A stretch of 64,000 nt of DNA from Mayamaea pseudoterrestris. Its lineage: Eukaryota. The position numbers and the translations under genes are program-made. Every line of letters starts with the position of its first letter. Within the stretch, counting starts at the first letter, position 1. This document shows, piece by piece, positions 1 through 64,000 of the stretch. The stretch is taken from NCBI GenBank assembly GCA_027923505.1, contig BROI01000012.1:558001-622000 (forward strand). The letters run 5' to 3'. The notes under the pieces are model-generated. The model was given only the letters and a program-made list of their open reading frames with translations. It ran no database searches and was not told where the DNA came from.

Positions 1-319
1 TGCTCTTGGCGTATTCCTGGGTAGTGAATTGTTTCGAAGTATAAATTGTTTGAGGCATTTTGTGACCAGGAATCTCGGGATGCGGCAGCGATGACATTGA
101 AGACGACTTTGCTATTGATTCCGGCAATTGTCCATGCGGCTGCTGCTGCAGTACTTTGATGCGGCAAAGCCTTCCAGCTCCATAGGATGCGAAACAGGCG
201 CACAGAGTCGTAGCAAAGGCAAGACGCTTGGAAAGACGGCGATTGCGACTTGGAATGACAGGAGAGCTCGTCTTCGCAATGCTACATTCAGCCGGCTTGC
301 CATTGTTGCGAGTCGTCAT
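1..319 (-). CDS. 5' part of a gene running off the window; N-terminal signal anchor, product uncertain
   Basis: ATG at 319 opens a stop-free frame to position 1: MTTRNNGKP...RLAFATTLCACFASYGAGRLCR...LPHPEIPGHKMPQTIYTSKQF. It is absent from the ORF track because no stop lies in the window. Confidence 0.6.
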   Translation of the reverse strand, partial: MTTRNNGKPAECSIAKTSSPVIPSRNRRLSKRLAFATTLCACFASYGAGRLCRIKVLQQQPHGQLPESIAKSSSMSSLPHPEIPGHKMPQTIYTSKQFTTQEYAKS

Positions 320-1471
320 GCTTTTGCAGGAAGGAATCTTCGGCGTCGGCTCTCGCTTTCGATGAAATGAACGAGATATTTGCAGTTGTTATGTACTTGA
401 ACTACCCGCAGATCCCACGCTTGCGTAACGTTTGAATGATTTGTGAAGACTATGATACAAACGGATGAGCGAATGCGCGACCTGCAATCTTGTATGGCGA
501 TGTTGCTTCGGATCCTCTCGATATGTCAGCACGCGAAGAGGAGCGCGTAATGGAGGCTTCCCATGGTGCTGCGCGCGACCAAGCGATCTGGTTGGCTCGT
601 TTCGAGCACCAGCCGACGCGCAATGTGTCGCACTGGCGAATGTAAGTACCGGTACGAGATCATGACCCCTGGCATTTTCGATGTTTCGAAAGAGCCGCTC
701 ACTTCAATCGAACTCGACTTGCGATGAATACGATACAACAATGCGTTACTTCCGACTCTTGAATTATTCTAACCTCCACGCGCTCGAGCAAAGGATTTCG
801 GGACCATAAAACCGCTTCATACCTGCAAGCTACCGGCACCGTAGAAGGTAGAAGCTTGTCACTTGTCACACGCCACTCGTCACGCAGTATGCATTCGAAA
901 TCCGACATAATGAATGCGATCACTAGCGCCAAATCGAACAAAAAGCAAGATTTGAAGCAAGGAATCACAGGTGGCTGTCGACTGGTGTCGCGCAATTCTC
1001 ACTTCGACTTGATGGGCCGACACGAGGCGCTGCTGCTGCTGCTGCTTGCTTTTTGAGGTCGATGCTTGATTGCTTTATAAAAGCTGGTGCATCATTACGA
1101 CATTATAATAATTGTCGAAACGGCCGCCGATAAAAATTTTCTTGCGTGCACCACTTCATCATTACCATACCAATCCACGATTAAATGCCCATTGCGCATT
1201 GCGCATGCACTATGCACTGCTAAACCGACTACGAAGCTACCGGTAGCTGACCAATCAAGCACAAACGAAGACTTTAATTTTGTGCTACATATCCAATATC
1301 CGCCCAACAAAGTTCTTGGTTCATAACTGCGACAGACCTTTCACTTCCGCGTTACATCCGACGTTCCGCCAACGAGCCGTTGAAGGCGCGAGACCATCAT
1401 TGTCACGATCCGTACGAAACATTTTAAGTACTTGTTCCATTCGTATCGTTATAACACCAGTTTTCGCTAGC

Positions 1472-2014
1472 ATGAACCATCAGGCAGCGAGCGAACGCGA
1501 TGTTGCGAGTCAGTCAACGGATGCCGCCATTAGAATGTTAGAAATGCAAGAAACAATCCAAGCACTGCAACGTGACAAGGAAAAGTCGGCCAAATTGATT
1601 GCCGCGCTGATGCGCACGGAGGAAACCAAGGACGCTCAAGTGGAGCAGCTAACAACATGGTGCCGTCAGTTGTCGACTGCAAATCAAGCTCTCCTTCAGG
1701 ACAAGGCAAACATGCTTCACCAAGCCAAACAAGCAACGGAATGGTGCCAGCAATTGTTAGAAACGAATCAGCGACTGCAGCAGGAGCATGCGCAATCAAC
1801 GGAACAGTATAGTCGACGCTTGACTGCGACCACTAGTAGCGTGACGCAGCAACGAGACATTTATGAATTGATGCGACAAAAGTCAATTTTGGTAGAGTTT
1901 GCAAGTGGACAGGCCAAGCAACTGGAACAAATAGGACAAGCTAATGCACAGCTCTTGATTTTGAACCAGGAATTGGAGCACAAAATCCGCGCCATGGAGA
2001 ATGATGCCCCGTAG
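1472..2014 (+). CDS. Hypothetical Q/E-rich coiled-coil protein
   Basis: First ATG in ORF 1280..2014 is at 1472. Heptad-like Q/E/L pattern with an internal repeat (QLTTWCRQL / QATEWCQQL). Confidence 0.6.
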   Translation: MNHQAASERDVASQSTDAAIRMLEMQETIQALQRDKEKSAKLIAALMRTEETKDAQVEQLTTWCRQLSTANQALLQDKANMLHQAKQATEWCQQLLETNQRLQQEHAQSTEQYSRRLTATTSSVTQQRDIYELMRQKSILVEFASGQAKQLEQIGQANAQLLILNQELEHKIRAMENDAP

Positions 2015-2108
2015 AGTGAATGCTATGCAAGAGAGGATAACGATATGAGATTTAATGTATAATCTGTTATACACATAGTCATACATTCGCTTTATGCATT
2101 AGCGCACG

Positions 2109-5100
2109 TCATGGACATGTTTGCTTCTCAGTGAACGTCCACAACATGATGTCTTGGTTGTCAGCCTCAAAACCAACAGCCACTGTATAGCCAAGATATA
2201 CGATGCCGCCCTCAAAAGCGCCGGAAGATCATATGCATGGAAACTATCGGTGTTGCTGGAAAATCGTTACCCATGTTGTTGCTCCAAACAGTCAACACAC
2301 CATCTCGATACTCCACCCACATTCTACCTGGCGTTCCGTCATCGAGTGTCCGAATGAGGTCACCAAAGATTTGCTCCAGCTGTGTTAGCGTCCCGTCGGC
2401 CGATACTGTTTGAATATGCACATTGTCCTCGCCAACATCATCAACATCATTCACATCTACGGGATATTTTGAATCGGGACCATTATCATAGGTATCCCAC
2501 TCTATCACGCGCGAATTAGTAATAGCGTTTAGACCGTATGCGCCAAAAAGTCCTCCACCGCCACCCGTAGCAGCAGCGCCGCGTGGGTCTTGATGCATGA
2601 CAAACGCCATACCATCCGCGCTTTCAAACTCTTCGCCGTAGATGCGATAGCCGATTGACATGCAAAATGCCATGTCCTCGTTATTTTTCTGAAAATTATA
2701 AGGGACGAGGACGAAAGCGCCCACGGAAGCCGACCCTCTCACATCGGCCGTCATTCGCAAATAGCCTAGACTGTCGGGATCGCCGGGTTCTCATGAATAT
2801 ATTTTGCTTTCGCCTTGTTATTGTCAAATCCAAACTCACAATCGAACCCATCGGGGAAACAATGGTGACTCCAGTTGGTCTCGGTGTGATAGTTGGAAAG
2901 AGGTTATTGGAAGACGCAATGGCTGTTGCGCCAGCCGAGGGAGACACTGTCGGTATAATTGTATTGCTTAATGAAATTGGCGTCAAGAACAGGAGACGGA
3001 ACGAAAAAGGGGCTTGGGCTCGATGTTGATAAAGAGCCGGCTGGTGCAGAAGAGACCAGTGGGGACACTGAGACAGTAGACGCGGGCAACCCAAGTAGGG
3101 GAGCTGTTGAGCCATATGATGGCGAGGCACGACTCGGAGCACCATTGTCGGAATAAGGAGCAATGAGGGAGTACTAGTCAAAGAAGAAGGTGCGCTGATT
3201 GTTGGCTGAGGTGATATCGTTCGGGTCAATGGTCTACTACTTGGCCCAGGCGTTTTGATCAGAACACGAGTCGCTGAAGTTGGTACACGTATCGATGGCT
3301 GCGGCGATATTGTTGGACTGACTGTAAGTATGCTGGTCGGCGCCGAAGGAGGAAAGGCGAGCTTGTAGGTGGTGATGGAACAACTGGCACAGCTGCGCTC
3401 GTCGGAAGCTGCGTAATATTTGATGGCTGACCGGCCATTATGCTTGGTCTACCGGTAGTACTCGTTGGCAGCTCCGAGCGAGACATCAACGTTGGACTTT
3501 CTGACGTCGATGGCGCAGTCAACGCGGTGGGTGAGGTTGTTGCAACAGATGGTGATACTTGACTCGGCGATAACGAGCTTGCATTTGGTGTACCAATCGC
3601 CGGTGAACTGGAAGTACTTCGGGTAAATGTTGAAAGTGAAGGAGCGGCGGGACTTGGCATTAGTGGGATGGCGTTTGGCGCTTCCATTGACGATGTAATG
3701 GATGGATGCTGCGTCACATTTGGGGTCGTAGAAGCATTAGAATTGGGCGGCGAAGAGCTGGCATCTGGTGCTCCACCCTCGGGTGCGAAGGAAGCTAAAG
3801 GCGGCAATGATATAGCCATAAGCGTTGGCGCGCTAGTTACTATTACGCTGGGTACATTAACAGTTGGCAATGGCAATATTGTTGGGCCTATAACGGTAGC
3901 GCGGCTTGTCATTGATGGTATCTTAGATAGCTGAGCCGCAGTCGTCAGCGCTACAGTCATCGATAAAGTCGGATTGAGAGTTGGTAAAAGGTGTCATAGA
4001 GCTGGTGACAGAGGAGATGCTCGGAGCGAATGAAACAATGGGCAGTTGAACCTCGGTCGTCGGCGCCTCAGTTGAAGTTTAAGTTGTAGTCGGCCGAGAA
4101 AATGTCGTGGGCGTTGTGGCGGGAGGAGCTTGGGACAGATGTCTACGTCGGCAGCTGAGCAACAAACTCCGGCGCCCTAGTTGTTGTCAGACTCGGACTT
4201 CTTGTTGGCAGAAGCAAATTGGCTGGATTTGAGATAGTTGGCTGCTGAGAAGTTGGACTTAATGTCGGCAGCGGCAAATATGTAGGGATATTTTCCAAAG
4301 GGCTGCTCGGCAGTGATGCCACCGTCGGTGATTGAGTCACGATGGATGGTCGCGGGTTAGTAGTTGGACTAGAACTTTCGGTTGCAGCTGGGGGTGAAGG
4401 AACCAAGATACCGGACGGGTTGCTCAAGGTTGACGGCGCCAACGCAAGTGTGGGCACTTGCATTGCAAGGTTCGGTGGTGATGTACCAAGACTCGGTGCA
4501 ACAATGCCTGGTGCGGCGGATGGGATTGAGCTACAACCGGCGCCAAAGATCCAAGCGCCAATGATGGACCAGTGGTGGTTGCAAACGGCACACTGCTTGG
4601 TGTTGGCGGTATTACTGTTGGTTCCGCGAGTGACGGATTACTCGGCACCAGCGTGATTGTAGGGAGCTGGGTTCTGCTTGATGGCGAAAAAATTACTAAA
4701 TTTGGAGTTGCTGTTGATGACGGCGCAACAGACTGGCCACCCGCGGAGGGCAATTCGAAAGCGGGTGGCAAAACTGTTGGCTCCATTGCTGACAAAGTGC
4801 TCACTGCTGGCGACGCATTTGTAGAAAGCGCACTTGGACCGGGCGATGTAGTTGGAAATGGAGCTACTCCAGATGGTTCCGAATTGATGGCAGGACTCAG
4901 ACTCCTCGAAATGGTCGGCAACGGAGTCTCAGCAGAGGGCGACACAAAAATCGCTGGCTGTGATGTGCTGTTAGGAGTCGCATTCGAGGCTGGTGCCACT
5001 GATAGACTTTTCGCTATCGGTTGACGTTCACCCGAAGGTCCATGCGATGGCAGATGGAACGCGCAGGACACTTGGCCTGGACGCCATACTCGGTACACTC

Positions 5101-6481
5101 GATATTGTCGGAAAGGTAGAATGACTGGAGCTGGGTTTGTCGTTAAAGCAGCTGGAATCCCAGAGTTTATACCATTAAAGGAAGGCTGATTCGAAAGTGA
5201 CGGTCGACTCGACAACGAGGGCTGAATTGTCGCCACAGGAGGCAATGTTGCGGGACTTGGCGACGCGGGATTTCTGATGGGAGAGGCAAGTACTGGCGCA
5301 AGCGTTGTCTTTATCGCGGGAGACTTTGTTACCAAACCGGCAGAAGGAATGATGGTTATGGTAGGCAACGTTCTTGACGGTTGCAGCAAGACAGGTCACG
5401 TCGTTGACAATTCACTCGGACAAATCAGCCTCGTGGGCAATATCGTTTGACTTAAAGGCATAGTTGGTTGTCTAATTGCAGCTGGTGGTCTCGAAATTAT
5501 ATTCAATGAGGATTGGTTGTGGTAAATGGTGTTCTGGATGGAACTCGAGGCATAGACGGCTCCGTCAAAGCGGTGGGAACACTCGATATTGATGGCAGCA
5601 GACTTTGCAATGGACCTGGAGAAGCTGTAACAGTTTCAAGCGTAGGCGATTCCTTACTAGTGTTAGACGGCGCCATACCTGTGGACGGAAGTAATGAAAC
5701 AGTCGGACTCTGAGTCACCGACTTCGGCCGACATGGTCGATCGAAAATGTTCATGCTCTTCTTCGAGGCACCCGCTTTGCTCTTTTTAGATGCAGCAGAG
5801 ACAACTGACGTGCTTCCTTTAGATTGTTTTGATGCTTTAGAATCCCGCTTACTGCCATGCTTTGCAACGATACTCGTCTTGCTCAATTTGCCTTTTTTTT
5901 GAATAATAGCTAAAGTCGCTTTCCTTTCCTTGCCTATTTTACCATGATTGCTGTCAAGTACCGATTTGCTGCGTTTGCCATAATCAGCTGGGCAAATACC
6001 TTGCTTCCATGTTTCGCATCCAGCATCGACTTGCTCCCTTTGCCGGGTGCAAGGTCGAGGGCCGCCGCCTTGCTTCCTTTACTCTGCTTTGCGGCATCAA
6101 GCGACAATTTACTTTCAATACCACCCTTCATTGCAGCATTCACGTTAAAGCAGTCTAGTCGACGGCGTCGTCCTTGGGTACCCTCTCAATCGAATAATGT
6201 CCGAGTCGTTGCTTGCTGCGTCGTTGTTTGGTCGCTTCGTTTCGTCGCTGACGCAGCGGCTAAGTGTGTTCCGATAGTATCATCGCTCCGATTGTCTTGT
6301 TTGTTTTTGTCATTCACTATTATTGCTGCGTGATATGCTTCATCCTTGGCTCTGTCCTTGTTAGTAGCAAGTCGACGTTATGCCAATGCCGCCAATTTTT
6401 GTCATCCATTATCTGCGAGTGCACTCAATGCAGCAGACTCAGCGAGCGAGCGACCACAATCAATTGACAAAACCTCCTCAT
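2109..6481 (-). pseudogene. Disrupted gene for a secreted protein: RXL/KxxK-rich N-terminus, long Pro/Ser/Thr mucin-like stalk, C-terminal legume (L-type) lectin domain
   Basis: Collinear ORF fragments in shifting frames (5934-6143, 5503-5886, 4424-5389, 4143-4463, 3259-3960, 2696-3229, 2212-2760). Lectin motifs ADGMAFVMH and VIEWDTYDN, then after frameshifts VYLGYTVAVG...DIMLWTF ending at the stop at 2109. In-frame TGA at 6186-6188. Signal-like MRRFCQLIVV... starts at 6481. Confidence 0.7.
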
Positions 6482-6969
6482 AAATCATAAGCCAAAAACA
6501 AGTTTCTCCTCTATGGTATTGGCGTAGTCGTTGCTATATTTAACGCCCCTCTCTTGCTTGGCGCTGCGGAAGGAACAGCTTCAATAGTGTTTGGTAATTT
6601 AAGCAACACACAGCATACGAGCCGTTTCAAAATGACGTAACAGTCGTGCTCCTTACTTGCTGCCAAGCACTCATTGATAGCTGTTTTGCAAAGCCTTTTG
6701 GACTTGTATAAGTTTCGTGGCACTTCAGTAGCATGAGCGTTGCGCCGACGCGCCGCCTTTTTTCGTAGGTGCGCGATGGAACTCATCGGCGCTCTGTTTG
6801 ATTCACCTTGGCGCACCTGACAATGAAGAACGCATGTTTAATTGATGGAAGGTAGGTGATCGATCGTTCTAATCTTATTGTAATTGCTCCATTAAGTTAC
6901 CGCTCGCTCAAGCAGTACGCTTGGCTTGCGGTTGTTTGTGTCCTCGGGGGCTTGGCGTTTGTCGTTCAA

Positions 6970-7376
6970 AGTTATTGTCACCACTCTTTGAGCCACAGTC
7001 AGCTCACGTACGTTGAAAATCACAGTTATATTGGCACTACTGTTTCAGCCATAGTCAACTTGCGTTGAGAATCAAAGTTTTTGGCATTACTTTTTGAGCC
7101 ACAGTCAGCTCACGTACGTTGAAAATCACAGTTATTGGCACTACTGTTTCAGCCATAGTCAACGTGCGTTGAGAATCACAGTTTTTGGCAATACTCTTTG
7201 AGCCACTGTCGACTCACATACGTTGAAAATCACAGTTATTGGCACTACTGTTTCAGCCATAGTCAACATGCGTTGAGAATCAAAGTTTTTGGCACTACTC
7301 TTTGAACCACAGTCAACGTGCGTTAGTTATTGGCACTACTCTTTGAGCCTCAGTCAACGTACGTTGATGTTATTGG
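6970..7376. repeat. Minisatellite of ~8 monomers (41-56 bp), with 50- and 54-bp types alternating as a 104-bp dimer
   Basis: TTGGCA anchors at 7031, 7081, 7135, 7185, 7239, 7289 and 7330 (spacing 50, 54, 50, 54, 50, 41). Confidence 0.9.
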
Positions 7377-7442
7377 TAAACAGTCGTCGTACCGTTACTG
7401 CATTTCTCACCGCATGGCGTTGCTGCCCTCAACATTTTCACC

Positions 7443-8234
7443 ATGGTTTCTCGTCGGCCCACCCGTGCGTCTCGATCCTCGCGGGCTGCCCGACCATCCC
7501 GAAGCAGTACATCAAGTATTAAGGATGAAAGCGTTGGCCCTTTTGGATTATCTGGAAGCAACAGTGGTGTCATTCGCAAGACTGACCTACCGGCATCAAA
7601 ATGGTTATGCGTCCAAAGACCACCGGCACCAGGAGTCGGGTTCAAGGTCGAAACTTGGGTCCGAGAAGATCAATTGACGCATGATGAGCGAGTCAAGTAC
7701 TTGCCCGAAAGTATTGCAACTTCCGAAGATGTGAAACTTGTCGCTGTCGCGGATGGAAATGCTGCCATGCAGCAGCAGCAGGAAGGATCGAACAGCGACG
7801 GACTGTCAGCCCTTCACATTGCGGCTGCCATTGCATGCGCGCAACCAGACGAACAGGAAATTGCTGCGGCAGTTGCAGCTAGTAGTCAGCCGGAAATGAC
7901 TCATAATACAAGTAACGCCGCAGCTGGTACAAGTCACGCTGCTGCTCCTGCAGAAATGACTGGTCCACCGCCAACCGAAAAGCACATTTCTAATCCACTG
8001 AACTCAACAACGCTTGAGCCTCCCGCCAAGCGTGCACGCATTGATGAAGCAATGAGTTATGATGAAGTTGTAGCCGGTTCAATGGACGTCGAACCTACAA
8101 CTGCCCCGCCGCAGTCGGCGCAAGTCGCCTCGGATGATTATATACACATGACTGGTTCGACGGACAGTCGAAAGGACGAGCCTACGAGTACATCACAATC
8201 AGTATTGCCATCAACTAGTGTAGAGTTACCATGA
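7443..8234 (+). CDS. Hypothetical low-complexity protein; possible BCL7-like N-terminal motif
   Basis: 263-aa ATG ORF with R/S-rich N-terminus, KW...FKVETWV motif and NLS-like PPAKRAR. Confidence 0.65.
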   Translation: MVSRRPTRASRSSRAARPSRSSTSSIKDESVGPFGLSGSNSGVIRKTDLPASKWLCVQRPPAPGVGFKVETWVREDQLTHDERVKYLPESIATSEDVKLVAVADGNAAMQQQQEGSNSDGLSALHIAAAIACAQPDEQEIAAAVAASSQPEMTHNTSNAAAGTSHAAAPAEMTGPPPTEKHISNPLNSTTLEPPAKRARIDEAMSYDEVVAGSMDVEPTTAPPQSAQVASDDYIHMTGSTDSRKDEPTSTSQSVLPSTSVELP

Positions 8235-8281
8235 TTGGCTTTACAGTTAGAGTATTATTTCATCCTTGTTAATTAAGATAT

Positions 8282-9680
8282 TTACACCTTGCTGTAGTCC
8301 AATTTGCTTTCCAGCTTCTTGCTATCCAAAATCTTGCGAGCAGCCTTCATAAAGTCTTCCTCCAATACATAGTCCCGATCCGCTCGAATGGCATACAATC
8401 CTGCTTCAGTGCAAATGTTGCGCATGTCGGCTCCGTTCAAACCGTCGGCCAACTTGACGACGCTTTCAAAATCCACATCGCCTCGCTTGGTGATTCCTTG
8501 CGCGTGAATCTTGAGAATCTCCAATCGCTGCGTTTCATTTGGTTCTGGAATTTCAATCTTGCGATCCAATCTACCGGGGCGCAACAAGGCTGGATCCAAA
8601 ATGTCGGGACGATTCGTCGCCATGACCATTTTGACTTGGCCTTGATCCGAAAAGCCATCCATTTGATTCAAAAGCTCCATGAGTGTGCGCTGAATCTCGC
8701 GATCCGCCGACGTTCCTTCACTGAAGCGGCTTCCACCAATCGCGTCAATTTCTGCAAGCAAGCATGAGTGTAATTGGCCGTTAGCAAGAGAGTTTAACTA
8801 CGACATTGGATAATCAAGCAGATTTAAAGTGTATAAGGACGTACCATCCATGAAAATGACGCAAGGCTCATGGTCACGAGCAAAGCCAAACATTTCCCGA
8901 ATAATGCGCGCCGACTCTCCAATGTATTTGTCAACAATGGCTGACGCAACCACTTTGAGAAAGGTGGCGTTAATGTTGCAGGCAAGTGCACGAGCCAGCA
9001 GTGTCTTGCCAGTTCCAGGCGGACCTAGTTTTAAGAAGAAATTGGAGTGAAAACAGTGTCAACTGACGACATCATGTTCTACCATAGTAGTACCAGCAAG
9101 ACGTACCATACAGCAAGACTCCCTTGGGCGCCTTGATTCCAACTCGAATAAACAATTCCGGATTGGTCAGTGGCAACTCGATGACTTCTCGCAACTCCCG
9201 AATCTGTTCCGAGAGTCCTCCAATATCCGCAAAGCTCACGCCTCCACCTTCTTCTTCACCTGCCTGCATGTGGAAGACGGTTGGATCAACTTCACGCGGG
9301 AGAATGCGCATAATGGTAAGCGTGGTCATGTCGAGAGCGACTCGCGTGCCCGGCTTGAGTCTGCTGCGGTTCAAGCGCTGCCGACATCCAACAACGTATC
9401 GAGGTCCACTGCTCGCCTTGACAATGAACCGATCGTCGTCATTCGCAGTATCGTCAATCCGCTTCAAAACATCTCCAATAATTTGTCCAACTGATTGAAG
9501 AGCTTGCAAGTCGTCCTCCGTCTTTTGGTAGCGCTGGACCAAGCCTCGAACATCCTCGCGGAGGCGCTTCAATCGAGCCTCGACTTCGCGGTGCTCGCGA
9601 ATCTTGGCGCGATATTCCACCAAGACTTGCTCGCGCTCGGAACTGCTGGCGGCTGCATTGGCAGTATCAAATGATGACAT
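8282..9680 (-). CDS. RPT4: 26S proteasome AAA-ATPase subunit RPT4 (10B/PSMC6), 3 exons
   Basis: Motifs [45 protein letters not shown] and [12 protein letters not shown] introns at 9025-9106 and 8752-8844 restore the frame. Confidence 0.97.
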
Positions 9681-9882
9681 TGAATAATTGCTGTTGTGAT
9701 CAAGTAAGAATAACTATGGATTGACGGCCATGGTCGAAATGAGGATCCTGTGGCATCGTCGAGGATCGATGTGCATGACGTCATGCGTGTCTCACAGTCA
9801 ATCGTTCACTCAACCTGAACCGTAACTTTGTTGTTGCGCCAAGCAAGCGCATGCGCGCGTCATTTTTGTGTTGGTCGCGACC

Positions 9883-11725
9883 ATGAACAGCTCCTGCTTG
9901 GACAGGCCGTTCACCGTCCAATCGGACAAGGTGCAGTACACGGATGATGCTATAATAGCAGACTATGTGTGAGTCAAGTGTATGCGTGCTGGTTGACGAG
10001 AAAAATATGGTGAACTGCGATCCAAATTCACTCGAAACGTCCATTCTGCTGAGCTGTTCGATTGCAGTCCATCTCATTTTTCACTCATCCAACGAACATA
10101 CCCCTTCCTCTTCAATAGCTACCATTCTACCCAAGTCGAAGGAAATGTTGTCAAACCAGTGGAAACGAAGCTTCAGTTCAAGACGCAACGCACGGTTCCC
10201 AAGGTATGCCATGGGTCTGTCGAGGAATGGCCTCTGTCGTCGACTGCATTCATTCTCACTTCCTCTTAAATCTTCTTGGACGATGCAGCTCGGAGTCATG
10301 CTCGTTGGTCTCGGTGGCAATAACGGATCGACCTGCGTTGCTGGCGCGCTTGCCAACAAGCTCGGCTTGGAGTGGCAAACCAAGGAGGGCAAGCACAAGG
10401 CCAACTACTTTGGCTCCGTCTGCATGAGTAGTACTGTCAAAATAGGGAGCGATAGTCGAACTGGGCAAGCAGTCTATACGCCTTTGAATAACCTGTTGCC
10501 AATGGTTCATCCCAATGACATTGTTTGGGGTGGCTGGGACATTAACAGCATGAACTTGGGCGATGCCATGCGACGCTCACAAGTCTTGGACTATGATCTA
10601 CAGCAGCAACTCTACCCGCACTTGCGACAGATTGTCCCATTGCCGGCTGTATACTTTCCAGACTTTATTGCAGCGAATCAATGTGAAAGAGCGAATCATG
10701 TACTGACTGGAACAAAGCAGGAACAACTTGATCAACTGCGCAAGGATATTGCTGCCTTCAAATCAGACAATCAACTCAAGAAGCTCATCATCTTGTGGAC
10801 AGCAAACACGGAGCGCTTTGCAAACATCGTAGAGGGAGTCAATGATACGGCAGAAAATTTGCTTGCAAGCATTCAACGTGGAGGCGAATCCGAGATTAGC
10901 GCGTCAAGCTTGTACGCCGTCGCTTCCATTCTCGAGGGGTGCACCTTTATTAACGGGTCGCCGCAGAATACCTTTGTCCCTGGCGTCGTGGAATTGGCTC
11001 GACAGCACAAGGTGTTCATTGCTGGAGACGACTTTAAAAGCGGACAAACCAAAATGAAAAGCGTCTTGGTGGATTATTTGGTTTCGGCTGGCATCAAACC
11101 TGTCTCCATTGTCAGTTACAATCATCTTGGCAATAATGACGGCAAGAACCTGAGCGCGCCAAGTCAATTTCGCTCCAAGGAGATTTCCAAATCTAACGTC
11201 GTGGATGATATGGTTGAGTCCAACGCCATTTTGTTTGACAAGGACGAACACCCTGATCACGTTGTAGTCATCAAGTACGTTCCATACGTGGCCGACTCGA
11301 AGCGGGCCATGGACGAGTACACGTCTGAAATCTTCATGGGCGGCAAAAATACGATTGTAATGCACAACACGTGCGAAGACTCCCTTTTGGCGACGCCACT
11401 GATTTACGATTTGGTTTTGCTGGGTGAGCTCTGCGAACGTATTTCGATCAAGAACGAAAACTCCGAGGAATGGGAGTCCTTTCATCCAGTCCTGTCGCTG
11501 CTTTCATACATGCTCAAGGCTCCACTGGTGCCATTTGGCGCACCCGTAGTGAACGCCTTGTTTACGCAGAGGGAGGCAGTGGTGAATGTTATACGAGCCT
11601 GCCTTGGTCTGGCGCCGGACAACCACATGACGCTGGAGCATCGGCTGGAAAGCAGTTTGGAGGCGCTTGTCAATTCATCAACGAACGGCAATGGAGCAGT
11701 TCACAAAAAGCGCCGGGTTGTTTAG
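9883..11725 (+). CDS. INO1: Myo-inositol-1-phosphate synthase, 3 exons
   Basis: Motifs [29 protein letters not shown] and [10 protein letters not shown]. Exon 1 9883-9968 ([22 protein letters not shown]), exon 2 10119-10203, exon 3 from 10289, all with GT-AG boundaries. Confidence 0.97.
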
Positions 11726-12092
11726 ATCAAGCCGTGTCTGCATCTTTGCATTGTAATAGCGAAGCCAACTGCAAGCAATCGCCAAGAGTTAAGGCAAAGT
11801 AGATAGTTTGTACTACGGACAGGCGCGATATTGACAAACTGCAGATACTTGTAGAGTACATGCCTTGCATCAAAGGAGATAACTTATCGCCCTTGCCTTG
11901 CATGCCATACTACTTGCAGGTCATGCGGCTTTGCTGCAGGATTCTAATTATTCCCTTAGCGTGACTGAAAAGACAGATTTCTGCGGGTGAGTCACATTTC
12001 CATCCGTCGTGCACCATGACGAATCATCTTAATATTATACTCTGGTCAAATCCAAGACCAAGGAGCAGAATTAATCAATTCCTCGAATTAGT

Positions 12093-12887
12093 ATGCATTT
12101 CCCTATTATCTTGCTGATCTTTACTCGCGAGGCATGGTCGTGGAATTCTCGAAACGCAGGAAACGGGGCGACTCGACGGCAGTTTGTCGGATCCGCTCAA
12201 GCCATTGGCATCATTGGCTCATCCTTTGCGTTGCTAAATGATCCATTACCTACTTCAGCCGCATCAACAACGGATCCAGGTGAAGTTATTCGTCAATCAG
12301 CTTCCAGCCTACCTGGATACGGTCCACCCGATGTCTACTATCCTCAAGCCTTTCACGGGTCTTGGAAGATGCGTCGAGAAGTTGTCGTCGGTGACAAGAC
12401 GGCGCTTGACCTCACATATTCGGTTCGCTTTCTACCATCCATACAAGATGGTTTTGTCGTTGCTGATCGCGGCTTTAATCAAGCAAATCTGGAGGATGCC
12501 ATCGCCATCGACTCTGTCCAAACATGTGACTGGAGAGAGAGCAACCCAAATGACTTGCGTCTCACCTTTAAGGATGGCCGCATTAAGGACGTGAAAGTTA
12601 CCAAGCGTTCCTTTGAACGAACCGATACTACCGTCTCCAGCTCTGAGTTTCAACGCGTCGTTACGCAAGATGTAATCAGTGGAGTTCCTCAGATTACTGC
12701 TCGACGAGTCCTTGCCAAGTGGAAGGCAAGTAACGGAAACGGATCAGAGGCTTGGCAAGGCATTGAGATAGTTTATGATATAGGTGGAGGAGGTGATCCA
12801 ATGTCACTGACAACATTGAGCAGCTCGCCGCAACCTGATTCGCAAGTTCTGCTCTCTAAATCGCGTTTGACCTTGACTCGAGAATAG
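12093..12887 (+). CDS. Plastid/thylakoid-lumen-targeted conserved protein (DUF6816-like)
   Basis: Signal peptide ending AWS-W, twin-arginine TRRQF followed by a hydrophobic stretch, and a PDVYYPQAFHGSW motif. Confidence 0.7.
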   Translation: MHFPIILLIFTREAWSWNSRNAGNGATRRQFVGSAQAIGIIGSSFALLNDPLPTSAASTTDPGEVIRQSASSLPGYGPPDVYYPQAFHGSWKMRREVVVGDKTALDLTYSVRFLPSIQDGFVVADRGFNQANLEDAIAIDSVQTCDWRESNPNDLRLTFKDGRIKDVKVTKRSFERTDTTVSSSEFQRVVTQDVISGVPQITARRVLAKWKASNGNGSEAWQGIEIVYDIGGGGDPMSLTTLSSSPQPDSQVLLSKSRLTLTRE

Positions 12888-14562
12888 TTTATCCTTGGCG
12901 ATTCCAAGCAATGCCATCATCGATCCGAACGCTTTGACCACCATTATGTCAACTTTTATCTCGGCATTCGCATCATTCAAATTGGTGAATTGTTTTTGAA
13001 CTAAATGGATTAGCTTGGACAGACTTGCATGTCGCCTTTGGAGCCATGGGAGTGCCAAGAAATCGTCCGTACCACGAACGGCGATAGATCAACTGAAACT
13101 GCTAGATACAATGAAACATAACGATTCACTAAAAATCCTTTATTGTTCATTTCTGCTCAACACACCGTCTAAATCACGATGTATTCATAAAACTCTCGCT
13201 GCGCTCAGTGGGACAAGAAACTCCTGCAGCGTTTAGGCCAGTGACGAGGGCGCGTATCACGGCCAAGGTTCTCTCACGCGTCGTAATCCAAAACCCGATT
13301 ATCGAAGCGCAAAAGGGGCCTAACGGCGCTGATGGAAGGGCATTCCTGGGCATCCGTTGTCATCGATGTTCAAGCGACCTTCACAGGTAAGTTCTGTCCG
13401 CAAATGGGCACCGTAATATTCAACGACTAGTAGATCCTTGAGACGTTTCTTGTGAATTTTCGGCAGTTTCTTCCAGCCCTATCGTGGAACATTTGGCCGC
13501 AGTTTCTGCCATGGACACGTCGGACGCACCACACTTACACCAGGTGGCGGCTTGCCATCGCAAGTCACACTAACATTCAGTATACATCATGTGTATGCTT
13601 GCATCTAAAACCTCATCGCCGCACGCCGTTTCCGGCCGGACATTTTGCGGTTCGAGCAAGACTGAAGGACTTGAGCCGACAATCGACAGACAGGACTACC
13701 CATTGGCGACGAAGCCATTCCTGATGACATGCATAGGACGAGTTGCTGTCCAATCTTATCGTGCCAGTGTACTATAAGGTGCATCGCTGCATTTTTCGCC
13801 AATCACTGACTCTTCATCCGGAACGTAGGCATTGTCAATCCATCGCTCGAGACGAGCAACCTTTGCGACCTTGTTAATCCTTGTCAGGTTTAATGGCATA
13901 TTCATGCCTCCGTTGACAGTGAGAAATTGCATGAGCAATCCTTTTAAGGCTGCCGTCAATGTGCTTCGGCAGAGCTTTTCGCCCTCCCACTCACTTGAAC
14001 TCCGAGTATCAAAAACTTTCCTCTCGCTTGTTTTCGTCTCAGCGACAAATGGAATAGAGTTTTTGCAACCCTTCGGTCTTTTGGTTGCTCGGCCTATTGA
14101 TGCAGATGTTATTGGGTTCAACGACGGTGTTTCAGAACACCGTCAATTCAAATTTTTCAACGACAGATTCGCAGTGCAATTGACCTTGCAATTCCTTGTT
14201 TGAACAGCGAACAGCTGCTCGTTTAGATCTCTTAGCCATGACGCATCTAAATTTACTTTTGATGCAGTTCGACTCGTTTACCGGCTGCTTATTATCTTGC
14301 CTTAGCATTCGTATTAATAGTCGCAATCGCCACGTAAAACCACCAGAGAGGTCCGTCGCTTTTGTCATCGTCGTCAATCGCCGGAAGAGAAAAGGAACGA
14401 ACAAATCAGGTGTTTCGGACATAACAGTGAGTCACACTTTTCACCCCTCCACGTCACCAGTTTTCAAAGCTCTGACGCACAGCTGATCATGACCATGAAC
14501 CATGAACCCTTCATTCATGTCAAACGACGCCACCATTCTCCTTACACCCAACCAAACTCGCC

Positions 14563-15291
14563 ATGACTGTCATTGTCGTATCAGACCCCAAGGACGTACC
14601 GACGGCTCCCGTCAATGGCAAGCCAACCTTTGTTTACTGGAACATTGTCGGCTTGGCAAATCCATGTCGCTTCGTCTTGGCATTGGCTGGAGTCGATTGT
14701 ATTGATGTACGTATTGATCCAGGCGACAAGAATGACGAAAGTAGTTACAAGCAAACATGGCTAGTAGCAAAACAAGGAAGCCTGAGCAAGGTCATGGCCA
14801 TGCCGAACTTGCCTTACTACATGGAAGACGGCGTCGAGCCTTATTCACAATCGGATACCATTTTGAGATACTTGGGACGCAAGTACAATCTCATGGGCGC
14901 CCCAGGCAAGGAGCATATCACAGACATGTGCATTGACGAGCTCAAAGACTACGAAAGTCAGTACGCGGGACTCGTATATGGTCACGGACCGGGAGCTTTG
15001 AAAGTTTGGTTGGACGAAACCATTCCCTCGGTGCTCGAGAAATGGTCGCGCTTGCTCGGAAACAACATGTTCTTGACTGGAGATGAAGTATCAGTGGCAG
15101 ACATCAAATTGTATTGGTTTCTTCGCCGGCTTGATATTCTGCGTGAAAAGTCGTTTGCGACCGTAGACACTACCAAGGCCTGGGCGGCATACATGACGAA
15201 AGTCGAGAGTCTTCCAAAACTCAAAGAATATCTGGCAAGCTCCGATTTTATGCCGGAGCCGTTGAACAACCCGCATGCTAAAGTCAATTAG
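14563..15291 (+). CDS. Glutathione S-transferase, mu-like
   Basis: Motifs YWNIVGLANPCR, MPNLPYY, SQSDTILRYLGRK and FLTGDEVSVAD. Confidence 0.92.
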   Translation: MTVIVVSDPKDVPTAPVNGKPTFVYWNIVGLANPCRFVLALAGVDCIDVRIDPGDKNDESSYKQTWLVAKQGSLSKVMAMPNLPYYMEDGVEPYSQSDTILRYLGRKYNLMGAPGKEHITDMCIDELKDYESQYAGLVYGHGPGALKVWLDETIPSVLEKWSRLLGNNMFLTGDEVSVADIKLYWFLRRLDILREKSFATVDTTKAWAAYMTKVESLPKLKEYLASSDFMPEPLNNPHAKVN

Positions 15292-15694
15292 CAGAGTATG
15301 GCATTGCAGTATACCACAGTTGCTTGATTAGTGTCATGTCGTTTCAACGCTCACCGGTGGAGGAGAGTAGCTGCCGAGAGCCCTATGATGACCATATTTT
15401 ATGGGCAAGCTTTGTGCTATTTAGCTCGCATGTGGTTGCGGTAGGTAAAAGACCTTTCTATACCGACCACTACAATATACTTACAGTACAGAAGTATCTG
15501 CTTTCGACGTTAGTACCACAGTATACAATAATCGTTTGGCCATCGATGTGCAGTTTGTTCCACGCCCTCGCAAAGGTTGAAGAGGAGTAAGAACCGTTTA
15601 CTATTGCCCATGACCCTAACTGGCGTGCGGCAAGAAGATTAGTCATTTATGGCAGCCTATGCCATTTGATATTTTCATGAATCTAAGCCCCTCA

Positions 15695-16677
15695 GGCGCG
15701 AAACTAGCGGCGGATGTTTCGTTGTTTCATTGCACCGTGCAATGAAACAACGGTGCAATAACCAATCAGCGGGCTTTCAATGTTTCGTTGCACGGTGAAA
15801 CCACGTCATCAATCCCCAACTTTAAGAGTCTCCAGTAGCGGTTCGTCGCGCTTGCAACTCACGACGAAAACCACCATGGTTGATCCCACAGAAACTAGTG
15901 CATAACTTGCCTGTTTATCCATCAAATTCCATTCTCTTTCGAACATGGCTTCTTTATGATAAATAGGACTGTATGGAGAGGGAGCGGCGCAATGAAAGTG
16001 ATCCATTATTGCAGCAGCCTTCCTACAAAATGGTGCTCTTCGGCAGTCCTTTTCCACGCCGTCCATTGCTTGCCTCTGCCAGTACCAGTAGTTTAATAAT
16101 ATTAAAGAACGAAGCTACTAGTATATTGAAAGCTATTAAATAATGTAAAGTCTTGTGCTTGTGGTACCATGGGTGCCGGAGGACTGTTCAATTGCAGGTC
16201 TCACTCGTTCCAACAGCCAACAGCCAACAGACGGTTGACATGATCGCGACGCGGAAGGAATTCATGCCCATTGACCCCCCAAAATTAACCAGAATGTTCT
16301 TGGAGCAAGTAATGTTCTTTCCGCTGCCTTGAAAGTGTCAAGGTAGACTGTTGGATCGGCACGAACGTCGGTAGATTTCCATGCACCGTCATGGCAAAAT
16401 TTCAATGGCTCTAGAGTCACAACGAACCGCGGGATCATGCTAAATTTTGTTATGTGAGTCCTCTATATACTAACGATGATGCATGCAAAGTTTGGCTGCG
16501 GGACCAAGCTCCAAAGTGAAGATAGAGGCTCCAAACATCACCAAACATCACGGTGCAACGAGGGTACGATGTTTCATTGCTCCGGATGCACGGTGCAACG
16601 TGAGTTCCGGTTGATTTGATGCACCGTGCATCACCGTGCAACGAAACATCGAAAAAAATCGCCGCTAATTTCGCCCC
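15695..16677. mobile_element. Non-autonomous DNA transposon (MITE-like, probable PIF/Harbinger superfamily), 983 bp
   Basis: 18-bp TIRs GGCGCGAAACTAGCGGCG (15695-15712) and the reverse complement of 16660-16677, GGGGCGAAATTAGCGGCG, match at 16/18. TCA lies immediately outside both ends (15692-15694, 16678-16680). Subterminal (TG)CACGGTG(CA)-type repeats occur at both ends. No long internal ORF. Confidence 0.8.
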
Positions 16678-16937
16678 TCAGCCACAAACGTGCTTGTAAT
16701 TAACGGAAGGGTCGTGCGAACAAAACAATAGGCCCAACATAATTCGGCGCACGCATTGTGCCTGCGTTTTGCAAATGAGGCTGCAAAAATGAAGCATTTG
16801 CGCTTTGTTTCTTCACTGGAAACCTAATCGCGCGAGGACCGCAACACCAATTTACAGCATCAGCAGCTCACCAAAGCATTTCAATTTGCTTTGGCGTGGC
16901 AGCAGCGTTTTAGGCATCCAGGACAGGCGCATTCATA

Positions 16938-17993
16938 ATGAAATCCAACGCACGATGGCTTTTTCAGTTGCTTCTAGCAAGTACAGTTGCACAGCATCAA
17001 GCTATGGCCTCAGCAGCAATAATGGGAAAGCACGGGCACATTCGAAAAGACGGGGTCGCCGAGTTGCTCGCTAAAAAGGAGCAACAGAGGATCGAATTTG
17101 CCTGTCCATCGTTCATTCCCGAGGCCGCAAACGCCGACGAAAACCAAAAGGCATGGTACGACGATGTATCTGCCGACGTAGCCGAGAATGTAACCGAGTT
17201 CATACACAGCTTTCGCGAGAAGGAAGAGTATGACAATTGGGGCCATTCCTACGATCACGTCAAGCAGGAGTACACATCGTTCAAGTCAAAATACTTTGCC
17301 CCGAATTTGTCCAACAACATGTTCATTTACGAGTCGGCCAGTGGCATTGGACTCAACCTCTTGATGACGTTGGAAATACTCGAGCAACATCAGATAGAGG
17401 GTCTCGTCGTTTACGGTAACGAATATGTACATGATTCGGTTGATGTGTCGAGACAATTATTGGGAACTCAAGAGCTGCCAGCCAAAGCCAAGCTGGGCCT
17501 GATCTGCCAATCCGATTCGTCAAATTTACGGCACGTTCCGAGCGACTCTTTCGATTTAGTCTACACTGGCTACATCACGCCAATGATGAACCCACTCGAG
17601 TTGAATGTAGATCGGCACGACATTTACACAGCCTACGCTGACATTTGTCAACCACTTGAGGGCGATAGTGTAGAGCGAACGACTGAGAAAAAAGAGATGA
17701 GAGAACGCTCGCAAGTGATTCAAGATGCCTGGTATCGTACTTGGGTATCGGAAATGATTCGAATCGCCAGACCTGGTGCGCCGGTGATCGTTGAGCAGGT
17801 GTCTTTCCCCAAATGCCAGAACTTTCAAGACTGGGGAGGAGTGGATCTGACCTTTTGGAAACGGAGCATTGAAGAGTACGGATGGGACATCGATCCGAGC
17901 TCCGTTGTTTTTGAAAAAGAGAGCGTCTTTGGAAGTCGATATCACGTGTTCATGCGGAAAAATGAGGTCACTGCCGACGTTGCAAACGCGTAG
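16938..17993 (+). CDS. Secreted or anchored class I SAM-dependent methyltransferase-like protein
   Basis: Signal peptide, IYESASGIGLNL (motif I), VPSDSFDLVYTGY and EMIRIARPGAPVIVE. Confidence 0.8.
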   Translation: MKSNARWLFQLLLASTVAQHQAMASAAIMGKHGHIRKDGVAELLAKKEQQRIEFACPSFIPEAANADENQKAWYDDVSADVAENVTEFIHSFREKEEYDNWGHSYDHVKQEYTSFKSKYFAPNLSNNMFIYESASGIGLNLLMTLEILEQHQIEGLVVYGNEYVHDSVDVSRQLLGTQELPAKAKLGLICQSDSSNLRHVPSDSFDLVYTGYITPMMNPLELNVDRHDIYTAYADICQPLEGDSVERTTEKKEMRERSQVIQDAWYRTWVSEMIRIARPGAPVIVEQVSFPKCQNFQDWGGVDLTFWKRSIEEYGWDIDPSSVVFEKESVFGSRYHVFMRKNEVTADVANA

Positions 17994-18129
17994 AATCGGG
18001 TAAGGAGCGGTCAGTCTGTTTAATAAATGTGTTACAAATAAGTCAAGTGATTGATTACGCGGATTCGCAAGGTGTGAAGCGTTAAATAAAGAAACATCAA
18101 CGCACATGCTAGGGTAAATAGCCGTGCTT

Positions 18130-21100
18130 TTATCGCCTCGTGTTAAACATGGCGTTAATGCTGTTCAAGTCCATTGATCCGAACGTGCTTGATCGTCGCC
18201 TTTGTTCATTAGGACCTTCATTTCCGTCAACGCTTAACGATTTCTTTGATTCCGCATTCAGTAGTGTCAAGTCGACTGGCATGGGAGGGGACCGATATCT
18301 CAAGTCCATTTTCTTTGACAGCTCCAGCGCAAAACTGCTGAGATCAGCCTTCGACTGCGAGATGCTTGGAGCTTCCTGCCAAGATGCTCGCATTAGAGCA
18401 TAAACAGCGTACTCGACGTAGCCTAGATGAGCTTCAACCGCCGTTGCACGGAACGCAATGAAGGAGCAATACTCTCTTGGACGAGACAAAATAAACTTTT
18501 CAATCGATTTCTTAAAGATCAACAGCTTCTCATACGGAGCATCAACCGGGAAACGGATAGTGCACGATATTTGAGCCTTAAACGACCGGGCCATGTTGAT
18601 TGTCCTGGAACTGGCAAGAGACCCATTACTATATGTTGCCTCTTCATTCGTTGATGCGTAGATGACAGTCGTTGAGTATAGATTGACATCCTTAACGATC
18701 CATCCTGGACTCCCCGTTACGCTTGTATCTTTCAATGGATCACTAATGTTGATCCGATCACTAAAAGATGCGCAATGTCGTGAGTGTGGCACACCAACGG
18801 CAACGTTTGTTACATGGGCCTACTTCGTACGCACCCAATATCGTATGGCCGTCGAAGAAGTATAAATAATATCCCTTCCAGGTACTTTGAGCTCGCCGAA
18901 CCAATCTTTGGGGAAGTTGAGGGCGATCAGTTGCGAGTTACGTGCAAATTTCCTTCAACCAATGTCACCCATGACACTTACCATGAAGCCAAGCCCAACA
19001 ATAAACGCTCCAATTGGCGATAAAACCGAGTCCGGGGCAACTCCAACTCCAGCCAAAATGCATAGGAAAACGAGGAAGTAGAACACAATGTTTATGATCT
19101 GTACACGATGTAGCACCGAGTCAGCTTCAGCATCAGGTGCGCTTGCACTCTTGCAGAATGCAGTGATCAGGTCCACTTACGTTTTCAAAAGCACGATCCA
19201 TCTTGCTTGAGTTTGCAACAGAAGCACGAAGCAGCCGTAGCTCCTTGTAAACAGTGTCAATACTTTTGGCAAATTCGAGCTGCGTAAGCGAAAATGAGAG
19301 CGATATGAACGTCGAAGATGAACTCACTTCTTTTACTGCTAACAAACTTACGAGATTGAGGTTTCCTTCCCGATCAGGACGAAACACTCGTATTAGTTCC
19401 TTCAACTTTTCTTCATCAACTTCACCATTGTCGTCAATAGCTAGAAGGGCAATCAAATCAAACTTCAAATGACTTGCAACGCCGACGAGCCGAGAATATA
19501 CCGCCTCGCTCGAGTGTATGCATTCCGCTCTCGTCGAGGCCGGGCCAAAAGCAGTGCTAAATGGGCGACTTGTGTTCAAGTAGCTCAATGATTGTCGAAA
19601 TTGAATTATGGCGACTATCGGAATGCGTTCCTCGTGAGCTTTCGTCACTTCTGGCTCTTCCCATGCACCCATCAGTTGATCTATTTTACTTTTTTGAAGT
19701 CGCGTCAACGACAGACCCCTCGCGACTGGAGGACAGGGGCTATTGATGCTACGCAAGCTGTCTCTCATACCGTCAGATCCAGTCGAGCCAGCGTCCTTCA
19801 CCAGCGTCTAATACTCTTCATGTAGGTCAATGCCCAAGTCATGCTTTAAGTCGCCGATGTCAAATCCCAGGTCTTCTTTGTCGCGAGCCAAACCAGATAC
19901 TTGGCCTATGAGCAGGGACTTGCGCATAAGTCTCGCTAGATCTCCTCCGTAGCGAATGTAGGTCTGCTTGCCGAGAAACAGTGACAAATAGAAGCGCTTA
20001 GCCATAACTATGGAGGACACCGTGATCATTATGACAAGAACAGTCAAATATTCGTTCGCCGAGGTTACTCCCCCAGCCGAATTCGATGAATTCATCATAT
20101 CAATAGAATTTTGCCACCATAGCCAATGCTCCGTCCAAGGGTGCCCACCATACATGAATGCAAAGTCATAAACCGTCCACTTGAAGCAAAAACATCATTA
20201 CACGGTAAGTTCTGACATTAAAGTTCCTCACAATTTGTAACTGACCGGAGCAGTCAACTTACCGTAAAGGTAACAAATGGCCAGCCACGAGACTGAATAA
20301 CAAACAATGTCACAAAAGAGCCGAAAATACGCACTGACATGGAGAAACGAGGACAATAGTAAGTCAACAAGACGAGCCAACGCAGAGACAGAGAGCCACA
20401 CATTAGCATTACAAACCAAAGAACTTGGACCGTAGAATGGTGTATTCTATGATTAAGGCTTGCGTCGCCAATGCCAAAGCTAGTGTCAATACTTGTCGGA
20501 CGAAAATAAAAAGGATCCACCAGGACCACGACGCTTTGCGCAGGACTGCCGTAATCTTTTGACTCAAATGCGCCGGTTCATTTGCCGCTACTATTGAGTC
20601 AGCCGCTTCGCCAATGGCAGTTGATGATTCTGTATCCAGGTTTGATCCACCGTAGCCCACGCGAGGATTGTCAGCAGCGTAGAAAAGTATCGAGGCAATG
20701 GCCGTCGCTGGAAGTATAATGCAAAGCAAAATCTTGATGTACGAAAGGAACGATAGTTTCTTGACCTGAAACCAATCTTCAAAATCATTATAATAGTGTC
20801 TGATTCGCACCATGGTGGTCTTTTCTCGGGCTGCTCTACGAAACTGACTAGCTGCGTCTCTCGATTTCTTCCTCTGCGAAAGCGAGCGAGAAGGTCGAAA
20901 ATCGGTGGGGCGTTTACTTGTTGTATTCCTTGGTGTCTTCTCCTCGTCATCATCGACATCGCTTACGTTCCCTTTTACCTCAAAAGCCTCGTCATCAGAA
21001 TTCTCTGCATTTTCATCAAACTTTGTTGATTCCGAAAAGGTCAAGTGCGGCCGAGGCGGCGAAAACGTAACGGCCATTGCCTTGTGCTTCAAATGGTTCC

Positions 21101-21881
21101 ACCGATCGGCGGCAGTCTTGTCCAGATGAGCTTCTTCATTGTCGTTAGTGCTAACCACTCTTCGTTTACTTGTCATTCGCTGAATGAGGTTGGCTGGGAG
21201 CGGTTTCGCAGCGTGAAGTAGACCTACACCTTGCGACTCGTCTTCGTTTCGGAGATTTCCATGTTGCTGATTCAGTTCTGTGAGATCCATACCAAGCTGA
21301 AACAAATCCTCGGCAGTACTCGTCACTTTTCTGTGCCCCTTAGCTCTTGGTGTTCCTGCCCGACCCATGGTGGTCTTGTACTCGCGGCCAAAGATGTCAG
21401 GTTCAATGTCGATTGGAAGGTTGGAACCAAGAATCGTCTTTTGCGCCTCGCTGCCACTTGCATAGGGCATAGTTGGGTCTCTCTCCTCTAACGATCGCTG
21501 AATGTACGCTTCAGCCTCCGATTCTAACGGATTTGTTGACATGAGAGTTTTCAAATCCAATCTTCTGTTGGACAAGTCTTGATGGGTGCCAGCGTCCGAA
21601 AATAGATCAATCGGCCCGGAAGGATCATCATGGCATGGCAGAGATTGTTGCTCCCACGACTTTTCCCGATCAGTCGTTTGCACAGCCGTTGGCCGTTGCA
21701 GTAGCAAGCCATTGTTGTCGCGAGGCGCATCCAAAACTGGTTGAAGCAAGTCATGTGGAGGCGAGTGACGCAGCGTCGTCGACTGTTGTTGACGGTCGAT
21801 GGATTCAAGACTAACGGGGCTGACAAATTCCTCCACCTCGCCTGAGACAACCGTCTCAAGACGACCGGGACTCGTTGGCAT
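18130..21881 (-). CDS. MscS-like mechanosensitive ion channel (eukaryotic MSL type), multi-exon
   Basis: Long disordered N-terminus, TM exons, an EF-hand-like FRPDREGNL segment, and MscS core motifs (LVRRPYDIG, WIVKDVNLYSTT, NGSLASSRTINMARS). Not all exon boundaries were resolved. Confidence 0.88.
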
Positions 21882-21953
21882 GGCAAGTTATTGTCTTTTT
21901 TCAAACAAGACTTTGCTCATTAATGATCTTTGCTTGCATGGTTGATGGCGAAA

Positions 21954-22018
21954 GCGCAACAGGTCGTCGGAAAATGTTCCGCCGCGCCAGCCCGCGCCAT
22001 TCAGTACCGAAACGACAC
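21954..22018. repeat. Copy 1 of a ~65-bp GC-rich dispersed intergenic element
   Basis: The 37-bp core GTTCCGCCGCGCCAGCCCGCGCCATTCAGTACCGAAA (21976-22012) is identical to 23926-23962. Confidence 0.9.
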
Positions 22019-22124
22019 ATCTTCCGAGGACGAAAATCTCGTGCGACGAGCCTCTTCGCCACCACCATCATCGAGTCTTCCACTGTCAATCCGAGCAAGC
22101 AAGCAAGCTTGCAAGCTACTCAAC

Positions 22125-23534
22125 ATGAATTCAAAAATAATGGCAACAGCTTGCCATAGGCCAACGAGATGGATTCAGCCATCGTTGACAGTGAATGCAA
22201 GTCGAGTGTTTTCGACTATGCGAGCCACGCCAAGCAACAAGGATGCTGCCTCCTCTGACCAATCGAGGCCCAACTCATCCACCTTGGACCTGATTCTACA
22301 GCTCCCGACTCAATTTCTTCGGGAGAGCGATGTGGCAAGGTTTGACCCAGTGACACGACAAAGGAACGACGTTCTATTTGACTACGACAATGGTAAACCT
22401 CTACTTGCAAAGAGGGAAGATACCTATCGGTATCGAATTCAAAGCTGCGACCTGCACAACGGAATGATTCACATTGAATGGGAGGACGGTCAAACGTCAA
22501 TTTACACCGAAGCTTGGTTTAAGGAGCAACTTGACTTATTAAAGGGAACCAACAACTCATCATCGTTGGATCGAGTCCTTTGGACGGGGTGGACGGAAGA
22601 AATGGTGCGATCGTCATCCACAGGGGCGCTTCATTTTCAAGATTTGTTGAAGCCGGAAGGAATGTCATTTGCTTTGCGAGCACTTTACACCTGCGGTATA
22701 CTTCTTATCACCAACACCCCCATTGACACAAGAGGGTCAGCAGCCATATCCGCCATAGCGTCTTGTCTCGGTGGAGGACGTGTCAAGAATTGTACTACCA
22801 TGCGGCACAGCTACTTGTCGGGTTCTGACGAAATTATGCTCCCTCGCGGCACCGACGGACCACTGCGAACTTTATATGGAACTGTTTGGTCCACGACATC
22901 TGCTGGACAGGAGGATGGAGCGAGTGTCGCCGATTCAGCCTACGGAAATGGAAGTTTGCCTTTGCACACAGACATGACGTACATGCGGGATCCACCTGGC
23001 TTGCAAATCTTTACCATGGTGCAACCGTCTTTGCGCGGTGGAGCTAGCATTTTTGGAGATGGCTTTGCCGTAGCGGAACGTCTACGAACTGCACATCCTG
23101 AAGCTTTCCTGACACTGGCCACTACAGTGCGGAGATATCGGAGCATTGACGAAGCGACGGGCTGGCACTTGGAGGCAAGCGGGCCAGTGATTACCGTTGA
23201 CAGTCATAGTCAACTTGTTAGCATCCGCCACAATGACCTAGACCGGCTACCGGATTTGCCTCCAGTGTTCACGTCCTTGTCAAATTGCGACAAGTTTTAT
23301 GAAAAACTGAAAGCGGCACACCATCTTTGGGATGAAGTTTTGAGCCAAGATGACGTTAGACTGGAAATGAGTCTACAAAAGGGTGACACAGTTGTTGTCG
23401 CCAACCAGAGGTGCCTACATGGCCGAAAAAGCTTTGAAAGTGACCAAAGCCACCCTCGCATGGTCACGGGATGCTACGTGAGTCAGGACGAGCTGAACTC
23501 TCGCTTCCGAGTAGAAGGATTTAGTGCCTATTAA
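22125..23534 (+). CDS. TauD/TfdA-family Fe(II)/2OG dioxygenase, trimethyllysine hydroxylase / gamma-butyrobetaine dioxygenase-like; probable mitochondrial presequence
   Basis: IEWEDGQTSIY (GBBH N-domain), AYGNGSLPLHTDMTYMRDPPGLQ (HxD) and NQRCLHGRKSF. The first ATG in the ORF is at 22125. Confidence 0.88.
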   Translation: MNSKIMATACHRPTRWIQPSLTVNASRVFSTMRATPSNKDAASSDQSRPNSSTLDLILQLPTQFLRESDVARFDPVTRQRNDVLFDYDNGKPLLAKREDTYRYRIQSCDLHNGMIHIEWEDGQTSIYTEAWFKEQLDLLKGTNNSSSLDRVLWTGWTEEMVRSSSTGALHFQDLLKPEGMSFALRALYTCGILLITNTPIDTRGSAAISAIASCLGGGRVKNCTTMRHSYLSGSDEIMLPRGTDGPLRTLYGTVWSTTSAGQEDGASVADSAYGNGSLPLHTDMTYMRDPPGLQIFTMVQPSLRGGASIFGDGFAVAERLRTAHPEAFLTLATTVRRYRSIDEATGWHLEASGPVITVDSHSQLVSIRHNDLDRLPDLPPVFTSLSNCDKFYEKLKAAHHLWDEVLSQDDVRLEMSLQKGDTVVVANQRCLHGRKSFESDQSHPRMVTGCYVSQDELNSRFRVEGFSAY

Positions 23535-23578
23535 TGAAAAAGCTGTTTATAATGTTGCTATACCAGTATGTGCTCAAG

Positions 23579-23885
23579 TCAAAATGGCCGGGACTGCTTT
23601 TCATCCTTCATTCTTTAAAATATGACAAGATACTCCTCAAACCGCTCACAAAGTCCCTGGGCTGTTCTCTTGTGATTCTTTGTCGGGAATCTATATAAGT
23701 TTGATAGCTCCGTCGCAACAGCGCCTTGCTGACCTTGCTTCTTTTTTTTGATTGCGGTCTTTGCCCTTGCGCCGTCGCTCCAATCCCCCAAAACCAGCTT
23801 TGACATTTGACATCCCGCTCAAGCTCCTGCTTGCTTCCCACCTGTGCCGAGTACGAGACACTGACAAACCATCCTCATCGACAGT
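23579..23885 (-). pseudogene. Degenerate fragment of the RRP7 C-terminal domain
   Basis: Across frameshifts and a stop: VDEDGLSVSR ... KKKKQG ... ELSNLYRFPTK..KRTAQGLCERFEEYL ... RMKDEKQSRPF*. This matches the RRP7 pattern DEDG...KKK..NFYRFQ..E.K...L...FEED....K..RPF. The N-terminal RRM part is absent. Confidence 0.65.
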
Positions 23886-23905
23886 GCCAGTCGCCGATTC
23901 TCAGA

Positions 23906-23969
23906 GCGCAAGTCGTCGGAAAAACGTTCCGCCGCGCCAGCCCGCGCCATTCAGTACCGAAAAGACACA
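23906..23969. repeat. Copy 2 of the ~65-bp dispersed intergenic element
   Basis: Direct-orientation copy of 21954-22018, 1950 bp downstream. Confidence 0.9.
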
Positions 23970-24110
23970 GCGTGACAGGTGGAAGAATGATGAAGCCAAC
24001 GACTGACTCCGTCACCATGACAAGTTGGATTCACTTCTTCCTTGCTTGAACAACTAGTAACTTTAATTTTACGATTGATTGTTAGAATGGTTTCTTCTCT
24101 TCGACGGATC

Positions 24111-25214
24111 ATGACTCGAGGGAATCTAGCGACCATAAGCATTGGCCTATTATCCGCTCTGCAGCGTCGACCTTGCTGTCACGCCTTTATCGTTCAGCCA
24201 TCCTTGCGATTTCGATCATCTTCTCTCTTTGAAGCACCGCCTGCATCAGCATCTTCATCATTGCCAGAGATTCAAGCAATGAGAATTGTGGATCTGAAAA
24301 AGGAACTTGAGAGTTTTGGGATTTCTACCAAGAGCTTTCTAGAAAAGAAGGAGCTAGTCGGCGCGCTGGAAAAGGCGCGAGCGGATGGTTTACAACCAAA
24401 GAAACAGCAAACAGACAAATCATCAAAACCGACAAGCAGTAGCAGCAGCTCATCATCGCAACCCTCGAGCAGCAGCAGCTCATCTACTGCAACAACAAAA
24501 TCTGCATCAACTTCTGACTCGTCACAGTCACGAGATGAGCGTCTCAAGGACGAGATGGCTAACTGCCAAAAGATGACGAGCGCCGAGCTTCGCAAGGAAC
24601 TAAAGGAACGAGGGGTTCGAACGACGTCATTTTTTGAAAAGTCTGAATTTGTCCAAGCTCTCGCCAAGGCCCGCGTGGATAATGTAAGTGCAAAGCAAGC
24701 ATCCAACGACGACGAGGAAGTTGTCGAAGCTAAGAATGTCGAAGTATTGACGGACGACTCATCTGGACCAAGAGCAAAGGGTAAGCCCGAGCAACAAGAG
24801 CGATCGAATCCATTCGGAGGAGGAGCCGGTGGAGGTAGTCCGTTTGGTGCAGGAGGTGGCGGTGGCGGCATTGAAGATTTGCTCAAGAACATGGGAGGGA
24901 TGGGAGGGATGGGTGGTATGGGCGGCATTGCCGACATGCTCAAAAACATGGGCGGGATGGGCGGTGGCGGTGGCGTTGGAGGAGGATCACCTTTTGGCGG
25001 AGGCGGTGGAAACCCATTCGGCGGCGACGTTATGGGCAAGGCACAGCAACTCATGCAGAATCCAAAGGTGCGCGAGTTAGTTGCGAGAGCGCAGTCAAAC
25101 CCAGCCTTGATGAAAAAGGTTCAAGAGTGCATGAGCAATCCAATGGCAATGACCAAATATGCCAACGACCCAGATGTCAAGGAACTTATTGACGAGCTAA
25201 AGAAGTACATGTAA
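24111..25214 (+). CDS. Plastid-targeted protein with two SAP/LEM-like helical repeats, GGM repeats and a C-terminal STI1/DP domain (co-chaperone-like)
   Basis: Leader ...CCHA-FIVQP; repeats LKKELESFGISTKSFLEKKELV and LRKELKERGVRTTSFFEKSEFV; MGGMGG tract; QSNPALMKKVQECMSNPMAMTKYANDPDV. An alternative ATG lies at 24087. Confidence 0.8.
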   Translation: MTRGNLATISIGLLSALQRRPCCHAFIVQPSLRFRSSSLFEAPPASASSSLPEIQAMRIVDLKKELESFGISTKSFLEKKELVGALEKARADGLQPKKQQTDKSSKPTSSSSSSSSQPSSSSSSSTATTKSASTSDSSQSRDERLKDEMANCQKMTSAELRKELKERGVRTTSFFEKSEFVQALAKARVDNVSAKQASNDDEEVVEAKNVEVLTDDSSGPRAKGKPEQQERSNPFGGGAGGGSPFGAGGGGGGIEDLLKNMGGMGGMGGMGGIADMLKNMGGMGGGGGVGGGSPFGGGGGNPFGGDVMGKAQQLMQNPKVRELVARAQSNPALMKKVQECMSNPMAMTKYANDPDVKELIDELKKYM

Positions 25215-25283
25215 TAAGGTTAGAAAATCTGCTCTACTTTCAACACCGTGAAGGCTATTAGAAATAGTATTTTAACATGGCGA

Positions 25284-26532
25284 TTAGTCTTCTTTAAAAT
25301 GAAGGAATTTCGGGTCTGCCAAGTTGCGTGGCCAGAACCATTGCTTAATCGCAAATAGAACGCCCATGCCAAGAATGAACCCGCCGGCACCGATAAACGA
25401 TGACCCCAAGTATGGATTCTTCCCACCCAATGTATTTGTCTTGGCAATGAGCAAGCTCTTGCTGCCTTGAAATCGAGTCACAACAAAGTTGGCATTGACT
25501 TGAAAGACAATCTCCTCACCCTTAGCAATGGGCTCGTCAAACCAGCCGTACAATTTTCGAAAATTTGGCTGCGTCGCCACCTTCATCCAAACGATAAAAT
25601 GCTCATTGGTGACTCCGTCCAGCGGACTAATAATGTCAGGGTATGTTTCGTACAAGTACTGCGTCGTGTCATCGTCTGGATAAAAGTAACGGTAGCAATT
25701 TCCTTGCTTGTCAACATACGGTTCAGCGCAGGACCAGTTCGTGCCGCTGCAGCAAGACGAATCGCACTGCCCCGTAGGGCATTCCTCATACTTAAAGCCA
25801 TCTGGCTGGTTGTACATGAGTTCCACGTCGCTCTGCCAGGCAATTCCATCCTCAATCAACTTCAGTGGCTGACCATTCGCCGAGTTTCCTTGGAGCAAAG
25901 TAAAGTAGTCGTTGAACAACGTATTGGCAATCAAGCCGCAGGGATTTAGAGTTATATCACCCAATTTGTTGAGAGGCTCGCAATATCGTTCCGAAACTGG
26001 TTCGCGTGGACCCACCCTTCCGTACAATTGGTAAGGATCAAAGGACTTTAAGTAAGTTCGATGGTTTTGGTGAAAGTTTGTCAACTCATAGTAAACCAAA
26101 ATGGGCGGTTCCAAGTCTTCCGGAACAACAAACCTCAAATTGCAGGTTCGATTGGCATTGAATGTATCATTGATACCGCAAATCGGATCCTCGGCGTAAA
26201 AGTCATCGTAAGTAATCTTCAACTCGACGGCTTGCTCCTGAAGGGAGTTCATCTTTAGTCCTTGCGGCCCAAGAGAGTGCTCATGTTAGAAGCAAGCTGC
26301 AGCAATATACATACAAGTCCATCTGCTATGTCATAACACCCATTCACTCACCGACCGGAACCATAATAACGCCAAAGTAGAGGAGAGCAGCAATCGTCCA
26401 CCACGGATCAAGAATGGGGCTCCACGCCTTGACGCGCTGCTGATACAATGCGACATCAAGTGGTCGATTCGTTTGCTCCGAAATGTCCAAAACAGACTCG
26501 TCATCATCGGCAGCAGTAGCTTGGTTCGCCAT
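25284..26532 (-). CDS. CDC50: CDC50/LEM3 (ALIS) P4-ATPase flippase beta subunit, 2 exons
   Basis: Motifs QQRVKAWSPIL, YYELTNFHQNHRTY, PCGLIANTLFND, NEHFIVWMK and LGGKNPYLG. Intron 26261-26351 has an AAG acceptor. Confidence 0.95.
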
Positions 26533-26748
26533 GGTACTGTAATGTACTGATACAGTAAGGATAGCTTTCCTGGCTCTGATTTTCGTTTGCGATCAATGGC
26601 GGCTTCCAGTTTCACAGTCAGTACCGCCGCGGAAGTTTTTGCGTGATAAATGCGTGACATTATGTCGCAGCATCAATCAAATCATCCTAAACCCTAAGAT
26701 AGTGCTTACCGTGGTTTGGATATGGCGCGCCGTCGCATTGGCCGAGCC

Positions 26749-27321
26749 ATGGACAACATGATCGACTCTCCCACAAAAAATCACCATCGCATCAACACAA
26801 GCCTCCAACCAAGCAACACAATGGATTTCAGCGACAACGTCCTCATGCCAACGCCAGTTCGGGTCAAATTGGTGAACGTATCTTTCCAAGGGTTTGCTCG
26901 CGATTGCTTGGTGATCACGCGAAATGACGAGGAGCTGGCGGAAATCGTCGCAGCTCTCCAGGTGACGGTTGAGACTCTTAACAACAATCTCAACGCGACG
27001 AACTTGGCGATTGACGACATCGATCGCCTGCGCATTTCTATCGCTAATTTGGCTGAGCAGATCGCGGCGCAGGCGGATCCCATCGCAGCTGTCCAGGTGG
27101 AGGTCGAGACTCTCAACGAGCAGCTCAACGCGACGGGCTTGACTCATGACGACATCAATTTCCTGGAAGTCTCGATTGGGGAGCTTAGTCGTGAAACCTT
27201 TGCTCTCAAGAAGCGAATCAAGGCGCAGTGGGCCCTCTTCGCAGCTCTCGAGGTGAACGTTGAGACTAGGGAATTTCTCATGGCGGCGACGTCTCGCGGC
27301 GGCAATTTGGAGTTGGCCTGA
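26749..27321 (+). CDS. Hypothetical coiled-coil protein with internal ~45-52 aa repeats
   Basis: Repeats AALQVTVETLN / AAVQVEVETLN / AALEVNVET. Start codon uncertain. Confidence 0.5.
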   Translation: MDNMIDSPTKNHHRINTSLQPSNTMDFSDNVLMPTPVRVKLVNVSFQGFARDCLVITRNDEELAEIVAALQVTVETLNNNLNATNLAIDDIDRLRISIANLAEQIAAQADPIAAVQVEVETLNEQLNATGLTHDDINFLEVSIGELSRETFALKKRIKAQWALFAALEVNVETREFLMAATSRGGNLELA

Positions 27322-27547
27322 TCGAAGAAGGTTTTGCTTTTCAATCGAGATACCGTAAATGCCAATTTTTAGTACATTGTTACTTCAAACAAGCCAGTAT
27401 TACAAGTAGTTCTTGCTTCGTATAATAGTCGTAGCGTAGTCAATTTGAGTGCTTCCATGATCCTTCGCGCAACGTACAGCTCCTCCAAAACCTGTCCCTT
27501 TGGCGCCCGATACTCGTTGTTGCGTGATTCATCACTCACAGTAAAAG

Positions 27548-27548
27548 A

Positions 27549-27605
<57 letters not shown>
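27548..27605. repeat. (GCT/GTT)n trinucleotide microsatellite
   Basis: Run of gctgtt followed by a pure gct tract. Confidence 0.95.
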
Positions 27606-27945
27606 ATGGAACGGCTGTTCCTGCTGCTGCATTTGTTGCGCCGCCTCTGCAGTTGCTGGTCCTGCGCGACCCTCCGATGACAATGGTAGGCAAGAGCTAT
27701 CGGCACAGTAACCAAAGGCTTGACCCGGACAACTAGCCTATATATATATATCGGTATGCGATTAAAGTTTATACTGTTCTGCATTGAACGGCTGTTCCTG
27801 CTGCTGCATTTGTTGAGCCGCCTCTTGCGATTACTGCTCCTGCGCGACCCTCCAATGACAACCGTAGAAGCAGTAGGCAAAGCTATCGGTACATTTACAA
27901 AAGGCTTGATCGGGACATCTAGCTTATGCATAAATCGGTACGCGT
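27604..27945. repeat. Diverged tandem duplication, ~177-bp period, with a (TA)n tract at the end of the first copy
   Basis: gaacggctgttcctgctgctgcatttgttg...cctgcgcgaccctcc...aaaggcttga occurs at ~27609 and ~27786. Confidence 0.85.
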
Positions 27946-27970
27946 CCAAAGCTTTCTATTGATTGGCTAT

Positions 27971-30508
27971 TTATAAAATACGAAACCCAGAATTCACATC
28001 GTTCCAACCCTTGGACTTGAGAAACTCGTCCGACGACCCGTCTGCGACCTGGCCAAGGCTTCCCCAAACGCGGAAGCGTGAATCAACCGTGTTCCAACCC
28101 TTTCGACGAAAAAGCTCATCTTCGCTAGCAACCTCAGGCGCTAATTTGCGGGATGGAATGATGCCTCGTCTCCATGCGTCACGAAGCTTGTCGCCCAAGA
28201 CATGTCGAACAACTCGCTTGCGGCGCTGCAACTGACCATCCTCCCACGCTAATTGTTCCGCATCGCGCAAAACATCGGCAACGAAGTACAATTCCTTGTC
28301 AGATAAACTGCGAGATCGACCGATTCGAATTATTGCCTTTAATATCGTATCAACGAGTGTCGTATCAATGACAACACTCCCTTGCTTTTTCATGTCGTTA
28401 AACCATGAATATGCATTTGCCACCGCACTCGATGTTTCCTTTCTCAACAATGATGAGATAATTATAGTGTAGGAGACGACATCGGGATGCAAAGAACCTT
28501 TTCGAAAGTGGTGCTCAAACGTTTGGTGTGCAAGCTGATCCTTGCCGCAACGACTACTTGCATCCAAAAAGGCATTTACTGCGATAACGTCAGGCGACGC
28601 GAGTGTTTGAAAGGCTTTAAGAGCACTGCCAATGTCAAGAGCGGCGCCACAAGTTTGTATCATTGCGGCAACAACTTGCGAGTTGCCGGGTTCAATAAGT
28701 GACTGATTCGTGAGCTGCTCAACGAGCATTTTGGCGGCATCCACCCGCGGTGTACTACAACGACCCAGGGCTGCAACAATGGTTGACACAGTCACAGCGT
28801 TTAGTCGAACGCCAGACTGGACCATGGATTTCAAAACAACCAGTGCTTGATCAACCCGAGCGTCGTATGTCTCCGAGGGTCCGTCATTGACATTCGTCTC
28901 CACCAAGGCAGAAATAAGAGCGTTGTAAAGTATGCAACTGGGCCGAACACCCTTGGAGGACATGTGATGCATTGTCTGCAATGCTTGTTCCACCTTGCCA
29001 TGCCGACCAAAGCCAGCCACAAGACATGTATACGTAACTTCCGTTGGCTCTACTCCTCGCTGCCGCATGACTCGCAGCGTAACAATTGCCTTGTCAAGTT
29101 GACCTGACTTGGCGTAAGCGTCGAGGAGCTCCGTATATGCTTCAACATTTGGATGTGCCTTTCGGTCAGTAAAGATTGACACGGTGTGCTTCTGCAGAAT
29201 CGTTTCGGCAAGTGCATAATCCTCGCCAGCAATGGCAGCATGTATAAGCGTGTTAGTAGTCACGAAGTCCCAGATACCGGCAGATTGCATCTCGTCTCCC
29301 ATCGCCATTGCTTCATCGACACGCCCGAGCCTTGCCAAACCTTTAAGCATGATATTGTAAGTGCGACCATTCGCAGTAGGTGGCGGCGAATTAAAATAAC
29401 CGCCAGTTTTGCAAGTCTTTATTTCTTGAAACAAGCGACGGGCTTGCAATATTTTATCGCAGTCGACGAACGCATTCAGCAAAGTATTCACCATAACAAT
29501 GTCTGGAACGATGTTATTCTCCAGCGCATCTTGCCAAACGCGCACGACTTGTTGATATTGACCAAGTTGCCCATGGCCTTGCAGCAATATGGAAAAGGTA
29601 ACAGCCGAGATAGTAGGACTCGTTTGCTTCATATGCAGCGCCACGAGTTGGTGCGCCCGGTCCATGCGACCCTCGCGGCAAAACGCGCCGAGCACGCGGT
29701 TCCAGTCCGCCTCGTAGAGTGGAGTGCGTCGCTGCGTTCGAACGCCGCGGTGCGTCACGAGGCGTTCCAAAATGCGATAGGCAGCGTCGGAATGCGAGAT
29801 TTGACGCTCTGATAGTGATTTATTGAAAATGGTGTCGTTGTCGTGATTCTTTTGAGTGAGTGCTTTCAATAAATCAAGTAATGTTCGTTTCGGAAGTGAG
29901 CAGAATGGTTTTGCTAGTTTCGTGGCCACTGAGTAAAAGGACATGACTGCCCGATAACCGAACATCGAATCGTATGGGAGAACTTGAATCAGGTAGAAAT
30001 GTAAAAGGTCGTCAAGTCGTTCGCTCTCTTGATATGAAAGTGGATGTTGGACCAGCGCAAGCATTCGTTGCACATCATCGAATGCAGCTTGATGGTTGCG
30101 CCGCTTCAGTTTGTCCGCCACGGCATGCTTTGCTCTTGATATTTTATTAAGGAGCGGCATAGCCATTGACTCCACAGGTTCTGGAAGATCCATGCTGTTT
30201 CCATGAGCTGTTGACAGCGACGCAAGTAATTGAGCAAGACGTCCGTCGCGTTCTGCGCCAATGTTGCTACCACCGCAATTTTGATTGCGAGCGCTATTCA
30301 TGTTCAGCATGAGGTCATTCCCTCGCACTGCAAAGAATGCAGATGATCCATTAAATTGCTGCATGAAAATGAGCATTATAATTGCAGTATCACGAGTGCT
30401 TGCTGACAAGGAACAATTGTTGCTGGAAGAGGTAACAAGTCGACGTTTCCGCTTGCTCTGACCCTTGCTCTTTGATTCGCAGTTCACTGTCGTTTCTTTT
30501 TTATTCAT
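27971..30508 (-). CDS. Pentatricopeptide repeat (PPR) protein, probably organelle-targeted
   Basis: Tandem 35-aa PPR motifs (VTFSILLQGHG, VMVNTLLNAF, RTYNIMLKGLA, EAYTELLDAYAKSG, VTYTCLVAGFG). SSA-FF leader motif. Start codon uncertain. Confidence 0.93.
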   Translation of the reverse strand: MNKKETTVNCESKSKGQSKRKRRLVTSSSNNCSLSASTRDTAIIMLIFMQQFNGSSAFFAVRGNDLMLNMNSARNQNCGGSNIGAERDGRLAQLLASLSTAHGNSMDLPEPVESMAMPLLNKISRAKHAVADKLKRRNHQAAFDDVQRMLALVQHPLSYQESERLDDLLHFYLIQVLPYDSMFGYRAVMSFYSVATKLAKPFCSLPKRTLLDLLKALTQKNHDNDTIFNKSLSERQISHSDAAYRILERLVTHRGVRTQRRTPLYEADWNRVLGAFCREGRMDRAHQLVALHMKQTSPTISAVTFSILLQGHGQLGQYQQVVRVWQDALENNIVPDIVMVNTLLNAFVDCDKILQARRLFQEIKTCKTGGYFNSPPPTANGRTYNIMLKGLARLGRVDEAMAMGDEMQSAGIWDFVTTNTLIHAAIAGEDYALAETILQKHTVSIFTDRKAHPNVEAYTELLDAYAKSGQLDKAIVTLRVMRQRGVEPTEVTYTCLVAGFGRHGKVEQALQTMHHMSSKGVRPSCILYNALISALVETNVNDGPSETYDARVDQALVVLKSMVQSGVRLNAVTVSTIVAALGRCSTPRVDAAKMLVEQLTNQSLIEPGNSQVVAAMIQTCGAALDIGSALKAFQTLASPDVIAVNAFLDASSRCGKDQLAHQTFEHHFRKGSLHPDVVSYTIIISSLLRKETSSAVANAYSWFNDMKKQGSVVIDTTLVDTILKAIIRIGRSRSLSDKELYFVADVLRDAEQLAWEDGQLQRRKRVVRHVLGDKLRDAWRRGIIPSRKLAPEVASEDELFRRKGWNTVDSRFRVWGSLGQVADGSSDEFLKSKGWNDVNSGFRIL

Positions 30509-31447
30509 GTTTCCGACAAAGATGTTGATCAGTCGAATCGTGGTGACTTCCTCGTGCAGTCGGAAAACCGAAGTGATGGCAATCTATTCGTCGCTCTCTC
30601 TCATGGTCGCGCTGACGAACGAGAGACGCAGAACGGAAGAAAGTCAACCGCGCTGCGACTCTCAGTTTTTACAGATTTCTTTGACACCCAATCAGAACGC
30701 ACGATAGTTGGGCCGCGCGATAGACCAAAGGAAGAGTCGCGAAACCATGGGGATTCGTTCGGTGCGCATGATACGTTCATATCGTCCGTCGACGCACTTC
30801 ACTCAGCATGTCAGCACCCAACTGGATTGCTCTTCATTCGGGCCAACAAGCCACCTTCATTCTACAAAAGGGAACAACAGCGTTCCCATATCATTTACAC
30901 ATTGCTGAAGATGCCCATGTAACAATCCGAGCCGAGCATGATGACGTTACAGTCTTTGACAAGTTTGTTTGGGGCAGAGGCGTTAAGAACGAAAGCGGCT
31001 GTGACCAACGACCTGGAATTTCGCTTGAATGCAAGGTTCAGCTCAAGAACCAAAAGACGCTTGGAGTTGTTCCTCCTCCCGGAACTTTAACTCCAGACTT
31101 TCTGTCGTTTGATCCAGATGAGTTCGAAAAGAAGCTTTAGAAAGAACGTAAAAGTAATTGGCGAGGTTTGTTGGGATGGACGACTGCCGAAACGCGAACA
31201 ATCGCTTGCTAGGAGTACATACGGTCCTGATTGGTTGTACACATACAGGGTATGAGAAGGATGATTCGAACATTTCACTCTTGCAAGCGTCGCTTGAAGC
31301 ATCTTGTGCAGCCTCGGCGCAGTAATGTACATGTTAGACTTACAATATCGTATCATGATATAGTTTTATAGTTAACTTAGTATATATTTTGACTTGCTCT
31401 ACTCTGCAACAGCTGCGTGACCATCCTCAAATGTATGAGCTCACAGC

Positions 31448-32905
31448 TCACGGTTTGATCAGCGACCATATCCAGCAAAGCGCGAGACCTGCAGTTGCCC
31501 AGGTCTTCCAGTCACGACAGCCTTGCAATGGATCATGCGCCAAGATGAATGGCCAAGGACAGTGTCCATGCGCCGCCGCTAACGTCTTTCCCGCAACATC
31601 TTGCGTGCCCTGCTTCTTGGCCAAGTCGGCAAACGGACACTTGTCCGAAACATTCGCTGACAAATTACTTTCTTTCGTAGCACCTGCAAGGTTAAAAGCA
31701 TCTTGCAGAGGACGAACGGAAGCACCCTTGACATTTGCCATGACGTCAAGCTCCTCAAAGAGTCGCACGTTCAGTAAAAAGGCGACATTGGCTTCCGCCA
31801 CAAGCTTGTCAATCTGGTCTTGATCCAACGGCAATGCATCCAGCAAGGAGCGATACTTGTCTTTGAATTTTTTAGGTGATTCAACGTTTTCAAAGTGGTA
31901 GAATGCCAATCCCTCGACGGGTTCCACGTCGCTGGTGCCACCAAGATGCATGGCTCGCTTGGCGACTCGCGCCAAAATGCGACCACCTGACAAGTCACCC
32001 AAGTATCGCGTGTAAGAGTGAGCCAACAGCAACAGCGGATCTGATTCGGCAATCTCATGTATCCGATTCACATAGTCGCGCGTCGCAGACGTCATGGTTG
32101 ACGGAACATTGGAGCCCAACCAAAAGTCCAAGTCTTGCTCCAAACTCTGCATCCGACCAAGCTCCTTGGGAAAATGACAAGACGGAAAGTGTTCCTGTGC
32201 TTCCTGGTCTAGACATTCTTCAAGTGCCTGATATACGCAGAAAAGCATGTGGACTAACTGAGCGTAGAGCTTGCGATCAATCTTGCCCTTGATGAAATTC
32301 GCCACAAAGTGAACATCTTCGGCCGCTTGATGCGAGGCAGCCGTTCCCGTTTTCAAGCTTTGCGACAATGACGTCGCTCGACTTGATGATGCTGGCGACG
32401 AAACGAAAGTAGGGACGGCAGCCTTTGCGTCAATCGGATCGGGTTTCTCCATCTCTGAGCTTTCAGTTTCCAACGTCATGAACCCACTGGCTTCTTCCTC
32501 CTGCTTGGCCAGACTCGCCATGATGGCTGCAAACGAAAAGTCTTCCATGGCATCATGAAACGATTTTGCGGATAGCTGCTCTCGTCGCTCCCGTTGTTGC
32601 TGCTGAACTGGACATCCGCCCGGCAATTGAAAGGCCTCGTCATTGACTTGCACATTATGTAGTTCTCGAATGACGCGAAAGAACTTCCCATCAACTTGAT
32701 AGTGAGAAGGCGGAACCTTGGCAAGCGTCTGACGAATTTCCTCGGAGCTCTTGGCATCCTTGAACGGACAGCTAGAATCTTGAAAGGCTGGGCAACGCTT
32801 GACGTCGTCGAGTGGAACTGCGGAGGAGTTGCTGTTCACACTGGACTCATCAGCGTCGAGTGCCGCTGCAAAGGGACAGCTATGAGTCACGGGTAATGCA
32901 ATCAT
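31448..32905 (-). CDS. Heme oxygenase with multiple Cys-Pro motifs and a C-terminal membrane anchor
   Basis: LKTGTAASHQAAE (proximal His), LLLAHSYTRYLGDLSGGRIL, EANVAFLLN and a C-terminal hydrophobic tail. Confidence 0.93.
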   Translation of the reverse strand: MIALPVTHSCPFAAALDADESSVNSNSSAVPLDDVKRCPAFQDSSCPFKDAKSSEEIRQTLAKVPPSHYQVDGKFFRVIRELHNVQVNDEAFQLPGGCPVQQQQRERREQLSAKSFHDAMEDFSFAAIMASLAKQEEEASGFMTLETESSEMEKPDPIDAKAAVPTFVSSPASSSRATSLSQSLKTGTAASHQAAEDVHFVANFIKGKIDRKLYAQLVHMLFCVYQALEECLDQEAQEHFPSCHFPKELGRMQSLEQDLDFWLGSNVPSTMTSATRDYVNRIHEIAESDPLLLLAHSYTRYLGDLSGGRILARVAKRAMHLGGTSDVEPVEGLAFYHFENVESPKKFKDKYRSLLDALPLDQDQIDKLVAEANVAFLLNVRLFEELDVMANVKGASVRPLQDAFNLAGATKESNLSANVSDKCPFADLAKKQGTQDVAGKTLAAAHGHCPWPFILAHDPLQGCRDWKTWATAGLALCWIWSLIKP

Positions 32906-33198
32906 TGATAGTGACTACAAGAAGAGAAAGAGTTGTTTGCTGTTGTCTTGTAGAAGCGTAACCAACGAGAAGCGAAACGTCGACGTTGTTCGAATCCCAT
33001 GGTCCGTCGCGTGTCCAATCTGCGCTGTTCGCGTGCCAGATGCTGGAAAAAGTCGCATCGTTATTGATCAAACAATGGCGTTGTGCGAAACGCTTCGTTA
33101 CAAAACGACTCTGGTACATACAAGCCACCATTGATAATTATAAATCGCTTGCGCTCTACAAGACTTTCGCTCACAAACAGTTGGTACATATCTCTAAT

Positions 33199-34818
33199 AT
33201 GGCTGACGACCTGCACGCCTCAATTCGCCAGATTCTTTCGGATGTACCGTTAGAGGAGTCAATGACTATGATCGCAGACATGCGCTTTCGCCCCCAAGAT
33301 GATGAGGCCGACGCGGCACCACTTTCCAATTTTATAGATTTCATTCCTGTAGAGCTTCAAACGTATCAGTTGAAAGAGGGCAAGACAATTTGGCAGCTTG
33401 CTTCTATAGATTTCGAGCATTTTTCAATTCTTTTCCCGGAAGATGGCGGATTCATTCTCCGGATCTCGAGCAACCTCAGCGCAATTTTCTGGCCATTGCC
33501 ACCAGTCGGAAAAATTCAAATTCACCTTCGAGACAGCAATGGAATGAAACACATCAAGATTGGTCCACATTTGGAAACGTTTGTGCGCGTTGAAGAAGAG
33601 GTTCATCGAGCTACGAGGTGCCAGCTCTTTCTCGCGCAAACTTCGATCCCGTACAATCTTGACGATTTAAGTCTCATCAAACAGCATCTTCAAGACCTTC
33701 TTCGATTCATGACTAGTTATCCTCTCTCAAGTCATGTATCTGAAAGTAATTTTAGCCGACGTCTTCTACTCCAAGCGAATTACAACATACCTGTGCACGA
33801 CGCGTTTACTCCAAAGTGTTTGCGCGAGTGCTTTCAGCAGGTTAGCTGGCGACAGCGTGGCGAGATTCTAATTGTTCAATATGAATTTTCGCAACGCGAA
33901 TGGGATGTACTGGAAGAATTTTCTTTTGAACGCTTCGAAGTCGATGTACCTATCTTGCCTTGGCGGTTTCTGCGAAATACTCGCTCGAAAGCCATTCAGG
34001 TCATCGGACGGGGCCCTGGTACAGAAGGAGCTCCTGGAGACGAAAGTCCCATCCGGACTCGACTATACTTTCACCATCATGATTTGGAAACTATAGAACA
34101 CGTCAATGAGTTTTGCAGCACGTGGCTTTCATTTGCGGGAGAAGTGGACTATGAAGCCGGAGCAATCACTGAAGAAGCTTGGCAGCATTTATGGCAGTCA
34201 CCTGTCTTTTATGAAGGTACCAGCTGGACTTCCTTTAAGTTTAGCAGTCTTACTATTGATAGTTGGGGCTTCTGCCAAGAACATTTAAATGTTATACCAA
34301 CTGACAGGCCATTCACACTTGAATGGAGAGCCAAAGATGAAGGTGGCGGCGAGCCAACGTTGCTAGTCCGTCGCAGACTGCCTTCACTGGCAGTGGGTGA
34401 CATGGCTTACTTTCAAATGGCAAACAATCCACTTCTCAACGACGACCCTCCAACGGATGTTCGTCAGTCACTGATTCTCGCCTCGCTGCTTGGTGCTCGT
34501 AACAATCCGGACCAACAGTTTAAACTGTGCCGCACATTTTCCACCATGCTACTGAAAGGTCGGACGCCTGCAGGTCAATTCGAGGATTTGGAAGCAAGTG
34601 TGATTGAGCTGAGGGCGCTGGGAATGGATCATCAAGCAACCATAAGCTTGATGTTGGAGGTGATGAACGCACAGGAAATGCAGCATGCTCAAGAAATGTA
34701 TAAACTTGAAGGTAGAATGCGTGCATTGATGGATGAAAAGGAGGAGCGGTTCATGACTGCCCAGCGGCATTTGGAGGAGGAGATTCGGTGGCTTACGCAG
34801 AACCAAAATAGGAATTGA
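33199..34818 (+). CDS. Hypothetical protein with a C-terminal coiled coil
   Basis: Long intronless ORF with a likely ATG at 33199. No family motif recognised. Confidence 0.7.
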   Translation: MADDLHASIRQILSDVPLEESMTMIADMRFRPQDDEADAAPLSNFIDFIPVELQTYQLKEGKTIWQLASIDFEHFSILFPEDGGFILRISSNLSAIFWPLPPVGKIQIHLRDSNGMKHIKIGPHLETFVRVEEEVHRATRCQLFLAQTSIPYNLDDLSLIKQHLQDLLRFMTSYPLSSHVSESNFSRRLLLQANYNIPVHDAFTPKCLRECFQQVSWRQRGEILIVQYEFSQREWDVLEEFSFERFEVDVPILPWRFLRNTRSKAIQVIGRGPGTEGAPGDESPIRTRLYFHHHDLETIEHVNEFCSTWLSFAGEVDYEAGAITEEAWQHLWQSPVFYEGTSWTSFKFSSLTIDSWGFCQEHLNVIPTDRPFTLEWRAKDEGGGEPTLLVRRRLPSLAVGDMAYFQMANNPLLNDDPPTDVRQSLILASLLGARNNPDQQFKLCRTFSTMLLKGRTPAGQFEDLEASVIELRALGMDHQATISLMLEVMNAQEMQHAQEMYKLEGRMRALMDEKEERFMTAQRHLEEEIRWLTQNQNRN

Positions 34819-35259
34819 ATATGCAGCGTATCGAAGCCAAAAACAACAGTGTGATATTCTGTCGGACAAGAAGTAAATGCTATCTGCGATGGCGCGGCGG
34901 GTTGTACTTACAGTCAAGTACTTGTCCTTGCACTTTGACTGTGGAGCAATAGACTGCTTGCGATATACGTTTCCCTTTCTTTACTAACTTTAAGACACAA
35001 GTAGATAGTCGTACGACTCGCATTGTAAAATACCGCTACTCGTATTGTTTTAGCTACTTGAGTCAGTCGCACGCATGGGCAATCAGTGTTTACTGAAATC
35101 CTATGCCAAATTGTTTCGGCCGTGACCATACTTCCTTTCACTGCGCGAGCCAAGTTGACGCTGACCCTGTTTCACGTTAATGTACAATACATCACGAAGG
35201 AGGCAACAAATGGAAGGTAAACTTAACATTGCAAAAGCACGATGGATGCGTCCAAAGAG

Positions 35260-36477
35260 CTATATGTCCAATTCTTCGTCATCCTCGCTGCCTTCGTCGT
35301 CGTCGACATCATCATCATCGTCACTGTCAAAGTCAAGATCATCCAAATCTTCATCGTCGTCAAAAAGCTCCTCGTCAATGATTGGTGTTTCATCGCGTTC
35401 CGCTTCATCTGCTGCCGCTTCCAACGCTTGTAAATTGGATGCTGCTCCGGAAAACTGCAAGAATCCAGTAACTCGACCTGTCTTGTCCTCAATCTTCTTG
35501 TCCTTGACCCGACGAGTTTGTCCGTCAGCTTCCGTCGCATCCTTGAGGGCTACCGTTTCGGCCATTTCAGCTTCAAATCGTCTCTTCCAAACCTCAAAGT
35601 TTTCCTTGTTACAGGGTGTGCCCTCGGCTCGTCGCTTTTGTACCTCATAGTCTTCAACCTCGGTTTCCGTCATTTTGTCAACGTGCACTTGTGCCTCAAA
35701 CTCCGTGGATACCTGTAAGCAAAGCAAACGCAAACATGAAAGTGAGAGAAGGAAAAGTCCAAGCACATGCAATGAATTACAGCAAACCTTCATCGTGTAT
35801 CATCGTTATTATTCGATCGAGCCAGTTCCTCGCGCCCGACAATGGAAATGTAACACCTTGTCGGCGCACACTCCATACCGGCACGAGGGCAGCGTCCATC
35901 GAATCTTGACGCTGACAAGCTTCAATCTAGCATTTGACACGTTCAGTCGTATACCACAGTTATGGTACTCGCTTCTTGTACATTTGGTCATATGCGCCAT
36001 CCAATGGCTTGCCCATCTCTACCAAACTACACATACCTTGGCAACCGGCTGCGTCGCCTTGCGCATGCTCTGAGCATACATGCTAGTGTCATCGAGTCCC
36101 TTGACATTATTCTCCACGAGCCATTCCTTGATGCGCTCCGCAACTGCGAAAATGGACGGGGCTCCTTCGTTTGCTTTGGCTTCCTCCTGCGCCAACGTTT
36201 CCAATATACTGGCATGCTCCGGAGCGAGTCCTCGTGTCACTTGTACTGACAGCTGAGGAAGATTTGCATGCGGATAGTCGAGAGGAAGATTTACAATGAG
36301 CTTGCATCCTACATGATTGCTTTCGTCGTCGTTGCTCGTGTCGGGTAGGAGTTCAATCTGCCATTGCGGTCGACCCTCGTCGTCGGATGACGTTTTTGTA
36401 AATTGCGTGTCGTAGATTGCTTCTAGAGCTTCCGCTTCGTACTGCTGCTCTTCTGCGCACTCGGCATGGTCGGCCAT
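35260..36477 (-). CDS. RWD-domain protein (RWDD1/Gir2/DFRP2-like), 2 exons
   Basis: EEQQYEAEALEAIY and LPLDYP (RWD); GTPCNKENFEVWKRRF, TGRVTG and an acidic IDEELF tail (DFRP C-terminus). Intron 35713-36036. Confidence 0.9.
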
Positions 36478-36893
36478 GATGTAAAGCGAGAGATGTATAG
36501 GGGTATTGGGAGATGCTTGCTGTTGTGGTCGAAAAGAACGCCGTCGTATCATTTGCTATGGTGAAACCGATGGCTCTCTGGCGCGTCGCAGGAGTCACAA
36601 TGCGACATCAGGCTACCTTGCTTTCAACGCTTCGTTTTGCGAGACATTGCCTGGTATCAAACCAACCCCTTACCTAAACGTTGCTTAAAAAGAGTAAGCG
36701 ATTTCGTTATTCAAACGTGCTTATGGCATGCCATACCGTAGCAAACAAGTGGAGATAGTATAGCCAGATTCATCAAGACTGGGAATTGAATCGTAACATT
36801 TTAAAGCCGCAGCATGACGCACACGGAAATGAAAGCTCTCGTGGAAAACCAAATATCCATCGTTTGCTTTTAAGCGCAATGACAGCACTTACT

Positions 36894-37892
36894 TCAAGTG
36901 CAAGCAGTCCTATCTGCGTGGTTGCCACCGTGGTGTGGTTTATCCAGACGCTTTTGCATATACAACATCTTTTGAGCGTCGCCACTGTCGTCCAGCAATG
37001 CTTTAGACCCCAGTCGGGGCTCTCGATACCCCATGCGCCTGTACAAGGACATGGCTGCTTCATTGTTGGCGTGCACGTATAAGCCAAGCGAGTCGACCTG
37101 CCAGTATCTCCACACGTAGCGCTCAGCGCGGGCAATTATGCGTTTAGCCATGCCTTGTCTACGAAACAGTGGATCGACGCAAAGATTCAAAATGGCTGGA
37201 GAAAAGTTGTTCCTGGCAATCTGCGAGTTGTCATGAGCGTCGTGCGATTGTGTCGGATTGGAAAGCATGGCAATTTCGCAAAAGGCAATCACTCTATCAT
37301 TGTCGTCACAAGCAGTCATCTGAATATGCTGCAGCCAATCTATGCTTGCAGGAGGTAGATAGTAGTCATGATGCTTCCATAGATTTGGCTCTCCCGTTTC
37401 TGTTGCGGCCCTGTGAACAAGCGTCCGAAAAGAGTCCGATTTCCAAAGAACCGACAAGCGACTCTTAGAGGTGATTACTGTTGTAGCTTCGCGTCGCGGC
37501 ATTCGCTTCTTTGCTTCTTGAATGGCTTTATGACGGACTAGTAGAAGTTGGTGTATATCTTTTTGAGCCCAAAGTCGGTCGAGCTGGGCCATGAAACCGA
37601 TCCTTGGCCGACGACTTGGTGCGGCAGTCAATTGAATGGATGCAGTCGCCAGCATTTCGGCCACCGCCGGCAAATCAGTAGCAACGGATGACCGAATTCG
37701 AACTTTGGTCTTTGTCGTGCAATCGTTCGTTCTAAAGGAAATAGTCTCAGGTGATGACCTTGCGGTCGCTCGTGCACCTGCAGTGGTGCTCCAGGCCAGC
37801 GACGACGACGTCGTCGGCAATTGCGTGATTGTCAAGAGGGCAAGGATGCATTGTAATTGCACAAAGGTTTGACAAGCTTTGACTCGAATCAT
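36894..37892 (-). CDS. GNAT-family acetyltransferase, probably plastid-targeted
   Basis: ILNLCVDPLFRRQGMAK (acetyl-CoA motif), LYVHANNEAAMSLYRRMGY and a signal peptide ending SLA-W. Confidence 0.88.
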   Translation of the reverse strand: MIRVKACQTFVQLQCILALLTITQLPTTSSSLAWSTTAGARATARSSPETISFRTNDCTTKTKVRIRSSVATDLPAVAEMLATASIQLTAAPSRRPRIGFMAQLDRLWAQKDIHQLLLVRHKAIQEAKKRMPRREATTVITSKSRLSVLWKSDSFRTLVHRAATETGEPNLWKHHDYYLPPASIDWLQHIQMTACDDNDRVIAFCEIAMLSNPTQSHDAHDNSQIARNNFSPAILNLCVDPLFRRQGMAKRIIARAERYVWRYWQVDSLGLYVHANNEAAMSLYRRMGYREPRLGSKALLDDSGDAQKMLYMQKRLDKPHHGGNHADRTACT

Positions 37893-38325
37893 ATGTACTT
37901 TCCCTCCACTGATACTGAAATAGTTTTAGCAAAAGATGTTTGTGTAGCCATGTTGTTGGGCTGTTTGACGCTTCAGAGATGGTCTCTTCATCATCGTCAT
38001 GGTCGAAAGAACAAATGCGCGGCCAACGTCATCCGATGAGTCACGCGCGAGCAGTTTGGCGATCGGAAGAGCCACCTTCTCGTAGTTCATGTAACCTACG
38101 GTAGTATTACCGAACGAAACTACTAATTGTGCATGCAGATTACCAAGCACAACTCGTACTGTACCAATGGATATTCACTATTTTGTCTATAGTTTGCTTT
38201 TGATAGGACGGATGTATGGCTTTCTTCATGTCGAATCGATAAAACACATATAATTCCTTTCCCCTCCAAGCTACTCGTGTGCAAAAATACCACGAGTATG
38301 GAGCAGACCTGCTTCCTAAAGAGCA

Positions 38326-38946
38326 TTACATATCAAAGATATGCTGCAACTCGTAGCCCAATCGTGGCATCAACACATCCATGCCACAAATGTAATCATC
38401 GACATCATCGCCAAGGGCCGCCAAATTGCACTCGACGCGGTCCAATTCCAAGATGGAAATCTGACTAGGGACAGCCAAAGGGCGCGGTCCACTTGGCGAA
38501 GTGGCCGGTGTGGGGTCCGGCGTTACATCGCGTGCAGTGACAGCCTGTTTCGTCGTAACGACCTTGCCTAAAATGGACGACGAACGCTTGACAGAGTCGG
38601 TATCGTCGTCAATGTGCTTGTAAATCTTGGTCGGACGAAACTTGTTGCGCCTAACGTCAAGGCCTTCGCGGAGTCCTTGACTAGTCTTGGCAATGGCACG
38701 AGCGTCGCTGACTTCGATCCACTGATCCTTGCCGCTCGCACTATCACGCATCAAGAAGCGACCACCGTTGGCTTGCGTCGCCGCGACGATCCGCTGAGCG
38801 ATACTGATCTTGTCCTTCTTGCGAGCAGCCAAGTACTCGGCTTGAGCTTTCACGATCAATGCTCGATGGCGACGATTTCCCGAGAATGTGTTGGACTTGC
38901 CGCCACGTCCAAAAAGGACATCCCATTCGTTGATAGTGTCGGTCAT
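38326..38946 (-). CDS. DUF6824-type (diatom-expanded) domain protein
   Basis: DVLFGRGG...GNRRHR...Y....K.DK..IA..IV...GGRFL...W.EV...AIAKTSQGLRE. Confidence 0.85.
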   Translation of the reverse strand: MTDTINEWDVLFGRGGKSNTFSGNRRHRALIVKAQAEYLAARKKDKISIAQRIVAATQANGGRFLMRDSASGKDQWIEVSDARAIAKTSQGLREGLDVRRNKFRPTKIYKHIDDDTDSVKRSSSILGKVVTTKQAVTARDVTPDPTPATSPSGPRPLAVPSQISILELDRVECNLAALGDDVDDYICGMDVLMPRLGYELQHIFDM

Positions 38947-39423
38947 GCTGTCTTGTTTCTCGAGCGAAGACCGCTAGTAAAGCAACGTTGCTAATCGACT
39001 GTGGCAGTCGTAATTGTGAGCCTTTGCGCACAAGGCGACCGGTGCATGTATGGTGAGAGAAACACGACAGCAGGTGTAACGTTTAAAATCGATTGTCCGT
39101 TTCTTTCGCTCATGGTGAGACTCGAAAAGTGCTGCGATTTTTTGAATCACAGACTATTGCCCCTCGTCTTCGGGCGCATGTCAATGGCTAATTACCGTCT
39201 GTGATTGGTCGTACAAACTATCATCATGACTTTCCGGTCGTGTCAAAACTGGGCCCCAGCTAACCATCTCGTATTAGACATACAGTACCTATCGTAATAC
39301 GTATGAATGCTCGTATCGTCAAGCTGTCAACCTACTGCTGGCAGTCAAAGTAATAAAATCTTGCAACTAGATACTAATTAACTGTCGCAATGAACTCTCT
39401 AAACAATTTGCCTGGTCTCGACA

Positions 39424-40665
39424 TTACATTTCGACCTTCATCTCAACCATGGATGGCGAGCGACCCATTCCGTTTGCCTGCAACTCGGGACACACTTCAA
39501 TCTCATGCTTCTCGTATGCACCCTTGTACCACTCGGCAGTCATGCGAATGCCCTCACTAAACGGAACCTTCGACGAGTAACCCAAGAGGCGTTTCGCCTT
39601 TGAAACATCCGCACAAGTGTACGGAACATCGCCTGGTTGATCCGGCATGACCTTGACCTTGGCAGCCTTACCCGTGTGTTCCTCGACGAGCTCAATAAAC
39701 TCTTTGAGCGATGTGCCACTGCCCTTGCCCAAATTGAAGACTTCGTACGGATGCGGGCGATCGAGTGAACGGACGATGCCATCAACAATGTCAGAAATGT
39801 ATGTGTAGTCGCGGCTGGATGAACCATCACCAAACTGTTGAATTTCAACGCCACGGCTAATGCGATCAATGAACTTGAAAGGTGCCATGTCAGGACGTCC
39901 GCGTGGACCGTAGACGGTAAAGAATCGAAGAGCTGAAACGTTCAAGTTGTACAAATGATGGTACGTGTACGCCAACAGCTCGCAAGCCTTTTTGGTCGCC
40001 GCATAAGGAGAGACTGGATTATCAACCACTTCATCCTCGGAGAAGTAGGTGGACTTGGATCCGCCATAGACGGAACTGCTTGAAGCAAAGACAAAGTTTT
40101 CAACGCCATGCTTGACTGACTGCTCCATCAAAAGCGTGGTTCCCTTGATGTTCGAGTGAATGTAAACAAAGGGATCCTGAATGGATGGGCGAACACCTGC
40201 CCGTGCCGCCATGTGGCACACCCACTTCGGTTGCTCCGTCTCAAAGATGCGAGAAACCAGGTCCTCGTCGCAAATGTCACCCTTGTAAATCTTAAGACGC
40301 TCGCTACCGTACTTGCTTTTTAACAAGCGAAGATTGCCTTCCTTGATGCGAACGTCGTAATAATCATTCATTTCATCAAGAATGATAACGTCATCTCCGC
40401 GAGCCAGCAAGTAATCGGCGACATGGCTTCCAATGAAGCCGGCACCGCCCGTGACCAAAACCTTTTTATGATCAACATGAGGACCGACTCGAGTTCCAGT
40501 TTCTGTCGCTTCATCGTCCTCCAAGTCTTGAAGGCAAATGCTAGTGTTGGAATGACGCATCGAAGGCGACTCTGCCTCTGAAGGTGCAGTACTTGAGGTG
40601 GTGCTGCTGCAATCGTCGGAATCGGATGGCACCAAAACTGGCATGGAGCAATAAGAGTGTTTCAT
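39424..40665 (-). CDS. UDP-glucuronate 4-epimerase (GAE/CapI-like SDR)
   Basis: Motifs VLVTGGAGFIGSH, HMAARAGVRPS, ASSSSVYG, YAATKK, LRFFTVYGPRGRPDMA and QPGDVPYTCAD. Confidence 0.93.
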   Translation of the reverse strand: MKHSYCSMPVLVPSDSDDCSSTTSSTAPSEAESPSMRHSNTSICLQDLEDDEATETGTRVGPHVDHKKVLVTGGAGFIGSHVADYLLARGDDVIILDEMNDYYDVRIKEGNLRLLKSKYGSERLKIYKGDICDEDLVSRIFETEQPKWVCHMAARAGVRPSIQDPFVYIHSNIKGTTLLMEQSVKHGVENFVFASSSSVYGGSKSTYFSEDEVVDNPVSPYAATKKACELLAYTYHHLYNLNVSALRFFTVYGPRGRPDMAPFKFIDRISRGVEIQQFGDGSSSRDYTYISDIVDGIVRSLDRPHPYEVFNLGKGSGTSLKEFIELVEEHTGKAAKVKVMPDQPGDVPYTCADVSKAKRLLGYSSKVPFSEGIRMTAEWYKGAYEKHEIEVCPELQANGMGRSPSMVEMKVEM

Positions 40666-41857
40666 AATAATATTTGGCTTTTAGAAAGTGTATTCTTTTA
40701 TCCGTGTGCGTCGAGGCAAAGATTGTGACCTGCGCGGGTGCCTCCTGCGTAGTGATAAAGAGCAGACACGATTGTAAGAAGAACAGTAAAGACAAATTGG
40801 CGTCCACGATGTCATTTGCCGCCGGCTAATCAGTCCGCCATGCTTCGCAACAAGAAACCACGGGTACTCGCACACACATAATCGTACAACGCCTGGGTCT
40901 GCCCAGTCGCTTGATAATGGATGGACCAAGCTGCCGGAGATTCGACCCTCATCCAAGCGCCAGGTTCGTGAGCCCGAAGGAAGAGCCTCATCGCTTGCCT
41001 TGCTTACCTTTGACGCTCGAGATGCGGAAACCAGAATAAGGAAACGTTGTAGGATTCAAGCAAGTTCCTGATGGACAGGAACGATTAGATGCAGGAAAAG
41101 AGAGTAATTCAATCGCGAGAAGGACGAGTGATCAAGCCGGAAGCAAGGTTGTGTGTGATGTTGGAGTGAAATTCTTGGTGCGAAACGTTTTGGAATCGCG
41201 CGAGCGCCGAGGAGTTCGACCACAGCGAATGACTCATTCGTTTGCTGATGACGTTGCTTGAAGGAAGCCATTCGAAGCGGGACTCGCGATGTCACATGCG
41301 TCATTTTCCGTACGGCAGCTGTTACTATGAGTCAGTCAGAGAATAGTAATGAAGAGTAACGGTATCTATTCACGTGCCACTTAAGAAGGCTTAAGTAGAG
41401 GCCACGTGAGGGTCTGAGGGTCTGCACCGCGATGTATCGCGGTGAATTTCACCCCTGGACCCTCGAAATGCTCGGCTGGCTCAAATTGCAGTGGCCCGCT
41501 CATCGACTGCTCTTCGACTGGCTCACAATCTGCCATGAAAATGCCTTTACGCCTCATATTTCACCAATAAAAGAATGTTTTGATGATGGCTATTAGTTTA
41601 TCATATACAGTAGTACATAAAACAATGGTTGCAACAACTAGATGGTTCATTTTGCACCCCATCCTACGGCGTAAGTTTGTGTCGGTCATGGCGTTAAGTC
41701 CAAAACGTGTTCAGTACCGGGTCGAGGGTCTGCACTAGAGTAATGCAGTCACCATTATTCAATACCGGTATGAGTCGTTCGCGGAGCCACCCGTTCGCTT
41801 GGATCTTTCGAAAGACGACACAAAAATAAGTCGACAGCAGTTGTAGCAGCAGTAACC

Positions 41858-43627
41858 ATGGGAGACCGCGACCGTTCACGTAGCCCTGACCCGGGTAACC
41901 ATGCGCCAAGCGCCGGAGGAGGCGGAGGCGGTGGTGGCGACGCCGATGGCGAGGGCGTCAAGCTTTACATTGGAAATCTTGACTATGGTGAGTGTCGCCG
42001 GAATTAACAAGGATTCTTCGATCTGGCTTGCCCTCGAAAATCTGTTAAACAAGTTTCATTTACTAATTCTGATTTTTATTATGACTCCTTTTATAGCGAC
42101 GGATGAGACTCGTCTTCGCGACGAATTTAGCCAGTTTGGACCTGTCGCGGATGTCTTTCTTCCGATTGACCGCGCCACTTCGCGTCCTCGTGGGTACGAT
42201 TATTTTTTATTGCGGTTTTGCTCTACAGTACTTCTTTTATCTTGCTCAGTTAATTTAAAACAACAAATTGCAGATTCGGCTTTGTGACCATGGCGACCCG
42301 CGCGGCGGCAGACAATGCCATTTCCAAGATGGACCAGGCGCAGCTCGACGGTCGCACGATTCGCGTCAACGAGTCTCGTCCCCGCGGCGAAGGCCCTTCT
42401 GGCGGAGGAGCCGGAGGCGGCAGTGGATTTAACGCGGCTGGAAAGGAAGAAGTCAAACTTTACGTTGGAAACCTGAGCTTCGATACGCAACAGGAGCAAA
42501 TCCAAAAGTTGTTTGAGGAGTATGGAACCGTTTCGGATTGCTTCATGCCAACGGATCGCGATACGGGCAAGACACGCGGCTTTTGCTTTGTTACCATGCC
42601 ATCGGCTGCGGCCGAGACGGCTTGCACCAAGCTTAGTGGATATGAACTTGACGGCCGCCCGCTTCGCGTCAATGAGGCGCAGCCCAAGGGTGGTGAGTGA
42701 GGATACAGTTTGATACGAGACAGTTTGCGGTCAAGCTTTTTACATTGTCTTACACGCGATTTTTTAATTGGAATATAGGCGGTGGTGGCGGCGGCGGTGG
42801 CCGTGGCGGATATGGTGATGGAGGCGGTGGTGGCTACGGAGGCGGCGGCTATGGCGGTGGAGGTAAGTTGCAGCCGATGGATCTGAGCTGGTAAAAATTT
42901 GACGAATAGTTCGCTCAATGTTGTTTATCTGCTTGTTTTGTTATGTTAGGCTACGATGCAGGCTATGGAGGTGGCGGCGGTGGTAAGTAGAATCACTCGG
43001 GTTCATCTCATTTAATGCTCGAGTTCCATTAATGTAAACTTATATTGTTGATCCTTTTTTTAAACAGGCTACGGGGGTGGCGGCGGCCGAGACTATGGAG
43101 GCGGCGGTGGTGGATACGGAGGCGGCGGCGGGTATGACGATCGTCGTGGCGGCGGTGGTGGAGGATACTCTGGCGGCCGAGGTGGAGGAGGAGGCGGTTA
43201 TGATGACCGCGGATACGGAGACAGCCGCGGCGGAGGCGGTGGTGGATATTCTGGTGGCGGCGGCGGCGGTATGTATGAAATATGGTTATTAAAATTGTGA
43301 TGCTTGCTTTATCTTATCTCTCGATTGATCGTATGTTTGCATCTCATCGCAGGATATTCTGGAGGTGCGGGCAGGCGCTAGATGTGATGGATACGTATTG
43401 GACTTCGGTGGACTCAGGAGTTTACTCTTTAAATCCCCAGGTTATGATGATCGCGGAGGGTATGGCGGCGGACGCGGAGGTGAGTTAATGGCCGCATTGA
43501 ATGACGATGTTGGTGAATAGTATGTGAACGCGGCTTGTTTTGGGTTTTTTCGTCACCGGCACTAACATATCATTGGCTGTTTACTGGATTTTGGCGCGGA
43601 GGCGGTGGATATGGTGGTAGATACTAG
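41858..43627 (+). CDS. Glycine-rich RNA-binding protein with two RRMs and an RGG/YGG tail, 9 exons
   Basis: KLYIGNL/RGFGFV and KLYVGNL/RGFCFV. Predicted introns 41988-42096, 42194-42273, 42693-42778, 42863-42949, 42983-43067, 43269-43352, 43365-43440 and 43480-43601. The protein ends GGYGGRY*. Confidence 0.88.
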
Positions 43628-44459
43628 GACGCTTAGATACATGCAGAATGATTGCGTCGAATTACTATTGGCGGCGACCTGAATGGCGCGGAAGTTCTGC
43701 ATCTAAATGTTTCTTGATATGTCTTTATGGTTTCCCACTGCTAGCTTATGATTCGTTGGGCGCTTTGGTGCTGATCTCCTGCTTCGGCGTTGGATGGTTC
43801 CATTGCGTCGGATACTGTATTTGCGTCCTTTGTGGTTTGTCGCTCTTTCGATTGCCCCAATGCTTGCTGCCAAGTAGCACTTGGTCATGTGTTGTTAAGG
43901 TCATTGGGGTTCAGTTGCTGTTGTCGGCGCCTTTGGCTGCAACTTTGTAGCGTTTCGAAATCGGCTGCCATGCTTCGTTGTGTGTTACTATTCCATTCTC
44001 CAGCAATTCATTTCCTTTTGTTGCTGCGTCGGAGCAACTTTCTATAGTTTCTGCATACACGACGCCAGAGTGGCCGCTGTCTTGAACGACCATGATCTTG
44101 CCTGATTTTGTCGTTGCTGAATGTTCACGGCTCCGTTTTGATTCAAAATGACTATTGAACTGACGCCACGATCATTTGTTTTATTCGGCGCAATTGCCAT
44201 GGTTTGGCTTCGCCATTTGTTAATTCCTTTGGCATGCCTCTAGGATCCTTTGGTGATATGTGGTAAGCAATCGATAGATGGCTTATGGCGAATCAACCAA
44301 TTGAAGTGCTGTGTAAGGCTCGCTTGCCGCGGAGAATCGTGACACCACAGTTGATAGAGATCAGGCACTAATCACACAAGTAACTACATCGTTAGCATAA
44401 TTTTGGTCATCTCCCTGACACATAATGAGCGCAATAGAAATTTTATCAATAACACGGTT

Positions 44460-46427
44460 TTAAATTACCTGAGCAACTGGCATGCTCAGTGCCTCGGCAT
44501 CACCAATGGGTGAAGCATCAGCATCGTTCACGGGCTCTACTCGTCGCATATTCCACTTCAAGAGCTTGTTCAAGGCCGAAGTGTAAGCGCGCGCCGACGA
44601 TGTAATGATGTCGGTATCAGAACCAGTTCCCGAGAATTTGCGATTCTTGGGACCAAGCTGTGAGTGCAGCGCAGCAGAGTCATTCGGACCGCCTTGTCGA
44701 GGCATAATCGATACCCTTGTCGTTGCCAAAGCTTCAATGCCTTCATTCACAGAGTTTAAAGAGTAAGTTTCAAGGGTAACTGATACACCTGTGATCATGT
44801 CAATTGCCTTGTAAACTGCATCAACAGGACCGGTTCCTGTGGTAGCAACGAATCGCTCAACATTATCGGGTCCGCGCATCTTGACTGTCGCCGTCGGAAT
44901 GCCGGACAGACCTGTCGCCACTTGAAGGCCCGTCACTTCCCATAGCATGTTGGATAAGCCAGCTTGGTCAGAAACTAGTGCCTCCAAGTCTTCATCTTCC
45001 AAGCCTCCCTTTTTCTTTTCGGCAACTTGCTTGAACCGAACAAAGACAGCATTCAGCTTCTCCTCGTCCAAATCGTAACCCAATTCTCTCAAGCGCGTAC
45101 CGACGGCGTTGCGCCCCGAGTGCTTGCCCAGCACAATGCCTGCTCCGCTTTGTTGATCACCTCGCATTAAACCAATACTTTCGGGCGTCATGATTTCGTA
45201 TGTACTCTTGTTCTTGATCATGCCGTCTTGATGAATACCCGACTCATGCTGAAACGCATTCGCTCCAACGATAGCCTTGTGTGGCTGACACGCCATGCCA
45301 GTATATTCCGAAACCATTTTCGACGTTGGCGTAATGTGCACTGGGTTTATCGCAGTGTGAAGCTTGCCCGACCCCGGACCACCATCAAACTGCGAGTTTC
45401 CCTTCAACGCCAAGGCCATGACAATTTCCTCCAACGATGCATTCCCCGCGCGCTCGCCAATACCATTAATGGTACATTCAAGCTGCCTCGCTCCATTCTT
45501 GGCGCCAGCCAGCGAATTGGCCGTGGCCAAGCCCAAATCGTTTTGGCAGTGCGTGCTGAAAACGACGCGATCGGCGCCCTTTACATTGGCGAGTAGCTGC
45601 TGAATCAAATTTCCAAACTCCCATGGCATGTTCCACCCCGTCGTATCTGGAATGTTTAGAGTGGTGGCGCCGGCTTCAATGACGGCAGATAGAATGCGAT
45701 ACAAAAATTCCGGATCCGATCGTCCAGCATCTTCCGGGCTAAACTCAATGTCATCGCAGCCCAAGCTCTTTGCGTATCTAACAGCTTCGACGGCAATCTC
45801 CACAACTTGATCTGGTGTCTTGTTAAGTTTGGTCTCCATGTGGATCTTGCTCGTGGCAATAAAGGTATGCACGCGCGGTAGCTTGGCGCCCTTGACCGCG
45901 TCCCACGCGCGGGCAATGTCCTTTTGGTTGGCCCGGCTGAGTCCACAAATGACTGGAACATACCCATCCTCAAACACTTCATTTCCGACGGTATCCGCGA
46001 TCTGTTTAACTGCGTTAAAGTCGTCTGGGCTGGCGATGGGAAAGCCAGCTTCAATAATGTCGACTCCCAACTTGGCAAGCATGCGAGCAATCTCAAGCTT
46101 TTCAGATGAAGTCAGTGTAGCGCCAGGCGATTGTTCGCCATCACGGAGACTCGTATCAAAGATGCGAACATAGTCTGGGTCTTCAATGTAGCCTGGAATG
46201 TATGGCGGACGAGTCTTTCGTTGGTAGAGGGCAACAATTTCTGGACTCTCCATCATGGATGACATGGAAATCTTGGTGTTTGACAAATGCCGCTGTCTTG
46301 ATACTGCTGTTATAGGGCTGTCATGAGCTCTTCTTTGCAGCAAGGAAATGGCTGGCGTAAAGGCAGATGCATAATTCGTTGCGGACCATGATGCTGCGAG
46401 AAAGGCGACTGGCAGAATGAATCTCAT
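44460..46427 (-). CDS. leuA: 2-isopropylmalate synthase, plastid-targeted
   Basis: [41 protein letters not shown] and regulatory-domain GTGPVDA. Leader MRFIL...ASA-FTP begins at ATG 46427. Confidence 0.97.
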
Positions 46428-46727
46428 AATGTAATTGACAAAGATCGCTTTTGTTCTTCTACGGGCGACGATGGAGCAGTTGAACGCAAGTTGTAGAGTC
46501 TCGGATGACGATGCGATGCAAGGAGACAACGAGACTACGTCGACGATTAGGATGGTTGTGTTGCTGTTGCTTCTTGTTGATCCGAGGCTCATCCTTGCGC
46601 ACGTTTCATCTCGCTCCGTCGCGGGTGAGGTTCGTGGCTCTGACATTTGTCGTATCGTTACATGATTTTCAGCCTCATATCCTGATCGATTTCGACGTCA
46701 AGGTGCGCCATTTCCTGAAGCTTGACC

Positions 46728-47522
46728 ATGAGGATTCCAGGCCGCTTCTTAGCTGCATTCATCTTGTTTCCGATTGATCATGCACATGGATTCTCAATAA
46801 CATCGACAGCGATGAGGAAATATCGACAATGTCCTCGTCAGCTATCGCCGAGGAACAAGCGCACTGCCCAGCTGTCAACGAGGTTGCAACCGACGCCATC
46901 ATGGCCATCATCAACAACTCTAAATCTTCTTCTCGACGTCCCCGATGGATTCTTTACCATTACCTTTCCAATGCTTGGAATCATATTGAGTTTCTCCAAG
47001 AGCTTTGCTCGAGTCCGAATGGAGGAGAATGCATGGGAGCAGCGCTTGGCGGAGGGTCGAAGGGAGCGACTTGAACGAGATCCAACATTGACTGAGATTG
47101 ACCTTCGACGACAAGAGGCCGACTTGGAATGGAGTGCATATGGAAAACCAAGAATGCAGGAGAAACAAGCAAACAAGGAACGACAAGAGCAGCGACAAGA
47201 TTATTACAGTACCAGGAGTAGGCGCGTCAAGGTCAAGGAGCGAAACATTGAATTGGACGACATTGATGACGACGAAAGGCGGAGGGATCATCGCATGACG
47301 GATTTAGAGATTGAAGCGTTCGAAATGGAGTATGGCGTCGAATATGATCCATACTATGATGATCCGTATAGTATGGACGAGCTGCCGGAAGGGTCCTTTA
47401 CGATCGACAAACGGTACGGTGATCGCGTTTACGACAATGGCGAAATCTTTTACCGCGACGCAAAATCTGGCTTGTACTACAGACAAGGAGCCAAGCCGCG
47501 GGGATCTGCTTTTCGACTCTAG
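46728..47522 (+). CDS. Plastid-targeted hypothetical protein with one TM segment
   Basis: Signal peptide ending AHG-F, TM segment FFTITFPMLGIILSF and a Y/D-rich C-terminus. Confidence 0.8.
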   Translation: MRIPGRFLAAFILFPIDHAHGFSITSTAMRKYRQCPRQLSPRNKRTAQLSTRLQPTPSWPSSTTLNLLLDVPDGFFTITFPMLGIILSFSKSFARVRMEENAWEQRLAEGRRERLERDPTLTEIDLRRQEADLEWSAYGKPRMQEKQANKERQEQRQDYYSTRSRRVKVKERNIELDDIDDDERRRDHRMTDLEIEAFEMEYGVEYDPYYDDPYSMDELPEGSFTIDKRYGDRVYDNGEIFYRDAKSGLYYRQGAKPRGSAFRL

Positions 47523-47733
47523 AAAGTAGTGGTGTGATGTGCGTCTCTGTAATAAAGACATATGGGGTGTCTTGGCATACCAAAGGCGGATCAGTACGAG
47601 TAAGCATGAAAAGGCGCAAGTAAAAGAACTAACCTAGATACATGGCGATACATTAATGACCAGATGTTACTATCATTTCGGTGTGTAACTGCTTGTCGGC
47701 AACTTTTTACAAAAACAGACGACATCTGGTCGT

Positions 47734-48987
47734 TTACGCCTTGCAGCTGCAATTTCGTTCAAGCATTCGTGTGACCATCTTTTGTGTCGCCCGTAGCCTG
47801 TCTTTTGACGCGGATTCTTCAATCACCATTACAGGCGCATTCATCGCCGACGTCTTGGTGCAGATGCCATTGACACGGAGTAATGGGCGCAAATAAAAGT
47901 CAGGCATGTGATCTCGAAGCGATGGCGGAATTTTTTGGACCATTTTCTCGTACTTGCTTGGATCGTCGTGTTCAACACAACCTCCATCAATCTCAACAGG
48001 GCGAACAGTTTGAATCATGGTGGCAATTTCAGCCATTGCTTTCGTCACAGACTCATCCTTGGCATCACTCGGAGTGTTATTCGAAGCAGGCGGTGAACTA
48101 ATGATCAGCAGTGGCATTGTCACTTTGCCGTCCCTATCAATAACTATTGCTTGGGAAACATGACGAAACCCGAGCGCCTTTGGAGGAACAACCGAGACAA
48201 CGTCCTTACCGCGGACGACTCGATGCAGTCGAACCTTCGACCGAGGAAATTGATGAATGCGATCGTCCATGAGGTCTCGCATGACTCTACCACATGTACG
48301 AGGACTCCCGGCAGTGACGGAGCAAAGAGCTTGCGGAATGGACTCCCAATCGTATTTCAAGAGAAAATAGCACGTTGCCAGAGTCGCCACGCCTGCACCT
48401 AGCGAATGTCCAGTAACATACAATGTCCGTGGAGGTTGGTCCAGTCCCAGCAGCGGCTCAATGTGCTTCTTGATTAGCGACAGCGACGCGAGAAAGTTAT
48501 TGTAAAAGCCTGTATGAACTCTTGGCGTGACTTTGTTTCCGCAAAAACAATCAAAGCAATCACAGTAGCCGCTAAAACCCTGCTCATAATCCTCATCCAC
48601 CTCCCAAACGGTTGTTGTCGTGCTAAAGTTCGTCAGCCAGTCATAGACGGATGTTGTACATCGATATGATAGAACAATTGTCTTGTCGTTGTGAGCAATG
48701 TAGCCTTGCGTGTCTAAAAAATGTCCGCCCTTGGTCATTCCGCACTCGTCAATGTGTGCATCGAGCTTCAGATCAAAATGTTTTGCGAGGATTTCCGAAA
48801 GCGGACGATGAGCATCTTCTATGCTCCCTGTTATCAGCTTCAATGCTTCCTCCTGCCATGGATTCATCCTTGTGACGCGCTTGAGAGTGGCAGGCTTGTC
48901 ATCTGTTACAGCTAGCGACGCCAACTTCATTCCGAGCAGCATTTCGCGCAAGTCCTCCTTGCTATATGTATCGTCGGAGCTCCTCAT
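47734..48987 (-). CDS. Class 3 lipase
   Basis: Motifs RVHTGFYNNF, LYVTGHSLGAGVA, GSPR, DVVSVVPP and DHMPDFY. Confidence 0.92.
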   Translation of the reverse strand: MRSSDDTYSKEDLREMLLGMKLASLAVTDDKPATLKRVTRMNPWQEEALKLITGSIEDAHRPLSEILAKHFDLKLDAHIDECGMTKGGHFLDTQGYIAHNDKTIVLSYRCTTSVYDWLTNFSTTTTVWEVDEDYEQGFSGYCDCFDCFCGNKVTPRVHTGFYNNFLASLSLIKKHIEPLLGLDQPPRTLYVTGHSLGAGVATLATCYFLLKYDWESIPQALCSVTAGSPRTCGRVMRDLMDDRIHQFPRSKVRLHRVVRGKDVVSVVPPKALGFRHVSQAIVIDRDGKVTMPLLIISSPPASNNTPSDAKDESVTKAMAEIATMIQTVRPVEIDGGCVEHDDPSKYEKMVQKIPPSLRDHMPDFYLRPLLRVNGICTKTSAMNAPVMVIEESASKDRLRATQKMVTRMLERNCSCKA

Positions 48988-49594
48988 GATTTTAACAAGT
49001 CATGCTTGAAGTTTCAGATGGCGCTTCGCTTGCTACCGTAGCTGTCATATGCCATCCACTAGTGTTTCCAAATTCCAGATGTATCTTGATGCGTTGAGCG
49101 TTGAGGCGATGAGCGTGAGCGAGCGATGAGCAATTCGCCGTAATTTCCAGTCTTTCGGCGTGATGCCAATCAATCCTCATTTATTGTGGTAATTCGTGCC
49201 TGGCTGATTATACTAATGTCAGGAGATGACAACGTGGATAGAATATGCATAGGTTGTTGTTGTCCCCGCAAACGCTCACCTCTTCTCGCCGCATCCTTCA
49301 ACTTTGTGACCAAATTCACCAAAGGCTCGCCTCGCGCGGCTCAAATGTCACAACAGTACTCACTGAACGTGTCACAGCGTGAATGAAGCGATTTTGACAC
49401 GATCAAAAAAGGACGACGTGGCGCTACAATTTGCGAGTCGTTTGATCGTGAATAGTGACTCTTTGTCTATGAATATACCGGTAGGCATTCTCGTGTCACA
49501 CAGGTTCTGTCACACATGCAATCTTTGATCTTGACGCATCGCTTCTTCGGCAACCATCAAATCGTCAGATCACCTCATCGCCTCCTTGACAACC

Positions 49595-50206
49595 ATGAAG
49601 CTTTCCACTGCATTAATCGTCTCCGCGGGCGTCTTGGTCGGGACAACGACTGCTTACAGTCTCCTTTCTCGTCGTTCCTTTGGGAATGCGGCGGTTTCTG
49701 GAGTTGGCGCCGGATTGCTGACGACGACCATGGCACCAGCAGCGTTGGCAGCCGACGACTACATCACTTTGGAGAATGGAATCCAGTACAAGGTCATCAA
49801 GGAAGGAGAAGGAGCAATTCCAGAGGCAGGGCAGAGCGTCAAGGCGCACTACACTGGATGGCTCGATGGATTTGATTCCGACAAAAAGTTTGACTCTTCT
49901 CGTGACCGTGGCCGCCCGTTCGTCTTCAAGGTTGGAGCAGGACAAGTCATTCGGGGATGGGATGACCAGTTCAGTCAAATGAAGGTCGGAGAAAGGCGTC
50001 AGATTGTTCTTCCGCCGCGCATGGCTTACGGCGACCGTGGAGGTAAGGCCTACATTTATCATGTTTGCAACGTTGAATGAAACTTTATATCGTTGAGCTT
50101 ACCAGATTTTAACTCACTTCATGTCTTATCACTATGTATAGCTGGTGGAATCATCCCTCCAGGTGCTACACTATACTTTGACGTTGAACTGCTTAACATT
50201 TTATAG
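49595..50206 (+). CDS. FKBP-type peptidyl-prolyl isomerase, plastid/lumen-targeted, 2 exons
   Basis: HYTGWL, FDSSRDRG and VIRGWD. Intron 50043-50141 joins AGGIIPPGATLYFDVELL. SRRSF Tat-like leader. Confidence 0.95.
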
Positions 50207-50221
50207 AGAAAAACAATTCTG

Positions 50222-50998
50222 CTAGTCATGTTTCTTGCTTTTCTTCGCCTTCTTTTCCTTTTTGTGCTTCTTTGCTTTCTTCGCTTCCTTGTGCGCCTGC
50301 TTTAATTGGACATCCAAAGAATTGTCCATAGCTGGTGCTGTAGAATGATCAAGCTCTTGCTTTACAATTGACGCTGCGTCATCGTCATCCCTTCGCTTTG
50401 AACTTTCGTCTTTACGCTGTCCTTTAGCAGGCGATCTGCAAGCATCCAATGCAACACTCGCCTCCACTATAGGAGGCACACTTCCGCCTCCAATGGGTGC
50501 CCACCGCCGTTTCAGCCCAGTCCGTTGCGGAACGTGCGCGTAAGCGTGACGAACATTGACTTTTGGCTCGACTGATTCAGTCGAAAGTTCCTCATGCGGT
50601 CGTAATGCAGATGCAATTGTTAAGTGTTTCTGAAAGGAAGCAGTCGAAGGTTGCAGCTCATCATTTAAATTGTTGTTGCTGCTTCCATTGTGCTTGTTGC
50701 TGGATGAGTCTGAATCCGAATCATCACTGTCCGAGCCGACGGCGTCGTCGGCTAGTTTCTTCGGTAGTAATAGTCGAAAGGAATCCGTCTCGCTTGTATT
50801 GGCAATCTGCATAGAGTATGACTGTTCATTTGATTGTATAGTAGCTGACCCGCTTAATTGTAAGGTTGTTCCATCGAGTTCCTTGACATCAAACTGTTGA
50901 GGAAGTCGGAATGTCCACAGTTGATAGCGCCTGGAATCAAAGTCAGCTGGTAACTCAAATTTCGGCGGTCCAGTTGACTTCTTAGTCACGCCATTCAT
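50222..50998 (-). CDS. RNA polymerase I subunit RPA34/A34.5-like protein
   Basis: QLWTFRLPQQFDVKELDG, PQRTGLKRRWAPIGG and a Lys-rich C-terminal tail. Confidence 0.7.
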   Translation of the reverse strand: MNGVTKKSTGPPKFELPADFDSRRYQLWTFRLPQQFDVKELDGTTLQLSGSATIQSNEQSYSMQIANTSETDSFRLLLPKKLADDAVGSDSDDSDSDSSSNKHNGSSNNNLNDELQPSTASFQKHLTIASALRPHEELSTESVEPKVNVRHAYAHVPQRTGLKRRWAPIGGGSVPPIVEASVALDACRSPAKGQRKDESSKRRDDDDAASIVKQELDHSTAPAMDNSLDVQLKQAHKEAKKAKKHKKEKKAKKSKKHD

Positions 50999-51325
50999 CC
51001 TCGACTGGCTAGCAAGACTCTTGTGAAAGCTTTACTGATAATGGATCTCCAGGAATCAGTCTCTTCGCCATGGTCGGAATGACGGAATGATGGAACGAGT
51101 TGACGACGACGCATTCGTTGGTTTTGCGAAAAAACGGACGATGGCAAGACAGTAGGGAGAACCCGTGTGACACGAAATTCCATCTTGTCGTTTCGAGCGA
51201 CGACACGACCACACAGCACCCGTCGCTGCGTCTCGCCCTTTGAATTGTTAGCATCGATCGGATCATTGACTATACCCAGTCAACTAGTGTGCACTTAGTA
51301 TAACTTTCAATAAAGTGACGCAACC

Positions 51326-51703
51326 ATGATCCCGTTGATATCCGATTTGCTGCGCGCGAGAACGGCACTGACGCTCTTTACGCACATGACAATCTCAAGC
51401 CGCACCATGGCTACCAAACGAGCCGGAGGCTCCTCCACCAACGGTCGCGACTCGGCCGGACGTCGTCTTGGAATCAAAGTATGGCCCAATCAAATGGCCA
51501 AGGCTGGAAGCATATTGATTCGACAGCGGGGACAAAAGTTTCGAGCAGGGGAAAATGTTGGCATGGGAAAGGATCATACACTCTTTGCACTTACGGAAGG
51601 AAGCGTTTATATGACGAAACTACCAACGAACAAGAAGAGAAATGTGGTTCACATTCGGCCTATTGACTTGGTGGCGTCGTCGTTAATGTCCTCGGCTGCT
51701 TAA
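51326..51703 (+). CDS. MRPL27: Mitochondrial ribosomal protein bL27
   Basis: [23 protein letters not shown] and [27 protein letters not shown], with an R/T-rich presequence. Confidence 0.95.
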
Positions 51704-51919
51704 AGTTGTGGGGACTGGACCATTGATTGGAAATGATGTGATGGATGCGCGGTTGCGAACATGTTGGCCACGTGCCTAACATTGAGAATAAAGTGGAGAC
51801 AAAATTTGAAACCAGTATGCAACTTTTTAGCATGTTTGTAACACATCTTTATTACTGTAGTTTCTTGTTCTCTTTTGCAGAAATTCAAAACAAAATTCTC
51901 GTAAAAGAACAGTCAATTG

Positions 51920-54900
51920 TATTTTGCCATCCCCTGAGACACCAGCCAAGCCTACCATCTTGTAGCGCAGCCTGAATAAGGATGTTGGCACCATTCTGGT
52001 GTATTTTGGGCACGTACAGGGCTTGGTGTAGGGGCATTTGAATGTCATGGCATCTATGGGCTGAGACTGGTGACAAGTTGTCACCAAATACATTGCCATT
52101 CCCTGAGACACCAGCCAAGCCTACCATCTTGTAGCGCAGCCTGAAAAAATGATGTTGGCACCATTCTTGTGTATTTTGGTCACCTACAGGGCTTGCTGTA
52201 GGGGCGTTTGAATGTCACGGCATCTGCGGGCTGAAATTGGTGACAAGTTGTCACCAAATACATTGCCATCCCCTGAGACACCAGCCAAGCATACCATCTT
52301 GTAGCGCAGCCTGAATAAGGATGTTGGCACCATTCTGGTGTATTTTGGGCACGTACAGGGCTTGGTGTAGGTGCGTTTGAATGTCATGGCATCTGCGGGC
52401 TGAGATTGGTGACAAGTTGTCACCAAATACATTGCCATCCCCTGAGACACCAGCCAAGCCTACCATCTTGTAGTGCAGCCTGGATAATGACGTTGGCACC
52501 ATTCTGGTGTAATTAGGGCACCTACAGGGCTTGCTGTAGGGGCGTTTGAATGTCACAGCATTTGCGGGCTGAGATTGGTGACAAGGTGTCACCAAATACA
52601 TTGCCATCCCCTGAGACACCAGCCAAGCATACCATCTTGTAGTGCAGCCTGAAAAAGGATGTTGGCACCATTCTGGTGTATTTTGGGCACGTACAGGGCT
52701 TGGTGTAGGGGCATTTGAATGTCACGGCATCTATGAGCTGAGACTGGTGACAAGTTGTCACCAAATACATTGCCATCCCCTGAGACACCAGCCAAGCCTA
52801 CCATCTTGTAGCGCAGCCTGGATAATGATGTTGGCACCATTCTGGTGTAATTTGGGCACCTACAGGGCTTGCTGTAGGTGCATTTGAATGTCACGGCATC
52901 TGTGGGCTGAGACTGGTGACAAGTTGTCATCAAATATATTGCCATCAACTGAGACACCAGCCAAGCCTACCATTTTGTAGCGCAGCCTGAACAATGATGT
53001 TGGCACCATTCTGGTGTATTTTGGGCACCTACAGGGCTTGCTGTAGGGGTGTTTGAATGTCATGGCATCTGCTGGCTGAGATTGGTGACAAGTTGTCACC
53101 AAATACATTACCATCCCCTGAGACACCAGCCAAGCCTACCATCTTGTAGTGCAGCCTGGATAATGATGTTGGCACCATTCTGGTGTAATTAGGGCACCTA
53201 CAGGGCTTGCTGTAGGTGCATTTGAATATCACGGCATCTGTGGGCTGAGACTGGTGACAAGTTGTCACCAAATACATTGCCATCCCCTGAGACACCAGCC
53301 AAGCATACCATCTTGTAGTGCAGCCTAAATAAGGATGTTGGCACCATTCTGGTGTACTTTGGGCACCTACAGGGCTTGCTGTAGGGGTGTTTGAATGTCA
53401 TGGCATCTGTGGGCTGAGATTGGTGACAAGTTGTCACCAAATACATTGCCATCCCCTGAGACACCAGCCAAACCTACCATCTTGTAGTGCAGCCTGAATT
53501 AAGGATGTTGGCACCATTCTGGTGTAATTTGGGCACCTACAGGGCTTGCTGTAGGGGCGTTTGAATGTCATGGCATCTGCGGGCTGAGATTGGTGACAAG
53601 TTGTCACCAAATACATTGCCATCCCCTGAGACACCAGCCAAGCCTACCATCTTGTAGCGCAGCCTAAATAATGATGTTGGCACCATTCTGGTGGATTTTG
53701 GGCACCTACATGGCTTGCTGTAGGGGCGTTTGAATGTCATGGCATCTGTGGGCTGAGATTGGTGACAAGTTGTCACCAAATACATTGCCATCCCCTGAGA
53801 CACCAGCCAAACCTACCATCTTTTAGTGCTGCCTGGATAATGACGTTGGCACCATTCTGGTGTATTTTGGGCACCTACAGGGCTTGCTGTAGGGGCGTTT
53901 GAATGTCATGGCATCTGCGGGCTGAGATTGGTGACAAGTTGTCACCAAATACATTGCCATCCCCTGAGACACCAGCCAAGCATACCATCTTGTAGTGCAG
54001 CCTGGATAATGATGTTGGCACCATTCTGGTGTAATTTGGGCACCTACAGGGCTTGCTGTAGGGGCATTTGAATGTCATGGCATCTATGGGCTGAGCTTTG
54101 TGACAAGTTGTCACCAAATATATTGCCATCCTCTGAGACACCAGCCAAGCCAACCACCTAGAAGCTCAGCCTGGATAATGATGGTGGCACCATTCTGGTG
54201 TAATTTGGGCACCTACAGGGCTTGCTGTAGGGGCATTTGAATGTCATGGCATCTATGGGCTGAGCTTTGTGACAAGTTGTCACCAAATATATTGCCATCC
54301 TCTGAGACACCAGCCAAGCCAACCACCTAGAAGCTCAGCCTGAATTATGATGTTGGAACCATTCTGGTGTAATTTGGGCACGTACAGGGCTTGCTGTAGG
54401 GGCGTTTGAATGTCATGGCATCTGTGGGCTGAGATTGGTGACAAGTTGTCACCAAATACATTGCCATCCCCTGAGACACCAGCCAAGCCTACCATCTTGT
54501 AGCGCAGCCTGAATAATGATGGTGGCACCATTCTGGTGTATTTTGGGCACCTACATGGCTTGCTGTAGGGGCGTTTGAATGTCATGGCATCTGCGGGCTG
54601 AGATTGGTGACAAGTTGTCACCAAATACATTGCCATCCCCTGAGACACCAGCCAGGCCTAACATCTTGTAGCGCAGCCGGAATAATGATGGTGGCACCAT
54701 TCTGGTGTATTTTGGGCACCTACATGGCTTGCTGTAGGGGCGTTTGAATGTCATGGCATCTGCGGGCTGAGATTGGTGACAAGTTGTCACCAAATACATT
54801 GCCATCCCCTGAGACACCAGCCAAGCCTACCATCTTGTAGTGCTGCCTAGATAATGACGTTGGCACCATTCTGGTGTATTTTGGGCACCTACAGGGCTTG

Positions 54901-57900
54901 CTGTAGGGGCGTTTGAATGTCATGGCATCTGCGGGCTGAGATTGGTGACAAGTTGTCACCAAATACATTGCCATCCCCTGAGACACCAGCCAAGCCTACC
55001 ATCTTGTAGTGCTGCCTGGATAATGACGTTGGCACCATTCTGGTGTATTTTGGGCACCTACAGGGCTTGCTGTAGGGGCGTTTGAATGTCATGGCATCTG
55101 CGGGCTGAGATTGGTGACAAGTTGTCACCAAATACATTGCCATCCCCTGAGACACCAGCCAAGCATACCATCTTGTAGTGCAGCCTGGATAACGATGTTG
55201 GCACCATTCTGGTGTAATTAGGGCACCTACAGGGCATGCTGTAGGGGCGTTTGAATGTCACGGCATTTGCGGGCTGAGATTGGTGACAAGTTGTCACCAA
55301 ATACATTACCATCCCCTGAGACACCAGCCAAGCATACCATCTTGTAGTGCAGCCGGAATAAGGATGTTGGCACCATTCTGGTGTATTTTGGGCACGTACA
55401 GGGCTTGGTGTAGGTGCATTTGAATGTCACGGCATCTATGGGCTGAGACTGGTGACAAGTTGTCACCAAATACATTGCCATCCCCTGAGACACCAGCCAA
55501 GCCTACCATCTTATAGCGCAGCCTGGATAATGATGTTGGCACCATTCTGGTGTATTTTGGGAACCTACAGGGCTTGCTGTAGGTGCATTTTGAATGTCAC
55601 GGCATCTATGGGCTGAGATTGGTGACAAGTTGTCACCAAATACATTACCATCCCCTGAGACACCAGCCAAGCCTACCATCTTGTAGTGCAGCCGGAATAA
55701 GGATGTTGGCACCATTCTGGTGTATTTTGGGCACCTACAGGGCTTGCTGTAGGGGCGTTTGAATGTCACGGCATCTATGGGCTGAGACTGGTGACAAGTT
55801 GTCACCAAATACATTGCCATCCCCTGAGACACCAGCCAAGCCTACCATCTTGTAGCGCAGCCTGGATAAGGATGTTGGCACCATTCTGGTGTATTTTGGG
55901 AACCTACAGGGCTTGCTGTAGGTGCATTTTGAATGTCACGGCATCTATGGGCTGAGACTGGTGACAAGTTGTCACCAAATATATTGCCATCCCCTGAGAC
56001 ACCAGCCAAGCCTACCATTTTGTAGCGCAGCCTGAAAAAATGATGTTGGCACCATTCTGGTGTATTTTGGGCACGTACAGGGCTTGGTGTAGGTGCATTT
56101 GAATGTCACGGCATCTATGGGCTGAGATTGGTGACAAGTTGTCACCAAATACATTACCATCCCCTGAGACACCAGCCAAGCATACCATCTTGTAGTGCAG
56201 CCGGAATAAGGATGTTGGCACCAATCTATTGTGTATTTTGGGCACCTACAGGGCTTGCTGTAGGGGTGTTTGAATGTCACGGCATCAGCGGGCTAAGATT
56301 GGTGACAAGTTGTCACCAAATACATTGCCATCCCCTGAGACAACAGCCAAGCCTACCATCTTGTAGCGTTGCCTGAATAATGATGCTGGCATCGTTCTGG
56401 TGTATTTTGGGCACCTACAGGGCTTGCTGGAGGTGCATTTGAATGTCACGGCATCTATGGGCTGAGACTGGTAACAAGTTGTCACCAAATATATTGCCAT
56501 CCCCTGAGACACCAGCCAAGCCTACCATCTTGTAGTGCAGCCTGGATAATGATGGTGGCACCATTCTGGTGTAATTTGGGCACCTACAGGGCTTGCTGTA
56601 GGGGCGTTTGAATGTCACGGCATCTATGGGCTGAGACTGGTGACAAGTTGTCACTAAATACATTGCCATCCCCTGAGACACCAGCTAAGCCTACCATCTT
56701 GTAGCGCAGCCTGAAAAAATGATGTTGGCACCATTCTGGTGTATTTTGGGCACCTACAGGGCTTGCTGTAGGGGCGTTTGAATGTCACAGCATCTGCGGG
56801 CTGAGACTGGTGACAAGTTGTCACCAAATACATTGCCATCACCTGAGACACCCGCCAAGCCTACCATCTTGTAGCGCATCCGGAAAAAAGATGTTAACAC
56901 CATTCTGGTGTAATTTGGGCACCTTCATGGCTTGCTGTAGGGGCGTTTGAATGTCACGGCATCTGCGGGCTGAGATTGGTGACAAGTTGTCACCAAATAG
57001 ATTGCCATCCCCTGAGACACCAGCCAAGCCCAACCATCTTGTACCGCAGCATGAATAATGATGTTGGCACCATTCTGGTGTAATTTGGGCACCTACAGGG
57101 CTTGCTGAAGGGGCGTTTGAATGTCACGGCATCTGCGGGCTGAGATTGGTGACAAGTTGTCACCAAATACATTGCCATCCTCTGAGGCACCAGCCAAGCC
57201 TACCATCTTTAAGGCAGCCTGAATAATGAAGTTGGCACCATTCTGGTGGGGCTGAGATTGGTGGGCCCGACTTTGTACGCCGATGAATAATGATGTTGGC
57301 ACCATTCTGGTGTATTTTGGGCACCTACAGGGCTTGCTGTAGGGGGGTTTGCATGTCATGGCATCTCAGGCTGAGATTGGTGACAAGTTGTCACCAAATA
57401 CATTGCCATCCTCTGAGGCACCAGCCAAGCCAGCCATCTTGTAGTGCAGCATGTATAATGATGTTGGTACCATTCTGGTGTAATTTGGGCACCTACAGGG
57501 CTTGCTGTAGGGGCGTTTGAATGTCACGGCATCTATGGGATGAGACTGGTGACAAGTTGTCACCAAATATATTGCCATCCCCTGAGACACCAGCCAAACC
57601 TACCATCTTGTTACGCAGCCATTATAAGGATGTTGGCACCATTCTGGTGTATTTTGGGCACCTACAGGGCTTGCTGTAGGCGCGTTTGAATGTCACGGCA
57701 TCTATGGGATGAGACTGGTGACAAGTTGTCACCAAAATTGCCATCCCCTGAGACACCAGCCAAGCCAACCATCTTGTAGCGCAGCCTGAATAATGATGTT
57801 GGCACCATTCTGGTGTATTTTGGGCACCTACAGGGCTTGCTGTAGGGGCGTTTGAATGTCACGGCATCTGCGGGCTGAGATTGGTGACAAGTTGTCACCA

Positions 57901-60900
57901 AATAGATTGCCATCCCCTGAGACACCAGCCAAGCCAACCATCTTGTAGCGCAGCATGAATAATGAAGTTGGCACCATTCTGGTGTAATTTGGGCACCTAC
58001 AGGGCTTGCTGTAGGGGCATTTGAATGTCACAGCATCTATGGGCTGAGACTGGTGACAAGTTGTCACCAAATACATTGCCATCCCCTGAGACACCAGCCA
58101 AGCCATGATGTGCAGACCATCTAGCCGCGCAGCCTGAATAATGATGTTGGCAGCATTCTGGTGTATTTTGGGCACCTACAGGGCTTGCTGTAGGGGCGTT
58201 TGAATGTCACGGCATCTGCGGGCTGAGATTGGTGACAAGTTGTCACCAAATATATTGCCATCCCCTGAGACACCAGCCAAGCCTACCATCTTGTAGCGCA
58301 GCCTGAATAATGATGTTGGCACCATTCTGGTGTATTTTGGGCACCTACAGGGCTTGCTGTAGGGGCGTTTGAATGTCACGGCATCTATGGGATGAGACTG
58401 GTGACAAGTTGTCACCAAATACATTGCCATCCCCTGAGACACCAGCCAAGCCAACCATCTTGCAGCGCAGCCTGAATAATGATGTTGGCAGCATTCTGGT
58501 GTTATTTGGGCACCTACAGGGCTTGCTGTAGGTGCATTTAAATGTCACGGCATCTATGGGTTGAGACTGGTGACAAGTTGTCACCAAATATATTGCCATC
58601 CCCTGAGACACCAGCCAAGCCTACCATCTTGTAGCGCAGCCTGAAAAATGATGTTGGCACCATTCTGGTGTATTTTGGGCACCTACAGGGCTTGCTGTAG
58701 GGGTGTTTGAATGTCACGGCATCTATGGGATGAGACTGGTGACAAGTTGTCACCAAATATATTGCCATCCCCTGAGACACAAGCCAAGCCTACCAACTTG
58801 TAGCGCAGCCTGAATAATGATGTTGGCACCATTCTGGTGTATTTTGGGCACCTACAGGGCTTGCTGTAGGGGCGTTTGAATGTCACGGCATCTATGGGAT
58901 GAGACTGGTTACAAGTTGTCACCAAATATATTGCCATCCCCTGAGACACCAGCCAAGCCTACCATCTTGTAGCGCAGCCTGAATAATGATGTTGGCACCA
59001 TTCTGGTGTATTTTGGGCACCTACAGGGCTTGCTGTAGGGGCGTTTGAATGTCACGGCATCTGCGGGCTGAGATTGGTGACAAGTTGTCACCAAATAGAT
59101 TGCCATCCCCTGAGACACCAGCCAAGCATACCATCTTGTAGCGCAGCCGAAATAAGGATGTTGGCACCATTCTGGTGTATTTTGGGCACCTACAGGGCTT
59201 GCTGTAGGGGCGTTTGAATGTCGCGGCATCTATGGGATGAGACTGGTGACAAGTTGTCACCAAATATATTGCCATCCCCTGATACACCAACCAAGCCAAC
59301 CATCTTGTAGCGCAGCCTGAAAAAATGATGTTGGCACCATTCTGGTGTATTTTGGGCACCTACAGGGCTTGCTGTAGGGGCGTTTGAATGTCACGGCATC
59401 TGCGGGCTGAGATTGGTGACAAGTTGTCACCAAATACATTGCCATCCTCTGAGGCACCAGCCAAGCCTACCATCTTTTAGCGCAGCCTGGATAATGATGT
59501 TGGCTCCATTCTGGTGTAATTATGGCACCTACACGGCATGCTGTAGGGGCGTTTGAATGTCTCGGCATCTGCGGGCTGAGATTGGTGACAAGGTGTCACC
59601 AAATACATTGCCATCCCCTGAGACACCCGCCAAGCCTACCATCTTGTAGCGCAGCCTGAATAATGATGTTGGCACCATTTCTGGTGTAATGTGGGCACCT
59701 ACAGGGCTTGCTGTAGGGGCGTTTGAATGTCACGGCATCTGCGGGCTGAGATTGGTGACAAGTTGTCACCAAATACATTGCCATCCTCTGAGGCACCAGC
59801 CAAGCCTACCATCTTTTAGCGCAGCCTTGATAATGATGTTGGCTCCATTCTGGTGTAATTATGGCACCTACACGGCATGCTGTAGGGGCGTTTGAATGTC
59901 TCGGCATCTGCGGGCTGAGATTGGTGACAAGGTGTCACCAAATACATTGCCATCCCCTGAGACACCAGCCAAGCCTACCATCTTGTAGCGCAGCCTGAAT
60001 AATGATGTTGGCACAACTGGTGTATTTTGGGCACCTACAGGGCTTGCTGTAGGGGCGTTTGAATGTCACGGCATCTATGGGATGAGACTGGTGACAAGTT
60101 GTCACCAAATATATTGCCATCCCCTGAGACACCAGCCAAGCCTACCATCTTGTAGCGCAGCCTGAATAATGATGTTGGCACCATTCTGGTGTATTTTGGG
60201 CACCTACAGGGCTTGCTGTAGGGGCGTTTGAATGTCACGGCATCTGCGGGCTGAGATTGGTGACAAGTTGTCACCAAATAGATTGCCATCCCCTGAGACA
60301 CCAGCCAAGCCTACCATCTTGTAGCGCAGTATGAATAATGAAGTTGGCACCATTCTGGTGTAATTTGGGCACCTACAGGGCTTGCTGTAGGGGCGTTTGA
60401 ATGTCACGGCATCTATGGGATGAGACTGGTGACAAGTTGTCACCAAATATATTGCCATCCCCTGAGACACCAGCCAAACCTACCATCTTGTTACGCAGCC
60501 ATTATAAGGATGTTGGCACCATTCTGGTGTATTTTGGGCACCTACAGGGCTTGCTGTAGGCGCGTTTGAATGTCACGGCATCTATGGGATGAGACTGGTG
60601 ACAAGTTGTCACCAAAATTGCCATCCCCTGAGACACCAGCCAAGCCAACCATCTTGTAGCGCAGCCTGAAAAAATGATGTTGGCACCATTCTGGTGTATT
60701 TTGGGCACCTACAGGGCTTGCTGTAGGGGCGTTTGAATGTCACGGCATCTGCGGGCTGAGATTGGTGACAAGTTGTCACCAAATACATTGCCATCCTCTG
60801 AGGCACCAGCCAAGCCTACCATCTTTTAGCACAGCCTGGATAATGATGTTGGCTCCATTCTGGTGTAATTATGGCACCTACACGGCATGCTGTAGGGGCG

Positions 60901-62570
60901 TTTGAATGTCTCGGCATCTGCGGGCTGAGATTGGTGACAAGGTGTCACCAAATACATTGCCATCCCCTGAGACACCCGCCAAGCCTACCATCTTGTAGCG
61001 CAGCCTGAATAATGATGTTGGCACCATTCTGGTGTAATTTGGGCACCTACAGGGCTTGCTGTAGGGGCGTTTGAATGTCACGGCATCTGCGGGCTGAGAT
61101 TGGTGACAAGTTGTCACCAAATACATTGCCATCCTCTGAGGCACCAGCCAAGCCTACCATCTTTTAGCGCAGCCTGGATAATGATGTTGGCACCATTCTG
61201 GTGTATTTTGGGCACCTACACGGCATGCTGTAGGGGCGTTTGAATGTCTCGGCATCTGCGGGCTGAGATTGGTGACAAGGTGTCACCAAATACATTGCCA
61301 TCCCCTGAGACACCCGCCAAGCCTACCATCTTGTAGCGCAGCCTGAATAATGATGTTGGCACCATTCTGGTGTAATTTGGGCACCTACAGGGCTTGCTGT
61401 AGGGGCGTTTGAATGTCACGGCATCTGTGGGCTGAGATTGGTGACAAGTTGTCACCAAATACATTGCCATCCTCTGAGGCACCAGCCAAGCCTACCATCT
61501 TTTAGCGCAGCCCGGATAATGATGTTGGCTCCATTCTGGTGTAATTATGGCACCTACACGGCATGCTGTATGGGCGTTTGAATGTCTCGGCATCTGCGGG
61601 CTGACATTGGTGACAAGGTGTCACCAAATACATTGCCATCCCCTGAGACACCAGCCAAACCTACCATCTTGTAGCGCAGCATGGATAATGTTGTTGGCAC
61701 CATTCTGGTGTTATTTGGGCACCTACAGGGCTTGCTGTAGGGGCGTTTGAATGTCACGGCATCTGCGGGCTGAGATTGGTGACAAGTTGTCACCAAATAC
61801 ATTGCCAACCCCTGAGACACCAGCCAAGCCTACCATGTTGTGGCGCAGCCTAAATAATGATGGTGGCACCATTCCGGTGTATTTTGGGCACCTACATGGC
61901 TTGCTGTAGGGGCGTTTGAATGTCACGGCATCTGCGGGCTTGCTGAGATTGGTGACAAGTTGTCACCAAATACATTGCCATCCCCTGAGACACCAGCCAA
62001 ACCTACCATCTTGTAGTGCAGCCTGAATTAAGGATGTTGGCACCATTCTGGTGTAATTTGGGCACCTACAGGGCTTGCTGTAGGGGCGTTTGAATGTCAT
62101 GGCATCTGCGGGCTGAGATTGGTGACAAGTTGTCACCAAATACATTGCCATCCCCTGAGACACCAGCCAAGCCTACCATCTTGTAGCGCAGCATGGATAA
62201 TGTTGTTGGCACCATTCTGGTGTTATTTGGGCACCTACAGGGCTTGCTGTAGGGGCGTTTGAATGTCACGGCATCTGCGGGCTGAGATTGGTGACAAGTT
62301 GTCACCAAATACATTGCCATCCCCTGAGACACCAGCCAAGCCTACCATCTTGTAGCGCAGCCTGAATAATGATTTTGGCACCATTCTGGCGTGATTTGGG
62401 TTTACGCATGGCTCTGAGAAAGGGCTGTTCAAAGTCATGGCAACTGCTGGATAGGATCTCACCGATGGCATTGCAGCATCATGAGGCATCAGCCAGGTGC
62501 TCCAACTTTTATAGCAGCCTAAAAGGGATGTTTCCATCATCCTGGTGTCTGATATGGGTCATGGGCAGGC
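51920..62570. repeat. Tandem satellite array: 169-bp monomer, ~62 copies, with a degenerate terminal copy at ~62390-62570
   Basis: Monomer ttgccatcccctgagacaccagccaagcc...ggtgacaagttgtcaccaaataca. Recurrent spurious ORFs are spaced 169 or 338 bp apart (52522, 52860, 53029, 53198). Confidence 0.99.
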
Positions 62571-62701
62571 AGTGCGTAACTTGCACTGCTTCATAGAGGA
62601 CTATCGCATAGCTTGTGTCCTACCGGCAATGTTTACGACACACATCCCTTCCACCATGACAACTCCCACTTCCTACTTGCGTACTGTACTGGCTTGCTAC
62701 C

Positions 62702-64000
62702 ATGCCAACTACGAACAAAGATGACAGCGATGATTATGACGAGGAAGGATTAAATAACGATGATCCTCAATTCTCATCTGCTGCCCTCTGCATTGAATTT
62801 GAATTGCTCGGGCAATCCTTTCGTCCGGTTTTCACCCACCAAGTGTTTGCCGATGAGTGGATTCGCGGCTACCAACCATTTTATCAACATCTGTCAGAGA
62901 CCTTCGAGAGAAATGCACACTCGTCCTTTTCAAACCATGACAAGGTGAACATGGAGTTGGCAATTGCAATCAACTTGTCACCATCGTGCGAATATTGCAG
63001 CATAGATATGACGGTGCGCAAAATCCAGCCGCATGTTGAAGCCCGTCGCTACACCAAGCGCCCAAGACTTGAAACGACAATAAAAGCAGATGCTTGTGAC
63101 ACTCTTGTGAACGCTGAAAACTCAGAAGTCGAAAGCATTGATGCCGCGGATGAGGAATACGAGGAGGAATCTGTGAATGATGACGATGACGATGCAGCCG
63201 AGGCCAATAACATCAGTTTGCATGGAAAGGAAGGCGCGACCCGATTGGCGCGAATGCCACTGGCCGAGGTTCGGCAAGCCATGGAGTTTGCTCTTCCTCA
63301 GCATGCCCAAGACAGCATGGCTCGTTCCTGCTTTCTGCCAAGTCCGGTCGGCGAAATTATCAAGACATATCGCCACAACGACATAGAATTTGTCTTGACT
63401 CTTGCAACCGGCAAGGACGCTTTGACGTTTCACAATCAGGTCCAAAAGTTGGCAATCTGGTACATTGAGACTGCTGACGATGTTAATATTGCCGACGAGT
63501 CGGAAGGATATTGGAAGGTTCTCTATCTTTTCCGAAAGCATGAGCGAATGCAGTTTTCGTTTGCTGGCTACATGACTCTCTTTCATTTTCGATCGCCCTT
63601 TCACAAACCTACTCCTGGTGTTATTCTTCGCGTCGCACAGGCGCTACTGCTTCCTTGTTACCAGCGCATGGGGCATGGACGTACTATGCTGCACGCAGTC
63701 TTTGATAACGTTGCGGCTAACACGACGGACGCTGCCGATGATGCCATGGGGCTGTCAAAGATTGTCCAAGTTAATGTGGAAGATCCGGCACCAGAATTTA
63801 CGCAGCTTCGCAATCGAGTCGACTTGGAACGATACGTTCAGTCAAGAACGGACGCTACGGATTGGTTTGGTGAGGATGGTGACAAGATGCCAGACGATGC
63901 CTCGTTCTTTACTCCCTTGTCGGAATTAGTTCTCGCCAAGGCCGCTGGTGAAGCTAAGATTACAAAGCAGCAACTTCAGATTGTTTATGAATTGTTTCGG
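62702..64000 (+). CDS. HAT1: Histone acetyltransferase type B catalytic subunit, truncated at its 3' end by the window
   Basis: Frame from ATG 62702 reads FRPVFTHQVFADEWIRGY, FHNQVQKLAIWYIETAD, WKVLYLF, RVAQALLLPCYQRMGHG and VNVEDPAPEFTQLR. It is missing from the ORF track because no stop lies in the window. Confidence 0.92.
   Translation, partial: MPTTNKDDSDDYDEEGLNNDDPQFSSAALCIEFELLGQSFRPVFTHQVFADEWIRGYQPFYQHLSETFERNAHSSFSNHDKVNMELAIAINLSPSCEYCSIDMTVRKIQPHVEARRYTKRPRLETTIKADACDTLVNAENSEVESIDAADEEYEEESVNDDDDDAAEANNISLHGKEGATRLARMPLAEVRQAMEFALPQHAQDSMARSCFLPSPVGEIIKTYRHNDIEFVLTLATGKDALTFHNQVQKLAIWYIETADDVNIADESEGYWKVLYLFRKHERMQFSFAGYMTLFHFRSPFHKPTPGVILRVAQALLLPCYQRMGHGRTMLHAVFDNVAANTTDAADDAMGLSKIVQVNVEDPAPEFTQLRNRVDLERYVQSRTDATDWFGEDGDKMPDDASFFTPLSELVLAKAAGEAKITKQQLQIVYELFR

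What the first reader, a model, noticed from the sequence alone, without database searches (positions are those of the whole stretch)
51920..62570. 10.5-kb array of a nucleosome-sized 169-bp satellite: candidate satellite centromere or heterochromatin block in a diatom-like genome
Seen: ~62 head-to-tail 169-bp monomers, non-coding (169 is not a multiple of 3) and not obviously AT-enriched, inside otherwise compact gene-dense DNA. Established: monomers of this size typify centromeric satellites (primate alpha 171 bp, Arabidopsis 178 bp), whereas the centromeres characterised in Phaeodactylum tricornutum are short low-GC sequences without such satellites. Inference: this could be a different, satellite-based centromere type or a chromatin-organising array.
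Basis: partly seen in the sequence, partly recalled or inferred. Interest (0 to 1): 0.8.

Follow-up and report, generated by a model that had tools for sequence, protein, structure and literature searches.

The report
Abundant 169-bp diatom satellite array
A real 10.5-kb block of a 169-base non-coding repeat lies between two ordinary genes of a small raphid diatom; short-read data suggest tens of thousands of copies of this repeat in the genome, and it carries the mutation pattern of methylated DNA, but nothing yet shows it is a centromere.

Summary
There are 61.5 head-to-tail units of 169 bp at 51924-62400, plus a decayed last unit to about 62548. The array is non-coding, GC-neutral, and matches no RNA family. 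It lies 220 bp after an L27 gene and about 150 bp before a HAT1-like gene.

The host is a diatom. One window protein is residue-for-residue identical over 478 aa to a protein NCBI names Mayamaea pseudoterrestris.

Three new points:
- Contigs of two runs cross the left junction without a mismatch. In the same runs the monomer draws about 32,000-130,000 times the single-copy word depth. This is a rough figure, but it means the family is far larger than these 62 copies.
- CpG observed/expected is 0.30 in the array against 1.09 outside. The four CpGs are the mutation hot spots. This is the mark of long-term cytosine methylation.
- Each unit carries a 21-bp palindrome.

The species' genome paper lists "Satellites: 0".

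The heterochromatin reading is supported by sequence. The centromere reading is untested and fits poorly with known diatom centromeres, which are low-GC and repeat-free. No genome was held, so arrays per chromosome could not be counted.

The parts
51924..62400 (.). Tandem array of 61.5 units of the 169-bp satellite
   Evidence: period 169, 88% matches, mean pairwise identity 0.91. GC 0.502, CpG observed/expected 0.30.
62401..62548 (.). Strongly diverged terminal unit at the right edge; it has lost the left half of the palindrome
   Evidence: the consensus dimer aligns from 62306 to 62548 at 73.6% over 258 nt. One search gives the alignment.
51704..51923 (.). Unique 220-bp left flank and junction, including the lowest-GC 100-bp windows of the window (27-30% GC)
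   Evidence: one contig in X1 (2519 nt, depth 118.1) and one in X2 (2522 nt, depth 31) run from 50200 to 51949 and 51952 with 0 other letters, crossing the junction. One search gives the GC values.
51326..51703 (+). Left neighbour gene: ribosomal protein L27 with an N-terminal extension (organellar type)
   Evidence: ORF; PF01016, E 1.2e-31.
62702..64000 (+). Right neighbour: ORF with a weak HAT1 N-terminal match; it runs off the end of the window
   Evidence: ORF open at its 3' end; PF10394, E 4.4e-07.
52406..52426 (.). One example of the 21-bp palindrome found once per unit (10-bp arms around a single central base)
   Evidence: Exact in 32 of 61 copies; the 8-bp arm core is intact in 51 of 61. 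Only 0.3% of 5000 dinucleotide shuffles of the consensus reach arms of 10 or more.
52521..52540 (.). One example of the second dyad found once per unit (7-bp arms, 6-nt spacer)
   Evidence: Exact in 42 of 61 copies. Two separate dyads with arms of at least 7 occur in 1.3% of shuffles.
57164..57394 (.). Aberrant 231-bp unit with a 62-bp insert made of rearranged pieces of the monomer
   Evidence: one search also reports a 232-bp period at 57051-57480.
59261..61625 (.). Stretch with a local two-unit (338-bp) higher-order pattern: a variant unit alternates with consensus-like units
   Evidence: the variant pattern is shared by the units starting at 59431, 59770, 60780, 61118 and 61456. The three-unit block 57395-57730 has a look-alike at 60275-60610: the middle units carry the same variant pattern and the outer two nearly so.

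Best explanation
This is one locus of a very high-copy nuclear satellite-DNA family with a 169-bp unit, in the raphid diatom Mayamaea (M. pseudoterrestris or a near-identical relative). It codes for nothing. It grows, shrinks and homogenises by unequal exchange and local block duplication. It has long been CpG-methylated, meaning it sits in silenced, heterochromatin-like chromatin. Shown: the array, its left junction, its non-coding nature, its CpG decay, and a depth excess of at least 10^4-fold in short-read contigs. Inferred: methylation and heterochromatin, the genome-wide copy number, and the lack of any gene-like function at this locus. Open: whether the family as a whole marks centromeres or pericentromeres, and whether 10.5 kb is the true length of this array.
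For: Array and units. Non-coding: longest ORF 122 aa; 4 of the 102 ORFs were scanned in Pfam and gave one hit, far below cut-off at E 0.31; no Rfam match; no tRNA; RNA folding no better than shuffles, z +0.44 and +0.16.

Real junction: contigs of X1 and X2 cross 51924 with 0 mismatches at single-copy depth.

High copy: in X1 the flank depth is 118.1 against summed depths of 6.5, 9.8 and 15.4 million on the monomer, and 39,410 of 555,133 contigs were laid. In X2 the flank depth is 31 against 1.0-1.6 million, and 8,296 of 182,933 contigs were laid. Head-to-tail joints that go back 169 bp at 52092->51924 occur in 46 (X1), 27 (X2), 6 (X6) and 12 (X7) contigs.

Methylation footprint: CpG observed/expected is 0.30 in the array against 1.09 outside. 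All 26 two-kb windows that lie wholly outside the array give 0.93-1.28; the 5 inside give 0.20-0.39. TG and CA are at 1.63 and 1.70 against 1.18 and 1.19 outside. Substitutions per site per unit are 0.176 at CpG sites against 0.044 elsewhere. 78 of 83 CpG substitutions are transitions, against 162 of 417 elsewhere. All 4 CpGs have a site changed in 13-27 of 59 units, against 6 of 161 other sites. In the closest model, P. tricornutum, loss of DNMT5a removes methylation and de-represses transposons (PMC9998398, abstract read).

Unequal-exchange dynamics: local dimeric pattern, duplicated three-unit block, decayed edge unit.
Against: The tool states that summed contig depth is not a copy number. 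Neighbouring contigs overlap by k-1 letters, so my ratio may be about 1.4-2 times too high. No read-level depth was available.

CpG depletion of a single 169-bp founder could be partly chance (4 CpGs against about 11 expected). Substitutions are counted per unit, not per event, so inherited changes count several times. No methylation data were seen.

The genome paper's k-mer size estimate (27.2 Mb) is close to its assembly size (30.6 Mb), which leaves no obvious room for several Mb of satellite. From my recollection, such estimates cap very frequent k-mers, which would hide a satellite.

The palindrome, and its core's roughly halved substitution rate (0.024 against 0.050), could point to a sequence-specific function that this 'inert' reading ignores.
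Confidence: 0.7

Rival explanations
1. Satellite centromere. The 169-bp family is the centromeric or pericentromeric repeat of this diatom, and the array in the window is a true or collapsed centromeric array. CENH3 nucleosomes would sit on the nucleosome-sized units, with the palindrome acting as a protein-binding or cruciform element.
For: The unit is nucleosome-sized, and it is a very abundant tandem repeat in the genome's short-read contigs. In animals and plants the most abundant tandem repeat is often the centromeric one (recalled, not checked here). Each unit has a 21-bp palindrome plus a second dyad, more than shuffles give. The array length of 10.5 kb is close to the 8.6-kb read N50 of the species' published assembly, so a much longer array could have been collapsed to this size.
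Against: The closest relatives with studied centromeres (P. tricornutum by ChIP and episome assays; F. solaris by prediction and episome assays) have short, low-GC, non-repetitive centromeres, and Mayamaea clusters with P. tricornutum. The array is 50% GC. Genes lie 150-220 bp from both ends. No test of one array per chromosome and no CENH3 test was possible.
Confidence: 0.17
2. Assembly collapse. The array and its left junction are real, but 10.5 kb is an artefact of the assembler. The true array is far longer, or the two flanks are joined wrongly through a shared repeat.
For: The family's depth is at least 10^4 times single copy, yet only 62 units are assembled here. The published assembly of the species used reads with an N50 of 8.6 kb, and its repeat table lists no satellites and only 2.26 Mb of unclassified repeats. 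Only the left junction was checked against independent contigs.
Against: The units carry ordered, position-specific variants, a duplicated block and a decayed edge unit, as in a genuinely assembled array. The window continues into unique sequence on both sides.
Confidence: 0.3
3. Transposon-derived tandem array. The unit comes from the internal or terminal repeats of a mobile element (for example a foldback or MITE-like element whose inverted repeat survives as the palindrome) and spread with it.
For: The palindrome lies at my arbitrarily chosen unit boundary. The family is dispersed enough to produce joints of many lengths, going back 141-169 bp.
Against: The flanks hold no transposon ORF, LTR or target-site-like structure, and the array abuts ordinary genes. 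There are no solo copies in the other 53 kb of the window: 4 HSPs outside the array, none longer than 19 nt. The 4 ORFs scanned gave no Pfam match. No transposon library (Repbase or Dfam) was available, so the direct test was not run.
Confidence: 0.08
4. Array of small structured-RNA genes, or an extrachromosomal high-copy amplicon, rather than chromosomal satellite DNA.
For: Very high depth and several short hairpins per unit.
Against: No Rfam family at E up to 1 on 51500-53500 or at gathering score on the whole window. Folding energy is no better than shuffles on either strand. The array is joined to single-copy nuclear genes. CpG decay points to nuclear methylated DNA.
Confidence: 0.03

Closest known systems
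Centromeric satellites of animals and plants
   Same: Nucleosome-sized unit, head-to-tail arrays, about 90% identity between units, local higher-order patterns, very high copy number, short dyad symmetries.
   Different: No CENH3 or positional evidence. GC-neutral. The assembled array is only 10.5 kb and lies between genes. No array-wide higher-order repeat: identity at lags 1-15 is flat at 0.912-0.925.
PpSat1 and PpSat2 satellites of the oomycete Phytophthora parasitica (PMC7290008; results sections read)
   Same: Satellite families of a stramenopile that only came to light in long-read assemblies. Arrays of tens of units, collapsed or missing in short-read assemblies. No match in repeat libraries. 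PpSat1 also occurs in related species.
   Different: Units of 337 and 143 bp with GC of 37% and 59%, against 169 bp and 51% here. A few hundred copies were reported, against at least 10^4 inferred here. Sequences were not compared because none were on hand.
Centromeres of Phaeodactylum tricornutum (bioRxiv 10.1101/096016, passages read) and predicted centromeres of Fistulifera solaris (bioRxiv 10.1101/2021.11.10.468027, passages read)
   Same: These are the nearest relatives with studied centromeres, so they are the natural expectation for Mayamaea.
   Different: They are short low-GC regions that lack repeats. About 500 bp of low-GC DNA is enough in P. tricornutum, and the F. solaris regions are 36-42% GC. 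The array here is 50% GC and purely repetitive. The lowest-GC 500-bp stretch anywhere in the window is 43%.
CpG-methylated transposons of P. tricornutum (PMC9998398, abstract read)
   Same: Repeats are the main methylation target in the closest model diatom. The array's CpG decay fits the same silencing route.
   Different: Those are Copia-type transposons, not a satellite. Methylation here is inferred from the mutation pattern, not measured.

Membership tests
Satellite DNA | Long head-to-tail array of a unit of about 100 bp or more | tested here: met
   61.5 units of 169 bp; 53 of 60 spacings are 169 or 170 bp.
Satellite DNA | Non-coding | tested here: met
   Longest ORF 122 aa. No Pfam hit in the 4 of 102 ORFs scanned. 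No Rfam family or tRNA.
Satellite DNA | High copy number in the genome | tested here: met
   Summed word depth on the monomer is 32,000-130,000 times the single-copy flank in X1 and X2. This is rough: it may be 1.4-2 times too high, and the tool warns it is not a copy number.
Centromeric satellite | Occupied by CENH3 (CENP-A) nucleosomes | not testable with these tools
   No ChIP or CUT&Tag data were available.
Centromeric satellite | About one major array per chromosome | not testable with these tools
   No genome is held for the window. No other copy lies in the remaining 53 kb.
Centromeric satellite | Array-wide higher-order repeat structure (typical, not obligatory) | tested here: inconclusive
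   Only a local two-unit pattern at 59261-61625 and one duplicated block. Identity against lag is flat.
Phaeodactylum-type diatom centromere | Low-GC region of at least about 500 bp (many 100-bp windows at or below 32% GC) | tested here: not met
   Array GC is 0.502. The minimum 500-bp GC in the window is 0.432. Only 161 scattered 100-bp windows reach 32% or less, and the positions seen (the first 50 printed, and the lowest-GC 100-bp windows) all lie outside the array.
Phaeodactylum-type diatom centromere | Lacks repeats or conserved sequence | tested here: not met
   The feature is a pure tandem repeat.
Transposon-derived tandem repeat | Unit matches part of a known mobile element | not testable with these tools
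   No Repbase or Dfam on hand. Indirectly: no transposon ORFs or LTRs beside the array.
Methylated heterochromatic repeat | 5mC or H3K9/K27 methylation over the array | tested here: inconclusive
   Only the mutational footprint could be tested. CpG observed/expected is 0.30 against 1.09, CpG sites change 4 times more often, and 94% of those changes are transitions. No direct methylation data.

The most novel reading that the evidence does not exclude
Mayamaea has switched centromere type relative to its sister Phaeodactylum. Megabase-scale, CpG-methylated arrays of the 169-bp satellite, each unit carrying a conserved 21-bp palindrome as a protein-binding or cruciform element, would form its centromeres or pericentromeric heterochromatin. 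The published 'compact' 30.6-Mb genome would then miss several to some 20 Mb of nuclear DNA. The array in this window would be one such array, collapsed to about read length.
Probability: 0.15. Interest if true: 0.85.

Novelty: new member of a known kind. Interest (0 to 1): 0.6.

Why it matters
Diatom genomes are treated as poor in satellite DNA, and the only diatom centromeres studied are short, low-GC and repeat-free. My searches of the paper library found no description of a diatom satellite DNA family. The genome paper of this species lists zero satellites.

A GC-neutral, nucleosome-sized satellite with tens of thousands of copies, in the sister lineage of the model P. tricornutum, would have three consequences:
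- The genome of a proposed freshwater model diatom is larger and more heterochromatic than reported.
- Diatom epigenetics gains a natural tandem-repeat target for the methylation machinery.
- Centromere turnover within Naviculales becomes directly testable with one FISH probe and one CENH3 ChIP.

If the family turns out to be ordinary non-centromeric heterochromatin, it is still a useful marker and a warning about k-mer genome-size estimates.

Tried and rejected
Whole-genome mapping of the monomer: no genome is held for the window, so arrays per chromosome could not be counted.

RNA evidence: no RNA holder is listed among the 9 runs. Nothing can be said about transcription.

Parts of the flank without cover in X6 and X7 are not evidence of absence.

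Public collections: two patterns in metagenome contigs and one in viral contigs gave 0 matches.

Earlier findings of this scan, by genome, sequence, relatives and words: nothing relevant.

Structured RNA: no Rfam match, no tRNA, folding z about 0.

Coding: Pfam on 4 array ORFs gave only E 0.31.

Nucleosome-positioning signal: the AA/TT-type dinucleotide spectrum of the consensus has no clear 10-bp peak; the top periods are 12.1, 28.2 and 3.7.

Oomycete origin and identity with PpSat1 or PpSat2: considered, then rejected on unit length, GC and the diatom protein matches.

The bacterial promoter and terminator scan of the right edge found nothing and does not apply to a eukaryote.

Conservation across species: X6 and X7 (organisms C and D) hold tandem copies of the satellite. 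However, they come from the same study as X1, at only 0.06-0.5% of X1's summed depth, and with the same 12 variant positions at mostly similar shares. Carry-over between libraries cannot be excluded, so I do not count this as evidence of conservation.

Coordinate or format slips that I corrected.
Full report
**Observation.** Tandem Repeats Finder reports one array at 51924-62400 with period 169, 61.5 copies, 88% matches, 2% indels and score 15636. Cutting at a conserved 15-nt anchor gives 61 units. Of the 60 spacings, 53 are 169 or 170 bp and the other 7 are 166, 166, 167, 171, 173, 179 and 231 bp. The 59 units of 165-175 bp are on average 91% identical pairwise. Identity against distance is flat (0.912-0.925 for lags 1-15), so there is no array-wide higher-order repeat. 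The consensus aligns on into a strongly diverged last unit that ends near 62548. The 231-bp unit holds a 62-bp insert of rearranged monomer pieces. Outside 51.9-62.55 kb the window has no copy of the unit: the 4 HSPs there are no longer than 19 nt, with E of at least 0.21.

**Non-coding, no known RNA.** Of 102 ORFs of at least 40 aa that overlap the array, the longest is 122 aa. That is shorter than the 507 bp over which a 169-bp unit returns to frame. I scanned 4 of these ORFs in Pfam and got one hit, far below cut-off at E 0.31. Rfam gives nothing at E up to 1 on 51500-53500, and nothing at gathering score on the whole window. There is no tRNA. One unit folds no better than its shuffles on either strand (z +0.44 and +0.16).

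**Setting and organism.**
- The window is gene-dense: 29 ORFs of at least 200 aa, and 11 of the 14 I scanned have Pfam families.
- The array lies 220 bp after an L27 gene with an N-terminal extension (51326-51703, +). It lies about 150 bp before an ORF with a weak HAT1 N-terminal match (62702 onward, +). An RPA34-like gene lies further left.
- The named best matches of an isopropylmalate synthase are all diatoms.
- The inositol-phosphate synthase ORF matches the protein that NCBI names Mayamaea pseudoterrestris at 481 of 489 residues. Every residue from 109 to 586 is identical, and the differing start is explained by an intron.
- The organism is therefore that species or a near-identical relative.
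- From its genome paper (PMC9724779: passages and supplementary tables S1-S3 read):
  - The assembly is 30.6 Mb in 41 contigs, built from nanopore reads with an N50 of 8.6 kb.
  - The k-mer size estimate is 27.2 Mb and GC is 49.5%.
  - Repeats make up 19% of the assembly, mainly Copia.
  - The repeat table lists "Satellites: 0 elements, 0 bp" and 2.26 Mb unclassified.
  - The words satellite, centromere and methylation do not occur in the main text.
  - The species clusters with P. tricornutum (bootstrap 93), with F. solaris branching next.

**The junction is real and the family is huge.** Nine public runs hold part of 51300-55300. I laid four of them on 50200-52100, which is the flank plus a single unit.

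| Run | Flank depth | Summed depth on the unit | Ratio to flank | Contigs laid |
|---|---|---|---|---|
| X1 | 118.1 | 15.4, 6.5 and 9.8 million (three full bins) | 55,000-130,000 | 39,410 of 555,133 |
| X2 | 31 | 1.0-1.6 million | 32,000-52,000 | 8,296 of 182,933 |

- In X1 a 2519-nt contig covers 50200-51949 with no mismatch, and in X2 a 2522-nt contig covers 50200-51952. The flank-to-satellite junction therefore exists in reads independent of the window.
- Joints that go back exactly 169 bp (52092->51924) occur in 46, 27, 6 and 12 contigs of X1, X2, X6 and X7. The tandem arrangement is thus general.
- Other joints go back 141-165 bp, so the family includes units of other lengths.
- The tool warns that summed contig depth is not a copy number. 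Neighbouring contigs also overlap by k-1 letters, which I estimate inflates the sum 1.4-2 times.
- Even after halving, the figure is at least 16,000 copies (about 2.7 Mb) in X2. The uncorrected upper end is about 22 Mb in X1.
- Either way, more than 99% of the family lies outside the 62 units assembled here, and most of it cannot be in a 30.6-Mb assembly whose unclassified repeats total 2.26 Mb.
- The k-mer size estimate in the paper does not contradict this if very frequent k-mers were capped. That is my recollection of the method's default, not something I checked.

**Other organisms.** X6 and X7 (organisms C and D) hold tandem copies of the satellite but not the flank. They belong to the same study as X1. 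Their summed depths are only 0.06-0.5% of X1's, and they show the same 12 variant positions, mostly in similar proportions. Carry-over between libraries would produce exactly this picture, so I do not count it as conservation across species.

**Methylation footprint.**
- CpG observed/expected is 0.30 in the array and 1.09 in the other 53.3 kb.
- All 26 two-kb windows wholly outside the array lie at 0.93-1.28. The five inside lie at 0.20-0.39. The mixed last window is at 0.81.
- TG and CA are raised to 1.63 and 1.70, against 1.18 and 1.19 outside.
- Among the 59 aligned units, CpG positions carry 0.176 substitutions per site per unit, against 0.044 elsewhere.
- 78 of 83 CpG substitutions are transitions, against 162 of 417 elsewhere.
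- Each of the 4 CpGs has a site changed in 13-27 units. Only 6 of the 161 other sites reach 13.
- Caveats: changes are counted per unit, not per event, and a single founder unit can be CpG-poor by chance.
- Still, the two signals together are what deamination of 5-methylcytosine leaves. In the sister model, methylation targets repeats (PMC9998398, abstract).

**Dyads.**
- The consensus holds a 21-bp palindrome with 10-bp arms. Only 0.3% of 5000 dinucleotide shuffles reach such arms.
- A second dyad has 7-bp arms. Two such dyads occur in 1.3% of shuffles.
- The palindrome is exact in 32 of 61 copies, and its 8-bp core arms are intact in 51 of 61.
- The core changes about half as often as the rest of the unit: 0.024 against 0.050 per site per unit, with CpG sites excluded.
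- This is a lead for a binding site or a cruciform, not a demonstration.

**Array dynamics.** Variant patterns show a local two-unit repeat at 59261-61625 and a duplicated three-unit block (57395-57730 resembling 60275-60610). The right edge unit is decayed, and CpG loss falls off from left to right across the array. This is the usual picture of unequal exchange.

**Centromere question.**
- For: a nucleosome-sized unit, very high abundance, dyad symmetry, and an assembled length close to the read length of the published assembly, which allows for collapse.
- Against: the studied centromeres of the nearest relatives are short, low-GC and free of repeats. The array is 50% GC. No 500-bp stretch in the window falls below 43% GC. 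Genes abut both ends.
- The decisive tests (arrays per chromosome, CENH3) could not be run.
- I put the centromere reading for the family at about 0.15-0.2.

**Literature.** Searches for diatom satellite DNA, a 169-bp unit, and centromere, Hi-C or tandem-repeat terms returned no paper describing a diatom satellite family. The nearest case in a stramenopile is PpSat1/PpSat2 of Phytophthora parasitica, which differ in unit length and GC. Supplements of the bioRxiv preprints were not seen.

**Verdict.** What is there is a new, unannotated, very high-copy satellite DNA family of a raphid diatom, seen at one interstitial locus, with sequence marks of long-term CpG methylation. The heterochromatin reading is supported indirectly. 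The centromere reading stays open and is the less likely one.

Noticed in passing
window 6966-7376: A separate 410-bp minisatellite (units of about 50 bp paired into 104-bp dimers, 3.3 copies at 91%) ends about 70 bp before the ATG of ORF 7443-8234 (+). It is unrelated in sequence to the 169-bp unit.
   Followed up: partly
window 51776-51925: The lowest-GC 100-bp windows of the whole window (27-30% GC) lie directly against the left edge of the array, in the L27 3' region. At about 150 bp the stretch is too short to match the low-GC centromere criterion.
   Followed up: partly
loose ends (runs X1, X2), at the unit's palindrome: Genome-wide variants of the unit appear to carry a changed base in one palindrome arm together with the complementary change in the other arm, which would keep the symmetry. 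An intermediate form also appears. This was seen only in consensus strings with 0.75-0.91 agreement.
   Followed up: no
runs X4 and X5: Two runs of unknown kind, with small contig sets (17-20 million letters), hold 21-22% of the sampled words of 51300-55300. That is more than the L27 flank alone would give (about 15%). If they are RNA runs, the satellite may be transcribed.
   Followed up: no
window 9965-10290: The inositol-phosphate synthase ORF differs from the annotated Mayamaea protein only before residue 109, which fits a 5' intron. Naive ORF calls in this window therefore overrun some exon borders.
   Followed up: partly
window 42000-44000: A strong local GC skew (+0.21) and AT skew (-0.19), with GGC/GGT-type 15- and 21-bp repeats at 42778-42834 and 43079-43129. 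This is probably a glycine-rich coding stretch.
   Followed up: no
window 27549-27605 and 24864-24973: A (TGC)19 microsatellite, and a 57-bp repeat (1.9 copies) enclosing a 9-bp repeat, the latter inside ORF 24042-25214.
   Followed up: no
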